64,000 nucleotides of DNA, from positions 1,066,767 through 1,130,766 of the forward strand of contig JAXGYO010000002.1 of NCBI GenBank assembly GCA_040772225.1, written 5' to 3'. The translations under genes and the position numbers were made by a program. Every line of letters starts with the position of its first letter. The stretch's first letter is position 1. Under the pieces are notes generated by a model. It saw only the letters and a list, made by a program, of their open reading frames with translations. It did not search any database and was not told the origin of the DNA. Source of the DNA: Anaerolineae bacterium. GTDB taxonomy: Bacteria; Chloroflexota; Anaerolineae; UBA1429. Positions 1-64,000 of the stretch are shown here, piece after piece.

Positions 1-1178
1 CGCGCGACATAGTTCACCAGAGACCGCAACAGCAGAAACGGCGAGCCATTGGCCTGGCCGGAGCAATCCAGCACGGCATTGATGCCGCTAACATCGAGCG
101 CATCCACCTTTGGGCAGCGGCCAAAGCCCAGCTTTTGCTCCCAGTAGGGTGTAGCCAGAGCGGGCGCGACCTCGGGCACACGACCGGTAACGTCATGACA
201 ATGCACCCGGTACGGGACATGACTGTCGGGCGCAACCGCCGCGATCTGATCAGCCAGCATCGCCATCCAGAGGCGCAGGGCCCGCCAGTAGTTGCTGGAC
301 ATGCGCTGCTCTACATCGTCGCGGAGCTGTCCCGCTCGATAAGCGCGCATCAAGGCCTCAAGCTGATTCTCAGGCACACCCAGGTCGGCCACCGTGTGAT
401 CAATGAGCATCGCCGCGCCATGCGGCACAACCGCGGCCCACTCTACGCGCCCGCGCCGTACCAGGTCGACCGTAGTCATCGCCTCATCCACCACCACCAT
501 CAGAGACACCGCGTCGGCGAGGGGTGATGCCAGGGCCATGTGATGGGGAAGAATAGCGGCCAGATCGAGCCCCAGACGATTGGCGATCAACTCCAGGGAC
601 CGAATCCACTCCGCCGGGGCAAGGCAAAAGTTGAGGTATAACTGCATATGATCGCCAGTCAGCCCCAGCGGGTCACTCACCGGCTGTCCATCCAGCGTGA
701 TCAAGGCGAGAGATCCGGCCACGATATCTTCATGGCTGCCGCGCGCCCGCACATCCAGACGGTCCTGCGCCTTGCGGTACCCCCGACGCAGGAGCATCTG
801 CATCTCTTCGAGCGTCACCGGCCGGCGGGGATTGCGGCGTCGAACCTCATCCACGATGGCCAGGCTGCGGGTAACTCCCGAGGGAATGGCCATGGTGGCA
901 TAGTCGGGAACGATCTTGCGGCCAGCGAGCCGCTGTGTCATGTCCTCCGATTGCGCCAGGGCGCGGTCACAGGCAGCGTACCAGCGATCGGGATCGGGGT
1001 GGCTCGTAGGATTGACACCCTGCACGGGAGCGGCGGCGAGCCCCAGAATCTCGCCCGTGCCATCGGTGAGCCGCAGCACGGCGGTGCGCACGTGACCCTC
1101 TTCCCAGGTGATGGCGGTATGGTGCGTCATCGTCGCCGGGGCGTCCGGACGGCGCCCTCGCCTGCTCAGTAGCGCCAT
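1..1178 (-). CDS. Partial CDS (3' end beyond window): FtsA/PilM-like actin-fold protein with degenerate nucleotide-binding motif
   Basis: The minus frame is open from ATG 1178-1176 (AGGGGG just upstream) to position 1 with no stop. It is absent from the ORF track because it runs off the edge. My translation reads MALLSRRGRRPDAPATMTHHTAITWEEGHVRTAVLRLTDGTGEILGLAAAPVQG...PVSDPLGLTGDHMQLYLNFCLAP...SLMVVVDEAMTTVDLVRRG. The layout resembles FtsA/PilM, but the DxGxGTT strand reads DEAMTT. Alternative start ATG 1130. Confidence 0.5.
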   Translation of the reverse strand, partial: MALLSRRGRRPDAPATMTHHTAITWEEGHVRTAVLRLTDGTGEILGLAAAPVQGVNPTSHPDPDRWYAACDRALAQSEDMTQRLAGRKIVPDYATMAIPSGVTRSLAIVDEVRRRNPRRPVTLEEMQMLLRRGYRKAQDRLDVRARGSHEDIVAGSLALITLDGQPVSDPLGLTGDHMQLYLNFCLAPAEWIRSLELIANRLGLDLAAILPHHMALASPLADAVSLMVVVDEAMTTVDLVRRGRVEWAAVVPHGAAMLIDHTVADLGVPENQLEALMRAYRAGQLRDDVEQRMSSNYWRALRLWMAMLADQIAAVAPDSHVPYRVHCHDVTGRVPEVAPALATPYWEQKLGFGRCPKVDALDVSGINAVLDCSGQANGSPFLLLRSLVNYVA

Positions 1179-1230
1179 AGTGCCCCCTGCCTGCCCGGCA
1201 ACCTCCGCACGGCAACGTTGCCTCGACGAC

Positions 1231-3873
1231 TCATTCGCCCAACCCCTCGGCCACCAGATGATAGACCGCATCCAGAGCATCGCCGAGCCGCTCTGCGTCT
1301 TTGCCCCCGGCCTGCGCCATGTCAGGACGGCCCCCGCCACCGCCGCCCATGATCCGAGCGGCCGCACCCGCAATCTTACCGGCACTCAGGCCTTTGCTCA
1401 CCGCATCGGGCGTCAGCGCAACCAGAAGCAACGGGCGATCCCCAATCACGGCACCCAGCGCCACAACGGCAGAGCCCAGACGATCCCGCAAACTATCGGC
1501 CAGGCTGCGCAGGGCATCCATATCCTGGGCCGGCACCTGAGCCGCCAGTGTGGCGATACCGCCGATAGTGCGGGCGCGCTCTGCGAGACCCTCGGAGCCC
1601 TGCGCCGCCAATTGCGCCTGCAACTGCAGAATCGTGCGCCTGTTCTCACGCAACTGTGCAGCGACAGCCTCCGCTCGAGCCAGCACCTGGTCGCCGCGGG
1701 CATCGAGCACTTTGGCCACCTGCCGCAGCAGAGAGGCCTGCTCCCGCCGGTATTCGTCCGCTCCGCGGCCGGTGACAGCCTCGATGCGCCGCAGTCCAGA
1801 TCCCACGCTGGACTCGGCGGTGATAATGAACGAACCGATCTGACCGCTCGCTTGCAGATGCGTGCCGCCGCACAGCTCTGTGCTGAATCCGCTGACACTC
1901 ACGACCCGCACCTGGTCGCCATATTTCTCGCCAAACAGCGCGATGGCACCCTGCTTTCGCGCCTCCTCGTAGCCCATCACTCGCGTCGTCACCGGTCGGT
2001 TGGCACGGATCTGCTCGTTCACGATCCGCTCAACATCCTCCAGCTCGGCATCGGAGAGTCCCGCGAGATGCGTAAAGTCAAAGCGCAGATGGTCCGGCGA
2101 TACATACGAGCCGGATTGCGCCGCATGTTCGCCCAACACCTGTCGCAGCGCCCGGTGCAGGAGGTGTGTCGCCGTGTGGTTTCGCGCAATATCCAGACGA
2201 CGCTCTCCATCCACCCTGGCGAGGATCGTGTCACCGACCCTCAGGGTACCCTCATCCAACCGAACGAGATGCACAATCATCTCAACAGTCGGCCGAACGG
2301 TGTCGGCAACAACACCCTTGACCTGGTCTGAGATCAGCACGCCCTGATCGCCAACCTGCCCGCCTGCCTCGCCATAGAAGGGCGTGCGGTCGAGAACCAC
2401 CTCGACAGACTGCCCTGCGCTGGCGCTCGAGACGCTCTCTCCCTGCAAGGCAATCGCCAGCACCCGCGCGGGGGATTCGATCGTCTCGTAACCGAGGAAC
2501 TCGGTGGCCGGGAGTCCCAGACTGAGCAGTGGGCCGGCCTGCCCCCCGTGGGAATGTTGTGCCGCGCGTGCGCGCTCGCGCTGTTCCTCCATCGCCTCGC
2601 GGAAACCGGCCTCGTCGATGCCCAGGCCCATCTCTCCCGCGGCATCGCGACTCAGCTCCAACGGAAAGCCATAGGTGTCGTAAAGCCGGAAAACCTCACG
2701 TCCGGGTATGGTCGTCTCGCCGCTCTGCGCCAGCTGGGCCGCGATCTCGGACAGTCGCGACAGCCCCTGATCGAGGGTCGCCAGAAAACGCTCCTCCTCG
2801 CGGGTGATCGCCTCACAGATAAAGTCAGCGCGCTCCTGAAGCTCAACGTAGTGGTGCCCCATTGTATCGATCACCACGCGAGCGGTCTCCCCCAGGAAGG
2901 GCTGCCTGAAGCCAAGGAACCAGCCAAAACGCGCAGCGCGCCTGAGCACCATGCGTGCCACATAGCTACGCCCTTCGTTCCCGGGGAGCACGCCATCGGC
3001 GATCAGAAAAGCGATGGCGCGACTGTGATCCGCGATGACGCGATACGCTGTCCGGTTTGCCAGACGCGCGGCATCGTCGTGCCCGAGGAGCTCCTGCGTC
3101 CGCTGCATGATCGGCAAGAACAGATCGGTGTCATAGTTGTTATCGGCGCCCTGGAGGATGGACGTGATGCGCTCAAACCCGGCACCCGTGTCGATGCTCG
3201 GCTTTGGTAAGGGTACCATGCTGCCATCGGCGCGCTTTTCGAACTGCATGAATACGAGGTTCCAGATCTCAAGCCAGCGATCGCAGTCGCTCGCAGGCCC
3301 GCAGTCTGGCTGTCCGCAGGAGCACGCCCCACGTCCACGATCGTAGAGGATCTCCGAGCAAGGGCCGCAGGGGCCCGTGTCACCCATCTCCCAGAAGTTG
3401 GTCTTGGCGCCCAGCCGCGTGATACGACCGCTGCCCTGCCCGAGATGCCGTTCCCAGAGCGCATAGGCCTCGTCATCATCGGTATACACGGTGGGATACA
3501 GCCGGTCCGCCGGCAGCCCGAGAGTACCAGTGAGGAACTCCCACGCGTAAGCGATGGCATCGGACTTGAAATAGTCGCCAAAGGAAAAGTTTCCGAGCAT
3601 CTCGAAAAAAGTATGGTGCCGCGGCGACGGGCCCACCTGGTCCAGATCGTTGTGCTTGCCGCTCACGCGCATGCACTTTTGCACCGTAGTCGCACGCGTG
3701 TAGGGCCTCGACTCTAGCCCGACAAAAACGTCCTTGAACTGCACCATCCCAGCGTTGGCAAACAGCAGCGTCGGGTCGTTGCCCGGGATGAGCGATGAAC
3801 TGGGCACGACGGTGTGGCCACGCTCCTGGAAAAAGGCCAGAAAGCGAGAACGAATCTCTGCGCTGCTGAGCAT
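1231..3873 (-). CDS. alaS: Alanine--tRNA ligase
   Basis: 880-aa ORF. The N-terminus MLSSAEIRSRFLAFFQERGHTVVPSSSLIPGNDPTLLFANAGMVQFKDVF is a canonical AlaRS start. It also has the editing-domain HTATHLLH motif and a C-terminal GGGGGGRPDMAQAGG. GGAGGA SD lies before ATG 3873. Confidence 0.97.
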   Translation of the reverse strand: MLSSAEIRSRFLAFFQERGHTVVPSSSLIPGNDPTLLFANAGMVQFKDVFVGLESRPYTRATTVQKCMRVSGKHNDLDQVGPSPRHHTFFEMLGNFSFGDYFKSDAIAYAWEFLTGTLGLPADRLYPTVYTDDDEAYALWERHLGQGSGRITRLGAKTNFWEMGDTGPCGPCSEILYDRGRGACSCGQPDCGPASDCDRWLEIWNLVFMQFEKRADGSMVPLPKPSIDTGAGFERITSILQGADNNYDTDLFLPIMQRTQELLGHDDAARLANRTAYRVIADHSRAIAFLIADGVLPGNEGRSYVARMVLRRAARFGWFLGFRQPFLGETARVVIDTMGHHYVELQERADFICEAITREEERFLATLDQGLSRLSEIAAQLAQSGETTIPGREVFRLYDTYGFPLELSRDAAGEMGLGIDEAGFREAMEEQRERARAAQHSHGGQAGPLLSLGLPATEFLGYETIESPARVLAIALQGESVSSASAGQSVEVVLDRTPFYGEAGGQVGDQGVLISDQVKGVVADTVRPTVEMIVHLVRLDEGTLRVGDTILARVDGERRLDIARNHTATHLLHRALRQVLGEHAAQSGSYVSPDHLRFDFTHLAGLSDAELEDVERIVNEQIRANRPVTTRVMGYEEARKQGAIALFGEKYGDQVRVVSVSGFSTELCGGTHLQASGQIGSFIITAESSVGSGLRRIEAVTGRGADEYRREQASLLRQVAKVLDARGDQVLARAEAVAAQLRENRRTILQLQAQLAAQGSEGLAERARTIGGIATLAAQVPAQDMDALRSLADSLRDRLGSAVVALGAVIGDRPLLLVALTPDAVSKGLSAGKIAGAAARIMGGGGGGRPDMAQAGGKDAERLGDALDAVYHLVAEGLGE

Positions 3874-3905
3874 GCGTCCTCCTGAGGGTCGAGCTGTACC
3901 GCAAG

Positions 3906-3934
3906 ATTCTAGCGGAAGGGGATAGGGGTGTCAA
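3906..3934 (-). promoter_or_regulatory. Sigma70-like promoter for alaS (TTGACA-N17-TAGAAT on minus strand)
   Basis: The reverse complement reads TTGACA (3934-3929), a 17-nt spacer, then TAGAAT (3911-3906), about 30 nt upstream of the alaS ATG. Consensus match only, no experimental support. Confidence 0.5.
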
Positions 3935-4015
3935 AGAAATCCAGGGCGGCGCACAAGCAAGCTAGACCCAGCGCTCGCCATGGCGGGCGCCTATCCTGCT
4001 GGCCCTCTCACTCCC

Positions 4016-5269
4016 TCAGGCAGCGGGGCGCCGCCTCTGCAATGCCGAACCGGGCGCGGACCGCTGGAGGATATCCTCGGCGGTCACCACCCAGCGCTGT
4101 ATGTCAGGATTGGAAGGTAGCTCGAACATGACCTCGTTCAGCGTCTCTTCCAGAATCGTACGCAGTCCACGGGCGCCCATGTTCGAGCGCATGGCCTCCC
4201 GCGCAGCCACCAGCAGGGCCTCATCGGCGAACTCGAGCGTGACATCATCAAGCTCAAACAGCCGTTGGAACTGCCGCACCAGCGCGTTGCGCGGCTCGGT
4301 GAGGATGCGCACCATGTCCTCTTCGCTGAGCGGATCCACCGACACCACCACGGGCAGCCGCCCTATAAACTCGGGAATCAGCCCATACTGAAGGAGATCC
4401 TCGGGAGAGACCTGGCTGAGAAGCTCGGCATCGGTCGGCTCGGCGCGGCGCTCGCCCTGTGCAAAACCCATCGGGCTCTTGAACCGGGTGCGCTCGCGAA
4501 TGATGTCCACGAGCCCGTCAAAGGCGCCACCACAGATGAACAGAATGTCGCTGGTGTCGACCTGGATGAACTCTTGCTGCGGATGCTTGCGCCCGCCCTG
4601 GGGCGGCACATTCGCTACAGTGCCTTCCAGAATCTTGAGCAGCGCCTGCTGAACGCCCTCACCGGAGACATCTCTGGTAATGGAGGCATTGTCGCCACTC
4701 TTGCGGGCGATCTTGTCGATCTCATCGATGTAGATGATGCCCTGAGAGGCGCGCTTGACATCGAAATCAGCGTTGTAGAGCAGGCGAAGAAGGATGTTCT
4801 CGACATCCTCACCCACATAGCCCGCCTCTGTGAGCGCTGTGGCATCGGAGATGCTGAAAGGGACATCCAGGCTGTGCGCCAGTGTCTGGGCCAGCAGCGT
4901 CTTGCCGCAACCAGTGGGCCCGATGAGAAGGACGTTGCTCTTTTGCAGTTCCACGTCCTGATGCTCGTGTTCGCTGTCCAGCACGCGCTTGTAGTGATTG
5001 TAAACCGCCACGGAGAGCGTGCGCTTGGCGCGCTCCTGCCCGATGACATAACCGCTCAAGGAATCAAAGATCTCGCGCGGCGCGGGGATATCCTCCCTGC
5101 GCAGCGCGTGCTCCTCCTTGCTCTCTGCGCCCGAGTCCAGAATCTGCTTGCACAGATTAACACAGCCGTCGCAGATATGGACGCCATTTGGCCCGGCGAT
5201 CAGTCGGCGGCCCGGCCCTTCGGGCTGCCCGCAGAACGAACACGCGGGACGCTGCATGGACTGGCTCAC
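4016..5269 (-). CDS. clpX: ATP-dependent Clp protease ATP-binding subunit ClpX
   Basis: 417 aa. N-terminal zinc finger CSFCGQ...CDGC, Walker A GPTGCGKT and Walker [10 protein letters not shown]. Its start overlaps the clpP stop by 4 nt. Confidence 0.97.
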
Positions 5270-5880
5270 TCTTCCTTGGCCTCGCGCGCCTGAGCGGGCG
5301 TGATCACCTCGTCAACCAGGCCGTATTCCACGGCCTGCTGGGCATCCAGATAATAGTCGCGGTCGGTGTCTCTCTCGATGCGCTCCAGCGGCTGGCCTGT
5401 ATGCTGCACCAGGATATTGTTGAGCATCCGGCGCAGCCGAAGGATCTCCTCGGCCTGGATCTGGATGTCGCTGGCCTGGCCGCGAGCACCACCGGCGGGC
5501 TGATGGATGTGGATCGTGGCATGGGGCAGCGCGAAACGGCGCCCGGGCGTGCCCGCAGCCAGCAGCACGGTACCGAAACTGGCAGTGCTGCCCACAGCGA
5601 TGGTCGAGACTGGCGCCCGAATCACCTGCATCGTGTCATAGATGGCCAGACCGGCATACACGACGCCGCCCGGCGACTGGATATACAGGCTGATCTCCCG
5701 CTCGGGGTCCTCGCGGTCCAGATAGAGCATCTGTGCCACGATCAGACCGGCGATCTGGTCGTCGATGGCCGTGCCGAGAAAGATGATACGCTCGCGCAAA
5801 AGCAACGAATAGATATCATAGGCGCGCTCGCCGCGCCCGGTGGTCTCGATGACCATGGGAACAAGGGCATCTGTAAACAT
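5266..5880 (-). CDS. clpP: ATP-dependent Clp protease proteolytic subunit ClpP
   Basis: 204 aa with typical ClpP sequence ([56 protein letters not shown]). Classic tig-clpP-clpX order. Confidence 0.97.
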
Positions 5881-5953
5881 ATGGTTCCTCCTGCACTGCC
5901 CCGTCCTGCAAGGACGCGGGGCTTAACGGGCCAAGGGTGCTACCTGGCCTCGA

Positions 5954-7387
5954 TTATGATTCATCTTGGGCGCTTGCATCGACAGCGTCTGTACCCGCTG
6001 TCTCAGCATCCGCTGTCTCAGCATCCGCTGCCGGCTCCGCATCGACGTCCACTGCGGCCTCCGCTGCCTCTGCGCCTTCCTCAGCGACCGGCTCGGGAAG
6101 AGGCCGGCCGGCCATCCGATCCGCCAGCCACTGAGCAGCCTTCATCACCATCGCATCCTCGATGGCCAGGCCGAGTGCGCCGTTCTGGACCGCCTGCTGG
6201 AGCATCTCCTCAGCCTTGTCGCCATAGGACATGGCGATGTTGTTGGCAAAGTTGTTGATCGCGGCATTGGCCTCGTCATCGGTCAAATGGACATCCTCAT
6301 GCCGGATATACTCGAGGAGCACGAGCCGTTGCAGGAGCCCCTTTTCGGCATCAGGACGGATGTCATCACGCAAGTCCTGCTCGGTGCGGTTGGTGATGCG
6401 GAGATACGAATCCAGCGAAAACCCCATCCGTTGCGCGCGGGCCCGCTGATTGGCGACAGCGCGATCGATCTCGCGCTCCAGGGCAGCCTGGGGATAGGAT
6501 ATCTCCGAACTATTGATCAGCATCTCGACCGCCTCGAGCCGCTCCGCGGCCCGGTTCTGCGCCTCACGCTGCTCTTTGAGGTCCTCGGCGATGGCCTCGC
6601 GCAGATCGGCGATCGTCTCATAATCGCCAACGGTCATGGCGAAGGAGTCATCGACTTCCGGGAGCTCCACCTCGCGGACCTCACCCACGACGACCTTATA
6701 GTCCACCTTTTTCCCGGCCAGGTCCTCATTCGGCTCATCTTCGGGGTACGTGAGGCTGAACTCGCGCGTATCGCCCATCTCTGCACCCAGCAACGCCTCT
6801 GCAAAGCCCTCCGGGCGCATGTACTCGGTCAGATCCAGCGTGGCACTCTCTTCACGCTGCACCTCTTCGCCATCCACCGTGCCCCAGATGCCGACCATAA
6901 CCTGGTCATCCATCTGAAGCGGGCGTTTGACCGGCGTGACCTCAGCATGCTGCCGGCGCAACATCTCGATCTGCTCGTCGATATCGGCGTCGGTGATTAC
7001 CACCTCTGGCCGAGCCTGGATGCGCATCTCGGCGTAGGCCCCAAGCTCGACGACAGGCACGAGAGGGACATTGACCTTGAGCACAAGAGGATCCTCGGTC
7101 TCGATCTCCATCTGCGTCTGCTCATACGGCTGGATATCGGCCTCGCGAATCGCCTGGTGATAGATCTCGGGGGCGATGCGATTGAGCGCCTCATTGAGAA
7201 TCATCTCACGGCCAAAGGTGCGCTCCACCATGGCGTAAGGCGCCCGGCCGGGCCGATAGCCGCGCAGCGGGCGCTGACGCGAGATGTCGCGAGCGGCCTG
7301 GCGCATCGCCCTGTCGATGGTCTCCGGATCCGGAACAATAGTGAGCACCACCTCGCGGGGCGCTACGGTTTCACTGGTGACTTGCAC
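5954..7387 (-). CDS. tig: Trigger factor
   Basis: The protein reads VQVTSETVAPREVVLTIVPDPETIDRAMRQAARDIS... The C-terminus is acidic and Ala-rich. I place the start at GTG 7387, preceded by GAGGAGG. The longer track ORF (to 7582) would overlap tRNA-Gly and looks non-protein-like. Confidence 0.9.
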   Translation of the reverse strand: MQVTSETVAPREVVLTIVPDPETIDRAMRQAARDISRQRPLRGYRPGRAPYAMVERTFGREMILNEALNRIAPEIYHQAIREADIQPYEQTQMEIETEDPLVLKVNVPLVPVVELGAYAEMRIQARPEVVITDADIDEQIEMLRRQHAEVTPVKRPLQMDDQVMVGIWGTVDGEEVQREESATLDLTEYMRPEGFAEALLGAEMGDTREFSLTYPEDEPNEDLAGKKVDYKVVVGEVREVELPEVDDSFAMTVGDYETIADLREAIAEDLKEQREAQNRAAERLEAVEMLINSSEISYPQAALEREIDRAVANQRARAQRMGFSLDSYLRITNRTEQDLRDDIRPDAEKGLLQRLVLLEYIRHEDVHLTDDEANAAINNFANNIAMSYGDKAEEMLQQAVQNGALGLAIEDAMVMKAAQWLADRMAGRPLPEPVAEEGAEAAEAAVDVDAEPAADAETADAETAGTDAVDASAQDES

Positions 7388-7540
7388 GCTCGGTCCTCCT
7401 CGCAGTTCTCGTTCGCTGGCCCGGCTCACGGGCAACCTCTCGATTATACCATATCCGCCATAGAGCAGAAATTGTGGTCGACATACAAGAATGCTGGCCC
7501 CACACGTACCGGAGCCAGCATCCCTACAGACTGTACTCTG

Positions 7541-7612
7541 AGCGGAAGACGAGATTCGAACTCGCGACCCTCTCCTTGGCAAGGAGATGCTCTACCACTG
7601 AGCCACTTCCGC
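7541..7612 (-). tRNA. tRNA-Gly (anticodon GCC)
   Basis: The reverse complement is GCGGAAGTGGCTCAGTGGTAGAGCATCTCCTTGCCAAGGAGAGGGTCGCGAGTTCGAATCTCGTCTTCCGCT. It folds as a 72-nt cloverleaf with acceptor GCGGAAG/CTTCCGC and anticodon loop TTGCCAA. CCA is not encoded. Confidence 0.9.
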
Positions 7613-7633
7613 GTGCTAATGTGCTCTGCCAGA

Positions 7634-7715
7634 TGGGGAAGGAGAGATTTGAACTCTCACGGATTTCTCCACGTGATCCTAAATCACGCTCGTCTGCCAA
7701 TTCCGACACTCCCCC
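7634..7715 (-). tRNA. tRNA-Leu (anticodon TAG), long variable arm
   Basis: The reverse complement is GGGGGAGTGTCGGAATTGGCAGACGAGCGTGATTTAGGATCACGTGGAGAAATCCGTGAGAGTTCAAATCTCTCCTTCCCCA. Acceptor GGGGGAG/CTTCCCC (one G-U), anticodon stem GTGAT/ATCAC, loop TTTAGGA, and T-loop GTTCAAATC. Confidence 0.85.
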
Positions 7716-7825
7716 GTGCTTCGGACCACGGATCCTGCGATCCCGGGCCCTGGTCAGACGGGCCGTCGTGGGCGACGCGCTTGTGACGCATCGCGGCAGC
7801 ACCGGACGCAGCATCCCTTTCCCGA

Positions 7826-7897
7826 TGAGCCGCCCAGGACTCGAACCTGGAACCAACTGATTAAGAGTCAGTGGCTCTGCCATTGAGCTAGCGGCCC
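7826..7897 (-). tRNA. tRNA-Lys (anticodon CTT)
   Basis: The reverse complement is GGGCCGCTAGCTCAATGGCAGAGCCACTGACTCTTAATCAGTTGGTTCCAGGTTCGAGTCCTGGGCGGCTCA. Anticodon stem ACTGA/TCAGT with loop CTCTTAA, and T-arm CCAGG-TTCGAGT-CCTGG. Confidence 0.85.
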
Positions 7898-8131
7898 GCG
7901 GTTGTCCACTGTCAACGCACCGGCGCCCCGAGACACGCCCGAACCTCTCCACTGGACGCATCGATTATAGGGCAAACGGGCGGTCGGGTCAAATGGATAG
8001 CGCTCCGGGTGGCGCGGGTGAGCCGCCGGCCCAGCCCTGCATACTGGAGCACAAAGCACAGCCCGGCCACGGCGCTCGGCGTGGAGAGGATCATCTGGAA
8101 ACGAAACCACCAGAACGTCAGACCCGGCTCA

Positions 8132-8326
8132 ATGGCCGACAGCTCCAGCGCGTTGCCGATCGCCGGGGACTTGAACCTGGACGGCGTCGTCGACGATGTG
8201 GGCGACTACGATCCCGCGACCCGTAGCTGGTACTATGACGATGACCACGACGGCAATCCGTCTAGCAAGGCCAGCTGGGGCGAGTTCTACGACCTGCCCT
8301 TTGCCGGCGCCCTCTGGCAGTACTAG
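8132..8326 (+). CDS. Hypothetical small protein with DxNxDG calcium-binding-like motif
   Basis: Internal ATG of track ORF 8009..8326: MADSSSALPIAGDLNLDGVVDDVGDYDPATRSWYYDDDHDGNPSS... The GDLNLDGVVDD stretch resembles dockerin/FG-GAP type Ca-binding loops. No clear signal peptide or SD, so coding status is uncertain. Confidence 0.25.
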   Translation: MADSSSALPIAGDLNLDGVVDDVGDYDPATRSWYYDDDHDGNPSSKASWGEFYDLPFAGALWQY

Positions 8327-8383
8327 CCGCGCCGGGCGCAGACGCCGTCAACCGACGGCGCCCGCGCAACGCGCACCAGAACA

Positions 8384-8409
8384 GCGGCCGCCCCTCACGG
8401 GGCGGCCGC
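8384..8409. terminator. GC-rich hairpin between convergent gene ends (possible bidirectional terminator)
   Basis: GCGGCCGCCCC-TCAC-GGGGCGGCCGC, a perfect 11-bp stem. It sits between the + ORF end (8326) and the - gene end (8446). No strong T-tract. Confidence 0.45.
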
Positions 8410-8445
8410 CGATACTATCGTGCCGCGGGTGGTGTGCGCGACCGG

Positions 8446-11400
8446 CTACCGCGTGACAAAGGGCAGGTAGACTCTGTACACCTTGCGCACCACAACAGGC
8501 TGGCCGCGCACGCCGCCCACCTCGCCCAGCAGCACCTGGCCGGCGTAGAGCGGAGGGCTCACGGCGATGCAAAACTTGCCCGTAGCGTCTGAGGTGCCAG
8601 TGGCCAGAAGCAGGTCCTCACCGGGCGTCACATCGTGAATGTTCACGGTCACGCTGTATGGATAGCCCGCCGGGGGCTTGACCGTGCCGCATACGACCGT
8701 GTCACCCTCCCAGAGCGGGTTCAGCCGGGTGATGTAGGCCTTGTCTGTGACGCCCCAGGCGGAGTAGATCTCGTTCCCCAGAGGCTCGACGAAGGACACC
8801 AGCCCGACGGAGCCCGGCACCAGCGGCACCACCGCGCTGAGCCGGATGAACTGGACCGGGGCATAGGCCACGGTGCTGCTTGGGGCGAAACGCGCGCTGG
8901 CCGTGGGCGACTCTAGCGTCGCCGTGCCGGTCCAGTCGATGAGGCCGTATGGCGCCAGCGCGACGCTGTCCGGGCCCGCCCAGCGCACCGGACCCACCGC
9001 CGCGAGCGTGTACAGCTCCGGATCGGGCAGCCCGATCACCAGCGGCACCGGGCTGATCGTCAGCGTGACAGGCAGCGTCATCCCGTTCGCCCCCTCCTCG
9101 AACGTGGCCGTCAGCGTGCCCGCCGACCGGATCAGGGCTCGAGCCGCAGGGTTGCTGTCCAGCATGAGCAAGGCGTCCCTGGTCTTGTCCTCGACGGACG
9201 ACGAGTACCTGGGGAATTCCTTGGTGCCCGTACCGGCGCCCTCGGTGCCGGGCTTGGGCTCAAAGTGCACCGTGACGCTTCGGTCGCCTCTGGGCAGGAT
9301 GTCGGGCCAGTACAGCGCTCTCATCAAGAACCCGGACACGACGACGATGTTCTCGTTTTCAAAGGCGCGGATCCTGCGGTTGTAAAAGGTGACAAAGACC
9401 TGGTTACCGTCCGGATGCGTCAGGTACACACGGCCATAGTCGCCAAAGTCCAGACTCTCGTTCTTGGTGGTCACCGCGCAGGTCGTTGAGCTGCGGGTGA
9501 GATACGGGTTGGCGGCCGCATAGGTGCCGCCCGCACTGGCCTGTATCTGCTTCCAGGCAGCGCGGTCCTGCTCCGGGATCACCCGCAGCACTGTGTTGGC
9601 CGGGGCCTTACCCGCGACGATGTCCTGCTCGGCGTACAGCCGCGCCTCTAGGTCGTCGACGGGGATGGTGTGTACCCGCCCGCCGGAAGCCACCGTGACC
9701 GTGTCGCCCGGGTCGATATATACCGAGGTGGCGGCATTGTAGTAGGTGTTCACGTACAGTTTGTCGTACAGGAGCCAGAACAGGCGTTTTGTTGCCGGCT
9801 GTGCGGCCTGTTTGACAGCGCCCCCCGCCGCGGACACCGCTACTGTCGGCTGCTCGAGGCCCGTGGCCATCCAGCCATCGACATAGTTGAACCCGCTCAT
9901 GGCAGCGGCGATGGGCGCCGCGTAGGCCGTATAGACAAAGTTGCCGCAGGGCGCCTCATAGCCCACGTAGCCAAAGCTCCCCGGCTGCAGCTGTACCACG
10001 TCGCTGGTGCCGCAGGTAACCGGCCCAGAGGCGTAGGCGCCAGTGGCACTCGCGGTCACCCGCGCCTCCCAGGCATCATACCTGGAGCTTTCCGTGACGT
10101 ACCCCTGCACGTTGCCTGCGCCGATCACCATGCCCGTGTTCGCTGGTCCAGTGCCCGTCACCTGGTTTATGCTCAGATTCGCCGCCGCGGTCACCGGGAG
10201 TACGGCCACCGTCTGGTCAAAGGCGATGTTGCCGTCATAGTCGATGGCGACCCGGACCGAGTCCCCGGCCATGATGGTGGCCGGGTCAAAGGAAACCGTA
10301 TAGGGCTGGGTGGTCGAGCTGCCGGCGCTGGCCGTCGCCTTGATCGCACCGCCGGGGGCCTTGAGCTCCGCTGTCAGACCAGGCGTAGGCCGCGTCGCCT
10401 TGTATGCCGTGAGCACCCCGCTGGGAGCAGCGGGCAGTCTGAAGGCATAGCCGTGCACGACCGGCGAGTTCTGCAGCACGTAGACGTTCTGCCCCCACAG
10501 CGTCCAAACCTCGTCGCCGGTGGGCTGCCCAGAGCTTCCCAGCAGGCGCACGCGCGCGAACCCCTTGTTCCCCTGCACGATGTCCTTGACCTTGTAGGTC
10601 GCGTCCGCCGTGGTGCGAAAGGTGGCGGCCGTGAAACGCCCGCTGGCGTCGCTCTTGACCTCGGCATAGGTCATGTTGCTGCCGGGTGTGAGGTAGGAGG
10701 TCGCCAGGTAAAGGGAAGCGGTCGGCGAGGTCAGCGTGACGATTACGTCTGCGTTGGGGACCGTCGTGCCCTCCACCCGGTCAGCCTCGGGGAGGCCGCA
10801 GGCGCTGAGACTCACGATCTGTACGCGCTTATCCTCGGACGGATCGGGGTAGGCCGGCGTGCCCGGGTTGTCACCGCTGGTGATTACGTGCACATAGTCC
10901 CCGGGCCGCATGGGCACGTACTTGGTTCGGTCGATGGGATCGACAAAGGTGGTCTCAAAGTAGAGCGGGTCGGGATTGACGTATACGCAGTTGGGCAGGA
11001 CCCCGCACGACCCGGAGGGCACGCCGATCACCGTGCCATCGGCCGTCTCCAGCGTGAGCTGCACGTCCAGCCCGCCGATGTTGGTGTTGCCCCACACCAG
11101 GGGCGAGTTCACCTGGGCAAAGATCACCGAGGTCACCGGGGCCAGATCCGCGGGCAGCAAAGCCGCCCCCGGCTCCTTCCCGGCTTCAGTGGGCTCCGCC
11201 TCCACCTCGGCCACCAGCATGCTAGCACGCAGCGCCGCCACGCCCGCCTCGCTCAGCCCGGCGCGAAAGACCGCTTGCCGCTCGTCGTAGCCGTAGCCGC
11301 CCGCCAGCCCATCCGCTACCAGCGCCGCCAGCTCCGCCTCCAGCGCGTCGCGTTGCTCCTCCTCGGCGCCCGCCGTGGCTGCCGATGCCTCCGCCCCGAC

Positions 11401-11586
11401 GCCGGGGTCCACCACGATCATGGCGTTCGGCGCCGCCGGCCGGATCAAATATACCGGCCAGATTGCCGAGCCCTCAGCCTCCTGCGCCGCCGGTTCGGCC
11501 TGCGCAAGCGGCGCCATGCTTAGCAGCAGCGCGCAAGCCAGCGCCATCACAACCCACCATCGATCCTTAACAGCATACTCGCCCAT
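8446..11586 (-). CDS. Large secreted protein of unknown function (about 1046 aa)
   Basis: I place the start at ATG 11586, preceded by GGGAGGGAGAG. N-terminal signal-like segment MGEYAVKDRWWVVMALACALLLSMAPLAQAEPAAQ. The body is Thr/Gly/Val-rich and beta-type with no motif I recognise. It is divergent from the flp locus. Confidence 0.8.
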   Translation of the reverse strand: MGEYAVKDRWWVVMALACALLLSMAPLAQAEPAAQEAEGSAIWPVYLIRPAAPNAMIVVDPGVGAEASAATAGAEEEQRDALEAELAALVADGLAGGYGYDERQAVFRAGLSEAGVAALRASMLVAEVEAEPTEAGKEPGAALLPADLAPVTSVIFAQVNSPLVWGNTNIGGLDVQLTLETADGTVIGVPSGSCGVLPNCVYVNPDPLYFETTFVDPIDRTKYVPMRPGDYVHVITSGDNPGTPAYPDPSEDKRVQIVSLSACGLPEADRVEGTTVPNADVIVTLTSPTASLYLATSYLTPGSNMTYAEVKSDASGRFTAATFRTTADATYKVKDIVQGNKGFARVRLLGSSGQPTGDEVWTLWGQNVYVLQNSPVVHGYAFRLPAAPSGVLTAYKATRPTPGLTAELKAPGGAIKATASAGSSTTQPYTVSFDPATIMAGDSVRVAIDYDGNIAFDQTVAVLPVTAAANLSINQVTGTGPANTGMVIGAGNVQGYVTESSRYDAWEARVTASATGAYASGPVTCGTSDVVQLQPGSFGYVGYEAPCGNFVYTAYAAPIAAAMSGFNYVDGWMATGLEQPTVAVSAAGGAVKQAAQPATKRLFWLLYDKLYVNTYYNAATSVYIDPGDTVTVASGGRVHTIPVDDLEARLYAEQDIVAGKAPANTVLRVIPEQDRAAWKQIQASAGGTYAAANPYLTRSSTTCAVTTKNESLDFGDYGRVYLTHPDGNQVFVTFYNRRIRAFENENIVVVSGFLMRALYWPDILPRGDRSVTVHFEPKPGTEGAGTGTKEFPRYSSSVEDKTRDALLMLDSNPAARALIRSAGTLTATFEEGANGMTLPVTLTISPVPLVIGLPDPELYTLAAVGPVRWAGPDSVALAPYGLIDWTGTATLESPTASARFAPSSTVAYAPVQFIRLSAVVPLVPGSVGLVSFVEPLGNEIYSAWGVTDKAYITRLNPLWEGDTVVCGTVKPPAGYPYSVTVNIHDVTPGEDLLLATGTSDATGKFCIAVSPPLYAGQVLLGEVGGVRGQPVVVRKVYRVYLPFVTR

Positions 11587-11665
11587 GGTTACTCTCCCTC
11601 CCGTGCAAGCGCACACCCGATATCCCGATCATTATACAGTACAGTGTGCGCCGTGCGCCAACCCC

Positions 11666-11694
11666 TTGCAGGCCTCTGGCTCTGCATCTACAAT
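11666..11694 (+). promoter_or_regulatory. Sigma70-like promoter (TTGCAG-N17-TACAAT) upstream of Flp-like remnant
   Basis: TTGCAG at 11666-11671, a 17-nt spacer, then TACAAT at 11689-11694. GAGGGAG SD and ATG 11758 follow downstream. Confidence 0.4.
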
Positions 11695-11757
11695 GCGGGC
11701 GGAGCAAACGCCGCCCGGTGTCACGGGCGCGGAGAAAATGAACCGAGGGAGCAGCCG

Positions 11758-11937
11758 ATGGCAGAGCACAACACGCCCGAACCGCGCTCAGTGCACGAGC
11801 CCGGCAGGCCTCGCCCCACCCCGGCCTAGTACCTGCTGGTGGCGCTGCTGATCGCCGCCGTGGTGATCGCCGCGCTCGCTATCTTCGACGTACCGCTGGC
11901 CAGGGAACTGATCACCGTTGTGGGCGGCACCCCTTAA
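11758..11937 (+). pseudogene. Flp-family pilin-like gene interrupted by in-frame TAG at the conserved Glu position
   Basis: The frame reads MAEHNTPEPRSVHEPGRPRPTPA-TAG(11827-11829)-YLLVALLIAAVVIAALAIFDVPLARELITVVGGTP-TAA. The post-stop segment parallels the intact Flp (E)YALILVLIAIVVIVALSAL, and TAG sits where GAG (Glu) is expected. The G-x4-EY cleavage spacing is not conserved (R at -1). Confidence 0.45.
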
Positions 11938-12032
11938 CCCCCCACGGTGCCGCCCGACCGCGCGTGCCCTCCCCGCCCGTAATCCCTGCTCAAGCCCGGC
12001 GTAAATCCCGCGCAAAGAATGCCGCAGACCCC

Positions 12033-12060
12033 TTGACTTTTGGCCCGACCCGGGTATGAT
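12033..12060 (+). promoter_or_regulatory. Sigma70-like promoter (TTGACT-N16-TATGAT) upstream of flp genes
   Basis: TTGACT at 12033-12038, a 16-nt spacer, then TATGAT at 12055-12060. It lies in an AT-enriched patch of otherwise GC-rich DNA, about 260 nt upstream of the first intact flp. Confidence 0.4.
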
Positions 12061-12082
12061 AAATGTAATGCTCTGGCTGGAT

Positions 12083-12106
12083 CATATATGACATATGTCA
12101 TATATG
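12083..12106. promoter_or_regulatory. Perfect 24-nt AT-rich palindrome (candidate operator)
   Basis: CATATATGACATATGTCATATATG equals its own reverse complement, which I checked base by base. It lies about 25-50 nt downstream of the putative -10 box at 12055-12060. Confidence 0.5.
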
Positions 12107-12322
12107 CAATGTCATACGGTCCATGTGGCCAGCGAGACCCGGGCTGCGGGGCGTGGTCACCTAGCAGCACCACCCGCAGCGCGCGGAGGAGCCCGCGTAA
12201 AAAGGGTCTAAACAGCGCTTGCGGGGCTTGATTTCCGGCGCGCCGTGCGCTAGTGTGATCACACCGGTGGGCGGGTGGCGCAAGCCAGGGAGAGACCGCC
12301 GGACCCAGAGGGAAAGAACGTG

Positions 12323-12505
12323 ATGCGCGAGGTGTGTGCTGGCGTGCGCGCCCTGTTGTACGGCCGTCGAGAGCGGGGTCAAACGCTGACGGAATATGCG
12401 CTCATCATAGCCTTTGTAGCCATCGTGCTGGTCACGGCGCTGACATTCCTGGGCAGCAATCTTGAGCAAATCTACACTAACATTTCCGAAACGTATCCAT
12501 TCTAG
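12323..12505 (+). CDS. flp: Flp family type IVb pilin
   Basis: 60 aa: MREVCAGVRALLYGRRERGQTLTEYALIIAFVAIVLVTALTFLGSNLEQIYTNISETYPF. It has the Flp prepilin motif G/QTLTEY followed by a hydrophobic helix. GAGGGAAAG SD precedes ATG 12323. Confidence 0.85.
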   Translation: MREVCAGVRALLYGRRERGQTLTEYALIIAFVAIVLVTALTFLGSNLEQIYTNISETYPF

Positions 12506-12693
12506 AGAGGCTTGGCCTCTTTGCAATGATAGGGCACAGCGGCATCGTGCAGGCCGCCTGAGGTGGCAGCGAGAAGTGTTTCCGTTACCATGCCGTCCTT
12601 TATGGGGCCTTTACGCCTCCTCCGTACTATGCGCGCAGCGGAGGGGCTGAAGACAATTGAGTTTGAAGTAGACACACATTCGGAGGGAGAGAA

Positions 12694-12888
12694 ATGAACG
12701 CACTTTATTGGACGATCCGGAACTTTGTCGAGGCCCCTCGCGAAGAGGGCCAGACGATGGCCGAGTATGCCTTGATCCTCGTTCTCATCGCCATCGTGGT
12801 GATTGTTGCGCTGTCAGCCCTCGGTGTCTCCATCAACGGCATCTTCGAAGACATATCAGGCAAGCTCGACGACTATCCGATTAACTGA
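12694..12888 (+). CDS. flp: Flp family type IVb pilin
   Basis: 64 aa: MNALYWTIRNFVEAPREEGQTMAEYALILVLIAIVVIVALSALGVSINGIFEDISGKLDDYPIN. It has the G/QTMAEY motif. GGAGGGAGAG SD precedes the ATG. Confidence 0.9.
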   Translation: MNALYWTIRNFVEAPREEGQTMAEYALILVLIAIVVIVALSALGVSINGIFEDISGKLDDYPIN

Positions 12889-12956
12889 GCACAGCAGCAG
12901 GCTGTCCCAAGGGCAACGGCCTGCACGATACGACGCTCTCGCGTAGATTTACAAAT

Positions 12957-12989
12957 CTGCAGGTCCGACTCAAGCGAGCGGGCCTGCAG
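12957..12989 (+). terminator. Hairpin after the pilin genes (possible attenuator between pilin and assembly genes)
   Basis: CTGCAGGTCC...GGGCCTGCAG forms a stem of about 9-10 bp with one mismatch. No T-tract, so function is uncertain. Confidence 0.25.
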
Positions 12990-13082
12990 GCTTCGGTTGT
13001 GAGTGATTTCGCCCCATCCGTCCTAGTGACGTTACCGTTAGACACTAGATGACTTGGGTGATGCAATCAAAGGGGGATAGGT

Positions 13083-13955
13083 TTGGCGAGACTGAGGGGC
13101 TGCATCTGGTTGGTCGCGGGGCTCTTGATCGCCGTACTGGCGGGCGTGATGGCCTATCTGTACCTGGACCGGGCCGCCCAGGAGTCCGCCGAGGCGGTGG
13201 TGGACACAACGCCCAAAGTGCAGGTGGTGGTGGCCGCCCGGGCCGTGCTCGTGCGCACCCAGCTCACGGAGGCGGACCTGCGTTTGGCCGAGTTCGCCGT
13301 CGACACCGTCCCCGCCGGCAGCCTCAGCAGCGTCCCCGATGCCGTCGGCCGCATCACCACCGTGGACCTCTACCCGGGCGAGCCGATCCTGGCCCAGCGC
13401 CTGGTGGACCCCAACATGGTCACCGGCGACGGGCGCCACGCCCTGCTGCTGGCCCCTGAAGAGATCCTCATGGCCTTCCCCGCCGCCGACCTGATGGGCA
13501 CGCTCACCGTGCTCAAGCCTGGCGACCGGGTGGACCTCTACATCTCGCTGGAGATCCCCTGGGACCGCGAACTGATCGGCGTGGGCGCAGGTGCCGGCGG
13601 CGCCGAAGGCGCCGAGGCGCCCGAGGCTGAGCTGACCACCTTTATCGTGCTGCAGAACGTGGGGATCGCCGCCCTGCCCGGGTCGCTGCCCGAGGATGCC
13701 GCGGAGCAGCAGGCCGCCGGCGGCTTGCTTGGAACGGATACGCAACCGCAGCAGGTGACGACCGAGCCGGCCGACGCGATCCTGTTCACCCTGGCGCCCC
13801 AGGATGCCCTGGTGCTCAAATACGTCATGGACAGGGGCGCCGTACAGGATATCGTCCTGCGGGCCCCCGGCGCCGAGACGCCCTTTGAGACCGAGCCCGT
13901 CAACATCGATTACATCATTAACCGGTATGATTTGCCCACGGAAGTGGGACGGTAG
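13083..13955 (+). CDS. cpaB: Flp pilus assembly protein CpaB/RcpC (SAF domain)
   Basis: 290 aa. N-terminal TM segment (ARLRGCIWLVAGLLIAVLAGVMAYLYL), then the CpaB-type pattern VQVVVAARAVLVRTQLTEADLRLAEFAVDTVPAGSL...GRITTVDLYPGEPILAQRL. TTG start 13083 is preceded by AAGGGGGA. Confidence 0.85.
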   Translation: MARLRGCIWLVAGLLIAVLAGVMAYLYLDRAAQESAEAVVDTTPKVQVVVAARAVLVRTQLTEADLRLAEFAVDTVPAGSLSSVPDAVGRITTVDLYPGEPILAQRLVDPNMVTGDGRHALLLAPEEILMAFPAADLMGTLTVLKPGDRVDLYISLEIPWDRELIGVGAGAGGAEGAEAPEAELTTFIVLQNVGIAALPGSLPEDAAEQQAAGGLLGTDTQPQQVTTEPADAILFTLAPQDALVLKYVMDRGAVQDIVLRAPGAETPFETEPVNIDYIINRYDLPTEVGR

Positions 13956-13958
13956 ACG

Positions 13959-14078
13959 GACCACAGACCATGGACCATGGACGATGGCGGTGGGTACACC
14001 GCGGCGCTGAGTACTGCGCTTGACCATGGACGATGGAGTTCGGAAAGTCTGACCATGGACCATAGACGATGGACGATG
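13959..14078 (+). repeat. Tandem heptamer repeats, GACCATG/GACGATG family (forward orientation, three blocks)
   Basis: Block 13959-13986 reads GACCACA GACCATG GACCATG GACGATG. Block 14022-14035 reads GACCATG GACGATG. Block 14051-14078 reads GACCATG GACCATA GACGATG GACGATG. All lie in the cpaB-tadZ intergenic region. Confidence 0.9.
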
Positions 14079-14104
14079 CGTCTCGTCCATGGTCCGTTTG
14101 TTTG
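14051..14104 (+). terminator. Terminator-like hairpin built from heptamer repeats, followed by a T-rich tail
   Basis: Outer stem GACCATGGAC (14051-60) pairs with GTCCATGGTC (14085-94). Inner stem AGACG (14064-68) pairs with CGTCT (14079-83). The tail is CGTTTGTTTG. It sits about 100 nt after the cpaB stop. Confidence 0.45.
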
Positions 14105-14121
14105 ATAGGCTTTGCGGCGCG

Positions 14122-14159
14122 AAAGCGCATGTGCGCTTTGCGTCAAAATCCGGTATAAT
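14122..14159 (+). promoter_or_regulatory. Consensus -10 box TATAAT with adjacent 8-bp inverted repeat (candidate tadZ-operon promoter/operator)
   Basis: AAAGCGCA-TG-TGCGCTTT at 14122-14139 is an inverted repeat covering where a -35 box would lie. TATAAT is at 14154-14159. No good -35 hexamer. Confidence 0.35.
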
Positions 14160-14280
14160 CTGTGGCAGGCTCGGATTGCGGGCCCTTTGCCGAACACCAT
14201 GGACTGGCACGGCCTGAAGGCAGGCGGTGAGCGTTGTACTGAGCGCAGCGCTGTACTCAGCGCCACGCTCTAGTGAGCGT

Positions 14281-14315
14281 CATCGTCTATCGTCTATGGT
14301 CTATGGTCTATGGTC
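14281..14315 (-). repeat. Tandem heptamer repeats (reverse orientation of the GACCATR/GACGATR family)
   Basis: CATCGTC TATCGTC TATGGTC TATGGTC TATGGTC is the reverse complement of GACCATA x3, GACGATA, GACGATG. It ends 13 nt before the GGAGG SD of tadZ. Confidence 0.9.
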
Positions 14316-14338
14316 TGCGACTGCCACGGAGGCCGCCT

Positions 14339-15538
14339 TTGCCGACCAACCCATCCCGCCCCCTGCGCATCCTGTTGGTGGCCCCCGCCGCCGCGCTGCG
14401 CGATGAGATCCAGACCGCACTGCAGGCGCTGGACGCCGGCCACCTGCTCTACCATGCCGCCAGCGGCGACCTGGCCGGCGCCCGGGCCGAGGAGCTGCGC
14501 CCCGATGTGATCCTGGTGGATGAAGGCATTGCCGGCGCATTCGAGCTGATCGGCCGCCTGGCGCAGGACGCGCCCGCCGCCGTCCTGATCTACCTGGCCA
14601 GCCGGGGGGCCACCGAGGCGATCGCCGAGGCGACCTTTGCCGGGGCGCGCACCTTTCTGAGCAAACCCGTCCAGGCCGAGGCGCTGGGGCGCATCCTGGG
14701 CCAGATCGCCGCCCGCACCCGGGCCGCCGACCGCCCCGCCCCGCATGAGGACCAGACCCGGGTGATCGTCTTTTGCGCGCCCAAGGGGGGCACCGGCCGC
14801 ACGTCGCTGGCCATCAACACCGCCCTGGGCCTGCTCCAGGCGGGGGAGCAATCCGTCGCCCTGGTGGACGCGGACTATGCCGCCCCCGCGGTGGACGTGA
14901 TGCTCAACCTGTACCCGGAGCGCACCATCGCCGACCTGCTGCCCCGCCTGGCGCAGCTCGACGAGTCGCTGCTGCAGGGGGTGCTGGCCACCCACGCCAG
15001 CGGGCTGCGGGTGCTCATGGCCCCCGCGCCGGATGCCCTGGATGCCTACACCATCGGCCCGATGCAGATCGAGCAGATTCTGGGAGCCATGGGGCGCCTC
15101 TACCGCTGGATCCTCATCGACCTGGGCCTGCCCATGGACGAGAGCGCGCTGGCCTGGGTCGATGCCTCGGACCTGATCGTGCTCTCGGTGCTCCCCGAGA
15201 TGGCGGGCCTGCGCAACATGCGCCTGCTGATCGATGCCCTGCTGGCGCGGGGGGTGGACCCGGAGCGCCTCTGGGTGGTGGTCAACCGCAGCACCATCGC
15301 CGGCGGGATCAGCATCGCGGATATTGAGAAACGGCTGCACACCGATGTGCGCCACACGATCCCCGACGACCAGCCGCTGGCCACGCAGGCGGTGAACCGG
15401 GGGGTGCCCGTGATCGCCAGCCACCGCCGGGGCGCGCTGGTGCGCGCCTACCGCGGGCTGGCCGCGGCGCTGCGCCGCACCCTGGGCGTCGCGGAGGAGC
15501 CCGGTGCCCGCAAGCGATTTTTCAGCAGGCGCCGCTAG
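14339..15538 (+). CDS. tadZ: Pilus assembly ATPase TadZ/CpaE (receiver-like domain + ParA/MinD fold)
   Basis: It has a receiver-like N-terminus (RILLVAPAAALRDEIQTAL...DVILVDE). It also has a deviant Walker A (VIVFCAPKGGTGRTSLAINTA) and ParA-like WILIDLG. I prefer TTG 14339, with GGAGG 6 nt upstream. The track start GTG 14273 would translate the heptamer array. Confidence 0.85.
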   Translation: MPTNPSRPLRILLVAPAAALRDEIQTALQALDAGHLLYHAASGDLAGARAEELRPDVILVDEGIAGAFELIGRLAQDAPAAVLIYLASRGATEAIAEATFAGARTFLSKPVQAEALGRILGQIAARTRAADRPAPHEDQTRVIVFCAPKGGTGRTSLAINTALGLLQAGEQSVALVDADYAAPAVDVMLNLYPERTIADLLPRLAQLDESLLQGVLATHASGLRVLMAPAPDALDAYTIGPMQIEQILGAMGRLYRWILIDLGLPMDESALAWVDASDLIVLSVLPEMAGLRNMRLLIDALLARGVDPERLWVVVNRSTIAGGISIADIEKRLHTDVRHTIPDDQPLATQAVNRGVPVIASHRRGALVRAYRGLAAALRRTLGVAEEPGARKRFFSRRR

Positions 15539-15572
15539 CCATGAGCATGCACTATTGGGAGGGACCCTGACC

Positions 15573-16535
15573 ATGCAGATCGCCAGCCCCATGCCCGTCG
15601 CCATTTTGATCGCCCTGGCCGTCCTGCTGCTCTTTGTGGCGCTCTGGCAGCGCTATGGCACGCGGGACCTGGTGGACGCGCGCCTGGGCGAGTACGGTGA
15701 GATCGTAGACGCGGGGAAAAGCTCCGCCAGACCCGCCCGGCGCGGGCCGGTCTCTCTGACGGAGCGCCTCGGCGGCTCCCTGTTGCGCCTCACCTGGGCC
15801 GAGGGGCTGGCCGACAGCCTGCGCCAGGCGGACCTGCCCTATACGGCGGTCGAGTTCGCCCTGCTGATGCTGGTGCTGGGGCTGGGGCTCTTTCTCCTGG
15901 GGACCGCCCGCGGCGGCCCGCTGATGGGCATCGTCCTGGGGGCGCTGGGGCTGTACGGCCCGGTGCTCTACCTCCGCAGCCGCGGACGCAAGCGCCGCAC
16001 CCTGGTGGCCGATCAGCTCCCCGACGTGCTCACCCTGCTGGTGGGCTCGCTGCGGGCGGGCTACGGGTTGTCCCAGGCGCTGGAGGTGGTGGCCGACCAG
16101 GCCCCCGAACCCAGCAAGTCTGAGTACGGCCGGGTGATGCGCGCGGTGGAGCTGGGCGTGTCGCTGCCACAGGCACTGACCGACATGGCGGATCGCATCG
16201 GGTCTGATGACCTGGACCTGTTCGTCAGCGTCGTGAAAATCCAATTCGAGCTGGGCGGCAACCTGGCCCGCACGCTGGAGACCATCGGCGACACGATCCG
16301 CGAGCGCATCCGCCTGCAGCGCGAGATCCGCAGCCAGACGGCGCAGCAGCAGCTCAGCGGCTATGTTCTGGTGGGGCTACCGGTTTTCCTGGCCATTATG
16401 ATCTCGCTGATCAATCCTGGCTTTGTCGACCCGTTGTTCGAGCCTGGCCTGGGACGCATCATGCTGATCGCGATGATTTTCCTCGAGATCGTGGGCTTTT
16501 TGCTCATGCGCAAGATCCTGGACCTGCAGGTGTAA
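15573..16535 (+). CDS. tadB: Tad pilus platform protein TadB (T2SS F-family)
   Basis: ATG 15573 follows GGGAGGG. It has TM segments and the T2SSF-type core LPDVLTLLVGSLRAGYGLSQALEVVADQAPEPSKSEYGRVMRAVELGVSLPQALTDMADRIGSDDL. Confidence 0.85.
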   Translation: MQIASPMPVAILIALAVLLLFVALWQRYGTRDLVDARLGEYGEIVDAGKSSARPARRGPVSLTERLGGSLLRLTWAEGLADSLRQADLPYTAVEFALLMLVLGLGLFLLGTARGGPLMGIVLGALGLYGPVLYLRSRGRKRRTLVADQLPDVLTLLVGSLRAGYGLSQALEVVADQAPEPSKSEYGRVMRAVELGVSLPQALTDMADRIGSDDLDLFVSVVKIQFELGGNLARTLETIGDTIRERIRLQREIRSQTAQQQLSGYVLVGLPVFLAIMISLINPGFVDPLFEPGLGRIMLIAMIFLEIVGFLLMRKILDLQV

Positions 16536-16536
16536 C

Positions 16537-17502
16537 ATGGATGCATTCGCACGCGCGCTGATTGCAGGAATTGAATCGATCGCCAGCCCGGGGCTGGTGG
16601 CGGTCCTGGTGGCGCTGGCCATCGGCGCCCTGATCCTGGCGCTCAGGCCGAGCCCCGCCGGGCGTTCCGTGCAGGAGCGGCTGGATGGCTATGGCGAGCC
16701 GGAGGTCGATGACCTGATCGACAACGAGCGCATGTCCCGCGGTTTCGCCGAGCGGGTGCTCTGGCCCGCCCTGCGCAGCATCCTGCGCTCTGTGGGCCGG
16801 CTCCTGCCGGGGCGCGCCACCGCGGACACGGAGCGGATGCTGGTGGTTGCCGGGCGGCCGGGGGGGCTCACAGCGCTGGATTTCTGGGGGCTGCGATTAT
16901 TGCTCGCCGCAGTGGCGGGCAGTGCAATGGTGGCCCTGGCCTGGCGCGACCAGGCTCCGACTGCGGCGCTCTTCCGGGGCGCGCTGGCGGCCGGGCTGGG
17001 CTTCCTCTTACCCGTGATCTGGCTACGCTCCCGGGTCTCCTCCCGCAAGAACGAGATCCTGCGCGCGCTGCCCAACGCCCTGGACATGCTCTCCATCGGC
17101 GTGGAGGCGGGGCTGGGCTTTGAGGCCTCCATGCTCAAGGTGGGGGAGCAGTGGCAGAACGAACTCACCCGGGAGCTGCAGCGCACGGTGATGGAGATTC
17201 GCGTGGGGGTCACCCGCAACCAGGCGCTGGAGCACCTGGCGGCCCGCACCGACGTCCCCGAGCTCAACAGCTTTGTGGCCGTCCTGGTCCAGTCCACCGA
17301 ACTGGGCGTCTCCATCTCCGAGGTGCTGCACCAGCAGGCGGACCAGATGCGGGAAAAGCGCCGGCAGCGCGCCGAGGCACTGGCGCGGCAGGCGGCGGTC
17401 AAAATGCTCTTTCCCCTGGCGTTCTGCATCTTTCCCGCCTTGTTCGTCGTGATCCTCGGGCCGGCCGTCCCGCGCATCATGGAGTCGTTCAGCGGGCTCT
17501 AG
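16537..17502 (+). CDS. tadC: Tad pilus platform protein TadC (T2SS F-family)
   Basis: It starts 1 nt after the tadB stop. T2SSF core: LPNALDMLSIGVEAGLGFEASMLKVGEQWQNELTRELQRTVMEIRVGVTRNQALEHLAARTDVPEL, with C-terminal TM helices. Confidence 0.85.
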   Translation: MDAFARALIAGIESIASPGLVAVLVALAIGALILALRPSPAGRSVQERLDGYGEPEVDDLIDNERMSRGFAERVLWPALRSILRSVGRLLPGRATADTERMLVVAGRPGGLTALDFWGLRLLLAAVAGSAMVALAWRDQAPTAALFRGALAAGLGFLLPVIWLRSRVSSRKNEILRALPNALDMLSIGVEAGLGFEASMLKVGEQWQNELTRELQRTVMEIRVGVTRNQALEHLAARTDVPELNSFVAVLVQSTELGVSISEVLHQQADQMREKRRQRAEALARQAAVKMLFPLAFCIFPALFVVILGPAVPRIMESFSGL

Positions 17503-17544
17503 GCCATCGTCGATCCGCATCCCTGCAACGAGGGGAGTTGACCC

Positions 17545-20500
17545 GTGACCTTCTGGTCGATCCTGTTGCTGGCCATCCTCGGGGCCTATCTGCTGTCAAC
17601 TTTGGGCCCCTGGGCGGCGCTGTCGCTGCTCAACCGCAGCCTGCGCCGCCGCATGGCCGGCGTGCCCGCCATCGAGGCCCGCGCCCGCGAGCTGGATCAG
17701 GCCCGGGCCAGCGCCCGCGCCGCCTTCCCGGAGGTGCCCCGTCCCGGAATGTACGCCGATCTGGACCGGCAGGCCCACACCCTGCTGGCGCAGCTCGCGG
17801 AGGAGGCGCAGCGGCTGGATACCCAGCGCACCGACCTGCTCTTTTTCTCGCCCGCCGAGCCCGGCCTGCTGGATATCCTGCGCTGGGGCGCCTGGCCCCC
17901 GCTGCTGGACGCCCTGCGGGTGCTGAGCGGCCTGAACCACATCGATGAGACCATCGCCGGCAGCGAGCGGATGCTGTTCCAGCTCGATGAGCTCAAGCAC
18001 AGCATCGCGGCGCTGGCGCGGGCCCCCCGGCAGCGGCTGCGGGCCGCGCTGGAGGGACTGGATGCGCTGGAGGGCACCCTGGCCGCCGACCGCGCCGAGG
18101 GCGTGAACGGCATCGCGGTGGACCCGGCCGAGATCGCGGCGGTGCGCAGCGACCTGCACGCCGCCCTGGAGCGCATCGACCACGACCAGGAGATCGGGTT
18201 GCAGGTGCCGCAGATCTCGCGCCAGGTGGACACGGCGCTGGCCCAAGCCCACCCCGCCATCGACAGGATGCGCGCCATCCGCGACGAGGCCCGCCTGCGC
18301 CATGACGCGGCCGTGACGCGTGAGACGCTGGCCGCCGCGCTGAGCGAGGCGCGGGCCCGCGTGCAGGGGCTGTCGCCCGACGAGGGCGCTGAGGAGCAGG
18401 TCGGCGAGCTGGACGCCGCCGCGGCAGAGGTCCGCGCGATGCTGGCGCGCCTGGCGCAGCCGGAGGCGGCCGATGCCACGGACCTGGCCACAGCGGTGGC
18501 CGCCGCTGGCGCGCTGAGCGAGACGCTGGCGGCGCTGGGCTACCCGCGGGTGGCGCCAGCGCCAGAGCCGGAGACCGCCGGCGGGTACGAGGCTGAGTCG
18601 GAGGTTGCGCCGGAGCCGGCCGCGGAGGGGGAGGCGGTCGCCGCGGGCGCGCAAGTACTTGACGATGAGCCCGAGGCGGGCGAGAATGAGGTAGCGGAGG
18701 GAGCCGCTGTCGTTGCCTACGAGGCGCGGGAGCCCGGCGAGGACATGGAGGCGGCGCCCGGCGCCCTCGAGGATGAGGAGCTGACGCTTGAGCCAGAGCC
18801 GGAGCCAGAGATGCCGGCGAATCTGCCCCTGAGCGGCTATGTGCGGTCCGGCCGCGAGGCGCCCGCTGTCCCGGCAACCGCCGGCGCAGGGGGCGAGCGG
18901 GGTCTCGGCACCAGCATCACCCGGGCGGTGGAGGAGCAGTTGAGCAAAGAGGCGAGCAGGACCGAGCGCGAGGAAGAGCCCGGCGCCCACCCTGAGGAGG
19001 CCGGGACGATGGAGGCTACCGCCGGGTCCGAGGCTGCCGGCCACGCGCCCGTAGGGAAAAGGCGCAGGCTGTCCTTCTGGCCCTTACGCGGGCGCGCCCG
19101 CACTGCCCCTGCCCCAGAGCCGGAGGTACAGGTGCCCGCCGGTCCGCAGCCCGTCTATGAGCAAGCCTCGGCGGACCCTGCCTTCCAGCGAGCGATGCAG
19201 GCCATCCAGACGGACGATCACGCGGGCGGGCTGGCCACCCTGCAGGCCCTGCGCGCGCACTATCCCCATGACGACAACCTGGAGCGTGTCATCCAATGGG
19301 CCAGCATGCGCTCGGACCTAAAGCCCGAGAAAAAGGCGCGGCCGCGCCAGATCATCGTCAATTGGCGGCGGGTCGCCGTCACGGTGGTGCTGGCCTCGGC
19401 GGTCATCCTTGCCGGATTCTATGCTGTGGTCGGCGTGCGCCGCTACGTCCTGCCGGTGCTCGCCGAGCGCCGCGCTGAGACGAACTATGTGCGCCTGGTG
19501 GCGCGCTGCGACGGCCTGCTGGCGGCGGAGAATATCGCCGAGGCGGAGACCTGCTACAACGAAGCACTGGCGCAGCGCCCCGACGACGAGGCTGTGCAGA
19601 TGGCCCTGCAGGACATCGAGAGCCGCAACAAGCTGGCGGCCGCCTACTCGGCCTGCGTATCGGCCTACGACGCCGGCAACAGCGAGGAGACCCTGGCCCG
19701 CTGCCAGGAGGTGCAGATGATCGCGCCCGGGTACCGCGACGTGCAGGATCGCATCCTGACGATCACGCAGCGCGCGCGCCTGGACGAGATCTATGAGGGG
19801 GCGGCGCAGGCCCTCGAGATGGGCCTGCTGGAGGACGCGCTGGCGGGGTTCGAGCAACTGGCCAGCCTGGATACCAACTATCGCGCCCAGGAGGTCAAGG
19901 ACGCCCGCGTGCAGATCTATATCGCGCTGGGCAGGGAGATCGTGTCGGGCAGCGACCCGCAGCTCGATCTGCTGCTGACCGCCAACAACTATTTCGCCAA
20001 AGCGCTGCAGCTCAGCCCCACCCAGCCCGAGGCCCAGCAGGAGCGCCGCCTGTCGTCGCTCTTTTCCGAGGGGGTCTCGCTGTACCAGGAGGGCCGCTGG
20101 GAGGACGCGATCGTGCGCCTGCGCGGCGTCTACGACCAGCGCCCCTCCTACTTCCAGCAGACGCTGCTGTCGATGCTGTATGATGCCTACATCCGGAACG
20201 GCGACCAGTATCGTGCCGTCGAGGACATCGGCGCGGCGTACGAGCGCTATTATCGCGCCAGCCAGTTGCCGGTGGCCGACACGGCCCTGGCGCAGTTGCG
20301 CCTGGCCGAGGTGTTGCCCCTGATTACGCCCACACCCATGCCGACGATCACGCCGACGCCAACCGCCACGCTGGTGCCCACGCGGCCGCCCGCCGGCGGG
20401 GTCGCCGTTGCTACGCCGCGCCCGACAGCGCTGCCGACGCCGCGACCCATGGACGCCTACGCCAACCGCATCATCTACCGCTCGCTACAGGCGGACCAGC

Positions 20501-21033
20501 CGGGCTATTACGTGCGCGAGGCGACCGGGGCCAACCCGACCTATCTCGGGCCCACCGGCGGAAACCTGGACCAGCAGTACAAGGCGCTCCTGGACCGGTA
20601 CATGTTCTCACCGGACGGCCGCTACCGCCTCTTTGTGGGTTCTACGGGCGCCAACCAGACGGCGATCTTTATAGAGCCGCCTTCGGAGGAGCGCGCGGCA
20701 GGGGCCACCAGCCAGCAGTTGACGAACCTGAACGGCCTGAGCTGGGATCCGGCCTGGTCGCCGGACGGGGGACGGATCGTGTTTGTGAGCAACACCACGG
20801 GCAGCGACGACATCTGGATCGTCAACGCGGACGGAAGCGGGCTCAGGAACCTCACCATCGGCATGCAGAGCTGGGACAAGCGGCCCTCGTGGTCCCCCGA
20901 TGGCACGCGCATCGTGTTCTGGTCGGACCGCAGCGGCCTGATGCAGCTGCACGTGATGGACGCCGACGGGCAAAATGTACGCAATATCAGCCAGACCACT
21001 TGGGATGAGACCGACCCACTCTGGGTTCGCTAG
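17545..21033 (+). CDS. Large membrane protein: N-terminal TM, Ala-rich coiled-coil/acidic region, second TM, TPR-like repeats, Pro/Thr linker, TolB-like (PD40) beta-propeller
   Basis: 1162 aa with a GTG start after GAGGGGAG. TM segments at TFWSILLLAILGAYLL and VAVTVVLASAVILAGFYAVVGV. TPR-like segments (AEAETCYNEALAQRPDDEAVQMAL...). Linker ITPTPMPTITPTPTATLVPTRPP. PD40-type repeats (FSPDGRYRLF, WSPDGGRIVFVSNTTGSDDIWIVNADGSGLRNLT, WSPDGTRIVFWSDRSGLMQLHVMDADGQN). Confidence 0.8.
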   Translation: MTFWSILLLAILGAYLLSTLGPWAALSLLNRSLRRRMAGVPAIEARARELDQARASARAAFPEVPRPGMYADLDRQAHTLLAQLAEEAQRLDTQRTDLLFFSPAEPGLLDILRWGAWPPLLDALRVLSGLNHIDETIAGSERMLFQLDELKHSIAALARAPRQRLRAALEGLDALEGTLAADRAEGVNGIAVDPAEIAAVRSDLHAALERIDHDQEIGLQVPQISRQVDTALAQAHPAIDRMRAIRDEARLRHDAAVTRETLAAALSEARARVQGLSPDEGAEEQVGELDAAAAEVRAMLARLAQPEAADATDLATAVAAAGALSETLAALGYPRVAPAPEPETAGGYEAESEVAPEPAAEGEAVAAGAQVLDDEPEAGENEVAEGAAVVAYEAREPGEDMEAAPGALEDEELTLEPEPEPEMPANLPLSGYVRSGREAPAVPATAGAGGERGLGTSITRAVEEQLSKEASRTEREEEPGAHPEEAGTMEATAGSEAAGHAPVGKRRRLSFWPLRGRARTAPAPEPEVQVPAGPQPVYEQASADPAFQRAMQAIQTDDHAGGLATLQALRAHYPHDDNLERVIQWASMRSDLKPEKKARPRQIIVNWRRVAVTVVLASAVILAGFYAVVGVRRYVLPVLAERRAETNYVRLVARCDGLLAAENIAEAETCYNEALAQRPDDEAVQMALQDIESRNKLAAAYSACVSAYDAGNSEETLARCQEVQMIAPGYRDVQDRILTITQRARLDEIYEGAAQALEMGLLEDALAGFEQLASLDTNYRAQEVKDARVQIYIALGREIVSGSDPQLDLLLTANNYFAKALQLSPTQPEAQQERRLSSLFSEGVSLYQEGRWEDAIVRLRGVYDQRPSYFQQTLLSMLYDAYIRNGDQYRAVEDIGAAYERYYRASQLPVADTALAQLRLAEVLPLITPTPMPTITPTPTATLVPTRPPAGGVAVATPRPTALPTPRPMDAYANRIIYRSLQADQPGYYVREATGANPTYLGPTGGNLDQQYKALLDRYMFSPDGRYRLFVGSTGANQTAIFIEPPSEERAAGATSQQLTNLNGLSWDPAWSPDGGRIVFVSNTTGSDDIWIVNADGSGLRNLTIGMQSWDKRPSWSPDGTRIVFWSDRSGLMQLHVMDADGQNVRNISQTTWDETDPLWVR

Positions 21034-21065
21034 CGTGATAACACTTGCCGGAAGGTGGTAGACAT

Positions 21066-22412
21066 ATGCGCCGATTGAATGGAACAGCACGCCCGATGAC
21101 CCGCACCGAAGCGCCGGAGCAGACCAGGGATAGTGAAGCACTGGCATCGATCCTGGATCAGGTGCAACGCCGCCTGCTGGCGGAGATCAATCCGACGACC
21201 GACATGAGCAGCCGCGAGCAGGTCCTGCCCACCATCGACGGCATCTTTAACGAGGTCGTCCGCGATTCCAAGGTGCCCCTCAGCCGCGCCGAGCGCGAGG
21301 AGATGCGCAACGCCATCATCGCCAACATCCTCGGCTATGGCCCGCTGGAGGCCCTTCTCGCGGATGATAGCGTCACGGAAATTCTGGTCAACGGCCCCTC
21401 CCAGGTCTATGTGGAGCGGCGCGGGCGCATGATGGAGACGGACATCACCTTCCGCAGCAACGCGGACCTGATGCGCATCGTCGACCGCATCGTGACGCCG
21501 CTGGGCCGCCGCGTGGACGAATCCAGCCCGATGGTGGACGCTCGCCTGCCCGACGGCTCCCGCGTCAACATCATTATCCCGCCGCTCTGCCTGAATGGGC
21601 CCACGATCAGCATCCGCAAGTTCGCCAAGGGCGTGTTCACCGAGGCGGACTATTTGAGGATGGGTTCATTGAGCCAGAACATGGTGGATTTTATGCGCGC
21701 CTGCGTCATGGCGCGTCAGAATATCGTCGTCTCGGGCGGCACGGGCACAGGCAAGACGACGATGCTGAACATGCTGTCCAGTTTTCTGCCCTCCTCAGAG
21801 CGTATCGTGACCATCGAGGATGCGGCCGAGCTGCAGCTCAACCAGCGGCACCTGGTGCGCCTGGAGGCCCGCCCGCCCAACATCGAGGGCCGCGGCGAGG
21901 TCACCATCCGCCAGCTCGTGATCAACGCGCTGCGCATGCGCCCGGACCGGATCATCGTCGGCGAAGTCCGCGGCGGCGAGGCGCTGGACATGCTCCAGGC
22001 AATGAACACCGGTCACGACGGCTCGATGACCACCGCCCACTCGAACAGCGCGCGCGACACGCTGGCCCGTGTGGAGACCATGGTGCTGATGGCTGGCACG
22101 GACATGCCGCTGCGCGCCATCCGCGAGCAGATCGCCTCCGCCTTTGACCTCATCATCCACCTGGAGCGCATGTCCGACGGCTCGCGCAAGGTCGTGCAGG
22201 TCTCTGAGGTACAGGGGCTTGAGGGCGAAGTGATCGTCATGCAGGACATCTTCCGCTTTGAGCAGACCGGCGTGAACGACGGCCGTGTTGAAGGTGTCTT
22301 TACCCCAACGGGCATCCGGCCCAAGTTCGTCGAGCTCTTCCCCGCCAAGGGCATTCCGGTGCAGGCCGAGTGGTTCACCCCCGAGCGGGCGGCCGCGCGG
22401 CGCTGGCGATAG
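21066..22412 (+). CDS. tadA: Tad pilus secretion ATPase TadA/CpaF
   Basis: Walker [16 protein letters not shown] and Walker B/Asp box [11 protein letters not shown]. His-box region [16 protein letters not shown], and [19 protein letters not shown] place the start at ATG 21066, after AAGGTGG. Confidence 0.95.
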
Positions 22413-22421
22413 GAGCAGGCA

Positions 22422-23474
22422 ATGGCGCCATCCAACGGCAGTATGACCTGGTCCGCGGCCCGATTCGGTCACGACTACCCCGTCACGCTCAACGAGACGA
22501 TGGCAGCGGTCGACCGTCAAATCGCGTCGGGCGGCACGGCCGCGCTCCGGCCCATCCCCCTCGGGTTTTCGCCTCTGGACGAGATCCTGAGCGGCGGGCT
22601 CCGATCTGGCGACCTGATGGTCGTCGGCGGCGGCTATGGCGTCGGCAAGACGATCTTTGCGCTGCAGGTCGCCCGAAATGTGGTGCACAGCGACCCGGAC
22701 GCCGCCGCGCTCTATATCTGCTTTGAGCACGAGCCCGCACACCTCATGTCACGCCTGCTCTGTCTGGAGAGCGCGCTCGCCGGGCTCAAGCAGCAGGCGC
22801 TGACCCTGCGCCGCATCGATGCCATGATCTATGATGACGACACGCCGCAGGGCCTGGACGATTGTTTGCGGCACGCGCCGCGCTTTGGCGGCGTCATGCA
22901 GACGATCGACAGCTATGCCTCCCGTCTGGTGTTCATCCGCGCTGGCGGCACGACGGGAACGGTCTCCCGAATTCAGGAGTGGGTACAGGATGTGCAGAGC
23001 CGCGGGAGCAGCCGGGTACTGGTGGTGATCGACTATCTGCAAAAGATACCCATCGAGGGCATGGAGATCGAGACCGAGGATGAGCGCACGATTCAGGTTA
23101 TCCAGGCCCTCAAGGAGATGGCCATGAGCAGCGGTGTGCGCGTGCTTGGCCTGGCGGCCATGAACCAGCTGGGGTTGCGCTCCAGGCGGATGCGCCTCTC
23201 CGATATGCGCGGCGGCACCGCCCTGCAATACGAGGCCGATGTGGGCGTGGTGCTGCACAACAAGCGCGACATCGTCAGCCGCGAGCACCTGGTATACAAC
23301 CAGACCCAGGCCGATGAGATGCGCAATTGGCTGGTGATGAGCATTGAGAAGAACCGTTCGGGTGCCGGAGCGGTCGATCTCGAGTATGCACTGGAGGCAG
23401 CGCACTTTCGGCTCATCGCCGAGGGTCGCCATGTCAGGGATCGTCTGGTCGACGAGCGCGTCGTGCTGGACTAG
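22422..23474 (+). CDS. KaiC/RadA/DnaB-C-like RecA-fold ATPase (possible ArlH/FlaH analogue)
   Basis: 350 aa, starting 9 nt after the tadA stop with AGGAGCAGG SD. Signature PLGFSPLDEILSGGLRSGDLMVVGGGYGVGKTIFALQVARNVV (Walker A GxxxxGKT). Walker B-like SRVLVVIDYLQKIP. Family assignment is by motif only. Confidence 0.8.
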   Translation: MAPSNGSMTWSAARFGHDYPVTLNETMAAVDRQIASGGTAALRPIPLGFSPLDEILSGGLRSGDLMVVGGGYGVGKTIFALQVARNVVHSDPDAAALYICFEHEPAHLMSRLLCLESALAGLKQQALTLRRIDAMIYDDDTPQGLDDCLRHAPRFGGVMQTIDSYASRLVFIRAGGTTGTVSRIQEWVQDVQSRGSSRVLVVIDYLQKIPIEGMEIETEDERTIQVIQALKEMAMSSGVRVLGLAAMNQLGLRSRRMRLSDMRGGTALQYEADVGVVLHNKRDIVSREHLVYNQTQADEMRNWLVMSIEKNRSGAGAVDLEYALEAAHFRLIAEGRHVRDRLVDERVVLD

Positions 23475-23571
23475 GCACGCCGCGTCATCGGGGAGGGAGC
23501 AGGCGGCGAGCCGCAACGTCAGGACCCAGGATCACTGACCACGAGGCAGCCATAGCCGAGAGGAGCAGGCG

Positions 23572-25461
23572 ATGGACAGGGCAAGGGAAAGGACAACTGC
23601 CGACGAGGAGAGCGCTGCGGTCGAAGATCAACTGAACGCAGTGCTCGCCGAGGGCGAGCATCTGGTCGCCAAACCGGTGCTCCGCGGTGAGGCGCTGGAC
23701 TATGTCATCGTCGCCGAGCAGGCGCTGTTTGTCCTGCACGTTCGCAACTGGAAGGGGCAGATCCGACCCGCCGCGCGCGGCGCCTGGCGCCAGCGGCTCG
23801 ATTCAGGCGAGGTGGTTACCCACGCCAATCCCAAATCCGCGATTCGCCGCAAGCAACAGGCCGTTCAGCGTTTTCTCGAGAGCGCCTTTCCCGCCACCCG
23901 GGTCACCTGCCACCATCTGATTGTGCTTACGGATCCCTCCGCCCAGGTGTTCCTGCACGGAGCCGCCGATCCGCCGGTGGTCGAGATCGGCAATCTGCGC
24001 AGTGAGATGGACAGTCTGATGCTGGCCAGCCGCGGCGATGTGCTGGATGCCCCACTGCGGGAATCGTTGGCAGAAGCCTTTTCCGGCCGAGCCTACCAGA
24101 CCTTTGAGATGGCGAACCAGCCCTTTATCTTTCGTTCCGGGGGCTTTTTCGGGTTCGGCAAGCGCGCACACACCATCCAGCAGGTCATCAAGCACCTCGA
24201 GCAGCATCCTCAGGACGGCATCTACCATCTCTGGAACGGCTCGCTGGCCCAGTGGCTGCGCGAGCAGGGCGCCACGCACCTGGCGGACCTGGCCGTGCAG
24301 GCCATTCGCCACCCCGACAGTGAGCGCATCGCGCTGGAGACATTCCTGCAGCAGTCCGGCCTGGTGGACCGCCCGAGGCTGGTGCAAACACCGCCACGTC
24401 TCAACTTTCATTATGTAGGTGTCGGAGAGCGGGCCGCGATGATCTGGCGCCTCCGCAAAGGCCGTCGCAGCCGCGGATACCTGCATGGTTCCGCCATCAG
24501 CCGCACGCCCTGGCTGCAGGTTGCCCAGGCCTCCTTTGAAGGGCAGATGGACGCGACCGTCACGGTGGACACCGAGGCGATCCCCATCACTGAACGGCCG
24601 GCCCGCGGCCACATCGAGCTGGACACCAATGCCACAGAGCAGCCCATGGACGTGGAGGTGCTCGTGAACGTGCGCTCGAGGCCCTCCACCTTTGAGACGC
24701 GTATCATCCGCCCGCTATGGGGGCTGTTACTGGGCGCGATCATCGGCGCCCTCATCGGCGTGGCCCTGCACACCCTGGGCCTGGACGAGGGCCTCAGCGA
24801 CTGGCTTGCCGCCCGCATACCCTGGCTGCCGCCCGTCGCTGCCAATCAGGCCCTGCCTGCTCTGATTGGTCTGCTATGGGCGATTCTGGGATTCATCCGG
24901 GGCTGGCACCAGCGCTGGGCCTGGCCCACCTGGTATGCCACGCTCCGCTGGCTGGGCCGCACCCTCGCCTGGATGGCCGGCCTCGCGCTGGCCGCCATAG
25001 CAGGCTATGCCCTGCTCCGCTGGCTCTTTCCCATTGTGGAGGGCTGGGCGACGCCCGAGTCCTCTAAACATGCAGCGTTGCTCGGTGCCGCCCTGGGCGT
25101 GATCCCGGGCAGCATCGGCGAGATTCGCGCCTCGCACTATCGCGGCGTGGTCAATCTGGAGCCGCATCCCGTGCGCCGCGTCCTGCGGCCGGTCGCCTGG
25201 GCTGCTCTGGGCGTCGCGCTCCTGGTGGTGATCGTGGGTAGCGTCCGGTTCTTTGCCCCGCAGGTCACCGTTCAGGGAGCGGCAGCAGAGGGGCGCAGCC
25301 GGCTCGAGATTTGGATGGATGCCCGTGAAAGCGATTTGACGGACTTGCGCGACGGGGTACTTTTGCGCTATCATGATAGGAGAGCGACGCCAATTGCCTC
25401 GCCAGCGGCAACCACGCGCCCGACGCAGGCGCCGCCCGCCACGTCGACTCCCGCACCCTGA
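23572..25461 (+). CDS. NERD-domain-like membrane protein
   Basis: 629 aa with GAGAGGAGCAGG SD. The N-terminus LDYVIVAEQALFVLHVRNWKGQIRPAARGAWRQRL...THANPKSAIRRKQQAVQRFL matches the NERD pattern. The C-terminal third has four to five hydrophobic helices (LWGLLLGAIIGALIGVAL, ALPALIGLLWAILGFI, LAWMAGLALAAIAGYALL, VAWAALGVALLVVIVGSV) and a Pro/Thr tail. Confidence 0.75.
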   Translation: MDRARERTTADEESAAVEDQLNAVLAEGEHLVAKPVLRGEALDYVIVAEQALFVLHVRNWKGQIRPAARGAWRQRLDSGEVVTHANPKSAIRRKQQAVQRFLESAFPATRVTCHHLIVLTDPSAQVFLHGAADPPVVEIGNLRSEMDSLMLASRGDVLDAPLRESLAEAFSGRAYQTFEMANQPFIFRSGGFFGFGKRAHTIQQVIKHLEQHPQDGIYHLWNGSLAQWLREQGATHLADLAVQAIRHPDSERIALETFLQQSGLVDRPRLVQTPPRLNFHYVGVGERAAMIWRLRKGRRSRGYLHGSAISRTPWLQVAQASFEGQMDATVTVDTEAIPITERPARGHIELDTNATEQPMDVEVLVNVRSRPSTFETRIIRPLWGLLLGAIIGALIGVALHTLGLDEGLSDWLAARIPWLPPVAANQALPALIGLLWAILGFIRGWHQRWAWPTWYATLRWLGRTLAWMAGLALAAIAGYALLRWLFPIVEGWATPESSKHAALLGAALGVIPGSIGEIRASHYRGVVNLEPHPVRRVLRPVAWAALGVALLVVIVGSVRFFAPQVTVQGAAAEGRSRLEIWMDARESDLTDLRDGVLLRYHDRRATPIASPAATTRPTQAPPATSTPAP

Positions 25462-25464
25462 AGG

Positions 25465-25899
25465 ATGGCCGTTATTGTGAACGCCATACACAGACGAAGT
25501 GAACGCCAGCGCGGCCAGGCACTGGTCGAGACTGCGCTGAGTATGTTGATCGTCCTGGTGCTGCTGGCCGGCATGGTAGACCTCGGGTTTGCACTGGGTG
25601 CACGAGTAGCCGTCAGCAGCGCTTCTCGCGAGGGCGCACGCTTTGGGTCTCGATACCCGGAGAACGACGCGGCCATCGTGGCTGCCGCCAGGGGCGCCCT
25701 GCCCAATACACTGGTCCCCGCCCTCCAGGCGACCGTGACCATCAGCCCTACGCTACCTTCGGGGCGCACCCAGTGGCACGACCTCGAAGTCAGCGTGCGC
25801 TACAACTATCAGCCCTTCCTCGGGAACCTGTTTGGCATATCAGGCACAATCCCTATGACAGCCACAACAACCATGGTGATCAGTGGTGGACCGAACTGA
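25465..25899 (+). CDS. tadE: TadE-like pseudopilin
   Basis: 144 aa, starting 3 nt after the upstream stop. N-terminus RSERQRGQALVETALSMLIVLVLLAGMVDLGFAL is the TadE N-terminal motif (G/QxxVE plus a hydrophobic helix). Confidence 0.8.
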   Translation: MAVIVNAIHRRSERQRGQALVETALSMLIVLVLLAGMVDLGFALGARVAVSSASREGARFGSRYPENDAAIVAAARGALPNTLVPALQATVTISPTLPSGRTQWHDLEVSVRYNYQPFLGNLFGISGTIPMTATTTMVISGGPN

Positions 25900-25957
25900 C
25901 ACGCGGGCAGTTTGAAGGACATCCTGTAATGGCATGGGTTCGTGAAGGCGGTGTGAG

Positions 25958-27079
25958 ATGAGAGAAACGATGCAGACGCACAGAGAGCGCGGACAGACGC
26001 TGGTGATCGTGGCGTTGGCCCTAACCACGCTGTTGTTGATGGTCGGACTAGTGACCGACATCGGCGTATGGTACAACGCGCGGCGCGATATGCAGAACGC
26101 GGCGGACGCAGCGGCCCTGGCGGGGGCGTGGAAGTTCTGCGACCAGAACAACGCGGACTCGGCTACACAGACTCTCGCTCGCAATGAGGCTATCCGTGTG
26201 GCACAGACGGTCCATGGATCAGACCCTGACGGCACCGTGGTTTCTACGGGTAACTCTACGGTCAGCGTAACCACAGCCATTGACTCTCCGCTGTTCTTTT
26301 TCAAGCTCGTGGGCATCGACACCATACCGGTCAACGCGGAGGCCGAGGCCGTCTGCGGTTGCGCCAGCGAGCTCGGCGGGGCCTGGCCCATCGCATTCGA
26401 TCTAGACACCTAGGAATCAGTCGAATGCGGCGAGTCCCTGGTGATTTGGGAAGGCAAAGACGAGCTCCCGTTCGCGGGCGTGGATCTGTGCGTTAGCTGC
26501 TATTGCCCCGCTGGTATCGACGCCCTTGTTGCGTTCGGTGCCACAGGTCTCCCGGGCCTGCCCGCGAACCGAGGATGGCTGTCGCTAAGCTATCCACCGG
26601 AGAACAATTGCGGAGGCGGATCCACTGCCCTTGCTGGCTGGATACTGAACGACTACCCTGGAGCGATTGAGGCAGGTAACTGCGTGATTACGGAGACAGG
26701 CAATAAGACTACCCTTGTCGACTCGGCAAAGACTAGAATGAATAACGATCCTTACGTGTGTGTCGTGATCTTTGATCCTGATCTGAACGATACCTGCACG
26801 GATGCCATGGTCACCACCGGGCAGGTCGGGTGTGGAGAGCCACTCTACGTTGTTGGGACTGGATGTGTCAAGGTAGTGGGCACCTACAAGAACAAGGTTC
26901 TCGGACTGAGCCCCAAGCCCGGAGCAACGCCGCCATGCCCTGCCGGAGCATTGGAAAAGGTCAAGGCGATAATGGCCACCAAGATGTGTAACGACCCTCT
27001 ATGCCCGGTGTCTGGCATCGGCTCCGCCGGTGGCCAGCCAGCACAGGGGTGCATCTTGGCGGCCAGCCTGGTCAAGTAG
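25958..27079 (+). pseudogene. tadG: TadG-like pseudopilin split by a single in-frame TAG (track ORFs 25958..26413 and 26441..27079 share one frame)
   Basis: The N-part HRERGQTLVIVALALTTLLLMVGLVTDIGVWYNARRDMQNAADAAALAGA is the TadG N-terminal motif. TAG is at 26411-26413. The frame continues open immediately afterwards (ESVECGESLVIWEGKD...GWLSL...GGGSTALAGWILNDYPGAIEAGNCVITETGNK...YVVGTGCVKVVG), a typical TadG-like C-terminal region. Confidence 0.6.
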
Positions 27080-27126
27080 CGATATTCTGTGCATCCGCCC
27101 CTAATGTAATCGCAAGGAGTACCGCA

Positions 27127-27525
27127 TTGGCACTCATCGCACATAACGCCACGCGCAAACGCGATCTGATGACCCAGGGCCTGACCGCTGACAGGCCCTG
27201 GTCGCGTGTACGCGGCCTGATCGGCTGCGCACCGTTGAAAGAAGGCCAGGGCCTGTGGATCACCCCCTGCAACGGCATCCACATGCTTTTCATGTCGTTC
27301 GCTATCGACGCGGTGTACCTTGACCGCGAGCGTCGCATCGTAGCGCTAGATGCCGACATGGCGCCGTGGCAGCTGGGGCGCTTTATCCGGGGGGCACACT
27401 CGGTGTTGGAGCTTCCTGCCGGCACGATCGCGGCCACGGGCACCGAGGTGGGCGATCAGCTTATTCTCACGCGCGTTTCAGAGGGAGCGGAGAGAGCGCC
27501 TATGTCACGGACCGCAGGGCGGTAG
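27127..27525 (+). CDS. DUF192 family protein
   Basis: ALIAHNATRKRDLMTQGLTADRPWSRVRGLIGCAPLKEGQGLWITPCNGIHMLFMSFAIDAVYLDRERRIVAL...VLELPAGT matches the DUF192 pattern (RxxGLxG, a GxxF/W block, IHMxFMxFxIDxxxLD, LELPxG). The start is uncertain: TTG 27127 or ATG 27166. Confidence 0.7.
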   Translation: MALIAHNATRKRDLMTQGLTADRPWSRVRGLIGCAPLKEGQGLWITPCNGIHMLFMSFAIDAVYLDRERRIVALDADMAPWQLGRFIRGAHSVLELPAGTIAATGTEVGDQLILTRVSEGAERAPMSRTAGR

Positions 27526-27597
27526 CCGTGGTACATAGGACGGTGACCCCGACCGCCAAGCTGCGGCAGGGAGCCATCGCGGAATCATAAACCTAGC

Positions 27598-27625
27598 AAA
27601 GCCGCCCCGGTTACGGGGCGGCTTT
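27598..27625. terminator. Bidirectional rho-independent-type terminator
   Basis: AAAGCCGCCCCG-GTTA-CGGGGCGGCTTT, a perfect 12-bp stem including A/T flanks. It lies between convergent ends of the DUF192 gene (27525) and the minus-strand tadE-like gene (27661). Confidence 0.6.
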
Positions 27626-27660
27626 AGCGAAAAACCGGAGCGTAGCCCGAACTCACAGGG

Positions 27661-28113
27661 CTATTCTGCCTGCACGGAGGAACGGCCCCTGGCACAGTAT
27701 GTTCCCTGGGGACATTGCACGCCCCCGGGCTCCAGCGTCCTCGCGGCGAAGAGATTACGGATGCCAGGCACAATCAATTCCACCGGATAGTATACAGTCA
27801 CCTGAATCGTCGAACCCAGCGCCCGGTCCGCAACTTCAGGGGGGACGACCGTGATCTGATTGCCGGTGATCGTCCAGGCCGGCAGTGTGGGGCAAAACTC
27901 GTTGACTCTGGTAAGTGTTTGCTCCTGCGACTTGCCCACGAGCGCAACCCGCGCCAGGCTATTGGCACAGTGGTAAGCTGACACGAGTCCGTTTAGCACC
28001 CGCCCGAACTCGAGCAGCCCAAAGATCAGCAGCAGCACCACGGGCAGCACCAGGGCGAACTCGACCAGCGACTGCCCCCGTTCCCTGACCTCTGCCTTGC
28101 TGTAGAATCCCAT
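27661..28113 (-). CDS. tadE: TadE-like pseudopilin
   Basis: 150 aa: MGFYSKAEVRERGQSLVEFALVLPVVLLLIFGLLEFGRVLNG... This is the canonical TadE N-terminal motif. Confidence 0.85.
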   Translation of the reverse strand: MGFYSKAEVRERGQSLVEFALVLPVVLLLIFGLLEFGRVLNGLVSAYHCANSLARVALVGKSQEQTLTRVNEFCPTLPAWTITGNQITVVPPEVADRALGSTIQVTVYYPVELIVPGIRNLFAARTLEPGGVQCPQGTYCARGRSSVQAE

Positions 28114-28162
28114 GGTTACCTCATCTCTGTCCTCGGGTTGCCCCTCCGATCGTGCACCTGGA

Positions 28163-28176
28163 TATAATCAATTATA
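28163..28176. promoter_or_regulatory. Palindromic pair of -10 boxes (TATAAT-CA-ATTATA) in a divergent intergenic region
   Basis: TATAAT at 28163-28168 on the plus strand. ATTATA at 28171-28176 reads TATAAT on the minus strand. For the minus strand, CTGACA (28200-28195) lies 18 nt upstream of that -10, so it could drive the tadE-like gene at 28113. Confidence 0.4.
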
Positions 28177-28325
28177 GCACATCGGCCCACATTATGTCAG
28201 CGTTCACGCAAAGACGCCCACAAATCCGTCCACCGCCCTATCGCCGCAGCGGAAGCTCCCCGCGACAATTGACACACCCTTCCCCCGGTGATATCATCGT
28301 CGGCGTACTCAGGAGGTCACTGCCC

Positions 28326-28625
28326 ATGGCCCGACGGCATCTCACCCGCGAACAACAGAGACTGGCCGGCCTCGCGCAGCCCCATGTGGACTGGCACATG
28401 GCGCCCGAGACGATGGGGCGCTACCTGACCTACCGCCTCTTTATCGTCGAACATCAGATCGACGGCATTATCGCGAGCCTGGAGCGCCACAGCGGGGCCC
28501 CCTACCCGTCCGCACTGGAGGACCGCTTGCCTGAGGAGGTGTGGACCTCCTGGGCCAGCCTGAACTATTTGCTGCGCGCCCGCGACGATCTCAAGAGCGT
28601 CCTCTCGCGAGCAAGCCACAGCTGA
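28326..28625 (+). CDS. Hypothetical protein
   Basis: ATG 28326 has AGGAGG about 10 nt upstream: MARRHLTREQQRLAGLAQPHVDWHMAPETMGRYLTYRLFIVEHQIDGIIASLERH... No recognisable motif. Confidence 0.35.
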   Translation: MARRHLTREQQRLAGLAQPHVDWHMAPETMGRYLTYRLFIVEHQIDGIIASLERHSGAPYPSALEDRLPEEVWTSWASLNYLLRARDDLKSVLSRASHS

Positions 28626-28629
28626 CCGG

Positions 28630-29004
28630 TTGCACGCCGCGCATACAGCCCGAACGGGCACTATACGAGCATTTTTTCGAAAGCGGTGTCGTTTCGTGAC
28701 GTTGCCGAGCCAGGATCGAACGGATGCAGGGAGACATTCCCGCCAGTCCACCGCGCACACCCTGTTCTGGGTGTTCGTGGTGACGCTGTATCTCCTTGGC
28801 GCACTGTCGCTCTTGCTGCGCGCCTGGCTCGGCCCTGATGCTCTAGCCGTTCGCGAAACGCCCGCAGTCTTTGTCACCGTGGTCGCCACCGCGCCCCCCG
28901 CCACCATAGCGCCCGCGACGCCGATCGCGTCCGCGAGTGCCACGCCGTTTCCCACGCTGACTCCGCAGAGTACCCTTTACCCTACGCTCACGCCCCGGCC
29001 CTAG
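28630..29004 (+). CDS. Hypothetical membrane-anchored Pro/Thr-rich protein (start uncertain)
   Basis: One hydrophobic helix (LFWVFVVTLYLLGALSLLLRAWL) followed by a low-complexity stretch, ATAPPATIAPATPIASASATPFPTLTPQSTLYPTLTPRP. Could be spurious. Confidence 0.25.
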   Translation: MHAAHTARTGTIRAFFRKRCRFVTLPSQDRTDAGRHSRQSTAHTLFWVFVVTLYLLGALSLLLRAWLGPDALAVRETPAVFVTVVATAPPATIAPATPIASASATPFPTLTPQSTLYPTLTPRP

Positions 29005-29055
29005 ACGAAAGGACCAAGGGGCCTTTCGTTGATGAGCAGCAAGGAGAATAGCTAA

Positions 29056-30129
29056 ATGGTCGATACACTGGAGTTGATGCGCCGTCTCTCCGAGGCCCCG
29101 GGGATCTCGGGCCACGAGGAGACCGTGCGCGCCCTGATTCAGGAGGCGATGGCTCCCTTCGCCGACGAGATGCGCACCGATGCCCTGGGGAACTTGATCG
29201 CCCTGCAGCGAGGCGGCGGCACCGGAGAGCAACGCCGGGCCATCATGCTGGCCGCCCACATGGACGAGATCGGGCTGATGGTTTCTGGCTTTGACGGGGC
29301 TTTTTTGCGTTTCGCGCCAGTGGGCGGCGTGGACCTGCGCACCCTGGTGGGACAGGAGGTCACCGTCCACGGCTGCCGGGACCTGCCAGGGATCGTCGCC
29401 AGCCGTCCGCCCCACGTGCTCACCGCCGAGGAGCGCAGCCAGCCGGTGCCTCTGGAAAAGCTGTTCATCGACACCGGCCTCACCGAGCAGGGCCTGCGCG
29501 AGCAGGTGCGCATCGGTGACCTGATCACCATGCGGCGGACGTTCACCGAGCTGGCCAACGGCTACGCCACGGGCAAGGCCATGGACGACCGCGCCGGCGT
29601 GGCCAGCCTAGTGGTCTGCCTGGAGGCGTTGCGGGGCATGACTCACCCCTGGGACGTCTACGCCGTAGCCACGACTCAGGAGGAGGTGGGGCTCAAGGGC
29701 GCCACCGTGAGCGCCTTTGGCCTGACGCCCGACCTGGGCATCGCCGTGGACGTGGGCTTTGGCAAGCAGCAGGGCGTCAATGACAGCAGGGTCATCGAGA
29801 TGGACGCCGGCCCGGCAGTGGCCATGGGACCCAACATCCATCCGAAAATGCGCGCCCGCCTGATGGCCACCGCCAAAGAACTGGAGCTCAAGGTTCAGAG
29901 CGAGGTGGTTGCGGGCGCCTCTGGCACCGACGGCTGGGCCATCCAGGTGTCGCGGGAGGGCATCCCCACCCTGGTGCTCTCGATCCCGCTGCGCTATATG
30001 CACACCTCGGTGGAGACGATCTGCCTCCGCGACATCGATCGCACCGGTCGGCTGCTGGCGTATTTCATCGCCAGGCTGGATGGCGCCGCAGTCGACGAGC
30101 TCGGCCTCGAGGAAGGAGCGACGGCATGA
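29056..30129 (+). CDS. M42 family aminopeptidase (TET/FrvX/YsdC-like), paralog 1
   Basis: 357 aa with AAGGAG SD. M42 pattern: LSEAPGISGHEETVRALI..., DALGNLIA, MLAAHMDEIGLMV, AMDDRAGV, TTQEEVGLKGA. Confidence 0.9.
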   Translation: MVDTLELMRRLSEAPGISGHEETVRALIQEAMAPFADEMRTDALGNLIALQRGGGTGEQRRAIMLAAHMDEIGLMVSGFDGAFLRFAPVGGVDLRTLVGQEVTVHGCRDLPGIVASRPPHVLTAEERSQPVPLEKLFIDTGLTEQGLREQVRIGDLITMRRTFTELANGYATGKAMDDRAGVASLVVCLEALRGMTHPWDVYAVATTQEEVGLKGATVSAFGLTPDLGIAVDVGFGKQQGVNDSRVIEMDAGPAVAMGPNIHPKMRARLMATAKELELKVQSEVVAGASGTDGWAIQVSREGIPTLVLSIPLRYMHTSVETICLRDIDRTGRLLAYFIARLDGAAVDELGLEEGATA

Positions 30130-31178
30130 ACCTGCAAGCATTCACACAGGCCCGCGGCGTCTCGGGCAACGAGGATGCCGCCCGTGAGGTCATCCTGGAG
30201 GCGGTGCGCCCATTCATCGACGATCACCGGGTGGACGCGCTGGGCAACCTGATCTGCCACAAGGCTCCCAGGGGGGGCGCAGACGGGGCAACACCGCTCA
30301 GAGTGATGGTAGCCGCCCATATGGACGAGATCGGCCTGATCATCACCGGCATCAACGCCGATGGCACGCTCTCCTTTGACAAGATCGGGGGCATCGACGA
30401 CCGGGTGTTGCTCTCCAAGCAAGTGCTTGTGGGAGCCGATGCCGTGCCGGGGGTGATCGGCTATGCGCCGATTCATCTGATCCCGGCGGCAGAGCGCGCC
30501 AAGGCCCCCGACATGTCCAGGGCCGTGATCGACATTGGCGCCACAGACAAGGCCGGCGCCGAAAAGCTGGTCTCGCTCGGCGACTATGTCTCCTTCCGTG
30601 GCGAGTGGGCCGTGCTGGACGAGGGCGGCCTGCGCACCGTCGTCGCCAAGGCCCTCGATGATCGGGCCGGCTGCGCCATCCTGGCGGAGCTGCTCCAGGA
30701 GAATTATGCCATCGACCTGTATGGCGTGTTCACCACGCAGGAGGAGGTAGGCCTGCGCGGCGCCCGCGTGGCCGCCCAGCGCATCGCCCCCGACGTGGCC
30801 ATCGTCCTGGAGGGCACCATCTGCGACGATCTGCCCAAGCCCCCTGAGGAAGACATCTCGCCCGTTACGCGCCTGGGTGACGGACCGGCGATCACCTTCA
30901 TGGATCGCTCCGTGATCGCCGATCGCCGCCTGGTCAAGCTGCTGCTGACCGTCGCAGGCGAAAAAGGAATTCCGCACCAGTTCAAGAGCGCCGTGGCGGG
31001 CGGCACCGACGCGGGGGCTATCCACCTCACAGGCGAGGGCGTGCCCTCGGTTACTGTGGCCGTGCCATCGCGCTATATCCATGCGCCCATCAGTATGCTC
31101 AGTCTCAACGATTTCGATCACGCCGTGCAGCTCGTGCGCGCGGCGCTGCATGCTTTGGAGGGAGGGCTCCCGTCATGA
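30126..31178 (+). CDS. M42 family aminopeptidase, paralog 2
   Basis: 350 aa, with a 4-nt ATGA overlap with paralog 1. Motifs: ARGVSGNEDAAREVI, DALGNLIC, VAAHMDEIGLII, ALDDRAGC, TTQEEVGLRGA. Confidence 0.9.
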   Translation: MNLQAFTQARGVSGNEDAAREVILEAVRPFIDDHRVDALGNLICHKAPRGGADGATPLRVMVAAHMDEIGLIITGINADGTLSFDKIGGIDDRVLLSKQVLVGADAVPGVIGYAPIHLIPAAERAKAPDMSRAVIDIGATDKAGAEKLVSLGDYVSFRGEWAVLDEGGLRTVVAKALDDRAGCAILAELLQENYAIDLYGVFTTQEEVGLRGARVAAQRIAPDVAIVLEGTICDDLPKPPEEDISPVTRLGDGPAITFMDRSVIADRRLVKLLLTVAGEKGIPHQFKSAVAGGTDAGAIHLTGEGVPSVTVAVPSRYIHAPISMLSLNDFDHAVQLVRAALHALEGGLPS

Positions 31179-32176
31179 AAGAGATGATTCAGCGTCTGGT
31201 CGAGGCTTATGGCCCCTCGGGTAACGAGGCGGGCATCGCCGCCGTCATTCAGGAGATGGTGCGCCCCTACGTGGACGACCTGCGCACCGATGCCCTGGGC
31301 AACGTGATCGCGCTCAAACGCGGCACGGGCGGCGGCGTTCCTGTGATGGTGGCCGCCCACATGGACGAGATCGGCGTCATCGTGACCTGGGTGGATGATG
31401 AAGGCTTTTTGCGGTTCGCGCCCACCGGCGGCGTCTCCCCTGTCACCCTGATGGGCGGCCGGGTGCGCTTCGCCAACGGCACGCTGGGCGTCATCGGCTG
31501 GGAGCGCTGGATGCGTCCTGACGCCGGCACGCGCCGGCCCGAACTCGACGAGATGTTCATCGATGTGGGCGCCACCTCGAAAGAAGACTGCCCCGTGGGG
31601 ATCGGTGATGCGGCCGGCTTTGTGCGCCCGTTCGAGGATCTGGGCAACCGGCTGGTGGCCAAGTCCATGGATGACCGCATCGCCTGCGCCGTGGCCATTC
31701 AGGCGCTCAAGGAGATCACTTCCACGCCCAACGATCTGTACGTGGTGTTCACCGTGCAGGAAGAGGTCGGCACGCGCGGCGCCCTGACCGCCGCCTATGG
31801 CATCGAGCCCGCCCTGGGCATCGCCGTGGACGTGACCATGACCGGTGACACGCCCAAAGCCCGCCCCATGGCGGTGAGCCTGGGAGATGGCCCGGCGATC
31901 AAGGTCATGGACTCGGGCATGCTGGCCCACCCGGACGTGGTGCGCTGGATGACCACGACGGCAGAGGCGCTGGGGATCGCCTATCAGCGCGAGGTCCTTC
32001 TGGGCGGCAGCACCGACGCGCGCGCCATCCAGACCTCGCGGGCGGGCGTGCCCGCCGGCTGCATCTCGATCCCCTGCCGGTACGTGCACACGCCGTCGGA
32101 GATGGTGGACACTGGCGACGTGGAGGGCGCGGTCAAGCTGTTGACCGCCCTGCTGTCGGGACCCATCGTTCTCTAG
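31175..32176 (+). CDS. M42 family aminopeptidase, paralog 3
   Basis: 333 aa, with a 4-nt overlap with paralog 2. Motifs: AYGPSGNEAGIAAVI, DALGNVIA, VAAHMDEIGVIV, SMDDRIAC, TVQEEVGTRGA. Confidence 0.9.
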   Translation: MKEMIQRLVEAYGPSGNEAGIAAVIQEMVRPYVDDLRTDALGNVIALKRGTGGGVPVMVAAHMDEIGVIVTWVDDEGFLRFAPTGGVSPVTLMGGRVRFANGTLGVIGWERWMRPDAGTRRPELDEMFIDVGATSKEDCPVGIGDAAGFVRPFEDLGNRLVAKSMDDRIACAVAIQALKEITSTPNDLYVVFTVQEEVGTRGALTAAYGIEPALGIAVDVTMTGDTPKARPMAVSLGDGPAIKVMDSGMLAHPDVVRWMTTTAEALGIAYQREVLLGGSTDARAIQTSRAGVPAGCISIPCRYVHTPSEMVDTGDVEGAVKLLTALLSGPIVL

Positions 32177-32188
32177 TTCCAAGTGCCA

Positions 32189-32220
32189 AACGGGGGAGGC
32201 CAACAACGGCCTTCCCCGTT
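32189..32220 (+). terminator. Terminator-like hairpin after the M42 operon
   Basis: AACGGGGGAGGCC-AACAAC-GGCCTTCCCCGTT, a 13-bp stem with one G-U pair. It begins 13 nt after the stop. The T-tract is weak. Confidence 0.5.
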
Positions 32221-32239
32221 CTCCGTTCCTGCCAATCCG

Positions 32240-33445
32240 TGGCCCTGTACTCTGCGATTGAGTGCTGGGGCGCGGGCAGTGAGGCCCGCGGCGGTCGGGA
32301 CCGGTGCACTCCGCGATTTAGTGTTGGGGCGCGGGCCGCCTGGCCCGCATGCTCTTGCTGACGCAATTGGCGAGCAGGATGCCGTCTAAAGCCGGCGGTC
32401 CATGGGACCTGTAGGCCGCCAGCGTTCTGGTGCTATGGAACGGGGCGCGGGCAATCCCTGGCGATGCAATTGGCGAGCAGGATGCCGGCTAAAGCCGGCG
32501 GTCCATGGGACCTGTAGGCCGCCAGCGTTCTGGTGCTATGGGACGGGGCGCGGGCCGCCTGGCCCGCATGCTGGTGCTGACGCTAGACGGATGCCGGCTA
32601 AAGCCGGCGGTCCATGGGACCTGTAGGCCGCCAGCGTTCTGGTGCTATGGGACGGGGCGCGGGCCGCCTGGCCCGCATGCTGGTGCTGGCTAGACTACAA
32701 CACGGATGCCGGCTAAAGCCGGCGGTCCATGGGACCTGTAGCCCGCCAGCGTTCTGGTGCTATGGGACGGGGCGCGGGCCGCCTGGCCCGCATGCTGGTG
32801 CTGACGCAATTGGCCAGGAGGATGCCGGCTAAAGCCGGCGGTCCACAAGACCTCTTGCCCGCCAGCGTTCTGGTGCTATGGGACGGGGCGCGGGCCGCCT
32901 GGCCCGCATGCTGGTGCTGATGCAATTGGCGAGCAGGATGCCGGCTAAAGCCGGAGGCCCACAAGACCTGTCGCCCGCCAGCGTTCTGCTGGTACGGGAC
33001 GGGGCGCGGGCCGCCTGGCCCGCATGGTGGTGCTGACGCAATTGGCGAGCAGGATGCCGGCTAAAGCCGGCGGTCCATGGGACCTGTAGCCCGCCAGCGT
33101 TCTGGTGCTATGGGACGGGGCGGGCCGGGCCCGCCTGGTGCATGCTCTTGCTGACGCAATTGGCGAGCAGGATGCCGGCTAAAGCCGGCGGTCCATGAGA
33201 CCTGTAGGCCGCCAGCGTTCTGGTGCTATGGGACGGGGCGCGGGCCGCCTGGCCCGCATGCTCTTGCTGACGCAATTGGCGAGCAGGATGCCGGCTAAAG
33301 CCGGCGGTCCATGGGACCTGTGCCGCCAGCGTTCTGGTGCTATGGGACGGGGCGCGGGCCGCCTGGCCCGCATGCTGGTGCTGACGCAATTGGCGAGCAG
33401 GATGCCGGCTAAAGCCGGCGGTCCATGGGACCTGTAGCCCTCGTC
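32240..33445. repeat. Noncoding tandem array: about ten units of roughly 116 bp, each with three GC-rich hairpins
   Basis: The unit motif GGATGCCGGCTAAAGCCGGCGGTCCATGGGACCTGTAG starts at 32377, 32480, 32589, 32704, 32820, 32936, 33052, 33170, 33286 and 33400. Degenerate partial units lie at 32240-32376. The period is 103-118 nt (mostly 116) and not a multiple of 3. ORFs appear on both strands in shifting frames, which argues against coding. Confidence 0.9.
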
Positions 33446-33448
33446 GCC

Positions 33449-34249
33449 TCAGTCCAGCGCCGCGCGCCACGCCGCCAGCATCTCGGGCAGGTCGGCATAG
33501 ATCAGGTCCGGCGGCGCCTCGTAGGCAAGCGCCTCTTCGCGGGTGGAGATCCCCGTCTCAACCATAATCGTGTGAATCCCTGCCCGGTGGCCGCCCAGGA
33601 TATCCGTATCCAGCCGGTCCCCAAGGATCGCGGTATCCTCCGAGCTGCCGCCCAGCATCTCCAGCGCCTCCAGCAGCGCCGGCGTCCCCGGCTTGCCGAT
33701 GATCAACGGCTCCACGTCAGTGGCCGCCGTGATCGCCGCCTGGATGCTGCCCGCCCCGGGGACGATGTCCCGCTCCAGCGGGTAGGTCTTGTCGGGGTTG
33801 GTGCCGATAAAGGTCGCCCCGTCACGGATGGCGAGGGTGGCGGTCACCAGCTTGTCATAGGTCAGGTACTTGTCCCAGCCGGCCACCACATAGGCCGACT
33901 CGCGCCCACCGATGACGAAACCGCGCGCCTCCAGCGCGTCTACCAGCGCCTGCTCGCCCACGACGAACACCCGGCTGCCAGCCGGGGCGTGCACCGCCAG
34001 GTACTGCGCGGTTGCCACGGAGGAGGGAAAGATCTGATCCTCGGGCACATCCATGCCCATCCCCAGGAGTCGCGCCCTGAATTGCGCCGCCGTGAGGGTA
34101 GAGTTGTTGGTAACCAGCAGGTAGCCCAGGCCGCGCTGCTGCAGAAACCGAATCAGGTCGGCAGCGCCGGGGAGCGCCGTGTGCCCGCGATACAGCACCC
34201 CATCCATATCCACCAGCAGGTTGCGAATCTGTCCCAGTCCGATGCTCAT
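33449..34249 (-). CDS. HAD-superfamily hydrolase, subfamily IIA (NagD-like phosphatase)
   Basis: 266 aa. Motifs: LLVDMDGVLYRG (DxDG), YLLVTNNST, GKPG, and GDRLDTDILGGHRAGIHTIMVETG. Confidence 0.9.
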   Translation of the reverse strand: MSIGLGQIRNLLVDMDGVLYRGHTALPGAADLIRFLQQRGLGYLLVTNNSTLTAAQFRARLLGMGMDVPEDQIFPSSVATAQYLAVHAPAGSRVFVVGEQALVDALEARGFVIGGRESAYVVAGWDKYLTYDKLVTATLAIRDGATFIGTNPDKTYPLERDIVPGAGSIQAAITAATDVEPLIIGKPGTPALLEALEMLGGSSEDTAILGDRLDTDILGGHRAGIHTIMVETGISTREEALAYEAPPDLIYADLPEMLAAWRAALD

Positions 34250-34478
34250 ACTACAACATGCCCCCTCACCATGCCCGTTCGCCAGCGCCAGGACTCAAAG
34301 TGGCATTATAGCATCGTGCGCGGCTCTGGCCAGAATGGTCTATCCAGACGCAACGCCAGACCGCAGAAGCCCCGCCACGGCGCCGATCCGGCAGCAGGCG
34401 TTTCCCAAACTGAGAAAACTCCGCTATCATAGGTGCGCCCGGAACACGGCGCGAAACCCACAGAACGAGGTGCCTCGT

Positions 34479-35081
34479 ATGCCCATTACCGTCGACGCGC
34501 GCGGCCTTGCGTGCCCGCAACCCGTGATTCTCACCCGCAACGCGATGCGCGAGTCCGATCAGGTGACGACGCTGGTCAGTGCGCCCGATCAGGTGGAGAA
34601 CGTGCGGCGTCTCGCTGAGCGCGCCGGCTGGGTGGTGACGGTGACCCCGGCCGAGCCAGGCCACGCGATACACATGACCAAGGGTCACGCGCCGCGCGAG
34701 CCCGAGGTGACGCCCGATATCGCCGTCTGTGCCCCTGGCACGGGGCCCGGACGCGTCCTGGTCCTGGCCAGCGATCAGATCGGACGGGGCGAAGCAGAGC
34801 TGGGATCGATCCTGATGCGATCATTCCTGTACACACTGCAACAGATCGAGCCAAGGCCCGACACCCTCATTCTGATGAATGCCGGCGTCAAGCTGGCGGT
34901 CGAAGGATCCCCGGTACTGTCCGATCTGCAAGCTCTGCAGAACAATGGCCTGCAGATCCTGGTGTGCGGCACGTGCCTGGACTATTTCCAGCTCAAGCAT
35001 CGCATCGCCGCGGGCATCATCTCGAACATGTACACGATCGCCGAGACGATTCTGTCTGCGGGGCAAAGTACCTTTCTCTAG
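34479..35081 (+). CDS. yedF: YedF-like sulfurtransferase/selenium-metabolism protein (TusA-like + DsrE-like)
   Basis: 200 aa from ATG 34479. MPITVDARGLACPQPVILTRNAM carries the TusA CPxP motif. The C-terminal half (VLVLASDQIGRGEAELGSILMRSFLYTL...LILMNAGVKL...ILVCGTCLDYF) is DsrE/YedF-like. The track ORF start at 34179 overlaps the divergent HAD gene and is rejected. Confidence 0.8.
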   Translation: MPITVDARGLACPQPVILTRNAMRESDQVTTLVSAPDQVENVRRLAERAGWVVTVTPAEPGHAIHMTKGHAPREPEVTPDIAVCAPGTGPGRVLVLASDQIGRGEAELGSILMRSFLYTLQQIEPRPDTLILMNAGVKLAVEGSPVLSDLQALQNNGLQILVCGTCLDYFQLKHRIAAGIISNMYTIAETILSAGQSTFL

Positions 35082-35115
35082 TGATATTGCTGACGCCTTT
35101 AGAGGAGACCACAGC

Positions 35116-35775
35116 ATGGACCCCACCACATTTCGACTGGTCGACTTGACGCATGTGATCGTGCCCGGTGAGGGCGCCCGTCCCATCACCATCGAGCGCG
35201 TGCCCGCGCCAGAGGCGGTGGCTGACGGGCTCTGGTACATCATGCACCGGGTGGAGATGCCGCTGAACCACGTGGGGACCCACATCGAGGCGCCCTATCA
35301 CGTCGATCCGAACGGCCTGGACGTTTCTCAGATACCGCTGGAAACGCTGTGCGGCAGTGCGGCCGTACTCGACCTGTCAATTGTTGCGCCAGGCGGTGTG
35401 GTGACAGACGCCGATATCGCCCTGGCGGCACAGCCAGCCGGCGGCTTACAGCCCGGAGACATCGTCCTGCTGCGTCTCGACTATGACTACAATCCGGCCA
35501 ACAACCGGCACTTTTCCGCGGAGGCGATCGGCTATCTGGTGGCCTCCGGCGTCAAGCTGGTGGGCACCGACCTGCTGGGCATCGAGCTGCCGCGAGACGA
35601 TCCCCGCCTGCTGGAGCAGTACAACCACCATCAACTGATGACGGCGGGCATCCCCCTCATTGAACAGGTGGCCCATCTGAACCAGCTCACCAAACCGCGC
35701 GTGACGGTGTTCGCGCTGCCCGTCCCCATTCGCGGGCTGGACAGCTTTCCGATCCGTCTGATCGCGCTGGAATAG
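35116..35775 (+). CDS. Putative cyclase family protein (kynurenine formamidase-like fold)
   Basis: 219 aa from ATG 35116 with GAGGAG SD. Motif NHVGTHIEAPYH matches the cyclase-family HxGTHxDxPxH, with E in place of D. Confidence 0.8.
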   Translation: MDPTTFRLVDLTHVIVPGEGARPITIERVPAPEAVADGLWYIMHRVEMPLNHVGTHIEAPYHVDPNGLDVSQIPLETLCGSAAVLDLSIVAPGGVVTDADIALAAQPAGGLQPGDIVLLRLDYDYNPANNRHFSAEAIGYLVASGVKLVGTDLLGIELPRDDPRLLEQYNHHQLMTAGIPLIEQVAHLNQLTKPRVTVFALPVPIRGLDSFPIRLIALE

Positions 35776-35788
35776 CCAGGAGGAACCG

Positions 35789-37459
35789 TTGACACCTGCT
35801 CGCACTGCACCATCCACCTGCCCTGCTGAACTCTTTGGCAAGCCCCTGCGCGGCGATCATGCTCTGGCTTACGGCGCGGTCGCGGCGGGGGTCAGCCTGG
35901 TCACCGGATATCCCGGCTCGCCTGCCACGCCCGTGTTCGACGCGATCCTGGCCGCTAGCGCGCCAGGCGAGCGGATTGTCCAGTGGGCCCCCAACGAAAA
36001 GGTTGCCATGGAGATGGCCATGGGCGCATCGCTGGCCGGCCAACGCTCACTGGTTGTGCTCAAGTCGGTGGGACTCAACGTCGCCCTCGATCCGCTGGCC
36101 ACCTTTAGCCTCTCAGGCTGTTTCGGCGGGCTGGTGATCCTGCTGGGCGATGACCCTGGCGGCTGGAGTTCTCAGAACGAACAGGACACCCGCTGGCTGG
36201 CACGCACGGCCGAGGTGCCCGTGATCGAGCCGGGAGATATTCGTGATGCGGCCAACCTGATGGTGCAGGCTTACGCCTGGTCCGAGGCTCATGGGCTGCC
36301 GATTATCCTGCGCATCACCAACAGCTATGCCACCGAAAAGGCGATGGTGGATCCGCCCTGGCAACTGCCCCGCGCTATGGGCGTCTTTCTGCGCAAGCGC
36401 GGCCGCTGGGTCGTGCTACCGACGACCGTCGTCAAGCGCCATCGCTCGCTGCATCGCCACCTCCGTGACCTGCAGCGCGATCTCGAAGGCTCACCCTATG
36501 ACCGTGTTAGCGGGAGCGGGCCGCAGGGCGTCATCGCCGTGGGGCATACCCTGCCGCGGGTGCGCGAGGCCCTGGCTGCAGACACCCAGGTGAGCCTGCT
36601 CTCGCTAACCAGCGTCTGGCCGCTGCCCGAGCAGGCGCTGGTCCAGTGGGCAGCCGATGTGGAGAGCGTCCTGGTCGTTGAGGAGGGCGGGTCCTTTGTA
36701 GAGAGCCAACTGCGGGGCCTGTTCCAGAGAGTGGGGGTGCAGGCGCAGGTACACGGCCGCGAAACTCGGCTGCTCCCCGATGAAGGAGAACTGACGGTCG
36801 CGGATATCGCTGCCGGGTTGGAGGCCTTCCGTCCCGGCCTGAGCGCGCGCGTTTCAGCAGCCCCTGCGCGCGCAATGCCCAGCCGCGTGCCGCTCTGCGA
36901 GGGGTGCGGCTATACGCCGCTCTTTGAGGCGCTGCTCGCCGCCATGGAGAAGCACGGCGGGCGAAACCGCCACATCGTCGTGGGCGAGACCGGCTGCATG
37001 GTGCGCGCTGACCTGCCTCCTATGGAGCTTTTCGATGTCAAGTACGGCCTCGGCTCAGGCCTGGGGATGGGCCTCGGCCTGGCCTTGAGCACGAAGCGGC
37101 AGCGCGTCGTCTGCCTGGTGGGAGACTCGTCCTTTTTCCACAGCGACAGCAACGCGCTGCCGCAGGTGATGCAAGCCAACGTCCCCATGACAATCATCGT
37201 GCTGGATAACGAGGTCACCGCGCTAACCGGCGGACAGGCCCATCCCGGCACGCCACATGACGAGCGGGGCACTAGCCGGAGCCAGCAGGACATCGTGCCC
37301 ATCTTGAGAGCCTACGGCATCATTCCTGCAGTCGTCATGCCCAGCAACCCCGAGGCCATGGCACAGGCGCTGGAAGCCGCCCTCGAAACCACCGGTCCCG
37401 CCTTTATTGTCGCCCGCGTGCCCTGCCCTCTCTATGCCAGCCGGGAAGAGACGTCATGA
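35789..37459 (+). CDS. Indolepyruvate/2-oxoacid:ferredoxin oxidoreductase alpha-like TPP enzyme (no partner beta subunit seen)
   Basis: 556 aa with a TTG start 5 nt after AGGAGG. N-terminus LRGDHALAYGAVAAGVSLVTGYPGSPATPVFD is IorA-like. TPP motif: VGDSSFFHSDSNALPQVMQANVPMTIIVLDNEVTALTGGQ. I did not see a ferredoxin-type CxxCxxCxxxC cluster. Confidence 0.7.
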   Translation: MTPARTAPSTCPAELFGKPLRGDHALAYGAVAAGVSLVTGYPGSPATPVFDAILAASAPGERIVQWAPNEKVAMEMAMGASLAGQRSLVVLKSVGLNVALDPLATFSLSGCFGGLVILLGDDPGGWSSQNEQDTRWLARTAEVPVIEPGDIRDAANLMVQAYAWSEAHGLPIILRITNSYATEKAMVDPPWQLPRAMGVFLRKRGRWVVLPTTVVKRHRSLHRHLRDLQRDLEGSPYDRVSGSGPQGVIAVGHTLPRVREALAADTQVSLLSLTSVWPLPEQALVQWAADVESVLVVEEGGSFVESQLRGLFQRVGVQAQVHGRETRLLPDEGELTVADIAAGLEAFRPGLSARVSAAPARAMPSRVPLCEGCGYTPLFEALLAAMEKHGGRNRHIVVGETGCMVRADLPPMELFDVKYGLGSGLGMGLGLALSTKRQRVVCLVGDSSFFHSDSNALPQVMQANVPMTIIVLDNEVTALTGGQAHPGTPHDERGTSRSQQDIVPILRAYGIIPAVVMPSNPEAMAQALEAALETTGPAFIVARVPCPLYASREETS

Positions 37460-38742
37460 CAGTTCGATTCCTCCATGCGGCAGACATCCACCTGGGGAAC
37501 CGGCAATATGGCCGCCAGGAGCGCCAGGACGACTTTGCCCGCTCCTTCCGTCACCTGGTACAGGCCGCCATCGACGCTCACGTCGACTTTGTACTGCTGG
37601 CAGGCGATCTGTTCCACAAGCGTACCGTCGAGGCCCGCACCTTTGTGCAGACGGCCGGCCTTTTGAGCGTGCTCAAAGAAGGCAACATTCCTGTGCTCGC
37701 GATTGAGGGCAACCATGAGCGCCCCTTTTTCAGCGAAGGGTTCTCCTGGCTGGACGGCCTGGCTGAACTCGATTTGCTGCGCGTGCTCTCAGGCGAGTAT
37801 CGCGACGGGGCCATCGTGCTGACCCCCTATGACGATGCCCGCCATCGCGGCGCATACATCGACATCAAAGGGGTTCGCGTCTACGGGCAGGCCTACTTTG
37901 GAGCTACGACTCCGCGGGTGGTAGCCGATCTGACCGCCGCCCTCGACGGCCTTTACCCGAGCGAGACCCAGCCCCGCCCGATGTTCTCTATACTGATGCT
38001 GCATGCCGGCCTGGAGGGCGTCCTGGATCACTATACCGGCACGCTCACACACAGTGCACTCGATGGGCTACGACCGCACATTGATTATGTCGCCCTGGGG
38101 CACATCCACAAGCCTTACATCCACGATGATTGGCTCTATAATCCTGGCTCGCTGGAGAACAATAGCGCCGATGAAGCACAGTGGGAAGACCGCGGCTACT
38201 TTATCGTCGATATAGAGCCCGGCTCCCCTGCCCGCCACAGCGCCACACTGCATCGCAGCACGCGCCGGCCCTATTTGCGACACAGCTTTTCGGTGGAAGC
38301 CTTCGAAACGCCCGAGGCGCTGATTTCGGCGCTGAGTCGGGATCTGGAACCATTCCGGCGCGATGATCAGCCCATCTTTGAGCTGCGCCTCACCGGAGTC
38401 CTTAACTTTGGCCGGCAAGACCTCGACCTCGCGCGCATCCAGCAAACGGCCGAGACCATCGTCCATCCGCTGCTGTGCCAGATCCAGGACCATACTCGCA
38501 GCAACGCCTACGAGTTCCGCACCGATGAACAGATGTCACGGCAGGAATTGGAGCGCAGGGTGCTGACCGAGATCGTGGAGAACGACATCCGCCGCAGGCC
38601 ACAGGCCGCACTCTGGGCAGACGCCGCGCTGCGCATCAAGCAGCTCGCCCTGGACGGAGCAGATCCGCCGGCCATCATCGAGATACTCTCAGAGGTGCTC
38701 GAGACAAAAGGCAGAGACGATGCGCCGCAGGAGCAGGCCTGA
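37456..38742 (+). CDS. sbcD: Mre11/SbcD-family nuclease
   Basis: 428 aa. Calcineurin-like phosphoesterase motifs: FLHAADIHLG, LLAGDLFH, AIEGNHE, MLHAGLEG, ALGHIH. The ATG overlaps the upstream stop (ATGA). Confidence 0.9.
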   Translation: MTVRFLHAADIHLGNRQYGRQERQDDFARSFRHLVQAAIDAHVDFVLLAGDLFHKRTVEARTFVQTAGLLSVLKEGNIPVLAIEGNHERPFFSEGFSWLDGLAELDLLRVLSGEYRDGAIVLTPYDDARHRGAYIDIKGVRVYGQAYFGATTPRVVADLTAALDGLYPSETQPRPMFSILMLHAGLEGVLDHYTGTLTHSALDGLRPHIDYVALGHIHKPYIHDDWLYNPGSLENNSADEAQWEDRGYFIVDIEPGSPARHSATLHRSTRRPYLRHSFSVEAFETPEALISALSRDLEPFRRDDQPIFELRLTGVLNFGRQDLDLARIQQTAETIVHPLLCQIQDHTRSNAYEFRTDEQMSRQELERRVLTEIVENDIRRRPQAALWADAALRIKQLALDGADPPAIIEILSEVLETKGRDDAPQEQA

Positions 38743-41462
38743 TGCTGATCTATTCCGTCAGGCTGGAGAATTTCAAGAGCTATGAGCAGGCCACGATTCG
38801 CTTTGAGCTCGGCACCAACGCGATTGTCGGACAGAATGGCGCCGGCAAGAGCTCCATCCTCGAAGCGATCGGCTTTGCGATGTTTGCCCACGCGGGTACC
38901 GCCAGACAGAGCGACCTGCTCCGAGAGGGTGCCACGTCCGGCTCGGTGACCGTGACGTTCTGCTCCTCGCTGGACGAACGGCGGTATGAGGTGGAGCGCG
39001 TGCTAGGCAAGACGGGCACCACCCGGCACAGAATCTATGATCCGGAGGCCGGCGGCATGGTGCTGGCCGAGAGCGTCAACGAGGTGACCCGTTGGCTGCG
39101 CGAGCATCTTGGAATCGATCAGGCAGGCAATCTCGATGACCTGTTCCGGAACACCATCGGAGTCCCTCAGGGCACCTTTACCGCGCCTTTCTTGATGACC
39201 GCAGGAGAGCGCAAGCACCTCTTCGATCCGCTGCTCCAGGTGGACGAGTACGATCGCGCCTACCAGAGATTGTTGGAGACGGCGCGACACCTGGCCGGCC
39301 AGCGGAACGCCCTGAATCAGGAGATCGCACGCCTTGAAGGGTTGCTGGCGCAACTGCCCGCCCTCATCACCGAACGGGATGCCCTGCACACGGATATTGC
39401 GGGCCTGGAAAGGACCTCTCGCACACTGGAGGTGACGCTGGCATCCGCTCGCGACGAGCTTGAGAGACTGGACCTGGCCGAGCACGAGGTGCGTCGGGTA
39501 GAACAAGCGCGGACAGAGATCGCGGCTCAGCACCAGGCCGCAGAACGTGCCCGAGAGAGCGCCGAGCTCAATGTGCGCGAGGCCGAGCAGGCCAGCACGC
39601 GGTTGGCTGGCGCCGAGCCCGGCTATCGCGAATACCTGGCCGCCGAGGCGCGCCGACACGCCCTGGAGCAGGACCGCAGCGCCAGGGAAAAGTCTATCCG
39701 AGCACTTGAGCAGCAACGGGTGGCCGAGAGTCGCGTTCAGACCCGGCTGGAGCAAGTACAACATGCGCTTGATGAGATTGCCGCGGCGGAGCGCGATCTC
39801 GCCGCATTGCAGCCTGACGTAGCTCGCCAGACGGAGCTGCAACGCGCCCTGGAGGATGCCCGGGCCGAGCAGCGCATCTTGCAGGAGACGAGACGCCAGG
39901 TAGCGACGATCGAGCGCGACCTGGCTGGGCAGCGCGAGCAGCTAGCAGGCGTTGAGGCGGAGCTTGCGCGCGTGCCGGGTATGCAGGCAGCTCTGGACAG
40001 GCTTGACCAGGCGCTAGAAACAATGGCAGAGACCGAGCGCGCGTTAGCTGACGAGCGCAGTACCGTCCAGGCCTATGTGAACCGCCTGAAAGAGCAGTCA
40101 GAGGTGCTGGAGAGAGAACACGGCGCCACCTGCCCGGTATGCGAGGGCGAGCTCAACCCTGAGCACCGTCGGGAACTCCTGGGACGTAATCAGGAACAGA
40201 TAGGAGAGTTGTCGGCGCGACTCAACGGAATCGTGGCGGAGCTGCGAAACTTGAGCGGAAAGAAGGCCAAGGCCCAGCGCGAGCGCTCTGCGCTGGAGCA
40301 GCAGCTGCGCGCCCAGCCTTCAGATGCGCAGCGTGACCATCTGGCTGATGCGGTCAGCAACAGCCAGAAGCGACTGGATGCTCTGCTGAAGCAGATGGCG
40401 GAAGCGGAGCAGCGGGCTGCCCAGATCACAGCGATCACACAGGAGCTTGAAGCGCTTCAAGATCCAGCAGCGCGTGCGCACGTGCTGGCCAGCCGCGTCG
40501 CGACCAGAGACCAGCGCAACGGCGAAAAGACAGAACTTGAGGCCGAATCCTCCCGCCTGGCGTCAGAGAGCGCGCATTTGCAGCGCCAGCTCGCGCAGTA
40601 TGACCGGCTGGATGAGGCACTTGCTGAGGTCGCGCAGACGCTGGCCCGAACGCGCGACGCTCACGACCAGTTCCTTTCAGCGCGCGACCTTGCAAGCCGC
40701 CTGGAGCAGCGGCGCGAGGACCTGGAGCAATGCCGGCGCGAGCTTGATGAGCTTGCATCTCGACTGGACGCGCTGACACAGGAGCAGGCCCGCGCCTCCG
40801 AAAGCTACAATGCCAGCCAACATGCGCAGGTCAGGCAACAGGTAGAGCAGGCAAACGCAGAGGTCATCCGCGCACGGACGCAACTCGCTTCATCCCAGGG
40901 ACGCCTTGCTGTGGTCGAAACGCAGATTGGCGAGCTGGAGGCAGCCCAGTTGACCCAACGCGCCAAACAGCGTGAGGCGGAGCATATCGCCGGACTGACC
41001 AGCACGCTAGAGGAGATGCGCACGCTGCTGCACTCGGCAGGGCCTTACGTTACCCGCCAACTGGTAGCCAACATCTCCACGCAGGCCTCGGCCTATTACG
41101 CGGACATCATGAACGATTACGCGGGACGTCTCACCTGGTCAGAGGACTATGAGCTGTCGCTCGAGGTTAAGGGGTACAAGCGCAGCTTCCAGCAACTCTC
41201 CGGCGGCGAGCAGATGAGCGCCGCTCTGGCGCTGCGGCTGGCCCTGCTGCGCCAGTTGACCAACATTAGCATCGCATTCTTTGACGAGCCGACTGCCCAT
41301 CTCGATCCGGAACGCCGCGATGGTCTCGCCGAAAAGATCATGCAGGTCAAGGGCTTTGACCAATTGTTCGTGATCAGCCATGACGACACCTTTGAGCGTT
41401 CAGCACAGAACTATATCCGCATCGTCAAGGAAAACGGCGTCAGCATGGTGGCCGGGGCGTAA
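38742..41462 (+). CDS. sbcC: Rad50/SbcC-family ATPase
   Basis: 906 aa. Walker A GQNGAGKSSILEAI, long coiled coils, and a central zinc hook CPVCEG. Signature LSGGEQMSAALALRLAL, Walker B FFDEPTAHLD, and D-loop/His VISHD. The start shares 1 nt with the mre11 stop. Confidence 0.9.
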   Translation: MLIYSVRLENFKSYEQATIRFELGTNAIVGQNGAGKSSILEAIGFAMFAHAGTARQSDLLREGATSGSVTVTFCSSLDERRYEVERVLGKTGTTRHRIYDPEAGGMVLAESVNEVTRWLREHLGIDQAGNLDDLFRNTIGVPQGTFTAPFLMTAGERKHLFDPLLQVDEYDRAYQRLLETARHLAGQRNALNQEIARLEGLLAQLPALITERDALHTDIAGLERTSRTLEVTLASARDELERLDLAEHEVRRVEQARTEIAAQHQAAERARESAELNVREAEQASTRLAGAEPGYREYLAAEARRHALEQDRSAREKSIRALEQQRVAESRVQTRLEQVQHALDEIAAAERDLAALQPDVARQTELQRALEDARAEQRILQETRRQVATIERDLAGQREQLAGVEAELARVPGMQAALDRLDQALETMAETERALADERSTVQAYVNRLKEQSEVLEREHGATCPVCEGELNPEHRRELLGRNQEQIGELSARLNGIVAELRNLSGKKAKAQRERSALEQQLRAQPSDAQRDHLADAVSNSQKRLDALLKQMAEAEQRAAQITAITQELEALQDPAARAHVLASRVATRDQRNGEKTELEAESSRLASESAHLQRQLAQYDRLDEALAEVAQTLARTRDAHDQFLSARDLASRLEQRREDLEQCRRELDELASRLDALTQEQARASESYNASQHAQVRQQVEQANAEVIRARTQLASSQGRLAVVETQIGELEAAQLTQRAKQREAEHIAGLTSTLEEMRTLLHSAGPYVTRQLVANISTQASAYYADIMNDYAGRLTWSEDYELSLEVKGYKRSFQQLSGGEQMSAALALRLALLRQLTNISIAFFDEPTAHLDPERRDGLAEKIMQVKGFDQLFVISHDDTFERSAQNYIRIVKENGVSMVAGA

Positions 41463-41464
41463 CA

Positions 41465-42646
41465 ATGCTCAGTCGATCTCACGTCATTCGTGCTCTCCAA
41501 TCCAAGCGTCAGGAATTCGTGGCCTTTGAGAGCGAGCGCCTGGAGACCCGCGACAGGTACGCGGAATATGTGCAGGCACTGTCCGCGCAGAGTCAGGCAG
41601 GGCTGGCGGGCGCCCTAAAGGGATACCTGCTCCCCGGCGCGCTGCCCACATCGGAGCGAATCGCGGGGCAGGGTATCGTACGGCCCTTTGGTCTTTCGTG
41701 GACGAACCACGAGGAGGCGCGGGAATGGGCCATGGAGCGCCTGCGGGGTGTGCGCACGGTGGCCGTGGATGGCTCGCAGATAACGCCGGATCCCAGTCTG
41801 ATGATGCCTGTAGGTGCTGTGCAGGTAGGCTGGTTCGAAAACCCCCACGACACCTCTCAGCGATATATCAAGGACATTCACTTTGAGGTCCTGGCGCCAG
41901 CCGAACTATCGCCGGAGCAGCTTGAGCGGCAGACGTTTCCTGACCAGCTGGTCAACGCCCGGCGGTTCGACCTCGAGTGCCAGCAGGTCGCTGCCACGCT
42001 GCGCGCCCACGCGGGCGAACACCCCACCCCGGTGGTGTTCTTTGACGGCTCGCTGGCGATCTCCTTCGCCGCGCAGATGCGTTCCGAGATGCGGCAGCGC
42101 TACATCGGCGGCATCCTGGAGGTGTTACAGGCCTCGGAAGAGTCGCGTGTTCCTCTGGTGGCGTACGTGGATACCTCCTATGCCACAGACCTGATCTCCA
42201 TGCTCAAGTACTTGCACAATGAGACACGGCCGCCGCGCATCAGCGATGGTGCCATTTTGCGACCGCTGATGGCCTGGGGCGATCGCACGGAGGCCTGGGT
42301 CTGCGCTCGCGATGACAAGCTCTTTGAGGACCACGCCGACCTGTCCTACTATGACCGGGTGCATTTCCTGTACCTCAAGGTCTCCGGCAGCAACCCGCCG
42401 GTACGACTGGATGTGCCCGCGTGGATACTGGAGGACGGCCGCCTCGATGAGGTCATCGATATCGTGCGCGCCGAGTGCATCGTCGGCACGGGATATCCCT
42501 ATGCGATCGAGACGGCCGATGCTCTCGCCGTCATCACGATGCAGGACCGCGAGCGGTTCTACGGTGTACTCCAGGAGTTCGTACAGCAGAACCGGTTGAG
42601 CTGGACCTTTTCGCGCAAAGCACAGAGCAAGCGGGGCCGGCGTTAG
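41465..42646 (+). CDS. nurA: NurA-like nuclease
   Basis: 393 aa, starting 2 nt after the rad50 stop. It has the RTVAVDGSQI motif (NurA catalytic DGS) and sits next to herA. Family call is from motif and context only. Confidence 0.65.
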   Translation: MLSRSHVIRALQSKRQEFVAFESERLETRDRYAEYVQALSAQSQAGLAGALKGYLLPGALPTSERIAGQGIVRPFGLSWTNHEEAREWAMERLRGVRTVAVDGSQITPDPSLMMPVGAVQVGWFENPHDTSQRYIKDIHFEVLAPAELSPEQLERQTFPDQLVNARRFDLECQQVAATLRAHAGEHPTPVVFFDGSLAISFAAQMRSEMRQRYIGGILEVLQASEESRVPLVAYVDTSYATDLISMLKYLHNETRPPRISDGAILRPLMAWGDRTEAWVCARDDKLFEDHADLSYYDRVHFLYLKVSGSNPPVRLDVPAWILEDGRLDEVIDIVRAECIVGTGYPYAIETADALAVITMQDRERFYGVLQEFVQQNRLSWTFSRKAQSKRGRR

Positions 42647-42674
42647 CCGGACCGTTACCGGACAGGAGTGTGCG

Positions 42675-43262
42675 ATGATCATCGGCAAGATCGTGAATGC
42701 CAGCAGCCACGTAGATTATGTGTGTCAGATCTATGGGCCCGGCGAGGCGGCCCTTCCGCCAAGCCCACCCGACCATGGTTTTGGCACTTTTGTGGCCATC
42801 GAACAGGAGGGTAATGCCTGCCTGGTGGGCCTGATCGCCAACACAATGCTGGTCAATCCCGAATTCGGGAACCTGGGGCCGCGACTATCGCCAGAAGAGG
42901 ACCTGGCAGTCTTTTCCCCGGATTATCTTGCCGAACAGGCCACGCTGGTGTCGATCATCGTCATCGGTGCCCGGACAAGCGATGGCGCCATCACTCAGGG
43001 AGTCCCTCTGGTGGCTGCGGACATCGATGCACAGGTGCGGTGCCTCGCCGATGACGAGATCGCACAGTTTCACCTGGAGAGCGGGCGGCTGCAGTTAGCC
43101 TACCTCTCGCTGCTCCTGGGCATGGCGGCCAACCCCCTGATGCCCTCGTTGCTCCAGCAGTTGACTTCTGAATTGGCCACCCGTTTCCCGGAGCAGGCGG
43201 CAACGCTGGCCGTCCTGCGTCGCAACCTGGCCTGGCGAGCCTCCGTGCTCCCGGCTGGCTGA
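42675..43262 (+). CDS. Hypothetical protein, possible stand-alone HAS-barrel-like domain
   Basis: 195 aa with AGGAG SD. MIIGKIVNASSHVDYVCQIYGPGE...FGTFVAIEQEGNACLVGLIANT...LVSIIVIGARTSDGAITQGVPLVAADIDAQVRCLADDEI parallels the N-terminal barrel layout of the adjacent HerA (EYVFVAADPEQLVKYGEFVYYET...ILGRVS...ITVAILGYFDP...PPPSGTPIYVATNEHL). No Walker motifs. Confidence 0.55.
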   Translation: MIIGKIVNASSHVDYVCQIYGPGEAALPPSPPDHGFGTFVAIEQEGNACLVGLIANTMLVNPEFGNLGPRLSPEEDLAVFSPDYLAEQATLVSIIVIGARTSDGAITQGVPLVAADIDAQVRCLADDEIAQFHLESGRLQLAYLSLLLGMAANPLMPSLLQQLTSELATRFPEQAATLAVLRRNLAWRASVLPAG

Positions 43263-43273
43263 GGAGAGTGATC

Positions 43274-44947
43274 ATGTCCAACCCGATGCCTGTCGGCACC
43301 ACCAAAGGTCCCGGTGAGACGCCCCACGAGTACGTCTTTGTGGCTGCCGATCCGGAGCAACTGGTCAAGTATGGAGAGTTCGTGTACTACGAGACCGCCG
43401 TTGAGGGCGAGACGCGCCCGATTCTGGGCCGAGTCAGCAAACGCGTACCTCTGCGACTGTACCCCGACACGTTCCTCAGCGATCCGACCGTGTCTCCCGC
43501 ACAGGTGGCCGATCTCCTGGGGTATGATCACGAGCCTCACGAGCTCTTTGAGATCACCGTTGCCATACTGGGCTACTTTGATCCGGTGATGGGTTTCGTG
43601 AATCCGCGCGTGCCCCCGCCCTCCGGCACGCCTATCTATGTCGCCACCAACGAACATCTCGGACAGGTACTCTGCCGGCTCAGGACCGGAGAGATCGGCG
43701 GAGTGCACATCGGCTCGCTGCTGAGTCGCCCGCGAGGCGCCGTACCCATCGTCCTGGACGCGCGCGGTTTCACCAGCACGCACATGGCCATTATCGCCTC
43801 CACGGGATCTGGCAAGAGCTATCTGGCCGGCGTGGTGCTCGAGGAGTTGATGCGACCGAACAACCGCGCCGCTGTGCTGGTCATCGATCCGCACGCCGAA
43901 TACGACACACTCACCGAGATGCAGGGTCATCCCGGCTTTCGATCAGACGGTTACGAGCCGCGGGTCAAGATTGTTCGCCCCAATGACATCAAAGTGCGCG
44001 TCTCGTCATTGGAACTGGGGGACCTCAGGTACCTCATCCCCAACCTCTCCGAGCGGATGCACTTTTTGCTTGGCCAGGCATATCGACGCGTCACCAACAA
44101 GCACGGCAGCAAGTGGAATCGCGGCGACTTTCTGGTCGAAATCAGGGCTGGAATCAAGGGCCAGGCTGTCACCGATCCCGACAGTGATGAGGACGAGGAT
44201 GTCACCGTTGGTGCGCTCATCTGGCGCGTCAACCAGCTGCTTGAGCACTCGCTGATCTTTGACGACAACCGCAACCTGCCGCTGCGCGAGTTGCTGACTC
44301 CGGGGCAGTGCACGGTGCTGCAGTTGAACGAGATATCGGAACGGGAGCAGCAGATCATCGTGGCAACGCTGCTCCGGCGACTGAATCAGGCCCGCATGGA
44401 CACCGTGCGGGGCCGCACCGGCTCAGGCTCCGATGACTATGTGCCCTACCCGGCCTTTGTGCTGATCGAGGAGGCGCACAACTTTGCGCCTGCCAATGCC
44501 GACATTGTCACCACCGGCATCCTCAAGCAGATCCTTTCCGAGGGGCGCAAGTTCGGCGTTGCCGTAGGGCTCATCAGCCAGCGGCCGGGCAAGCTGGACA
44601 GCGATGTGCTCTCGCAATGCATGACGCAATGCATCATGCGGATCGTCAACCCCATCGACCAGGCGCGGGTCGCTGAGAGCGTCGAATCCGTGGGGCGCGA
44701 CCTGCTGGCCGAGCTGCCCGCCCTGAGCAAGGGTCAGGTCATCGTCGCCGGGGCTTCGGTGAATACCCCCGTGCTGGTGCAGGTGCGCGAGAGGCTCACC
44801 CGGCACGGTGCGGAGGATCCTGACGCCCCCGCGCAATGGCAAGCCTACTATGCCGAGGACGCGGTTTTTCAGCGGGAGCGCGATAACGCCCGCCCGCCCG
44901 ATGCGCCTCCTATCACGGACGACCCGCTCGACAGGCTGTTCCAATAG
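43274..44947 (+). CDS. herA: HerA-like FtsK/HerA-superfamily hexameric ATPase/helicase
   Basis: About 557 aa. Walker A HMAIIASTGSGKSYLAGVVLEEL and Walker B AFVLIEEAHNFAP, plus RKFGVAVGLISQRPGKLD. ATG 43274 lies 7 nt after GAGGAG. The track start GTG 43268 is also possible. Confidence 0.85.
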   Translation: MSNPMPVGTTKGPGETPHEYVFVAADPEQLVKYGEFVYYETAVEGETRPILGRVSKRVPLRLYPDTFLSDPTVSPAQVADLLGYDHEPHELFEITVAILGYFDPVMGFVNPRVPPPSGTPIYVATNEHLGQVLCRLRTGEIGGVHIGSLLSRPRGAVPIVLDARGFTSTHMAIIASTGSGKSYLAGVVLEELMRPNNRAAVLVIDPHAEYDTLTEMQGHPGFRSDGYEPRVKIVRPNDIKVRVSSLELGDLRYLIPNLSERMHFLLGQAYRRVTNKHGSKWNRGDFLVEIRAGIKGQAVTDPDSDEDEDVTVGALIWRVNQLLEHSLIFDDNRNLPLRELLTPGQCTVLQLNEISEREQQIIVATLLRRLNQARMDTVRGRTGSGSDDYVPYPAFVLIEEAHNFAPANADIVTTGILKQILSEGRKFGVAVGLISQRPGKLDSDVLSQCMTQCIMRIVNPIDQARVAESVESVGRDLLAELPALSKGQVIVAGASVNTPVLVQVRERLTRHGAEDPDAPAQWQAYYAEDAVFQRERDNARPPDAPPITDDPLDRLFQ

Positions 44948-44973
44948 CACGCCAGAACTAGACGGAGTGACGC

Positions 44974-45984
44974 ATGCAGATCACCGCTACCGTGCCGATG
45001 CGCGTGGACCTCGCCGGAGGCACGCTGGATGTTTACCCGCTGTACCTCTTTGAGGGCGGCGGGCTCACACTCAACGCAGCCGTATCCATCAATGCCACGG
45101 TGCAGCTCGCCACGCGCGCGGACCAGCGCATCACTATCACGTCTTCAGACCTGCACGAGCGTCAGGAGATCGCTTCTCTGGACGCCCTCGAACCCGGAGG
45201 CCCACTCGCCCTGGTGCACTATGCGCTGCAGTACTACCAGCCCGCCTGTGGCCTGGACATCACTATCCACAGCGAGGCACCCATCGGGTCGGGCCTGGGC
45301 GCATCATCGGCGCTGCTGATGGCGCTCTCTGCGGCGCTGTGCAAGCTCACCGGCCGCCCCATCGCCTATGATCGCATCATCGACGTGGGCGCCAATATTG
45401 AGGCCCAGGTGGTGGGCATCCCGACGGGCAAACAGGACTATTTCCCGCCCTTGTACGGCGGGCTCTGCTCTCTCTGGTTCGGCCTGGATGGCTGGGAATG
45501 CGAGCGACTATCGGACACGGCGGATCTGGTCGTTCTGCTAAACGAGCGCCTGATCGTCTCTTATACGGGCATTCCCCACTCTTCGGCGGTCACCAACTGG
45601 GCCATGCTCAAGGGGTATATCGAAAAGCAGGGTAGCACAGTCGAGCGCATCCACGAGATCAAGGCGATCGCGCAGGCCATGCGTACCGCGCTACAGCAGG
45701 CCGATCTGGAGGCCTTTTACCGGCTGTTGGACAACGAGTGGCAACTGCGACGAGGTCTGGCAAAAGGGGTGAGCACGCCCGCGATCGACGCCATTGTAGC
45801 AGCGGGCCAGCGCGCCGGCGCTGCTGCCAGCAAGATCTGCGGCGCCGGCGGCGGGGGCTGCATGATCACCCTAGCCGAGCCGCACCTGGTGCCCGGCGTG
45901 AGGGCGGCGCTGGCCGGCGCTGGCGCAACGATTCTGCCCGCCACCCTGGTCAGTCAAGGGCTAAAGCTCACAGTCAGAGACTAG
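44974..45984 (+). CDS. GHMP-family sugar kinase
   Basis: 336 aa. N-terminus PMRVDLAGGTLDVYPLYL and GHMP motif II EAPIGSGLGASSALLMAL. C-terminal CGAGGGGCMI. Substrate unknown. Confidence 0.85.
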   Translation: MQITATVPMRVDLAGGTLDVYPLYLFEGGGLTLNAAVSINATVQLATRADQRITITSSDLHERQEIASLDALEPGGPLALVHYALQYYQPACGLDITIHSEAPIGSGLGASSALLMALSAALCKLTGRPIAYDRIIDVGANIEAQVVGIPTGKQDYFPPLYGGLCSLWFGLDGWECERLSDTADLVVLLNERLIVSYTGIPHSSAVTNWAMLKGYIEKQGSTVERIHEIKAIAQAMRTALQQADLEAFYRLLDNEWQLRRGLAKGVSTPAIDAIVAAGQRAGAAASKICGAGGGGCMITLAEPHLVPGVRAALAGAGATILPATLVSQGLKLTVRD

Positions 45985-46032
45985 CGCAGACTCGCCCTCG
46001 CAGGCGTCTCCTGTTGGAAAAAGCAAGCGTCT

Positions 46033-46539
46033 TTACGACTGTGCCTGCTTGCCGGCCGGCGCGGTCGCAGCGGCAGCGGCACTCTCACTTGCCGCCTCAT
46101 CGCCAGACTCATCCTGGCCAGATGAGTCACGCTCCTCGGCATGAGTCAATTCCTCCAGGCCATTCTGTATGGTGCGGGCCAGCCGCTCGACCTGCGCCTC
46201 CAGTTGCCTCAGGGACCCAATCGCGTAGGCGTCTGACCCGGCGCGGACCTCCTCGGCCTCCTGACGGGCGCGCTCAAGGATTCGACGCGCATCGATCTCC
46301 GCCTGCTGTCTGATGCTCTGCTCATCCAGAAGCCGCGCCGCATCCTCTCGAGCCTGTTCCAGGATCAACCGGGCTTCTTCCTGGGCCTGCGCAATATAGC
46401 GCTCTTTTTCTGCCTCAAACTCCTGATAGCGACGCAGATCCTGCGGAATCGTGATCCGCATCTGGTCGACGATATTCAGAAAGGCCTCGCGATCCACCGA
46501 AACGTTGCCGCCAAAAGGCAGGCGACGGCCGTTTTCCAC
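46033..46539 (-). CDS. Coiled-coil protein of unknown function (ATP-synthase-b/DivIVA-like heptad region)
   Basis: 168 aa: MENGRRLPFGGNVSVDREAFLNIVDQMRITIPQDLRRYQEFEAEKERYIAQAQEEARLILEQAREDAARLL... The tail is acidic. It is the last gene of the recG-coaD operon. Confidence 0.6.
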   Translation of the reverse strand: MENGRRLPFGGNVSVDREAFLNIVDQMRITIPQDLRRYQEFEAEKERYIAQAQEEARLILEQAREDAARLLDEQSIRQQAEIDARRILERARQEAEEVRAGSDAYAIGSLRQLEAQVERLARTIQNGLEELTHAEERDSSGQDESGDEAASESAAAAATAPAGKQAQS

Positions 46540-46602
46540 AAGTTCCTCAAGCCGATCTACGAGCTGTAAGATGTCGATGTCAAGCCTCCAAATTGCCCGG
46601 CG

Positions 46603-47082
46603 CTACCGCTCGAGACGCTCGCGCATCCGCGCTGCCACGAAATCAGGCACCATCTGTGCGATGCACCCGCCAGCCATGGCGATCTCCTTGACGATAGACG
46701 AACTGATAAATGCATACTCTAGACCTGTCATCAGACAGATCATGTCCATATCAGGATCGAGCTTACGGGTCGTCATGGCCATCTGGTATTCTAGCTCAAA
46801 GTCTGAGATAACCCTCAGGCCACGGACGATAATGTTCGCACCGTGTCGGCGCGCAAAATCAACCGTAAGGCCATCATATCCCTCAACCACGATGTTGTCC
46901 ACATCGGCCAGCGCCTCCTGCGCCAGCGCAACGCGTTCGTCGACGGAGAACATCAATCTCTTGCGTGGGTTCGCATAGGCTCCCACGACCAGCCGATCAA
47001 AGGCCTTGGCTGCGCGACGCGCTACGTCGATGTGCCCAAAGTGGATCGGATCGAAACTACCAGGGTAGACGGCTGTTCTCAC
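46603..47082 (-). CDS. coaD: Phosphopantetheine adenylyltransferase
   Basis: 159 aa. MRTAVYPGSFDPIHFGHIDV carries the HxGH nucleotidyltransferase motif, and ISSSIVKEI is typical of CoaD. Confidence 0.95.
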   Translation of the reverse strand: MRTAVYPGSFDPIHFGHIDVARRAAKAFDRLVVGAYANPRKRLMFSVDERVALAQEALADVDNIVVEGYDGLTVDFARRHGANIIVRGLRVISDFELEYQMAMTTRKLDPDMDMICLMTGLEYAFISSSIVKEIAMAGGCIAQMVPDFVAARMRERLER

Positions 47083-47091
47083 CTTACCTCC

Positions 47092-49545
47092 CTATGAACG
47101 AGAAACCGTATCCCAAAATGATGCAACATGTCTGGCGAGTTCTGCGTGCTCGGGCTGGCGCAGTTCTGGATCCTGGCGATAGATGCGCATAGCCTCTTGC
47201 CGCGCGAGCTCCAGAGTACTCCTATCCGAGAGCTGCGCCAACCGCAACTCTGGCAGCCCGTGCTGCCTGACTCCCATAAAGTCGCCAGGGCCGCGCAACT
47301 CCAGGTCCTTCTCGGCCAGCACAAAGCCATCATTGGTCTCAGCCATGATCTGAAGACGCGCCAGATTCGCCTCTGTTGCGCTTTCCGAAAGCAGCACGCA
47401 ATAGGAGCGGGCCTCACCCCGTCCCACACGTCCACGGAATTGATGCAACTGCGCGAGGCCAAAGCGTTCGGCGCCTTCTATTACCATGCAAGTTGCATTC
47501 GGCACATCCACCCCGACCTCTACGACCGCTGTAGAGACGAGGATGTCAAATAGGCCCGCCTTGAACTGCCTCATCACCAGTTCCTTCTCGTCGGCTGGCA
47601 CGCGCCCGTGCAACAAGCCCAGGCGAAACTGCGGAAAGACACGCTTGCTCAGGTGCTCATGCTCCTCGACCGCAGCCCGGGCATCGATCTGTTCCGACTC
47701 TTCCACGAGCGGGTAAATGATGTATGCCTGATGGCCCGCTTCCACCTCGTCACGCACGAACCGGTATACCGCCTCGCGGCTCGATTGTGTCCTGACAGCC
47801 GTCAGGATCGGTTGTCTGTGAGGTGGTAGTTCATCCAGCACGGAGACATCCATATCACCATAGATCGTCAGGGCAAGCGTTCGAGGGATCGGGGTCGCGC
47901 TCATCGCCAGCATGTGCGGCCGAAAACTCGTGTTCTTGTCACGCAAGGTCTGCCGTTGCGTCACCCCAAACCGGTGCTGCTCATCTACGATCACCAAACC
48001 CAGATTGTGGAATTCGACGCCCTCCTGAATGAGCGCGTGCGTGCCGATGATGATATCGATCTCTCCCGAGGCAAGATGCGCTCGAATCTCGGCCTTTTCC
48101 TGTGCCGGCTGGCTGCCCTCGAGCAAAGCGACGGTGACATCGGGCAGGTGACTCAAGAGCTGCGTGATGGTCTGGGTATGTTGCTCCGCCAGAATGGAGG
48201 TGGGGGCCATCAGAGCCGCCTGAAACCCGCCGGTCACGGCGGCCAGCATCGCCGCGACAGCCACGACGGTCTTGCCCGAACCGACATCTCCCTGCAGGAG
48301 ACGAGACATGGGCACCGGCTGGGCCATGTCATGCAGTATCTCATCAATGGCCCGGCGCTGGGCTCCGGTAAGCGCAAAGGGGAGGCCAGCCGTGAACGCT
48401 TCGAGGACATGCGAATGCGTCTCGATAGCCATGCCGGGTTCCGCGCGCCACTCGCTGCGTTTGCGCAATACGCCCAGCTGCAGGAGCAGTAGCTCCTCAA
48501 AGCAGAAGCGCTCACGTGCCGCCTGGGCTTGCGCAGCACTCGCCGGAAAGTGGATCTGTTCCAGTGCGGCCGCAAGGTCCAGCAAATTGTGAGAGGCCCG
48601 CGTCTCTGGCGGCAGCGGGTCCGCAAGCTGTGGAATCACAATCTGCAGAGCATCGTGAATCAGCCGTCGTAGAGCTCGCGCATAGAGCCCCTCGGTCAGG
48701 GGATACACGGGCACCACACGCCCCGTGTTCAGCGAATCTGAGCGAAGGGGTTCCCACTCTGGCGCACTAAAGACCAGACGTCCGCGGAACTCGCCAACCT
48801 CGCCGCTAATGGCGATCTCCTGGCCTTTGCGCAGGCTCCGATCAAGATACGGCTGGTTGAACCAGGTACACTCGATCGCGCCAGAGTCATCGGCCAGTGT
48901 CACGCTCGAGATGGTCCTTCCGCCCGACCGTCGTGAACTGATGGAGCGCACGACGCCCACGACAGTCACCAACTCGCCCAACTCCAGGTCACGGATGCGC
49001 TTGACCTGGCTAAAGTCGTCATAGCGTCGAGGAAAGTGATAGGCAAGATCGCCAATCGTCTCTATGCCGAGCACCGCCAGCCGTCTGGCGATGGCGGGGC
49101 CCACGCCCTTGAGCCTGGTGACGGGATCACTGATCAGCGGGGTGGCAGGAGCGGATCGTGCGTTGGATCTGGTTTTCTGCTGGCCGCGCCTCCCTTTTGA
49201 TGCGGGTTCTACAGCGGAGGCCACCCTAGTGCTACGCTGAGGGGGCCGCCCGCCATCCTGAGCAGAACCGCTTTTCGCGGGGGGTTGGGGAGCCTGAGAA
49301 AGCAGCGCCAGCACACGGTCGACGGCCGCTTGCCGCGACTCGGGTCCCTTGGCGGCGTAACCCTCCATAAGCGACAAAACTCTGTCAATACGGTAAGGCA
49401 CGTCGATGCCCGGTTCGTCATCGGCCTCCGCCTGCCAGCTGGCGAGAAAGCGGCCAATTCCACCAATCACGGCGCGATCCTGGTACCCCTGGGTCTGTTC
49501 CAGAAGCAGGATACGCCTGAGTGTCTCGGCCGAAGGCGATGTCAT
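47092..49545 (-). CDS. recG: ATP-dependent DNA helicase RecG
   Basis: 817 aa. It has a wedge/OB region, Walker A LLQGDVGSGKT, DEQHRFGV, and helicase C motifs (HGRVPADEKE, QLHQFRGRVGRG). Confidence 0.95.
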   Translation of the reverse strand: MTSPSAETLRRILLLEQTQGYQDRAVIGGIGRFLASWQAEADDEPGIDVPYRIDRVLSLMEGYAAKGPESRQAAVDRVLALLSQAPQPPAKSGSAQDGGRPPQRSTRVASAVEPASKGRRGQQKTRSNARSAPATPLISDPVTRLKGVGPAIARRLAVLGIETIGDLAYHFPRRYDDFSQVKRIRDLELGELVTVVGVVRSISSRRSGGRTISSVTLADDSGAIECTWFNQPYLDRSLRKGQEIAISGEVGEFRGRLVFSAPEWEPLRSDSLNTGRVVPVYPLTEGLYARALRRLIHDALQIVIPQLADPLPPETRASHNLLDLAAALEQIHFPASAAQAQAARERFCFEELLLLQLGVLRKRSEWRAEPGMAIETHSHVLEAFTAGLPFALTGAQRRAIDEILHDMAQPVPMSRLLQGDVGSGKTVVAVAAMLAAVTGGFQAALMAPTSILAEQHTQTITQLLSHLPDVTVALLEGSQPAQEKAEIRAHLASGEIDIIIGTHALIQEGVEFHNLGLVIVDEQHRFGVTQRQTLRDKNTSFRPHMLAMSATPIPRTLALTIYGDMDVSVLDELPPHRQPILTAVRTQSSREAVYRFVRDEVEAGHQAYIIYPLVEESEQIDARAAVEEHEHLSKRVFPQFRLGLLHGRVPADEKELVMRQFKAGLFDILVSTAVVEVGVDVPNATCMVIEGAERFGLAQLHQFRGRVGRGEARSYCVLLSESATEANLARLQIMAETNDGFVLAEKDLELRGPGDFMGVRQHGLPELRLAQLSDRSTLELARQEAMRIYRQDPELRQPEHAELARHVASFWDTVSRS

Positions 49546-49568
49546 TGGCTACCTACTTGCCCTGGGGA

Positions 49569-50411
49569 TCATTCTGACTCGAGAGCCGCCACCCCAAGCA
49601 GCGTGGTGCCAAAGTACGAGGCCACAACGGGCCCGTACACATGATCGGTGTAGGGCTGTGTCTCGAGCACTTCCTGCATGCGCTCGTGCAGGGCGGCCCG
49701 TCCGGGGTGCAGACCGGTGCTCACTGTCCAGAGCCGCTGCAGATGCGCAAACTCGCTTACGAACTCGACCATGCGCTCCACAGGCTCGCCCCGGCGCCGC
49801 GAGCGCGGCAACGGTGAGATCTCGCCATCCTCCAGTAGCAGGAGTGGCTTGTAACCGGAAGGGGAACCCAGATAGGTGGGGTTGTTAACAACGAGGCTGT
49901 GCTTGACCAGTGCGTCGGGGTTCTCAACCACAAAGGCCCAGTAGCTGCGGGAAATCATGGCGTTGAGCTGTCGCACGATCTCGACCGCCTCGAGTCCCTT
50001 TTGAGCGGCGACTGCGGCCTCCACGGCCAACTCCCCCTGAACGCAGGAGATGAACTGCGTGTCGACGATGTGCACCTCGCACCGCCCCATGAACGCACCG
50101 CGTGCACGCCGTGCGTTCTCCACGGCTCGCGTGATGCGGCCGGCGGACAGCACCGCGATGACCTGTCCCCCGCTCCGCGAGCAGCGCTCGAGGACTGCCG
50201 AGAACTGGGCAACCGTGGGCGGTGTCACACTCATGCTGGAGCGCGACCTCAAAGTGCGACGGTAGAAATCAGGTGTGCGCAGAGCGGGGCCGTCAGCAAG
50301 TGTCTCACCATCCATCTGCACGGTCCAGGGCACTACGCGAATGCCCAGAGCCTCTACAACCTGACTATCCAGCTCCGCCGCGCTGTCGACGATGATCTGC
50401 ACACCTGCCAT
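49569..50411 (-). CDS. DegV family fatty-acid-binding protein (FakB-like)
   Basis: I place the start at ATG 50411, after AGGGGG. MAGVQIIVDSAAELDSQVVEALGIRVVPWTVQMDGETL is a DegV-type N-terminus. The longer track start would overlap the upstream gene. Confidence 0.85.
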   Translation of the reverse strand: MAGVQIIVDSAAELDSQVVEALGIRVVPWTVQMDGETLADGPALRTPDFYRRTLRSRSSMSVTPPTVAQFSAVLERCSRSGGQVIAVLSAGRITRAVENARRARGAFMGRCEVHIVDTQFISCVQGELAVEAAVAAQKGLEAVEIVRQLNAMISRSYWAFVVENPDALVKHSLVVNNPTYLGSPSGYKPLLLLEDGEISPLPRSRRRGEPVERMVEFVSEFAHLQRLWTVSTGLHPGRAALHERMQEVLETQPYTDHVYGPVVASYFGTTLLGVAALESE

Positions 50412-50437
50412 GCCCGTTTTCGCCCCCTGATGCTGCG

Positions 50438-52165
50438 CTACTCGACCGAGATGATATAGTGATAATATGCCTGTCCGCCATCGAGCACTTCGTACTCTAG
50501 ATCTGGATAGAAGACTTGCAGCGCGCGGCACAGGCCAGCTGCGTCCTCTTCGGACACATCACTGCCATAGTATACGGTCAGAATCTCGTAGCGATCCATC
50601 TCCATCTGGCCCAGCACCTCGACTGCAACAGTCAAAGGATCGTCGCCGGCCGCCTTGAGATCATCATTCCAGAGACCGATGAACTCACCCTCGCTAACGC
50701 TCAGCCCGTTCACCTGCACAGAGCGAACTGCCCGGGTAATCTCCAGGGTCTCAACCTGCTGGCACGAGTCGAGCATCGTCTCAAAGTTCTCTTCCAGGCC
50801 TGCCTGGTAGTTAAAACCGAGCAAGGCCGCTATACCCTGAGGCATCGTCTTTGTAGGGACGACACGCACCTTCTTGGTCGTGATCTGGCTCGCCTGCTGC
50901 GCGGTCAGGATGATGTTGCTGTTATTCGGCAGGATCACTACCGCTTCGTTCTTGACGCCCTCTACTGCGCTGATGAGGTCTTGTGTACTGGGGTTCATGG
51001 TCTGTCCCCCGGGCACCACAGCCTCCGCTCCCAGGCTCGTGAATACCTGTGCCAGGCCGGCCCCCGATGCCACCGCGACCACACTTACGTCGGCCAACGG
51101 GTTTGCGCCCGCCATCGATACCCGGATGAGATCCGCCGGCAGAAGCTCGGGTGATCTGGAGGCTGCCTGGTCGTCGGCACGGGAGGCCTGTACGAACTCC
51201 TGATACTGCACCTGCATGTTCTCGACAATGATCGCCGAGAGCACTCCCTGCTGGATACCGTACTCTAGAATGGGTCCCGGGTGTTCGGAATGGATGTGGA
51301 CCTTGACGGCCCGCTCGTCACCCACTACCAGGAGAGAATCTCCCATGGCAGAGAGATCATGCCGCAGATCCTCGACTGTCCGGGACGGACTTGAGATAAT
51401 GAACTGGACGTCAAACCCATAGTCCTCTTCACTCGGGTGATCGTGAACGTGCAGCGGCTCATCGGCGAGGGTAGCAAGAGCCGATTCCGGTGTGAACTCC
51501 TCACCCCTGGCATAAGCGAGTACGCCCTGGAGAATGCGTACCAGCCCCTGGCCACCTGCATCCACCACACCAGCCTCCTTCAGCACAGGCAACAAGTCGG
51601 GTGTGCGCTCGAGCGAGGCCTTGGCCTCCGTTAATGTCGCCGCGATCACGGTCTGCACATCACCGCCAACGGACGCAGCACCCTGAGCAGCCTCCGCTGC
51701 CTCGCGGATCACCGTGAGCATGGTGCCTTCAACCGGCTTCATGACGCCCTTGTAGGCTGTCTCGGCGCTCGCCGTCAGCCCGGCAGCGATATCCTGCACG
51801 GCAAGAACAGCCTTGTCATCGAGCGCGCGGGCAAAGCCACGCAGTATCTGCGAAAGGATGACGCCGGAGTTGCCGCGCGCACCCATGAGAGCGCCGTGCG
51901 AGACCCTGCGAAAGACCTCAGAGGCAGCCAGACCCTCTGCCGAACCTACCTCATCCAGAGCGGCTCGCAGAGTCAGCGACATATTGGTGCCGGTATCTCC
52001 ATCAGGGACAGGAAACACGTTCAAGGCGTTCACTTCAGCCACATGTGCCTGAAGCGATGCGCTGCCAGCCATCAGTGCATTGAACACCGCCATCCCATCG
52101 ATCGGGGCCGTCTGCCCTGGTCCTGCAGGCTCGCTATCGCCGTCTCGTACGACATCACTTGTCAA
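50438..52165 (-). CDS. DAK2-domain protein YloV/FakA-like (fatty acid kinase catalytic subunit)
   Basis: 575 aa with a TTG start. IDGMAVFNALMAGSASLQAHVAEVNALNVFPVPDGDTGTNMSLTL is the YloV/FakA N-terminal signature as I recall it from Bacillus YloV. Confidence 0.9.
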   Translation of the reverse strand: MTSDVVRDGDSEPAGPGQTAPIDGMAVFNALMAGSASLQAHVAEVNALNVFPVPDGDTGTNMSLTLRAALDEVGSAEGLAASEVFRRVSHGALMGARGNSGVILSQILRGFARALDDKAVLAVQDIAAGLTASAETAYKGVMKPVEGTMLTVIREAAEAAQGAASVGGDVQTVIAATLTEAKASLERTPDLLPVLKEAGVVDAGGQGLVRILQGVLAYARGEEFTPESALATLADEPLHVHDHPSEEDYGFDVQFIISSPSRTVEDLRHDLSAMGDSLLVVGDERAVKVHIHSEHPGPILEYGIQQGVLSAIIVENMQVQYQEFVQASRADDQAASRSPELLPADLIRVSMAGANPLADVSVVAVASGAGLAQVFTSLGAEAVVPGGQTMNPSTQDLISAVEGVKNEAVVILPNNSNIILTAQQASQITTKKVRVVPTKTMPQGIAALLGFNYQAGLEENFETMLDSCQQVETLEITRAVRSVQVNGLSVSEGEFIGLWNDDLKAAGDDPLTVAVEVLGQMEMDRYEILTVYYGSDVSEEDAAGLCRALQVFYPDLEYEVLDGGQAYYHYIISVE

Positions 52166-52210
52166 CGCCGTGGTCTCCTATCATCAACTTCCGGCCATCC
52201 GACGGGGGCG

Positions 52211-52567
52211 CTAGTCCTCGCTACTGACATGGACGCCTTGCACATGGACATTCACTTCAGCGACAGGCATCGATAGGGCCTGCTCGACACTGAACTTGAC
52301 GCTCTCCATCACATTATGCGCCACGACGGATATCCGTGTGCCGTACTCGATGACGACATACAGATCTATAACCACCTGCCCATCGACGACCTCGACGCCA
52401 ACGCCCCGGTGCACATTCTCCAGGTTGAGAATATCGGCAATCCCGTCGCGCACCGTGGCAGAGGCCATGCCAACGACGCCGTACGACGTGAGAACAGCGC
52501 GAGCGGCGATACTTGCAATTGCGCGAGGAGATACGTCGATCTTTCCAAGCGTTGTTTCTTCACTCAT
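52211..52567 (-). CDS. Asp23/Gls24 family envelope stress protein (YloU-like)
   Basis: [35 protein letters not shown]... is typical of Asp23. ATG 52567 lies 7 nt after AGGAG. Confidence 0.9.
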
Positions 52568-52590
52568 CACAGCGCTCCTAGATACGCTTT

Positions 52591-52619
52591 TTGCAGCGAT
52601 AACCCCAATATGGTATCAT
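52591..52619 (+). promoter_or_regulatory. Sigma70-like promoter for rpmB (TTGCAG-N17-TATCAT, TG-extended)
   Basis: TTGCAG at 52591-52596, a 17-nt spacer ending in TGG, then TATCAT at 52614-52619. It lies about 58 nt upstream of the rpmB ATG. Confidence 0.45.
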
Positions 52620-52676
52620 ATCCCTCGCTGTAGACGCAAATCCACGGGCCCTGAGCCCGCGCAGTCAAGGAGAATC

Positions 52677-52859
52677 ATGGCAAAGTGTTCTATCTGCGGT
52701 AAGGGCCCGCAATTCGGCCACAACGTCAGTCACTCCAAGCGCCGGACCAACCGTCGCTGGATGCCGAACATCCAAAAAGCAGTGGTAATGGTCAAAGGCC
52801 GTCCCACCAGGATGCTCGTCTGCACCAACTGCATGCGTACCCTGAACAAGCAGGGCTAG
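52677..52859 (+). CDS. rpmB: 50S ribosomal protein L28
   Basis: 60 aa: [68 protein letters not shown]. This is the internal ATG of track ORF 52296..52859. Confidence 0.95.
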
Positions 52860-52878
52860 CTCCGCGCAACTGAGACTG

Positions 52879-52916
52879 GGATCGTTGCCCCCTCAGGGCA
52901 GCGATCCTTCTTTTTT
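52879..52916 (+). terminator. Rho-independent terminator of rpmB, overlapping the 3' coding end of convergent rpe
   Basis: GGATCGTTGCCC-CCTCA-GGGCAGCGATCC, a 12-bp stem with one G-U pair, followed by TTCTTTTTT. The rpe stop codon (52893-52895) lies in the loop. Confidence 0.6.
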
Positions 52917-53585
52917 GGAGACGATCTCGCGATACCGGGCGATCGCCCCGGCGATACCGAGTTCGCTGCGGAAAATGGCCGAGCCAATCACCAGCGTATC
53001 GGCTCCTGCCTCTAACACTGCCTCGATGGTTTCGGCATTCACCCCACCATCGACCTCAATCGCGCATCTCTGTAGTCCCCGGCTATCCAGCATCGCCCTC
53101 AGAGGCGCTACCTTGCCCAGCGCCGACGGGATTAGCCGCTGGCCCCCAAAACCCGGATTCACCGTCATCACCAGAACCAGCGCGACCTGATCCAGCACAT
53201 GTTCGAGCGTGCTGATGGGCGTGGCAGGATTGAGCGTCACAGAAGGCAGCGCCCCCGCCTCACGGATCTGCTCGAGAGTACGGTTGAGATGCGGACACGT
53301 CTCAACATGCACGGTGATCAGATCGGCCCCGGCTTGAGCAAAAGTGTCGATATAAGCCTCGGGGTGCTCGATCATCAGGTGCACATGTATGGGCAACTGC
53401 GTAACAGGTCTGAGCGCCTCCACAATCAGCGGGCCGACTGAGATGTTGGGGACAAAATGACCGTCCATCACATCCACATGCAGAACGTCGGCGCCGGCCG
53501 CCTCCGCCATCTGCACCTCCTCACCCAACCGCGCAAAGTCGGCGGCCAGAATCGAAGGGGCGATGCGAATGGGGAGATGGCCCAT
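52893..53585 (-). CDS. rpe: Ribulose-phosphate 3-epimerase
   Basis: 230 aa. Motifs: IAPSILAADFARLGEE, HVDVMDGHFVPN, MTVNPGFGGQ. Confidence 0.95.
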   Translation of the reverse strand: MGHLPIRIAPSILAADFARLGEEVQMAEAAGADVLHVDVMDGHFVPNISVGPLIVEALRPVTQLPIHVHLMIEHPEAYIDTFAQAGADLITVHVETCPHLNRTLEQIREAGALPSVTLNPATPISTLEHVLDQVALVLVMTVNPGFGGQRLIPSALGKVAPLRAMLDSRGLQRCAIEVDGGVNAETIEAVLEAGADTLVIGSAIFRSELGIAGAIARYREIVSKKEGSLP

Positions 53586-53592
53586 GGACTCG

Positions 53593-54654
53593 CTATCCTT
53601 CCTGCTCGCCAGCCAGGAGGCTTCTCAGTTGTCCACATGCCGCCTGAATGTCCGCACCGCGGGTGACACGCACCGTCGTCTGTATCCCTGCCTGCACGAG
53701 AATCTCCTGGAAGCGAAGCACGCGCTCCCGGCTAGAGGGCTGAAATTCTGCGCCCTCGACATAGTTCATCGGGATGAGATTGACGTGCGCCAACAACCCG
53801 TGTAGCAGCCTCGCGGTTGCGTGTGCATGCTCGTCCGAGTCATTGACCCCATCAGCCAGGGCATACTCAAAGGTTACGCGCCGCCCAGTGCGCTCGATAT
53901 ACAGCCTCACCGCATCCATCAGCCTCGCCAGGGGATACCGGCGGTTGACGGGGATCAACTGGTTGCGCAAGCGATCATCGGGGGTATGGAGCGATACGGC
54001 CAAACCGACAGCCAGTCCCTCGCGGGCGAGGCGCTCGATGCCGGGGACAATGCCCACCGTAGAGATGGTAAAGCGCCGGATGCCCAGGGCCAACCCCTGG
54101 CGATCGTTGAGGTTTAGCACCGACTGCCAAACCGCATCAAAGTTCAACATGGGTTCGCCCATACCCATGAACACAATGTTGGTCACATGTGCATTCTCGC
54201 GCTGGAGACGCTGCGCAAAGTACAACTCCTGAGCCGTGATCTCACCTGTGGTAAGATCACGCACAAAGCCGCCGCGGCCCGTGGCGCAGAATGTGCAGCC
54301 CACCGGGCATCCAATCTGTGACGACACGCAAACGGTGTTGCGATTGGTGTACCGCATGAGAACCGTCTCGACCAACTGCCCATCCTGCGTCTGAAAGGCT
54401 ACCTTCTCAGTAAGCCCGTCTTCAGCCTCGCTGGTAGCCATCACTGGCAGGTGTAGTATCTCAGTCTGCTCCAGGAGGCGCTGCCGGAGGCCTACAGGCA
54501 GGTTGCCCATCTCACCAGGATCATCGGTGAGCGTGTGATAGATCCATCGCCAGATCTGAGCCGCACGAAATCGCGGCTCGCCCCACGTCATCACGAGACG
54601 TCTGAGCTGATCCATCGATAGATCCAGTAGATTGATCTTTTGGGTGTCAACCAT
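53593..54654 (-). CDS. rlmN: 23S rRNA/tRNA (adenine-C2)-methyltransferase RlmN (radical SAM)
   Basis: Radical SAM motif CVSSQIGCPVGCTFCATG, plus FRAAQIWRWIY and NIVFMGMGEP. ATG 54654 follows AGAGGG. GTG 54681 is an alternative start. Confidence 0.9.
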   Translation of the reverse strand: MVDTQKINLLDLSMDQLRRLVMTWGEPRFRAAQIWRWIYHTLTDDPGEMGNLPVGLRQRLLEQTEILHLPVMATSEAEDGLTEKVAFQTQDGQLVETVLMRYTNRNTVCVSSQIGCPVGCTFCATGRGGFVRDLTTGEITAQELYFAQRLQRENAHVTNIVFMGMGEPMLNFDAVWQSVLNLNDRQGLALGIRRFTISTVGIVPGIERLAREGLAVGLAVSLHTPDDRLRNQLIPVNRRYPLARLMDAVRLYIERTGRRVTFEYALADGVNDSDEHAHATARLLHGLLAHVNLIPMNYVEGAEFQPSSRERVLRFQEILVQAGIQTTVRVTRGADIQAACGQLRSLLAGEQEG

Positions 54655-54702
54655 CAGTGAGCCCTCTAACCTGGCGCACACACAAGACCAGGGATGTCAA
54701 CT

Positions 54703-55392
54703 TCAGCGCCGGCGCGTTCCGCTCAACAGCGATGCATAGTACAGTATGTTGGCCAGCGACTGTACGGCCGCGGCGACATAGGTCAGCGCGGCCGCGGACA
54801 GCACCGCCCGCGCCCCGCGTGTCTCTTCGTCACTGACGATCAGCCCGCTCGATTCCAGCATGGCGATCGCGCGCGCGCTGGCATTATACTCAACGGGCAG
54901 TGTCACCAGCGAGAAAACAAGGGTGCCTGAGAATAGAAACAGTCCGACTGTGGCTAGAGACGAACTGGCGAGCAGCATCCCCACGATAAACAGCACTGGC
55001 CCTGCCCAGGAACCGATCTGCACAACGGGAACAAGGCTGCCCCGCACCTTGAGCATAAAGTAGCCTTCCTTATCCTGCACGGCATGGCCCACCTCGTGAG
55101 CAACGATGCTGAGACCAGCGAGTGAGTCAGTACGTGCTACGCCCGGCGATAGACTCAGCCGCTTGTGCCTGGGATCATAGTGATCCGTCAGTTCTCCGGC
55201 CACCTCAGCGATCTGTATATCATCCAAACCATTAACCCGCAGCAGCCGCTGTGCAGCCTCATAACCCGTGATGTTGCGCCGGTTCCGCACTTTCAGATAC
55301 TTGGAATAGGCGGATTTGATCTTGAATTGAGCATAAAGGCCCAGCAAGAGTGCCGGTAAGGCAAATATAAAGTACGTAGAGTTAAAGTACAT
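54703..55392 (-). CDS. YugP-like membrane zinc metallopeptidase
   Basis: 229 aa. N-terminal TM segment, HExxH motif (VAHEVGHAVQ) and C-terminal TM helices. Confidence 0.85.
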   Translation of the reverse strand: MYFNSTYFIFALPALLLGLYAQFKIKSAYSKYLKVRNRRNITGYEAAQRLLRVNGLDDIQIAEVAGELTDHYDPRHKRLSLSPGVARTDSLAGLSIVAHEVGHAVQDKEGYFMLKVRGSLVPVVQIGSWAGPVLFIVGMLLASSSLATVGLFLFSGTLVFSLVTLPVEYNASARAIAMLESSGLIVSDEETRGARAVLSAAALTYVAAAVQSLANILYYASLLSGTRRR

Positions 55393-55491
55393 GAGTTAGT
55401 GTCCCTCCCAATAAGGCACTGTCAACCTCCCAATAAGGCACCGTCAACCTGGCCGCCTTATTATAGCCCGCTGAGGCTTACCCTCCAACTA

Positions 55492-56490
55492 TCAGCGCGA
55501 GGACTCTTGTTCTGTAGCCTGGATCAAACCTCTAATGTACCCGTAGCTAAAGGCATGGGCACGGTGGTTGTAAGATGTGTCCATATCGGAATGGGGGACA
55601 TGATCAGGGATCAGCACCCCATCATAGCCGACTTTGCGATAGGTTTTGATTGCTTTGACCATATCGACATCGCCTTCATCCGGAAATACCTCGTCAAAGG
55701 CCAGATACCCTCCGCGAATGTTGCGAAAGTGCACCCAGAAGATGCGCTTCCGCTCACCAAAGTAGCGGATCGCCTCATAGACCTGATCCGGATGCGTGCA
55801 CATCTCGCTTATCGTGCCCTGGCAGAAATTCAGCCCGTGATAGGGGCTGTCGCTCAAGGCGATGAAACGCTTCACGCCCTGGATACTTCCCAGCACGCGC
55901 TCGATGCCCCGGTAGCCTGTTCCCGGCGGCATTCCGGGATCGTGCTGGTGGCATCCCATCCGCACGCCGCACGACTCCGCAACCGGGATTGCCCGCTCGA
56001 TAAAGTAACTGATGCGCTCCCAGGCCTGCTCCGCGGTGACAGGGGCATAGGGCAAGGGAGGATCGTTCTTGACTTCATCATAGCTAAAGTGACTGTAGGT
56101 CACGCCTCCTCGTCCCCTGGTTCGCACAGGGTTGCGCACTACCGGAAGAATGGCCAGGTTGTAGAGCAGGGTCGTGATCCCGGCCTCGCCGGCAGCCTCG
56201 ATACAGCGCACACAATTCTCGATCTGCCGATCTCTGTCAGGGCCCGCAAGCATGATATCGGGCCAGATCTGCTCTTCAATCCCGGCTGACGTCAGAGGCA
56301 GATGCATCGCCGCGAGAATGAGACCGTGAGCCTCGACAGTCTCACGAACACGCTGCAGTGCCTCCACATCCCAGTAGCCTCGCTCCAAACCCAGCCTGTC
56401 CAGCGGCGTGACATCGACGTGGGTCACACCCATCTGCCGGGCAAAATCCAGGTGCTCGTGACTATATGGAAGCTGTGCCCCAAGATACAT
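55492..56490 (-). CDS. uxuA: Mannonate dehydratase-like (UxuA family, TIM barrel)
   Basis: 332 aa from ATG 56490, after GGGGGAGAAGGG. The C-terminal region IFWVHFRNIRGGYLAFDEVFPDEGDVDMVKAIKTYRKVGYDGVLIPDHVP resembles UxuA. The track extension to 56916 is rejected. Confidence 0.75.
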   Translation of the reverse strand: MYLGAQLPYSHEHLDFARQMGVTHVDVTPLDRLGLERGYWDVEALQRVRETVEAHGLILAAMHLPLTSAGIEEQIWPDIMLAGPDRDRQIENCVRCIEAAGEAGITTLLYNLAILPVVRNPVRTRGRGGVTYSHFSYDEVKNDPPLPYAPVTAEQAWERISYFIERAIPVAESCGVRMGCHQHDPGMPPGTGYRGIERVLGSIQGVKRFIALSDSPYHGLNFCQGTISEMCTHPDQVYEAIRYFGERKRIFWVHFRNIRGGYLAFDEVFPDEGDVDMVKAIKTYRKVGYDGVLIPDHVPHSDMDTSYNHRAHAFSYGYIRGLIQATEQESSR

Positions 56491-56631
56491 GTCCCTTCTC
56501 CCCCAGCTGAAGATAGGCTGATTGTAGCCGACACCGCGCCGCCATTCCAGCGGCGCACCGCAACGTAGCCATCCATATTGACCCTGATGCTGCCGGGCGC
56601 TATAGTCTACAGTTACAGGGAGGATCAAGGG

Positions 56632-57756
56632 ATGGGGTTGGTACTCGTACGCTACGGTGAGATCGCGCTCAAGGGCCGGAACCGGCCGCTGTTTTTGCGC
56701 CGGCTCCGCCGTAACATCCGGGCTGCCCTCGCTGCCTGTGGCCTGCAGGGCACGGTATTCAGCGGCGGACGCCGAATCTACATAGATACGCCCTCTCCAT
56801 GGGAGGCCCTCGATCCCCTGAGCCGCGTCTTTGGTATCGTTTCTGCCAGCCCTGTGTCCTCGGTTGCCCCGGACCTTGCCGCTATCACCGCGGAGGCCCT
56901 CGAGCAAGCGCACCACGAGGATCTCGTGCCGGGTCGAACCTTTCGCATCATGACCCGCCGCAGCGACAAGAGTTTCTCGATGCTTTCACCCCAGGTCGAA
57001 GACCACGTTGGGGCAGCCGTTGTTAAAGACACGGGGGCCACGGTCGACCTCTCACGCAGGGCAGAGCTTAGCATTGGCATCGAGATCGGCTCAGAGTCGG
57101 CCATGGTCTATAGCACCACCGTGCAAGGACCCGGCGGCTTGCCGGTTGGGATCGAAGGCCGCGTAGTGGCTCTTTTATCCGGCGGTCTGGACTCGCTCGT
57201 GGCGGCCTGGATGATGATGAAACGCGGCTGTGCCGTCATTCCCCTCCATGTCGCGATCCATCCCGCCGAGTCACAGACCGTGCTCGAACAGATCGCAGAA
57301 CTGCAGCGCTTTAGCTACGGCTGGGAGATGAGACCTATCCTCGTGGACTATCACACCACTGTGGAGCCACTGCTGCAGCGATTGCAGGGGCCGCGAGAGC
57401 GGCGCTGGACCTGTCTCGTGTGCAAGCACGCGATGATGTCACAGGCCGCATCCATTGCAGCCGAACACGATGCCCACGGCATCGTCATGGGCGATTCGCT
57501 CGGCCAGGTGGCGAGCCAGACACTGCGCAACCTGGAGGCTGTTTCGCAAGGCATCGGATTGCCCATCCATCGGCCGCTGATTGGGATGGACAAGCTTGAG
57601 ATCAGCGCGCTGGCGACACGGGTCGGACTGAACGAGCCCCCCGCGCGGGCCAGCACACCATGCCCCTATGTGCCAGATAGTCCGGTCACACGGGCTCCAG
57701 TAGACAGCTTTGCTGCTCTATGGGATCGCCTTGCACGAGTCGAGGAGGCGTTATGA
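56632..57756 (+). CDS. thiI: tRNA 4-thiouridine synthase ThiI
   Basis: MGLVLVRYGEIALKGRNRPLF is a ThiI-type N-terminus, and the PP-loop reads LLSGGLDSLVAAWMMMKRG. ATG 56632 follows GGGAGGA. Confidence 0.9.
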   Translation: MGLVLVRYGEIALKGRNRPLFLRRLRRNIRAALAACGLQGTVFSGGRRIYIDTPSPWEALDPLSRVFGIVSASPVSSVAPDLAAITAEALEQAHHEDLVPGRTFRIMTRRSDKSFSMLSPQVEDHVGAAVVKDTGATVDLSRRAELSIGIEIGSESAMVYSTTVQGPGGLPVGIEGRVVALLSGGLDSLVAAWMMMKRGCAVIPLHVAIHPAESQTVLEQIAELQRFSYGWEMRPILVDYHTTVEPLLQRLQGPRERRWTCLVCKHAMMSQAASIAAEHDAHGIVMGDSLGQVASQTLRNLEAVSQGIGLPIHRPLIGMDKLEISALATRVGLNEPPARASTPCPYVPDSPVTRAPVDSFAALWDRLARVEEAL

Positions 57757-60419
57757 GCACCTCTATTGTCACGCAGTCTCCAGTATGGCGCTGGACAGTA
57801 CGATCTGGGATCGTCGCGTTGCTGGTCCTGTTACTTGTGCTGTCACCCCTGTGCGGCTGTGCTCGCGAAAGGGGCAAAGCTGAGCCCGTGGAGGATGTTC
57901 AACTCCAAACCGCCACGGATACACCGACCATCGTCAGCCCGACGGCAACGATCGCCCCCGAACCATCGCAGACCCCATCGATGCTGAGTTCCCCCGCCCT
58001 CATCGGCATCATCGATCTGGGCGGGCCCGCCTTGCACGGGCGCCAACCCCTTGCGCTGGCACTGTCCGGGGCCTTTGTCTATGTGGCTAACGAAGCCACG
58101 GACAACCTGTCCGTCATTCGTGACGGCAGGGTTCAGAACGTGCTGCCGCTGCAGCCCGGACCCTACCATGCAGCCTATGGCGCCGATGCGGAACGTGCGT
58201 ACCTGAGCGCTGAGCAAGCTCAGGTCATCTATGTCCTGGAAGCCGGGGAGATCGCCAACGTCTGGCCGCTCGCGTTTGCCCCAACCGCACTCGCCCTGGC
58301 AGACGAAACGCTATGGATTGGCGGGGCCGATGGGACCATCGCCAGACTGGACGCCATCAGTGGCCATCTGGTCTCTACAGATGCCCCACTTGACGACGGG
58401 ATGATCGTTGATCTCTTGAGCCCAGGCGGCGACTATGTGCTTGCCGCCACATTTACACAGATTCATTTATATTCGCGGGCAGACGCGCGAATCATTGTTA
58501 GCCAGCCCTACCCGGGTTATCGGACCATGGCAGCCGGTGATGATGCCATCTATGTCTGTGCCTATGATCGTGACACCGACACCACGATCGTCGACGAGTT
58601 GAACGGCACATCCCTCTTGCTACAGAACAGGCTGACGGTCCCTGACGACACTGTCGCGCTGGCGGTGGACGCCACCACCAATCGACTGGTCGCGGCCGGC
58701 AATATCACGAACCAGATCAGCCTGTACGATCTGACAAGCGGCGACCTCCTGGCGACCACCGGGGCCGGACTCTCGCCTCAGCAGCTGGTATACGATCCGG
58801 CCAGCCAACTGATCTATGCCTCGTTTTTCGAGAGCGATACTGTAGCAGCGTTCGAATCGGAGACGCTCCGGCTGGAGCAGACAGTGCCGCTCACGCTGCG
58901 GGTAACGGCGCTCTTGGCCTCAGAGAGCTCGGAAATGCTCTATGTGGGTCTCAATGACGGCACCGTGCGCGCGCTCGGTCCCCAGAGCGATGCGACCCTT
59001 CTCGCGGGCGCCGGATATCCCGCGGCTTTGGCAGAGCTGCCCGACGGCGCGGGCCTGGCGGTACTGGACAAAAGCCGCAAGGAGCTGGCGCTGTACGATA
59101 CCGACATGCAGCGAACGCAGTTAGTCTCTGCCGGAGGCGCGGCACGCGGCCTCTATCTCGATACCACAAGCGATAGCCTGTTCGCCAATGGCACACGCCT
59201 CGCGCTGAGCACAGGCTCAACCGACGAGATTAGATTCTCTGCCGGGCAGCCCGATGGTGGGCCTGTCCAGGTTGTGCGTGACACGACACAGGATGTCCTC
59301 TACGCCGTTGCGCTCAACGGGCTTGCGGGGTCAAACGGGGGATATGTCGTCTACCGTCAGGACGGAGACCAATGGGCTGACACCAGGGTACCTGGGCGGT
59401 TGAGCGTTCTGGACATTGTTTTTGACCAGGCCACGGACCGCTTTTTCGCAACCAACGGGCACATGGGCACCTATGGAGTACAGGTATTTGACACCCGGCT
59501 GGGGCAGGAAATACATTATGTAACATTGGAGGCGCCACCCGTCGCGCTTCTCTTGAGCAGCCAGTTTTCACATCTTTGGGTCGCGACGGCGGTTGCGGCA
59601 TCGGCAGGCACGCCGGCCCATACTCTGGTCACTGCATATGACACGCGTGTCTTTGCGCCAGTGGCCAGCGTGCGGATTAACGATACCATCGCTCTGGCCA
59701 CCGTCGATCGAGACAGCGGCAGGCTCCACCTGGCAGCCGCCAGCGGGGCCATCATCTACACGCTTCAGGACACGCCCCTGCCCCGGCCAAAGACGGCAGT
59801 GGAGCCTGTGCTCGCACCCGCGCAAACGTCCACTGCGCCCGCTGAGGTAATACCCGTGGAGAGCGCCAGCCCGCCAGTGGCCACTGCCACGCTGGCACCG
59901 ACACCTTCCAAGATCGCGTCTCCGCTGCCAACATACACGCTGGCACCTACGGCCACAACGGCCCTCAGGTGCGAGATTCCTGTTCAGACTGATCTACAGG
60001 CAGCCTGGGAGTCGGCGGCATCGGAGCTGGGATGCCCAACCAGCGCTGCGATGCGCGATGACTGGGGCTGGCAGCCATTTGAGGGTGGGACTGCCTACTG
60101 GCGCCGCGACACCCGGCAGATCATTATGGCCCTCTCCAGCGGCACAATCTTGCCGTTTGAGGATCGTTGGCTCGAAGGTATGCCGGACCAGTCCTGCGAG
60201 GCGAACGCCCCGGAGGGCCTCTGGCAACCGATTCGCGGTTTCGGGCTTGTGTGGTGTGAGCAACCCGGAGTTCGTGACGCCCTTGGTTGGGCGCTGGAGC
60301 CGGAGGCTGTCTTCCAGAGCACCTACCAGCTCTTTAGCCGGGGCATTCTGTTTACCGGTAATGGACACGGCGTCATCTGGCTGGACAATCAGGGCACCTG
60401 GAAAGAACTTGTGCAATAG
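57753..60419 (+). CDS. Lipoprotein with beta-propeller-like repeats, Pro/Thr linker and C-terminal LGFP-like repeats
   Basis: ATG 57753 overlaps the thiI stop (ATGA), with GAGGAGG SD. Signal/lipobox: GIVALLVLLLVLSPLCGCA. The body is long and repeat-like (YVANEATDNLSVI, LVAAGNITNQISLYDL, LIYASFFESDTVAAF). The C-terminus ELGCPTSAAMRDDWGWQPFEGGTAYW and ALGWALEPEAVFQSTYQLFSRGILF resembles LGFP repeats. Confidence 0.8.
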   Translation: MSTSIVTQSPVWRWTVRSGIVALLVLLLVLSPLCGCARERGKAEPVEDVQLQTATDTPTIVSPTATIAPEPSQTPSMLSSPALIGIIDLGGPALHGRQPLALALSGAFVYVANEATDNLSVIRDGRVQNVLPLQPGPYHAAYGADAERAYLSAEQAQVIYVLEAGEIANVWPLAFAPTALALADETLWIGGADGTIARLDAISGHLVSTDAPLDDGMIVDLLSPGGDYVLAATFTQIHLYSRADARIIVSQPYPGYRTMAAGDDAIYVCAYDRDTDTTIVDELNGTSLLLQNRLTVPDDTVALAVDATTNRLVAAGNITNQISLYDLTSGDLLATTGAGLSPQQLVYDPASQLIYASFFESDTVAAFESETLRLEQTVPLTLRVTALLASESSEMLYVGLNDGTVRALGPQSDATLLAGAGYPAALAELPDGAGLAVLDKSRKELALYDTDMQRTQLVSAGGAARGLYLDTTSDSLFANGTRLALSTGSTDEIRFSAGQPDGGPVQVVRDTTQDVLYAVALNGLAGSNGGYVVYRQDGDQWADTRVPGRLSVLDIVFDQATDRFFATNGHMGTYGVQVFDTRLGQEIHYVTLEAPPVALLLSSQFSHLWVATAVAASAGTPAHTLVTAYDTRVFAPVASVRINDTIALATVDRDSGRLHLAAASGAIIYTLQDTPLPRPKTAVEPVLAPAQTSTAPAEVIPVESASPPVATATLAPTPSKIASPLPTYTLAPTATTALRCEIPVQTDLQAAWESAASELGCPTSAAMRDDWGWQPFEGGTAYWRRDTRQIIMALSSGTILPFEDRWLEGMPDQSCEANAPEGLWQPIRGFGLVWCEQPGVRDALGWALEPEAVFQSTYQLFSRGILFTGNGHGVIWLDNQGTWKELVQ

Positions 60420-60431
60420 GGAGACTGGCAC

Positions 60432-61949
60432 ATGGCCAATAGCACCGAAAAGTGGCCTCGCCGCTGTGGGATCCTCTGTCACCCAACATGCTTCCCGAGC
60501 CCTTTTGGAATCGGCGACTTTGGTGAGGGGGCATATCGCTTTGTCGATTTCGCCAGCGCGGCGGGCCAATCAGTGTGGCAGATCTTGCCGCTCGGACCCA
60601 CAGGGTATGGCGACTCGCCATACCAGCCCTTTTCCGCCTTTGCGGGGAATCCGCTGCTGATCGATCCTCGACAGCTGGTATCGGAGGGCCTGCTCACCAC
60701 CGACGAAGCGGCCAGCGGGGGGCCATGGGACGACTCGCGTGTCAACTATGGAGACGTCATTGGGTTCAAGCGAGCGCTCTTGACGACTGCCTACTCGCGG
60801 GTGGGGCAGACCTCCAGTGACTTTCAAGACGGTCTGAGCGCCTTTAGGGAGACCAACAACGCCTGGCTGGAGGACTATGCCCTCTTCATGGCCCTGAAGG
60901 AACGCCTGAACTGGGCGGCCTGGCCGGACTGGGATCCTGCCCTGGTAAGGCGCGATCCTGAGACGCTCGACGGTTGGCGACAGGCACTGAGTGCTGAGAT
61001 TGGCTATCATTGCTTTACCCAGTACCTCTTTGAGCAGCAGTGGCAACGCCTGCATCGTTATGCTTCGGAAAAAGGGCTCAGCATCATCGGGGATCTTCCC
61101 ATCTTTGTCGGGCATGACAGCGCCGACGTATGGAGCAATCAGGAACTCTTCTATCTCGATCCCGCAGGACAGCCCACCGTCGTGGCCGGGGTACCGCCAG
61201 ACTATTTCTCGCCCACAGGCCAACGATGGGGAAATCCCCTGTACCGGTGGGACCTTATGGCCGAGCATGGCTATCGGTGGTGGGTCCGGCGACTATCGAG
61301 GGTCCTATCTCAGGTGGATGAGGTGCGGATAGACCACTTTCGGGGCTTTGTGAACTACTGGGAGGTCCCTGCCGACGAGCAGACGGCGATCAACGGCCGC
61401 TGGCTGAAAGGGCCGGGGCGCGGCTTTTTCGATGCCGTCGCCGCTGCGATGGGCAACCTGCCGGTCATTGCTGAGGACCTTGGCATGATCACAGAGGACG
61501 TCACCGAACTGAGGCAGGAACTGGGCCTTCCCGGCATGACGGTGCTGCAGTTCGCCTTTGATGGCCAGCCGACGAATCCGCACCTGCCCTACAACCACGA
61601 GCGCAATAGCGTGGTCTACACGGGCACCCATGACAATGACACCACGCTGGGCTGGTACAGTACCGCCAGCGAGCGCGAGGCACATCGCGTCAGGGTCTAC
61701 ACGGGCTCCGACGGCAGCGACATCTCCTGGCACCTGATTCGGCTGGCGATGACCTCGGTCGCCGATCTGGCGATCTACCCCCTTCAGGACATCCTGTCAC
61801 TGGGCAGTTGGGCCCGCATGAACTCCCCTGGTGAGGCTCAGGCCAACTGGGCCTGGCGTTTTCGGGCTGAGGACCTGGATGACCGGCTGGCGGCGGGGCT
61901 GGCCGAGTTGGCGCTCGTGACCGGACGGCGAATTCTGCCGGAAAGCTAA
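60432..61949 (+). CDS. malQ: 4-alpha-glucanotransferase (amylomaltase, GH77)
   Basis: 505 aa. Motifs: GIGDFGEGAYRFVDFASAAGQSVWQILPLGPTGYGDSPYQPFSAFAGNPLLID, IGDLPIFV, RIDHFRGF, IAEDLG, TGTHDN. Confidence 0.95.
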   Translation: MANSTEKWPRRCGILCHPTCFPSPFGIGDFGEGAYRFVDFASAAGQSVWQILPLGPTGYGDSPYQPFSAFAGNPLLIDPRQLVSEGLLTTDEAASGGPWDDSRVNYGDVIGFKRALLTTAYSRVGQTSSDFQDGLSAFRETNNAWLEDYALFMALKERLNWAAWPDWDPALVRRDPETLDGWRQALSAEIGYHCFTQYLFEQQWQRLHRYASEKGLSIIGDLPIFVGHDSADVWSNQELFYLDPAGQPTVVAGVPPDYFSPTGQRWGNPLYRWDLMAEHGYRWWVRRLSRVLSQVDEVRIDHFRGFVNYWEVPADEQTAINGRWLKGPGRGFFDAVAAAMGNLPVIAEDLGMITEDVTELRQELGLPGMTVLQFAFDGQPTNPHLPYNHERNSVVYTGTHDNDTTLGWYSTASEREAHRVRVYTGSDGSDISWHLIRLAMTSVADLAIYPLQDILSLGSWARMNSPGEAQANWAWRFRAEDLDDRLAAGLAELALVTGRRILPES

Positions 61950-62121
61950 GCCGCATCCGATAGCTCAAACCTGTAGCGCCGAGGCGCAATCTTGCTACCA
62001 GCCTGAGCAGCCGAGCAGCGAATCCTCCCGACATCGTCCATGCTTCTGTTTGGGTCTCTGCTCGCCTGCTGGTATCCTTGAAAAATACGATAATCAGAGC
62101 CTACGACGTCAGGAGGAGATC

Positions 62122-63126
62122 ATGACGGGCTTGTCTATTTCACTTGACCTGAGCAGACTGCGCGGTGAGCAAAAGGCACCGCAGGATTCTGCAGTTGAGC
62201 GCGACTTGATCATCATCGGAGCAGGTCCAGCCGGACTCACCGCAGGTCTTTATGCGGGGCGCGCCCTGCTGAAACCTCTCATTCTGGTGGGTCAGTCTTT
62301 GGGGGGGCAAGCTGCAGCGACCAGTGAGATGGAAAACTATCCGGGCTTTCCCCGGGGCGTGGGCGGAATGGACCTGACCCAGCTGATGGCTGAGCAGGCT
62401 GAGCGATTCGGCGCCGAGATCGCCTACGAGGAAGTGACTTCTGTCGATCTGAGCGCCTATCCCTTTACGGTCACAACGTACGGGCCGCAGTTCAAGGCGA
62501 GGAGCCTGATCATAACAACCGGCGCATCGCCCCGAAAGCTAGGTGTGCCGGGCGAAGAGGAATTCACCGGCCACGGCGTATCATACTGCGCCACCTGTGA
62601 TGGTTTCTTTTACCGTGACAAGCGTATTGTGGTCGTAGGCGGCGGTGACAGTGCCGTGGACGAGGGGATCTACCTCACTCGCTTCGCCAGCGAAGTCACC
62701 ATTGTGCACCGTCGCAACCAACTGCGCGCAAGCCAGATTCTGCAGGAACGCGCCCGCGCAAATGAAAAGATTCGATTCGTTTGGGACACGGTCGTGGATG
62801 AGATCGTCGGAGACCAAATGGTGACCGGTGTGCGGATGCATAACGTCAAGACAGGGGAAGAGGTAACGATGCCCACCGACGGCGTCTTTATCTATGCTGG
62901 CTTGATCCCGAATACCCATCTTTTTCGCGGCCAACTCGAACTCACGCCAGAGGGCTATATCATCGCAGACAAGCGGCAGCGCACCAGCGTGCCCGGGGTC
63001 TATGCGGCGGGCGATGTCCAGGATCCCTGGTTCCGTCAGACGGTTATCGCTGCCGGGGCCGGCGCCGCGGCAGCGATCGAGGCAGAGCGGTATCTGGCCG
63101 AAAAGGACTTTGAGGAGCAGCGATAG
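62122..63126 (+). CDS. trxB: Thioredoxin-disulfide reductase
   Basis: ATG 62122 follows AGGAGGAG. FAD motif DLIIIGAGPAGLTAGLYA, redox-active CATCDG, NADPH motif VVGGGDSAVDEG, and GVYAAGDV. Confidence 0.95.
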   Translation: MTGLSISLDLSRLRGEQKAPQDSAVERDLIIIGAGPAGLTAGLYAGRALLKPLILVGQSLGGQAAATSEMENYPGFPRGVGGMDLTQLMAEQAERFGAEIAYEEVTSVDLSAYPFTVTTYGPQFKARSLIITTGASPRKLGVPGEEEFTGHGVSYCATCDGFFYRDKRIVVVGGGDSAVDEGIYLTRFASEVTIVHRRNQLRASQILQERARANEKIRFVWDTVVDEIVGDQMVTGVRMHNVKTGEEVTMPTDGVFIYAGLIPNTHLFRGQLELTPEGYIIADKRQRTSVPGVYAAGDVQDPWFRQTVIAAGAGAAAAIEAERYLAEKDFEEQR

Positions 63127-63159
63127 CGCTGGAAACTACCCCCCCGCGTAACGCTCTCC

Positions 63160-63189
63160 GAACCCGGCGGCTGCCCTGTCGCCGGGTTC
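63160..63189. terminator. Hairpin between convergent trxB and methyltransferase genes
   Basis: GAACCCGGCG-(10-nt loop)-CGCCGGGTTC, a perfect 10-bp stem. It ends 1 nt before the methyltransferase stop codon. Confidence 0.5.
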
Positions 63190-64000
63190 TTAATGTTTGC
63201 GTGCCACGACAATGATGTGCGAGCCCAGATCGAGGCAACCGGGTTCCCGGGAGGCCTCAATCTCCAACTCGATCAGGTGCCGCCACATCCGCTCGTCACT
63301 GCGCCAGGTAAACAAGAGATCCTTCCAGGTAGAGGTCAGACAATTGCTGGCAGAGATGGCCATTACTTCGGTCCCCGCGGACGCAACAAACTCCTTGAAC
63401 TCTTGCGCGCGGAATGCATGCCAGAATTGATCCAACGGCGCCACCTGCCGAGGGCCGAGCTCTCCCGTCCGGACGATCTCACGATTGAGCTCTGGCTCAT
63501 CATGGCTGAGAATGGCAGGCAAGTTTTCATGCAACGTGCCAAAGAGGCTCCTGGCGCTGAGCACGAGCAGGCCGCCGGAGCGCGTGACGCGCACCAACTC
63601 GGCCAGGGCCTTACCGCGGTCGTCGTGAACATAGCTCAGAGGCCCCCCGAGGCATACCACGGCGTCGAACTCCCCTTCGTACAGATCATCAGGAAAGCCG
63701 CGCATATCTGCCTCGTACCAGGCATCAACAACGTTCCCATATCCCATCGCTGTAGCGTTGCGCTGGTTGCGCTGCAGTTTCTCTGCAGAACGGTCAACCA
63801 CCACCAGATGATCTACAATCTGCGCCAGCTCGCGCGTGAATCGCCCTGCGCCGGCACCCACCTCGAGCACCCTGTCCACCCTGGAAAGATAGGTCTGCAG
63901 GTAGTGGGTATGCACAGCAAAGTCGACCTGCTGCAAGGGATCCGCCTGCCATCGAGCCCAGTCGTCCTGATCGGTCGGCCTTGGTTCTGCCCATCCAGCT
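63190..64000 (-). CDS. Class I SAM-dependent methyltransferase (5' end possibly beyond window)
   Basis: Motif I reads RVLEVGAGAGRFTRELA. The track starts it at TTG 63936, but the same frame stays open with no stop to position 64000 (..WAEPRPTDQDDWARWQADP-L-QQVDF), so the true start may lie outside the window. Confidence 0.8.
   Translation of the reverse strand, partial: AGWAEPRPTDQDDWARWQADPLQQVDFAVHTHYLQTYLSRVDRVLEVGAGAGRFTRELAQIVDHLVVVDRSAEKLQRNQRNATAMGYGNVVDAWYEADMRGFPDDLYEGEFDAVVCLGGPLSYVHDDRGKALAELVRVTRSGGLLVLSARSLFGTLHENLPAILSHDEPELNREIVRTGELGPRQVAPLDQFWHAFRAQEFKEFVASAGTEVMAISASNCLTSTWKDLLFTWRSDERMWRHLIELEIEASREPGCLDLGSHIIVVARKH

Follow-up and report, generated by a model that had tools for sequence, protein, structure and literature searches.

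A DnaB-like ATPase gene as a conserved addition to the Tad pilus clusters of Chloroflexota and some Actinomycetota

Results

Gene organization of the Tad locus

The window (the whole stretch of DNA analysed, 64,000 nucleotides from an Anaerolineae bacterium) contains a full Tad operon: the Flp pilins, CpaB/RcpC, TadZ, TadA, TadB, TadC and the TadE/TadG pseudopilins, the set by which a Tad/Flp pilus is recognized, are encoded in one locus (Table 1). A prepilin peptidase gene was not found in the window locus; related loci do have one. In the related locus L001, Flp_Fap genes and an RcpC/SAF gene occupy the positions equivalent to those of the Flp pilin genes and the CpaB/RcpC-like gene, respectively. 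Residues 29-160 of the TadZ/CpaE-like protein were matched by response-regulator models of NCBIfam, and the annotated GTG start of its gene is doubtful because of heptamer repeats at 14281-14317. The C-terminal half of the 1162-aa propeller protein (approximately residues 540-1162) is kept between tadC and tadA in most of the related loci, as judged with tblastn. The DUF192 gene is a recurrent downstream neighbour in many related Tad loci.

Table 1. Genes of the Tad locus and its downstream flank in the window (positions are those of the window)
Feature	Position	Strand	Evidence
Flp-type pilin gene 1 (76 aa)	12275..12505	+	Flp motif GQTLTEYALIIAFVAIVLV in ORF translation
Flp-type pilin gene 2 (64 aa)	12694..12888	+	GQTMAEYALILVLIAIVVI in translation
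CpaB/RcpC-like protein (290 aa)	13083..13955	+	Pfam SAF 1.7e-8
TadZ/CpaE-like protein, receiver domain + MinD/ParA ATPase	14273..15538	+	NCBIfam MinD 8.5e-19, residues 163-402
TadB (T2SSF platform protein)	15504..16535	+	Pfam T2SSF 1.9e-20
TadC (T2SSF platform protein)	16537..17502	+	Pfam T2SSF 2.8e-20
1162-aa TPR + PD40/TolB-like beta-propeller protein	17545..21033	+	Pfam PD40 8.4e-16; NCBIfam TolB propeller 1.6e-23
TadA/CpaF motor ATPase (455 aa)	21045..22412	+	Pfam T2SSE 2.7e-67; best NCBIfam model TIGR03819 (TadA-family), 5.8e-99
Tad-associated ATPase (350 aa), stand-alone DnaB C-domain-like, RecA-fold	22422..23474	+	Pfam DnaB_C 1.3e-23
NERD-TM protein (629 aa)	23572..25461	+	Pfam NERD 4.5e-8; AF2 model; Foldseek PapD/ASH/Ig matches
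TadE-like pseudopilin	25465..25899	+	Pfam TadE 1.6e-10
Tad/TadG-like pseudopilin	25958..26413	+	Pfam Tad 7.9e-15, Tad_C 7.6e-4
DUF192 protein	27001..27525	+	Pfam DUF192 2.6e-17

The 350-aa ORF begins with ATG 9 nt past the tadA/cpaF stop codon (TAG, 22410-22412), which is overlapped by an AGGAG, and the 629-aa ORF starts 97 nt past the ATPase stop, preceded by GAGGAG, and ends 3 nt before the TadE ORF (25465). In neither of the gaps that separate the ATPase gene from tadA and from the NERD-TM gene was a terminator-like site found. The gaps of 9 and 3 nt had been noted in an earlier description of the locus made without database searches (hereafter, the sequence-only reading); its coordinates were confirmed, the peptides that it quoted for the 350-aa ORF are present in the translation, and both genes do lie inside the Tad operon, with TadZ, TadB, TadC and TadA encoded upstream and TadE and the Tad/TadG-like protein downstream. 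The GC content and the codon-position GC of the two genes match those of the flanking genes. The dN/dS ratios against the closest relative (L004) were 0.11 for the ATPase, 0.10 for the NERD-TM protein and 0.05 for CpaF; therefore, the three are under purifying selection and are real genes, not chance ORFs.

Family identity of the 350-aa ATPase

The sequence-only reading had placed the 350-aa protein among the KaiC/ArlH-type ATPases. This label was not borne out: Pfam, NCBIfam, a PDB profile search and Foldseek all assign the protein to the DnaB C-terminal-domain ATPases, and the DnaB N-domain is lacking. With Pfam, DnaB_C matched residues 45-329 (1.3e-23, 84 bits) and KaiC residues 48-126 only (5.1e-9, 36 bits); the KaiC-type match is limited to residues ~37-126, the Walker A third of the protein, and the archaeal KaiC-domain models of NCBIfam gave about 30 bits vs cutoffs near 248. 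The PDB profile search gave DnaB at the top (1.9e-19), with no FlaH- or ArlH-named entry in the list at E<=1e-3, and the top 50 Foldseek matches of the AF2 model, whose pLDDT of 68.7 is only moderate, were all DnaB or G40P. No match to PF00772, the collar-forming/primase-binding N-terminal helical domain of DnaB, was found in the ATPase, which begins at about position 158 of 435 in the TIGR00665 model (78.5 bits vs a cutoff of 385; every other DnaB model of NCBIfam was also far under its cutoff). Some relatives (P0146 and P0147) carry the DnaB N-domain together with a C-domain like that of the ATPase. Therefore, the protein did not come with the Tad system as an archaeal ArlH, and an ArlH-like role would be convergent.

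Motif invariance was scored in an alignment of 18 diverse orthologues (alignment A1), in which G73, G75-K76-T77, E102, D204-Y205-x-Q207, R263-G264, E271, D273 and K310-N311-R312-x-G314 were invariant. When the protein was HMM-aligned to Geobacillus DnaB, the DnaB motifs H1, H1a, H2, H3 and H4 and the arginine finger were all kept, with Walker A GxGKT at 73-77, DYLQ at 204-207, the H4 loop at R263-G264 and the KNRxG arginine finger at 310-314. Because the linker-helix region, Walker A, the catalytic Glu, the DYLQ Walker B, the H4 loop and the trans-acting KNRxG are retained, an active ring of the DnaB type, probably hexameric, is the most likely form of the protein. The aligned family members also share a motif at the C-terminus, RLVDEKVVLE in consensus, which reads RLVDERVVLD in the window protein.

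The NERD-TM protein

Pfam NERD matched residues 16-120 of the 629-aa protein (4.5e-8, 34 bits vs a cutoff of 22.1; model positions 8-111 of 111), and the match was above the gathering score in 16 of the 25 relatives too. Of the two family assignments made from the letters, the NERD-like N-terminal module was upheld by a significant match, whereas KaiC/ArlH gave way to DnaB_C. The NERD E-x-K position reads H-V-R (VLHVRNW) in the window protein, from which a non-catalytic fold had been suspected, and the relatives agree: their Glu column is occupied by H (12), Y (4), R (4), D (2), Q (1), K (1) and A (1), never by E. Of these 25 sequences, 19 have D in the Asp column; in the Lys column, eight have R and six have K, the remainder having other residues or gaps. 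Judged by these columns, the NERD fold is catalytically degenerate.

The AF2 model, which was built from 14 database homologues (pLDDT 77.9), predicts a degenerate, cytoplasmic NERD fold (1-172), a helical domain (200-262), a PapD/ASH-like beta-sandwich (270-368), five TM helices (373-561), C-terminal helices and a disordered Pro/Thr tail, in keeping with the four to five TM helices and the Pro/Thr tail seen earlier in the letters. With the whole model as the query, Foldseek matched the PapD/ASH/Ig sandwich only, none of its matches covering the NERD, helical or TM parts, and a PDB profile search with the protein gave nothing below E=0.1.

Linkage of the ATPase gene to Tad loci

The DnaB-like ATPase is a conserved extra part of the Tad gene clusters of Chloroflexota and of some Actinomycetota. 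When orthologues with enough flanking sequence were counted in species-level genomes (n=63), CpaF/tadA was directly upstream of the ATPase gene in 60 loci, with a median gap of 10 nt. The Tad-linked orthologues form one clade, inside which two unlinked exceptions are nested; the position is fixed across classes of Chloroflexota, the identities track those of CpaF (r 0.80), and one metagenome-assembled genome has two Tad loci, each with its own ATPase copy. Distant members (30-43% identity) are likewise Tad-linked, in at least three further gene orders, one of them TadC-ATPase-prepilin peptidase in an Acidimicrobiales genome. In a metagenome scan, for which the query was an alignment of 11 closer sequences, the layout Flp-RR-HK / ATPase / TadC-TadB-TadA-TadZ-RcpC recurs. 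Because the linkage recurs in distant members with other gene orders, it holds for the family.

The NERD-TM gene directly follows the ATPase gene in 28 of 41 loci and is therefore optional; in 11 of the 41 the ATPase gene is followed by TadE without it. The ATPase is thus a stable Tad-linked component, and the case for the NERD-TM protein as its obligatory partner is weakened.

The linkage bears directly on the alternative, raised in the sequence-only reading, that the ATPase and a nuclease-fold protein form an anti-phage or mobile cassette inserted into a phage-receptor operon. The NERD region weakly and partially matched the N-termini of two defence kinases, MAD6 (3.4e-6, 25.9 bits vs a cutoff of 460) and PglW, and PADLOC gave marginal matches to SspC (3.1e-4, 16.6 bits) and MkoA (7.6e-4, 15.2 bits). 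However, all of these scores are far under the family cutoffs, and the window proteins had only such marginal, partial matches, none significant, to the known anti-phage models of PADLOC. The fixed position in a single clade whose identities track CpaF, the recurrence of the linkage under other gene orders, the GC values like those of the flanking genes, the loss of the nuclease Glu and the loci with the ATPase alone all argue against an insertion. We rejected the cassette, which has next to no probability, on the conserved, vertically inherited synteny and the marginal character of the PADLOC matches.

Many family members are found outside Tad loci, and the fold is therefore not intrinsically pilus-specific. 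Chloroflexia copies lie behind a TgpA-like transglutaminase gene, others form tandem arrays, and others again are beside LysM-YkuD and BipA, or beside M20 peptidase and FtsH; no common theme was found among these heterogeneous contexts. JGI pipelines label family members 'replicative DNA helicase'. This label and the housekeeping-like contexts would suit a hitch-hiking DnaB paralogue with a job in replication, repair or other housekeeping, co-transcribed with the Tad genes by accident. We consider this improbable, since Tad linkage recurs in two phyla with different gene orders, each of the duplicated Tad loci has its own copy, the DnaB score is far under the NCBIfam cutoff (78 bits vs 385) and the protein lacks the N-domain required to contact primase.

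In a second lineage, the ATPase gene is repeatedly found between genes for a GAF-HisKA_3 kinase and a LuxR regulator on one side and the Tad genes on the other, and in one locus (L083) the kinase-regulator neighbours are kept and the Tad genes are absent. Evolutionary distances were also compared by the mirror-tree approach, a weak test because rates differ and only 27 loci were available, in which the ATPase gave r 0.87 (partial 0.68) with TadZ and r 0.70 (partial -0.11) with CpaF; this weakly speaks against a CpaF-specific contact and points to TadZ. Both observations would fit a regulatory switch, in which the ATPase, as a KaiC-like sensor of nucleotide or phosphorylation state, controls the expression or placement of Tad via the receiver domain of TadZ or via the adjacent histidine kinase and LuxR-type regulator, the motor being untouched. 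KaiC-family ATPases recur in or near archaeal type IV pilus loci, and regulation of these pili has been proposed for them (Makarova et al. 2016, PMC4858521). On the other hand, the Chloroflexota gene is tightly coupled to tadA within a structural operon, a spacing more suggestive of a stoichiometry matched to that of the motor than of a regulator acting catalytically; within the window, no kinase is encoded nearby, and the KaiC-type match covers the Walker A third only. On balance a switch of this kind seems unlikely, although it is the strongest of the competing explanations.

Discussion

As the ATPase is conserved in these clusters, the Tad pili concerned probably use a second ATPase. Its presence in Tad clusters, often together with the NERD-TM protein, was apparently undescribed before; our literature search turned up no account of Tad loci with a DnaB-like or NERD gene.

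The reading that we favour, to which we would give about an even chance, is that the protein acts as a ring ATPase dedicated to the Tad machine, on whose cytoplasmic face it would sit as an independently recruited analogue of ArlH, and that the NERD-TM protein is an optional membrane adaptor. A DnaB-derived RecA-fold ATPase would have lost the DnaB N-terminal domain and become a dedicated Tad accessory, made in step with TadA/CpaF through the tight, probably translationally coupled spacing of the genes. It might dock to the TadA hexamer, to TadZ or to both at the cytoplasmic face, where its nucleotide state could gate the assembly, activity or direction of the single bifunctional motor; position and logic would be those of ArlH in the archaellum, reached through recruitment of a bacterial DnaB paralogue. 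The 370-residue cytoplasmic part of the NERD-TM protein (the inactive NERD, the helical domain and the PapD/ASH-like sandwich) may bind this cytoplasmic complex, with the five TM helices beside TadB/TadC and the Pro/Thr tail reaching into the envelope.

The retained DnaB DNA-loop and catalytic motifs suit a nucleic-acid motor equally well. A DnaB-type ssDNA translocase could link the Tad pili of monoderms to the import of DNA, by natural transformation, or to its export, as ComFA/FtsK-like motors do, with the NERD-TM protein as a DNA-binding membrane adaptor. Every DnaB helicase motif is invariant, including R263-G264 of the H4 loop and the arginine finger, the nearest relatives in sequence and fold are DNA helicases, NERD is a nuclease-related fold, and the best model for the neighbouring TadA, TIGR03819, is named TadA family conjugal transfer-associated ATPase. 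Furthermore, transformation of Micrococcus luteus requires Tad pili (PMC4322843), and an FtsK/SpoIIIE translocase gene adjoins the tad-1 cluster of this bacterium (PMC8467076). Nevertheless, we regard such a motor as somewhat less probable still than the regulatory switch: none of the loci inspected showed a DNA-processing gene in its Pfam and tblastn context table, the NERD catalytic Glu is missing in 25 of 25 relatives, the NERD domain is predicted to be cytoplasmic, the NERD-TM protein is dispensable in 11 of 41 loci, and the actinobacterial layout puts the ATPase beside a two-component system, not beside DNA genes.

Returning to the dedicated ring ATPase, a broader version, which we put forward tentatively and hold to be probably too strong, is that the DnaB-derived ring is an ancient, unrecognised core Tad accessory in two monoderm phyla, Chloroflexota and Actinomycetota; as a second ring, below or next to TadA/TadZ, it would control a motor thought to run alone, in convergence with ArlH. 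In the radical form of this version, the ring would be an ssDNA motor and these Tad pili would be DNA-transport organelles.

One bifunctional ATPase, CpaF/TadA, is held to drive Tad pili, and the switching between extension and retraction is described as an open question (PMC6920026, PMC11300603, PMC12019362). A second conserved ring ATPase, catalytically intact by its motifs and apparently coupled to TadA translation, would be a natural candidate for the switch or for an assembly factor. In a survey of 3,780 Chloroflexota genomes, about one in three encoded Tad pili (PMC12488501); this ATPase, the NERD-TM protein and the PD40 propeller are all missing from the Tad models with which genomes are surveyed. 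As to annotation, thousands of proteins named 'replicative DNA helicase' or 'AAA family ATPase' are probably pilus components. If the proposed role is correct, partner ATPases of the RecA superfamily have been recruited by type IV filament motors on more than one occasion, as ArlH/KaiC in archaea and as a DnaB paralogue in bacteria.

Comparison with known systems

The best match in sequence and fold, over ~310 residues, is to the DnaB replicative helicases (Geobacillus DnaB, 2r6a/4esv; phage SPP1 G40P, 3bgw/3bh0), with which the window ATPase shares the linker-helix region and all of the motifs listed above, from Walker A to the KNRxG arginine finger. Unlike DnaB, it lacks the N-terminal helical/primase-binding domain, is encoded in pilus operons rather than in replication contexts, has the family motif RLVDEKVVLE at the C-terminus and scores far under the replicative-DnaB cutoffs.

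ArlH binds and regulates ArlI (PMC5019145; PMC12488501). Further traits of ArlH are autophosphorylation and a nucleotide-dependent binding of its motor ATPase. Like ArlH/FlaH, the window protein is a single-domain RecA-superfamily ATPase encoded beside the TadA-related motor ATPase of a type IV filament machine (PMC5019145), whereas ArlH/FlaH is KaiC-like and the window protein (~350 aa, with the full DnaB motif set) belongs to another family; its relatives are bacterial DnaB-like proteins, and the resemblance is therefore convergent. Likewise, the archaeal pilus-linked KaiC-family ATPases are of the KaiC type and often have two domains, in contrast to the present family, which is bacterial, of the DnaB type and found in bona fide Tad loci.

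The NERD-TM protein resembles NERD proteins (PF08378; N-termini of PglW and MAD6) in its match above the gathering score, but lacks the catalytic Glu of D...ExK, is encoded in a pilus operon and has a helical domain, a PapD/ASH-like sandwich and five TM helices fused to the NERD domain. Finally, the FtsK/SpoIIIE protein of M. luteus, a monoderm, high-GC bacterium, is likewise a RecA-fold P-loop ATPase encoded beside a Tad cluster; it is, however, of a different ATPase family and is tied to the expression of competence genes (PMC8467076).

Organization of the Tad locus

The window, with a G+C content of approximately 65% throughout, contains a complete Tad locus on the forward strand (see the table). 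The sequence-only reading had placed two unusual genes inside this operon, encoding the 350-aa ATPase and the NERD-domain membrane protein (NERD-TM). This was confirmed by the spacing (9 nt from the tadA stop to the ATPase start and 3 nt from the NERD-TM stop to the tadE start, both as it had stated), by the lack of any terminator-like site between tadA, the ATPase gene and the NERD-TM gene, and by low dN/dS values (ATPase, 0.11; NERD-TM, 0.10; CpaF, 0.05). These were calculated against locus L004 of an uncultured Anaerolineales MAG, which was the nearest relative among the species-level genomes (ATPase identity, 84%). An AGGAG motif overlaps the tadA (cpaF) stop ahead of the ATPase start.

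Features of the Tad locus, its surroundings and related proteins (window positions unless otherwise indicated)
Feature	Position	Strand	Remarks
1056-aa protein	8446-11616	-	Upstream of Flp genes; signal-peptide-like N-terminus; no Pfam match
Flp pilins (two)	12275-12505, 12694-12888	+	
CpaB/RcpC-like SAF protein	13083-13955	+	
Heptamer array	13959-14095		One orientation
TATAAT-like box	near 14155		
TadZ	14273-15538	+	
Heptamer array	14281-14317		Inverted
TadB	15504-16535	+	
TadC	16537-17502	+	
TPR + PD40/TolB-like propeller protein	17545-21033	+	1162 aa
TadA/CpaF	21045-22412	+	
ATPase	22422-23474	+	350 aa
NERD-TM	23572-25461	+	629 aa
TadE	25465-25899	+	
Tad/TadG-like pseudopilin	25958-26413	+	
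Unassigned ORF	26441-27079		212 aa
DUF192 protein	27001-27525	+	
Extra TadE-like pseudopilin	27661-28113	-	
M42 glutamyl aminopeptidase paralogues (three)	29056-32176	+	357, 350 and 333 aa
NERD-like alpha/beta domain	NERD-TM residues 1-172		AF2 model
Helical domain	NERD-TM residues 200-262		AF2 model
Beta-sandwich	NERD-TM residues 270-368		AF2 model; Foldseek matches PapD/ASH/Ig domains
Five TM helices	NERD-TM residues 373-561		AF2 model
Two C-terminal helices, disordered Pro/Thr tail	NERD-TM, C-terminal part		AF2 model
Transglutaminase-ATPase pair (Chloroflexia example)	L076 7260-9953 and 9950-11008		
P0147 (DnaB N-domain, divergent C-domain)	L084 8001-9560		519 aa
Tandem DnaB_C-like paralogues (two or three)	L102 3293-6475; L145 3636-5681		Metagenomic contigs; no Tad genes nearby

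Between cpaB and tadZ, two arrays of a 7-nt unit (GACCATG, GACGATG or GACCATA) in opposite orientations enclose approximately 200 nt, in which the TATAAT-like box is located. A pattern of two and a half units had eight matches, all in this region (0.01 expected by chance); it is probably a regulator-binding region with an internal promoter. Because the inverted array follows it, the annotated GTG start of tadZ (14273) is doubtful. At the other end, the 212-aa ORF shares 79 nt with the DUF192 ORF, which means that the start codon of one or the other is probably misassigned. Several related loci (L003, L012, L018, L029, L037, L046) have weak homologues of the 212-aa ORF behind TadG. The extra TadE-like gene lies on the opposite strand just beyond the DUF192 gene, and the three aminopeptidase paralogues stand in a row just past the Tad locus. 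No prepilin peptidase (Peptidase_A24) was found among the window ORFs scanned (12.2-34.4 kb and three upstream ORFs); related loci have one.

The PD40 protein is encoded between tadC and tadA. Its C-terminal half (approximately residues 540-1162) is conserved, being encoded in the same place in almost every related Tad locus of Chloroflexota; the N-terminal 540 residues or so had no match in most other loci, and the counterparts in two related loci (L001 and L002) are 630-650 aa long. In these bacteria, which lack a secretin, the protein may represent a further Tad component specific to the lineage.

Identity of the ATPase

The ATPase had been read as KaiC/ArlH-like, which did not hold as a family assignment. 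Pfam DnaB_C covered residues 45-329 (1.3e-23), and the KaiC match was confined to residues 48-126. DnaB models headed the NCBIfam list, all far under their equivalog cutoffs (78 bits versus 385), and archaeal KaiC-domain models scored approximately 30 bits against cutoffs near 248. When a profile of 18 orthologues was compared with PDB sequences, Geobacillus DnaB ranked first (1.9e-19) with both N- and C-terminal motif blocks matched, KaiC matches did not extend beyond the Walker A third, and none of the entries at E<=1e-3 was named FlaH or ArlH. With the AF2 model (pLDDT, 68.7; pTM, 0.73), each of the best 50 Foldseek matches was a chain of DnaB or G40P (E about 1e-14; TM, 0.51-0.61). The DnaB N-terminal domain is absent, the N-terminus corresponding approximately to the linker-helix region (position 158 of 435 in the NCBIfam model). 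From these profile, fold and motif matches, the ATPase is therefore an N-domain-less DnaB paralogue. Residues invariant in orthologues (48-76% identity) included the Walker A GxGKT (73-77), E102, D204-Y-L-Q207, R263-G264 in the H4 loop, E271, D273 and K310-N-R312-x-G314.

When 1.84 billion cluster representatives were searched exhaustively, 132 clusters matched at E<1e-30, rising to 797 at E<1e-10; the length was 320-370 aa in nearly all of the best 150 clusters listed. Two relatives (33-34% identity) carry a DnaB N-domain ahead of the same C-domain; at 60 bits to Geobacillus DnaB, they do not belong to the canonical replicative type. One of them, P0147 (33% identity; 60 bits only to Geobacillus DnaB), lies in a housekeeping gene context and has the motifs LYICYEHDP, DYLQKVP, IEKNRTG and LIDEK in common with the ATPase; it could represent the full-length ancestor type of the family.

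Linkage to Tad loci

In a species-level scan (one genome per species), 176 relatives were obtained and 80 loci were kept for tblastn with the window operon proteins; 69 of the 80 had orthologues at >=44% identity. CpaF was directly upstream of the ATPase in 60 of the 63 orthologue loci with at least 1.5 kb of upstream sequence (median stop-to-start distance, 10 nt), and the order TadZ-TadB-TadC-PD40 protein-CpaF was kept upstream in related loci. Among the three exceptions, L068 abuts the edge of a contig, with NERD-TM, TadE and TadG found downstream; the truly unlinked L014 and L033 were nested, in a neighbour-joining tree, inside the single clade formed by the Tad-linked Chloroflexota ATPases. 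A Caldilinea MAG with two Tad loci (L034 and L061) has a separate ATPase copy in each.

Family members at a greater distance were again located in Tad loci, with different gene orders. In L085 and L086, RcpC-TadZ-TadA-VWA::TadB-TadC is followed by the ATPase on the other strand, and then by a GAF-HisKA_3 kinase, a LuxR regulator and two Flp genes. In L087, from an Acidimicrobiales genome, Flp-Flp-TadE-TadG-x-TadZ-TadA-VWA::TadB-TadC-ATPase-prepilin peptidase all share a strand and are spaced 3-6 nt apart, and the distant members L088 and L089 are likewise in Tad loci with other orders. In a metagenome scan with this subgroup (L085-L089 type), the layout Flp-RR-HK / ATPase / TadC-B-A-Z-RcpC recurred many times. 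Of 63 informative contigs, at least 22 carried Tad genes and at least 26 carried either these or the kinase-regulator pair; most contigs are 2-5 kb long, so that both counts are minimum values. In the actinobacterial-type locus, TadB is fused to a VWA domain (approximately 645 aa; L085, L086, L087, L089, L103, L104, L106, L131, L133, L142), and genes for the GAF-HisKA_3 kinase and LuxR regulator often separate the Flp genes from the ATPase gene.

That Tad linkage outlasts rearrangement of gene order in two phyla is strong evidence for functional coupling. A recently inserted cassette is thereby excluded, and the conserved synteny contradicts the defence-like cassette offered earlier as an alternative.

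Eleven paralogues (36-41% identity) had no Tad linkage. In four from Chloroflexia (L075, L076, L078, L082; 37-39% identity), the ATPase gene shares 4 nt with the end of a gene for a TgpA-like transglutaminase, a membrane protein with Transglut_core and DUF4129. The family is here found in another conserved association with a multi-pass membrane protein. Other unlinked paralogues adjoin LysM-YkuD and BipA, or M20 peptidase and FtsH genes. Tandem paralogues were also seen in two metagenomic contigs (see the table).

The NERD-TM protein

Pfam NERD matched NERD-TM at 34 bits (cutoff, 22.1) and recurred in 16 of 25 relatives. In the alignment of 25 sequences, the catalytic Glu column contained H (12), Y (4), R (4), D (2), Q, K and A, and never Glu, in line with the degeneracy suspected in the sequence-only reading; the Lys column contained R (8), K (6), and other residues or gaps. 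On this alignment, the nuclease is very probably inactive. The most conserved stretches, PF(V/I)FRSG...HLRNGTL..W, GRGYL and the C-terminal LRYYDRRAP, lie outside the NERD domain. The AF2 model (pLDDT, 77.9) has five parts, and the loop charges, as read from the sequence, would fit an N-in, C-out topology.

Of 41 loci with sufficient flanking sequence, 28 have NERD-TM after the ATPase, and in 11 TadE comes directly after it. The basal branches of the ATPase clade carry NERD-TM, and the loci without it form several subclades, which suggests an ancestral gene that was repeatedly lost. A word-indexed search gave only 15 homologues, each of them either unnamed or annotated as 'NERD domain-containing'. 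In the actinobacterial-type loci, NERD-TM homologues were not seen.

Possible function

Sequence and context are best accounted for if the ATPase forms a ring dedicated to the Tad machine. With its arginine finger and linker helix intact, it would have active sites between subunits, which implies an oligomeric ring, and the tight coupling to tadA points to matched synthesis of the ATPase and TadA. By analogy with ArlH, which acts on ArlI (PMC5019145), the ring may act on the cytoplasmic TadA/TadZ complex; NERD-TM would then serve as an optional membrane adaptor. In a mirror-tree comparison of 27 loci, a weak test, ATPase distances tracked those of TadZ (r, 0.87; partial, 0.68) better than those of CpaF (r, 0.70; partial, -0.11), making TadZ a candidate partner.

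The kinase-regulator pair adjoining the ATPase in the second lineage would suit a KaiC-style regulator, which we regard as unlikely. A DNA translocase, which we consider about equally unlikely, would accord with the intact DnaB DNA-loop motif, with the dependence of Micrococcus luteus transformation on Tad (reported in PMC4322843) and with the FtsK-like gene adjoining the tad-1 cluster of that species (PMC8467076). The dedicated Tad ring ATPase is the reading we prefer.

Comparison with known systems

The DnaB-type ATPase, NERD-TM and PD40 propeller of bacterial Tad loci are unmentioned in the papers searched by term on Chloroflexota surface structures, the archaellum, archaeal type IV pili and Micrococcus luteus competence, and the titles and abstracts returned by full-text literature searches contained no description of the three in Tad loci. 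ArlH in archaella (PMC5019145) was already known, as were ATPases of the KaiC family encoded close to type IV pilus loci of archaea (PMC4858521). Those ATPases are of the KaiC family and belong to archaeal systems, whereas the ATPase described here is of the DnaB type and belongs to bacterial Tad loci.

Follow-up and report, generated by a model that had tools for sequence, protein, structure and literature searches.

A tandem array of 116-nt units occupies the gap between two convergent genes in the 64,000-nt stretch of DNA analysed here (hereafter the window), and it is probably a lineage-specific minisatellite assembled from REP/BIME-like palindromic modules, not a gene. The original prediction offered three readings of the array (i.e. 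an amplified structured RNA, a REP/BIME-like array, and a protein-binding or terminator array). The second fits best: GC-rich palindromes and linkers lie between convergent genes, their copies are conserved within the locus, and the repeats of relatives vary in number and composition. The features of the locus are listed below, with u4 as the reference unit for the hairpins.

29056–32176, + strand: upstream operon of three tandem M42 aminopeptidase paralogues (Pfam PF05343, E-values 1e-80 to 1e-88)
32189–32220, no strand assigned: 13-bp GC-rich terminator-like hairpin between the M42 stop and the array (from folding and the spacers of relatives)
32240–32376, + strand: degenerate left part of the array, with two ~59-nt sub-repeats followed by the first junction
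32377–33399, + strand: nine full units, u1–u9 (Tandem Repeats Finder and core matches)
32708–32723, + strand: hairpin 1 of u4, GCCGGC-TAAA-GCCGGC, extendable to 32704–32728
32724–32741, + strand: hairpin 2 of u4, GGTCC-ATG-GGACC, followed by T and GTAG
32774–32791, + strand: hairpin 3 of u4, GCGGGCC-GCCT-GGCCCGC, with a conserved 5' head GGGGC
32792–32819, + strand: variable junction or linker of u4, ATGCTGGTGCTGACGCAATTGGCSAGSA
33400–33440, + strand: partial tenth unit with hairpins 1 and 2, ending 8 nt short of the HAD stop codon
33449–34249, − strand: convergent HAD-IIA hydrolase gene (Pfam PF13344, PF13242 and PF00702)

The array is real and consists of nine full units and one partial unit (32377–33440), preceded by two degenerate copies. 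The ten unit starts (32377, 32480, 32589, 32704, 32820, 32936, 33052, 33170, 33286 and 33400) are exactly those predicted; u1–u9 measure 103, 109, 115, 116, 116, 116, 118, 116 and 114 nt, and the partial tenth 41 nt. Tandem Repeats Finder places the repeat at 32466–33440 (period 116, 8.5 copies, 90% matches) and detects a second, higher-order period of 348. Pairwise identity among the units is 76–98%, and unit cores of 33 and 28 nt gave nine and eight matches, respectively, against none in shuffled sequence. The sub-repeats of the degenerate left part have the form ACTCYGCGATT...TGGGGCGCGGGC-loop-GCCCGC, and this part is homologous to the left boundary in one relative (L021). Pfam assignments and coordinates confirm the predicted position between the convergent M42 operon and HAD gene, a gene order also found in relatives; the names of homologues of the HAD protein point to Chloroflexi or Anaerolineae MAGs. 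The last partial unit does abut the HAD stop, with a gap of 8 nt, and its terminal hairpin 1 is also present in relatives L021 and L027, again adjoining the HAD stop.

Two finer claims do not hold for every unit. The 38-mer predicted at all ten unit starts is not exact throughout (in u1, hairpin 1 is altered by a G>T substitution; u5 and u6 read CACAAG; u8 reads CATGAG; and u9 lacks AG). Nor does every unit contain three perfect hairpins: u1 has no hairpin 3, hairpin 3 of u7 is rearranged, and u6 carries mismatches in hairpins 1 and 2. The linker is the most variable segment of the unit, and the u2/u3 and u3/u4 junctions are unique variants.

Taking the unique u3/u4 junction as the single-copy depth reference, the summed word depth over one unit is ~7–20 times higher in four independent metagenomes. 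This fits roughly 10–20 units per genome, so that the array is not an assembly artefact. A repeat collapsed or inflated during assembly might be suspected: short-read assemblies break inside the array on both sides and do not cross it, unit order differs between assemblies, and the copy number rests on short-read data (no Nanopore or PacBio run turned up in a search for them). However, the excess depth recurs in all four runs, the unique u2/u3 and u3/u4 junctions were recovered as contigs in several runs, and the units carry ordered, distinctive variants; we regard the chance of an artefact as next to negligible. The host is an anaerobic-digester Chloroflexota bacterium, and at least 20 DNA runs, drawn from 16 studies, contain 31-mers of the array.

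Hairpins 1 and 3 (25 nt and 18–28 nt, respectively) fit the definition of REP palindromes as GC-rich, extragenic elements of 20–40 nt. In its extended form, GGAUGCCGGC-UAAA-GCCGGC-G-GUCC, hairpin 1 has a folding energy of −15.9 kcal/mol. Its stem is kept by compensatory changes in relatives and other genomes (GCCGGC/GCCGGC to GCTGGC/GCCAGC), with double changes in three of the six pairs and 93% of cells paired. Hairpin 2 likewise shows a compensatory change in L021, from GGTCC/GGACC to GCTCC/GGAGC (i.e. GCTCC-AAG-GGAGC). The motif GTAG is found in 7 of the 10 units, where it follows hairpin 2 after a single nucleotide and immediately precedes a weak fourth hairpin; hairpins 1 and 3 carry no GTAG tag. 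The GGCGG...CCGCC helix does not enclose hairpin 2, as originally thought, but takes up bases of both hairpin 1 (3' arm) and hairpin 2 (5' arm) and thus competes with them. A relationship of hairpin 3 to hairpin 1 as its inverted copy was rejected as not significant (491 of 2000 shuffles scored as high).

The same site is very different in relatives, which are identified here by the identity of their HAD protein to that of the window. At 73%, 81% and 90% identity, the spacers are 65, 55 and 61 nt long, respectively, and contain the terminator only. At 89% identity, a 351-nt spacer contains two diverged units with a period of 167; at 86%, a 541-nt spacer contains 2.4 copies of a different 94–96-nt unit; and at 95%, there is another block with a period of about 236 and the terminator on the HAD side. 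Even in an assembly with an identical M42 protein, the first and last units differ from those of the window. Comparison within the species reveals variation of unit order in short-read contigs, and copy-number differences are clear between relatives. The spacer repeats of the relatives are all built from the same small palindromic modules. Since relatives contain the terminator only, other repeats or diverged units, the site is a hypervariable mosaic repeat locus. The occurrence of a different repeat, or none, in close relatives indicates a fast-evolving REP/BIME-like cluster rather than a conserved RNA gene.

As predicted, the array does not encode protein. All six frames contain 6–12 stops, on which a coding reading was rejected. 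The repeat period is not divisible by 3, and the units have no MIRU-like ORFs in phase with the neighbouring genes. The prediction that the array matches no known ncRNA family also holds: Rfam gave nothing at gathering score or of interest at the E ≤ 10 level (best E = 1.1, 17 bits against a cut-off of 40). ARAGORN identified no tRNA-like unit in the array, and a scan of 31900–33800 detected no intrinsic-terminator-like site and no promoter of the sigma-70-like type, the only promoter type covered.

RNA contigs from eight runs contain the array and its single-copy left boundary at a depth of 2.5–12.5. In the same data, the depth of the HAD gene is 0 in all eight runs, and that of the last M42 gene reaches about 30 and greatly exceeds the depth of the first two. 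These are unstranded Logan contigs and the array is multi-copy, so low-level DNA carry-over may explain part of the coverage; the weak RNA coverage of the array fits read-through from the M42 operon. Alternatively, the array could be a series of genes for small structured RNAs, or could give a single precursor that is then processed, so that a discrete RNA arises from each 116-nt unit in the manner of NsiR1. The presence of array sequence in the eight RNA-seq runs, the covariation of the hairpin stems and the G–U pairs, which on direct reading of the sequence slightly favour the + strand, would agree with this. However, palindromic covariation is expected equally for DNA hairpins, and the RNA depth per copy is lower than that of the upstream gene. 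The units have no promoter or terminator consensus and no Rfam match, and whole-unit folds are barely better than shuffles (z-scores of −1 to −2.4). Close relatives have a different element or, at 73%, 81% and 90% HAD identity, none at all. The predicted tandemly amplified structured RNA is therefore supported neither by the properties of the unit nor by its distribution, and we consider RNA genes very unlikely.

The hairpin at 32189–32220 is the sole spacer element common to all relatives and is present even in the 55–65-nt repeat-free spacers. It folds at −26.6 kcal/mol (z = −4.0 on the + strand and −2.5 on the − strand) and is probably a bidirectional terminator. This bears on whether the array was itself selected as a terminator or insulator, with hairpins that stop and stabilize the two transcripts and guard against their collision or read-through in antisense, and with copies raised by selection. 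The position between convergent genes, the stable hairpins in every unit and the drop in RNA depth from about 30 (last M42 gene) through 2–8 (array) to 0 (HAD) are consistent with such a role. E. coli REP325, which is a partial terminator and stabilizer of upstream mRNA (bioRxiv 10.64898/2026.03.23.713779), suggests by analogy how the array might work. On the other hand, relatives get by with a 55–65-nt spacer that contains nothing but the 13-bp terminator, the array hairpins have no U-tracts, and a different repeat in every lineage argues for drift or amplification and not for a selected design. A selected terminator array is thus unlikely.

The array could also act at the DNA level, its palindromes binding a dimeric protein (e.g. 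gyrase, or a nucleoid or partition-like protein). Each unit contains several regularly spaced 6-bp palindromes (GCCGGC, CCATGG, GCATGC and CAATTG), and BIMEs bind gyrase, IHF and Pol I (PMC3333891). However, no candidate binding-protein gene adjoins the array, the site is empty in relatives, and the linker, which would be the likeliest specific site, is the most variable segment. We consider a binding array highly improbable.

In organization, the locus is closest to E. coli BIME-2 clusters and VNTR minisatellites. BIME-2 elements form tandem series of several copies, which resemble one another closely at a given locus and whose number changes from strain to strain (PMC3333891). Copies are likewise conserved within the present locus, and the relatives have 0, about 2, 2.4 or about 10 units of differing make-up. 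The likeness to BIME-2 (e.g. REP325, yjdM–yjdN) extends to (i) extragenic tandem composite units of small GC-rich imperfect palindromes and linkers; (ii) conservation of the copies at one locus, with number and linkers varying between strains (PMC3333891); and (iii) location in 3' regions or between convergent genes, with read-through transcription (probable in the present array). By contrast, BIMEs alternate REP and inverted REP sequences of one family, while the hairpins here are of unrelated sequence and arranged head-to-tail. BIMEs also carry a GTAG tag, which here occurs in 7 of the 10 units and not beside hairpin 1 or 3, and they are dispersed at hundreds of sites and linked to RAYTs, neither of which is seen in the window.

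At the phylum level (Chloroflexi), the host shares its group with Thermomicrobium roseum and Roseiflexus, which have GTAG-23 REP blocks (Di Nocera et al. 2013). Neither the unit nor the spacers of relatives have blastn similarity to the T. roseum replicon NC_011961. A search of the first 100 kb of NC_011961 located no tandem array and no GTAG-23 block.

The MIRU-type VNTR minisatellites of mycobacteria are a further parallel. Like these tandem repeats of 40–120 bp, which lie between genes, differ in number even among close strains and are possible typing markers, the array is intergenic and head-to-tail and falls within the VNTR/MIRU-type range (tens to ~120 bp; here a period of 116 and 8.5–10 copies). 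MIRUs differ in occupying about 40 loci and in containing short ORFs in phase with their neighbours, whereas the present array has one known locus and stops in all frames. NsiR1 of Nostoc, a tandem sRNA gene array, resembles the locus in its intergenic direct repeats of roughly 100 nt with hairpins. However, the NsiR1 units are individually equipped with a promoter and a terminator and are conserved between species; the present units show neither property. CRISPR arrays also contain regularly spaced palindromic repeats, but here the whole 116-nt period repeats without unique spacers, as the prediction had it, and the window contains no cas genes.

Neither the other 62.8 kb of the window nor the flanks of relatives (up to ~8 kb on each side of the gene) yielded a further copy of the unit or of its modules, so the dispersal that defines REP elements is not seen in those sequences. 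In agreement, the array itself roughly accounts for the total word depth of the 116-nt unit (~7–20 times single copy). Among about 45 window proteins, Pfam revealed no Y1/RAYT or other transposase. A mid-unit pattern had no match in JGI metagenome contigs, probably because assemblies break at the array, and hairpin 1 had none in viral contigs. Searches against plasmids by blastn returned just a weak Azospirillum match for the unit and no relevant match for the spacers of relatives, with T. roseum NC_011961 included. A literature search with the hairpin sequence found no paper. Loose ends of Logan contigs are uninformative on the dispersal of elements of at least 31 nt because unitigs stop at repeat boundaries. 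The original prediction had contrasted its reading with a common dispersed element, and here the unit and its parts differ: the 116-nt unit is not dispersed, but hairpin 3 recurs as an identical 26-mer in a 61-nt × 3.5 tandem array on another Anaerolineae contig (L032), in a different gene context.

The hairpin 1 pattern, GATGCC-stem-TAAA-stem-GGCGGTCC, combines conserved flanks and loop with a covarying stem. It has sister hairpins as neighbours in MAGs labelled Acidobacteriota, Planctomycetales, Alphaproteobacteria and unclassified bacterium. The cross-phylum search yielded eight loci, where we estimate that chance alone would give 1–5 for a 20-base GC-rich pattern in 596 Gb. We do not take these matches as homology, given this near-chance number and a palindrome in which only about 15 bases are independent. 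The sister hairpins nearby and the conservation of the flanks nevertheless keep a relationship across phyla in play. It is distinctly unlikely that the hairpin modules belong to mobile families that an enzyme propagates across lineages and whose amplification gives rise to tandem arrays. If true, this would imply a REP-like system that falls outside the GTAG/CGTC super-families and depends on a mobilizing enzyme yet to be found.

For the minisatellite, we infer the following history. An ancestor would already have carried, beyond the shared terminator hairpin, a mosaic of a few small GC-rich hairpins, with two directly repeated copies of the segment 'hairpin 3–linker–hairpin 1'. Replication slippage or unequal recombination involving these two copies would then have expanded one 116-nt unit to about ten copies in this lineage; enzyme-driven amplification, as proposed for BIME-2, is a possible alternative. 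Later local duplications and conversions would have produced the variant pairs, and the DNA is most likely carried as neutral or selfish sequence. Because the array occupies the 3' region of two convergent genes, it would be transcribed at a low level by read-through. By analogy with REP elements, its hairpins most likely act at most as partial barriers to transcription and to 3'–5' exonucleases.

The importance of the array is modest, since it reveals neither a new RNA class nor a new mechanism. It does explain why short-read assemblies break at this site in a widespread lineage of digester Anaerolineae, for which it is a candidate strain-typing VNTR, and it adds a well-documented BIME-like tandem hairpin cluster outside the Proteobacteria. 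Furthermore, the relatives provide a natural graded series at one syntenic site (0, about 2, 2.4 and about 10 units), which lends itself to testing the influence of 3' hairpin arrays on termination and on mRNA stability in convergent genes.

The array lies in ordinary chromosome, among genes for AlaRS, ClpXP, a Tad pilus, RecG, FakA, L28, Rpe and RlmN; no transposase, RAYT (the REP transposase) or cas gene is found among the window genes. Homologues of the window HAD protein carry the names of Chloroflexi or Anaerolineae MAG proteins. The immediate neighbourhood is as follows.

Features around the array
29056–32176 (+): three Peptidase_M42 genes, left flank of the array
32189–32220: 13-bp terminator-like hairpin, after the M42 stop and ahead of the array (z = -4)
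33449–34249 (-): HAD-IIA hydrolase gene, right flank of the array

The three tandem M42 aminopeptidase paralogues have DNA segments that are 65–86% alike. Elsewhere in the window, genes for an Mre11-like phosphoesterase, a Rad50-like ATPase (zinc hook), NurA, a small ORF and HerA form one operon (37456–44947, +), i.e. an archaeal-type DNA-end resection set in a Chloroflexota chromosome, which is kept in L013–L015 (relatives' contigs). The Tad-type pilus cluster (16537–28113; T2SSF, T2SSE and two TadE) is interspersed with a 1162-aa PD40-repeat protein, a KaiC/DnaB-like ATPase and a NERD-domain protein. Genes for tRNA-Gly(GCC), tRNA-Leu(TAG) and tRNA-Lys(CTT) cluster at 7540–7897 (-); a 606-aa ORF on the opposite strand (5966–7786) is probably spurious because it overlaps this cluster and lacks a Pfam match. 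Long ORFs without a Pfam family at E <= 1e-5 occur at 8446–11616 (-, 1056 aa), 13038–16244 (-, 390 + 436 + 230 aa) and 57720–60419 (+, 899 aa). Small tandem repeats are present at 12082–12116 (16-nt x 2.3), 14230–14316 (17-nt x 2.9 adjoining 7-nt x 5.7) and 55404–55450 (22-nt x 2.1).

Unit boundaries were set by cutting the array at GGATGCCG.

Start and length of the array units
u1: 32377, 103 nt
u2: 32480, 109 nt
u3: 32589, 115 nt
u4 (reference unit): 32704, 116 nt
u5: 32820, 116 nt
u6: 32936, 116 nt
u7: 33052, 118 nt
u8: 33170, 116 nt
u9: 33286, 114 nt
tenth (partial): 33400, 41 nt

These starts, and the description of 32240–33445, agree with the original prediction. Tandem Repeats Finder reports a period of 116 at 32466–33440 (8.5 copies, 90% matches) and a second, higher-order period of 348. 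The units are 76–98% identical; a 33-nt core (n = 9) and a 28-nt core (n = 8) have no occurrence in shuffled sequence or elsewhere in the window. G+C content is 0.69 in the array versus 0.64 in the window. As predicted, the array is noncoding, with 6–12 stops in each of the six frames. Three perfect hairpins (1, GCCGGC-TAAA-GCCGGC; 2, GGTCC-ATG-GGACC; 3, GCGGGCC-GCCT-GGCCCGC, in u4) had been described for every unit, but several units deviate: u1 lacks hairpin 3 and u7 has it rearranged, and the adjacent units sharing a variant hairpin 2 proved to be u5 and u6. The proposed GGCGG/CCGCC helix shares sequence with the arms of both hairpin 1 and hairpin 2, and so cannot enclose the latter.

Contigs with identical HAD and M42 proteins from short-read assemblies stop within the array on both sides, and at least 20 DNA runs (16 studies of digesters, wastewater and sludge) contain 31-mers of the array. 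With contigs from four runs placed on one unit and their word depths summed, unit depth reaches ~190–630 versus 20–32 at the unique u3/u4 junction; single-copy flank depth is 8–25. Copy number from depth is roughly 7–20 units per genome. Such multi-copy word depth in all four runs, far above junction and flank depth, makes an assembly artefact unlikely, and the unit/junction ratio leaves little room for many additional copies.

We then compared the same spacer in relatives, ranked by HAD amino-acid identity to the window protein. The gene order (three M42 genes convergent with HAD) is constant, and the spacer is different each time.

M42–HAD spacer in relatives
HAD 95% (L029): at least 365 nt (contig end); further block repeated at ~236 nt; terminator on the HAD side
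HAD 90% (L026): 61 nt; terminator only
HAD 89% (L021–L025): 351 nt; terminator, then hairpin mosaic of period 167
HAD 86% (L027, L028): 541 nt; 2.4 copies of a different 94–96-nt unit (hairpin 1 variant + GGTCGGCG-TCT-CGCCGACC)
HAD 81% (L013–L020, including GCA_012719135.1): 55 nt; terminator hairpin only
HAD 73% (L030): 65 nt; terminator only

The mosaic of the 89% relative runs hairpin 3, linker, hairpin 1, hairpin 2, other hairpins, hairpin 3, linker, hairpin 1. Even within the species, the first unit of L011 (identical M42 protein) and the last unit of L009 (identical HAD protein) differ from those of the window. Two module families recur across lineages: (A) GAT[GA]CC-stem-[TC]AAA-stem and (B) (T)GGGGCGCG followed by a palindrome. 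Compensatory stem changes occur in hairpin 1 (GCCGGC/GCCGGC to GCTGGC/GCCAGC) and hairpin 2 (GGTCC/GGACC to GCTCC/GGAGC); among 17 hairpin 1 variants, 93% of cells are paired, with double changes at three of the six pairs. This spacer comparison is the decisive evidence on the nature of the array. Some close relatives have nothing at this site and others fill it with different repeats, so it is no conserved RNA gene but an amplification hot spot for palindromic modules. The suggestion of a structured RNA is not supported: Rfam gives no match for the array, and whole-unit fold z-scores are only -1 to -2.4. Neither a promoter nor a terminator consensus occurs in any unit, which likewise led us to reject an NsiR1-type sRNA array.

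Array words are present in eight RNA-seq runs (unstranded Logan contigs). RNA depth is ~30 over the last M42 gene in one study (0–4 over the first two), 2.5–6.6 at the single-copy left boundary (32105–32363) in four runs, 2.5–12.5 for array contigs and 0 over HAD in all eight runs. Such a profile is consistent with M42 operon transcripts running past the terminator at a low level. The RNA may include a stabilised 3'-proximal mRNA segment, and slight DNA carry-over could contribute signal, since the array is multi-copy.

On whether the unit is dispersed or unique, the unit was seen at this locus only, but short modules also occur elsewhere. Neither unit nor modules are found in the rest of the window (62.8 kb) or in the relatives' flanks; the mid-unit pattern has zero matches in JGI contigs, and viral contigs and plasmids gave nothing relevant for the unit. 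The 23-nt pattern of hairpin 3 matches a sediment contig, L032 (Anaerolineae by closest named homologue). There the whole 26-mer is unchanged and belongs to a tandem array (61-nt x 3.5; 4814–5025) located between divergent genes; the array terminates in CCTGACAATTGG, resembling the window linker CTGACGCAATTGG. A second, unrelated array with CTGCCCC/GGGGCAG hairpins lies at 1478–1859 of L032. In the class Anaerolineae, arrays of tandem hairpins may be a frequent feature. Hairpin 3 (window 32325–32350 and 32542–32569) also has at least two further contexts in digester metagenomes: in runs X1–X4 and X25 (metagenome and RNA contigs) it is joined to unrelated lower-GC flanks (e.g. ...GAAAATAGATATCGCCCA/hairpin 3/CCTGCGTGCCGGCGAG...). 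The depth of these contigs approximates that of the window genome and tracks it across four samples; they may represent further copies, carried either by this genome or by another that co-varies with it.

Hairpin 1 (21–29 nt; GATGCCGGCTAAAGCCGGCGGT(C/A)C) is found at eight loci (L001–L008) in MAGs labelled Alphaproteobacteria, Hyphomonadaceae, Acidobacteriota, Planctomycetales and one unclassified bacterium. There its neighbour is nearly always another hairpin, with matching flanks and a stem that covaries; these hairpins are usually paired (direct or inverted) and intergenic, with a conserved TAAA loop. Either convergence or shared REP-like ancestry may account for these hairpin 1 matches, since 1–5 chance matches are expected (our estimate) and palindromes have fewer independent bases. 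We consider it improbable that the modules are cross-lineage hairpin families propagated by an enzyme.

The array resembles BIME-2 in its tandem composite units of small palindromes and linkers, and in copies conserved within a locus and variable between strains (PMC3333891). It is also similar to the clustered REP blocks reported in the Chloroflexi member T. roseum (PMC3733652). REP family membership is not established: in contrast to REP families, no dispersal of the 116-nt unit was seen, unlike REP/BIME its orientation does not alternate, and the array has no sequence similarity to the T. roseum replicon (NC_011961). A GTAG motif, the tag of REP palindromes, follows hairpin 2 at a distance of 1 nt in 7 of 10 units, and hairpins 1 and 3 have none. 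A CRISPR array is rejected, unique spacers being absent from the array and cas genes from the window. In the plain sense of the term, the array is also an intergenic minisatellite (VNTR). In brief, it is a REP/BIME-like minisatellite in Anaerolineae, of a kind already known; the REP/BIME-like option of the original prediction is supported by organization and variation between strains.

The 89% relative already has two direct copies of the hairpin 3–linker–hairpin 1 segment; as in the window, its hairpin 1 furthest to the right lies against the HAD stop. Unequal recombination or slippage between such direct repeats could have amplified the intervening unit, presumably once a deletion had shortened it to 116 nt. 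Local duplication or conversion at a later stage would account for the u5/u6 pair and for the variants CTCTTGCT and GTAGG/GTAGC that units share. Alternatively, amplification might be enzyme-driven, as proposed for BIME-2 (PMC3333891); no candidate enzyme was seen. By analogy with REP325 in E. coli (bioRxiv 10.64898/2026.03.23.713779), the hairpins would partly block both RNA polymerase and 3' exonucleases.
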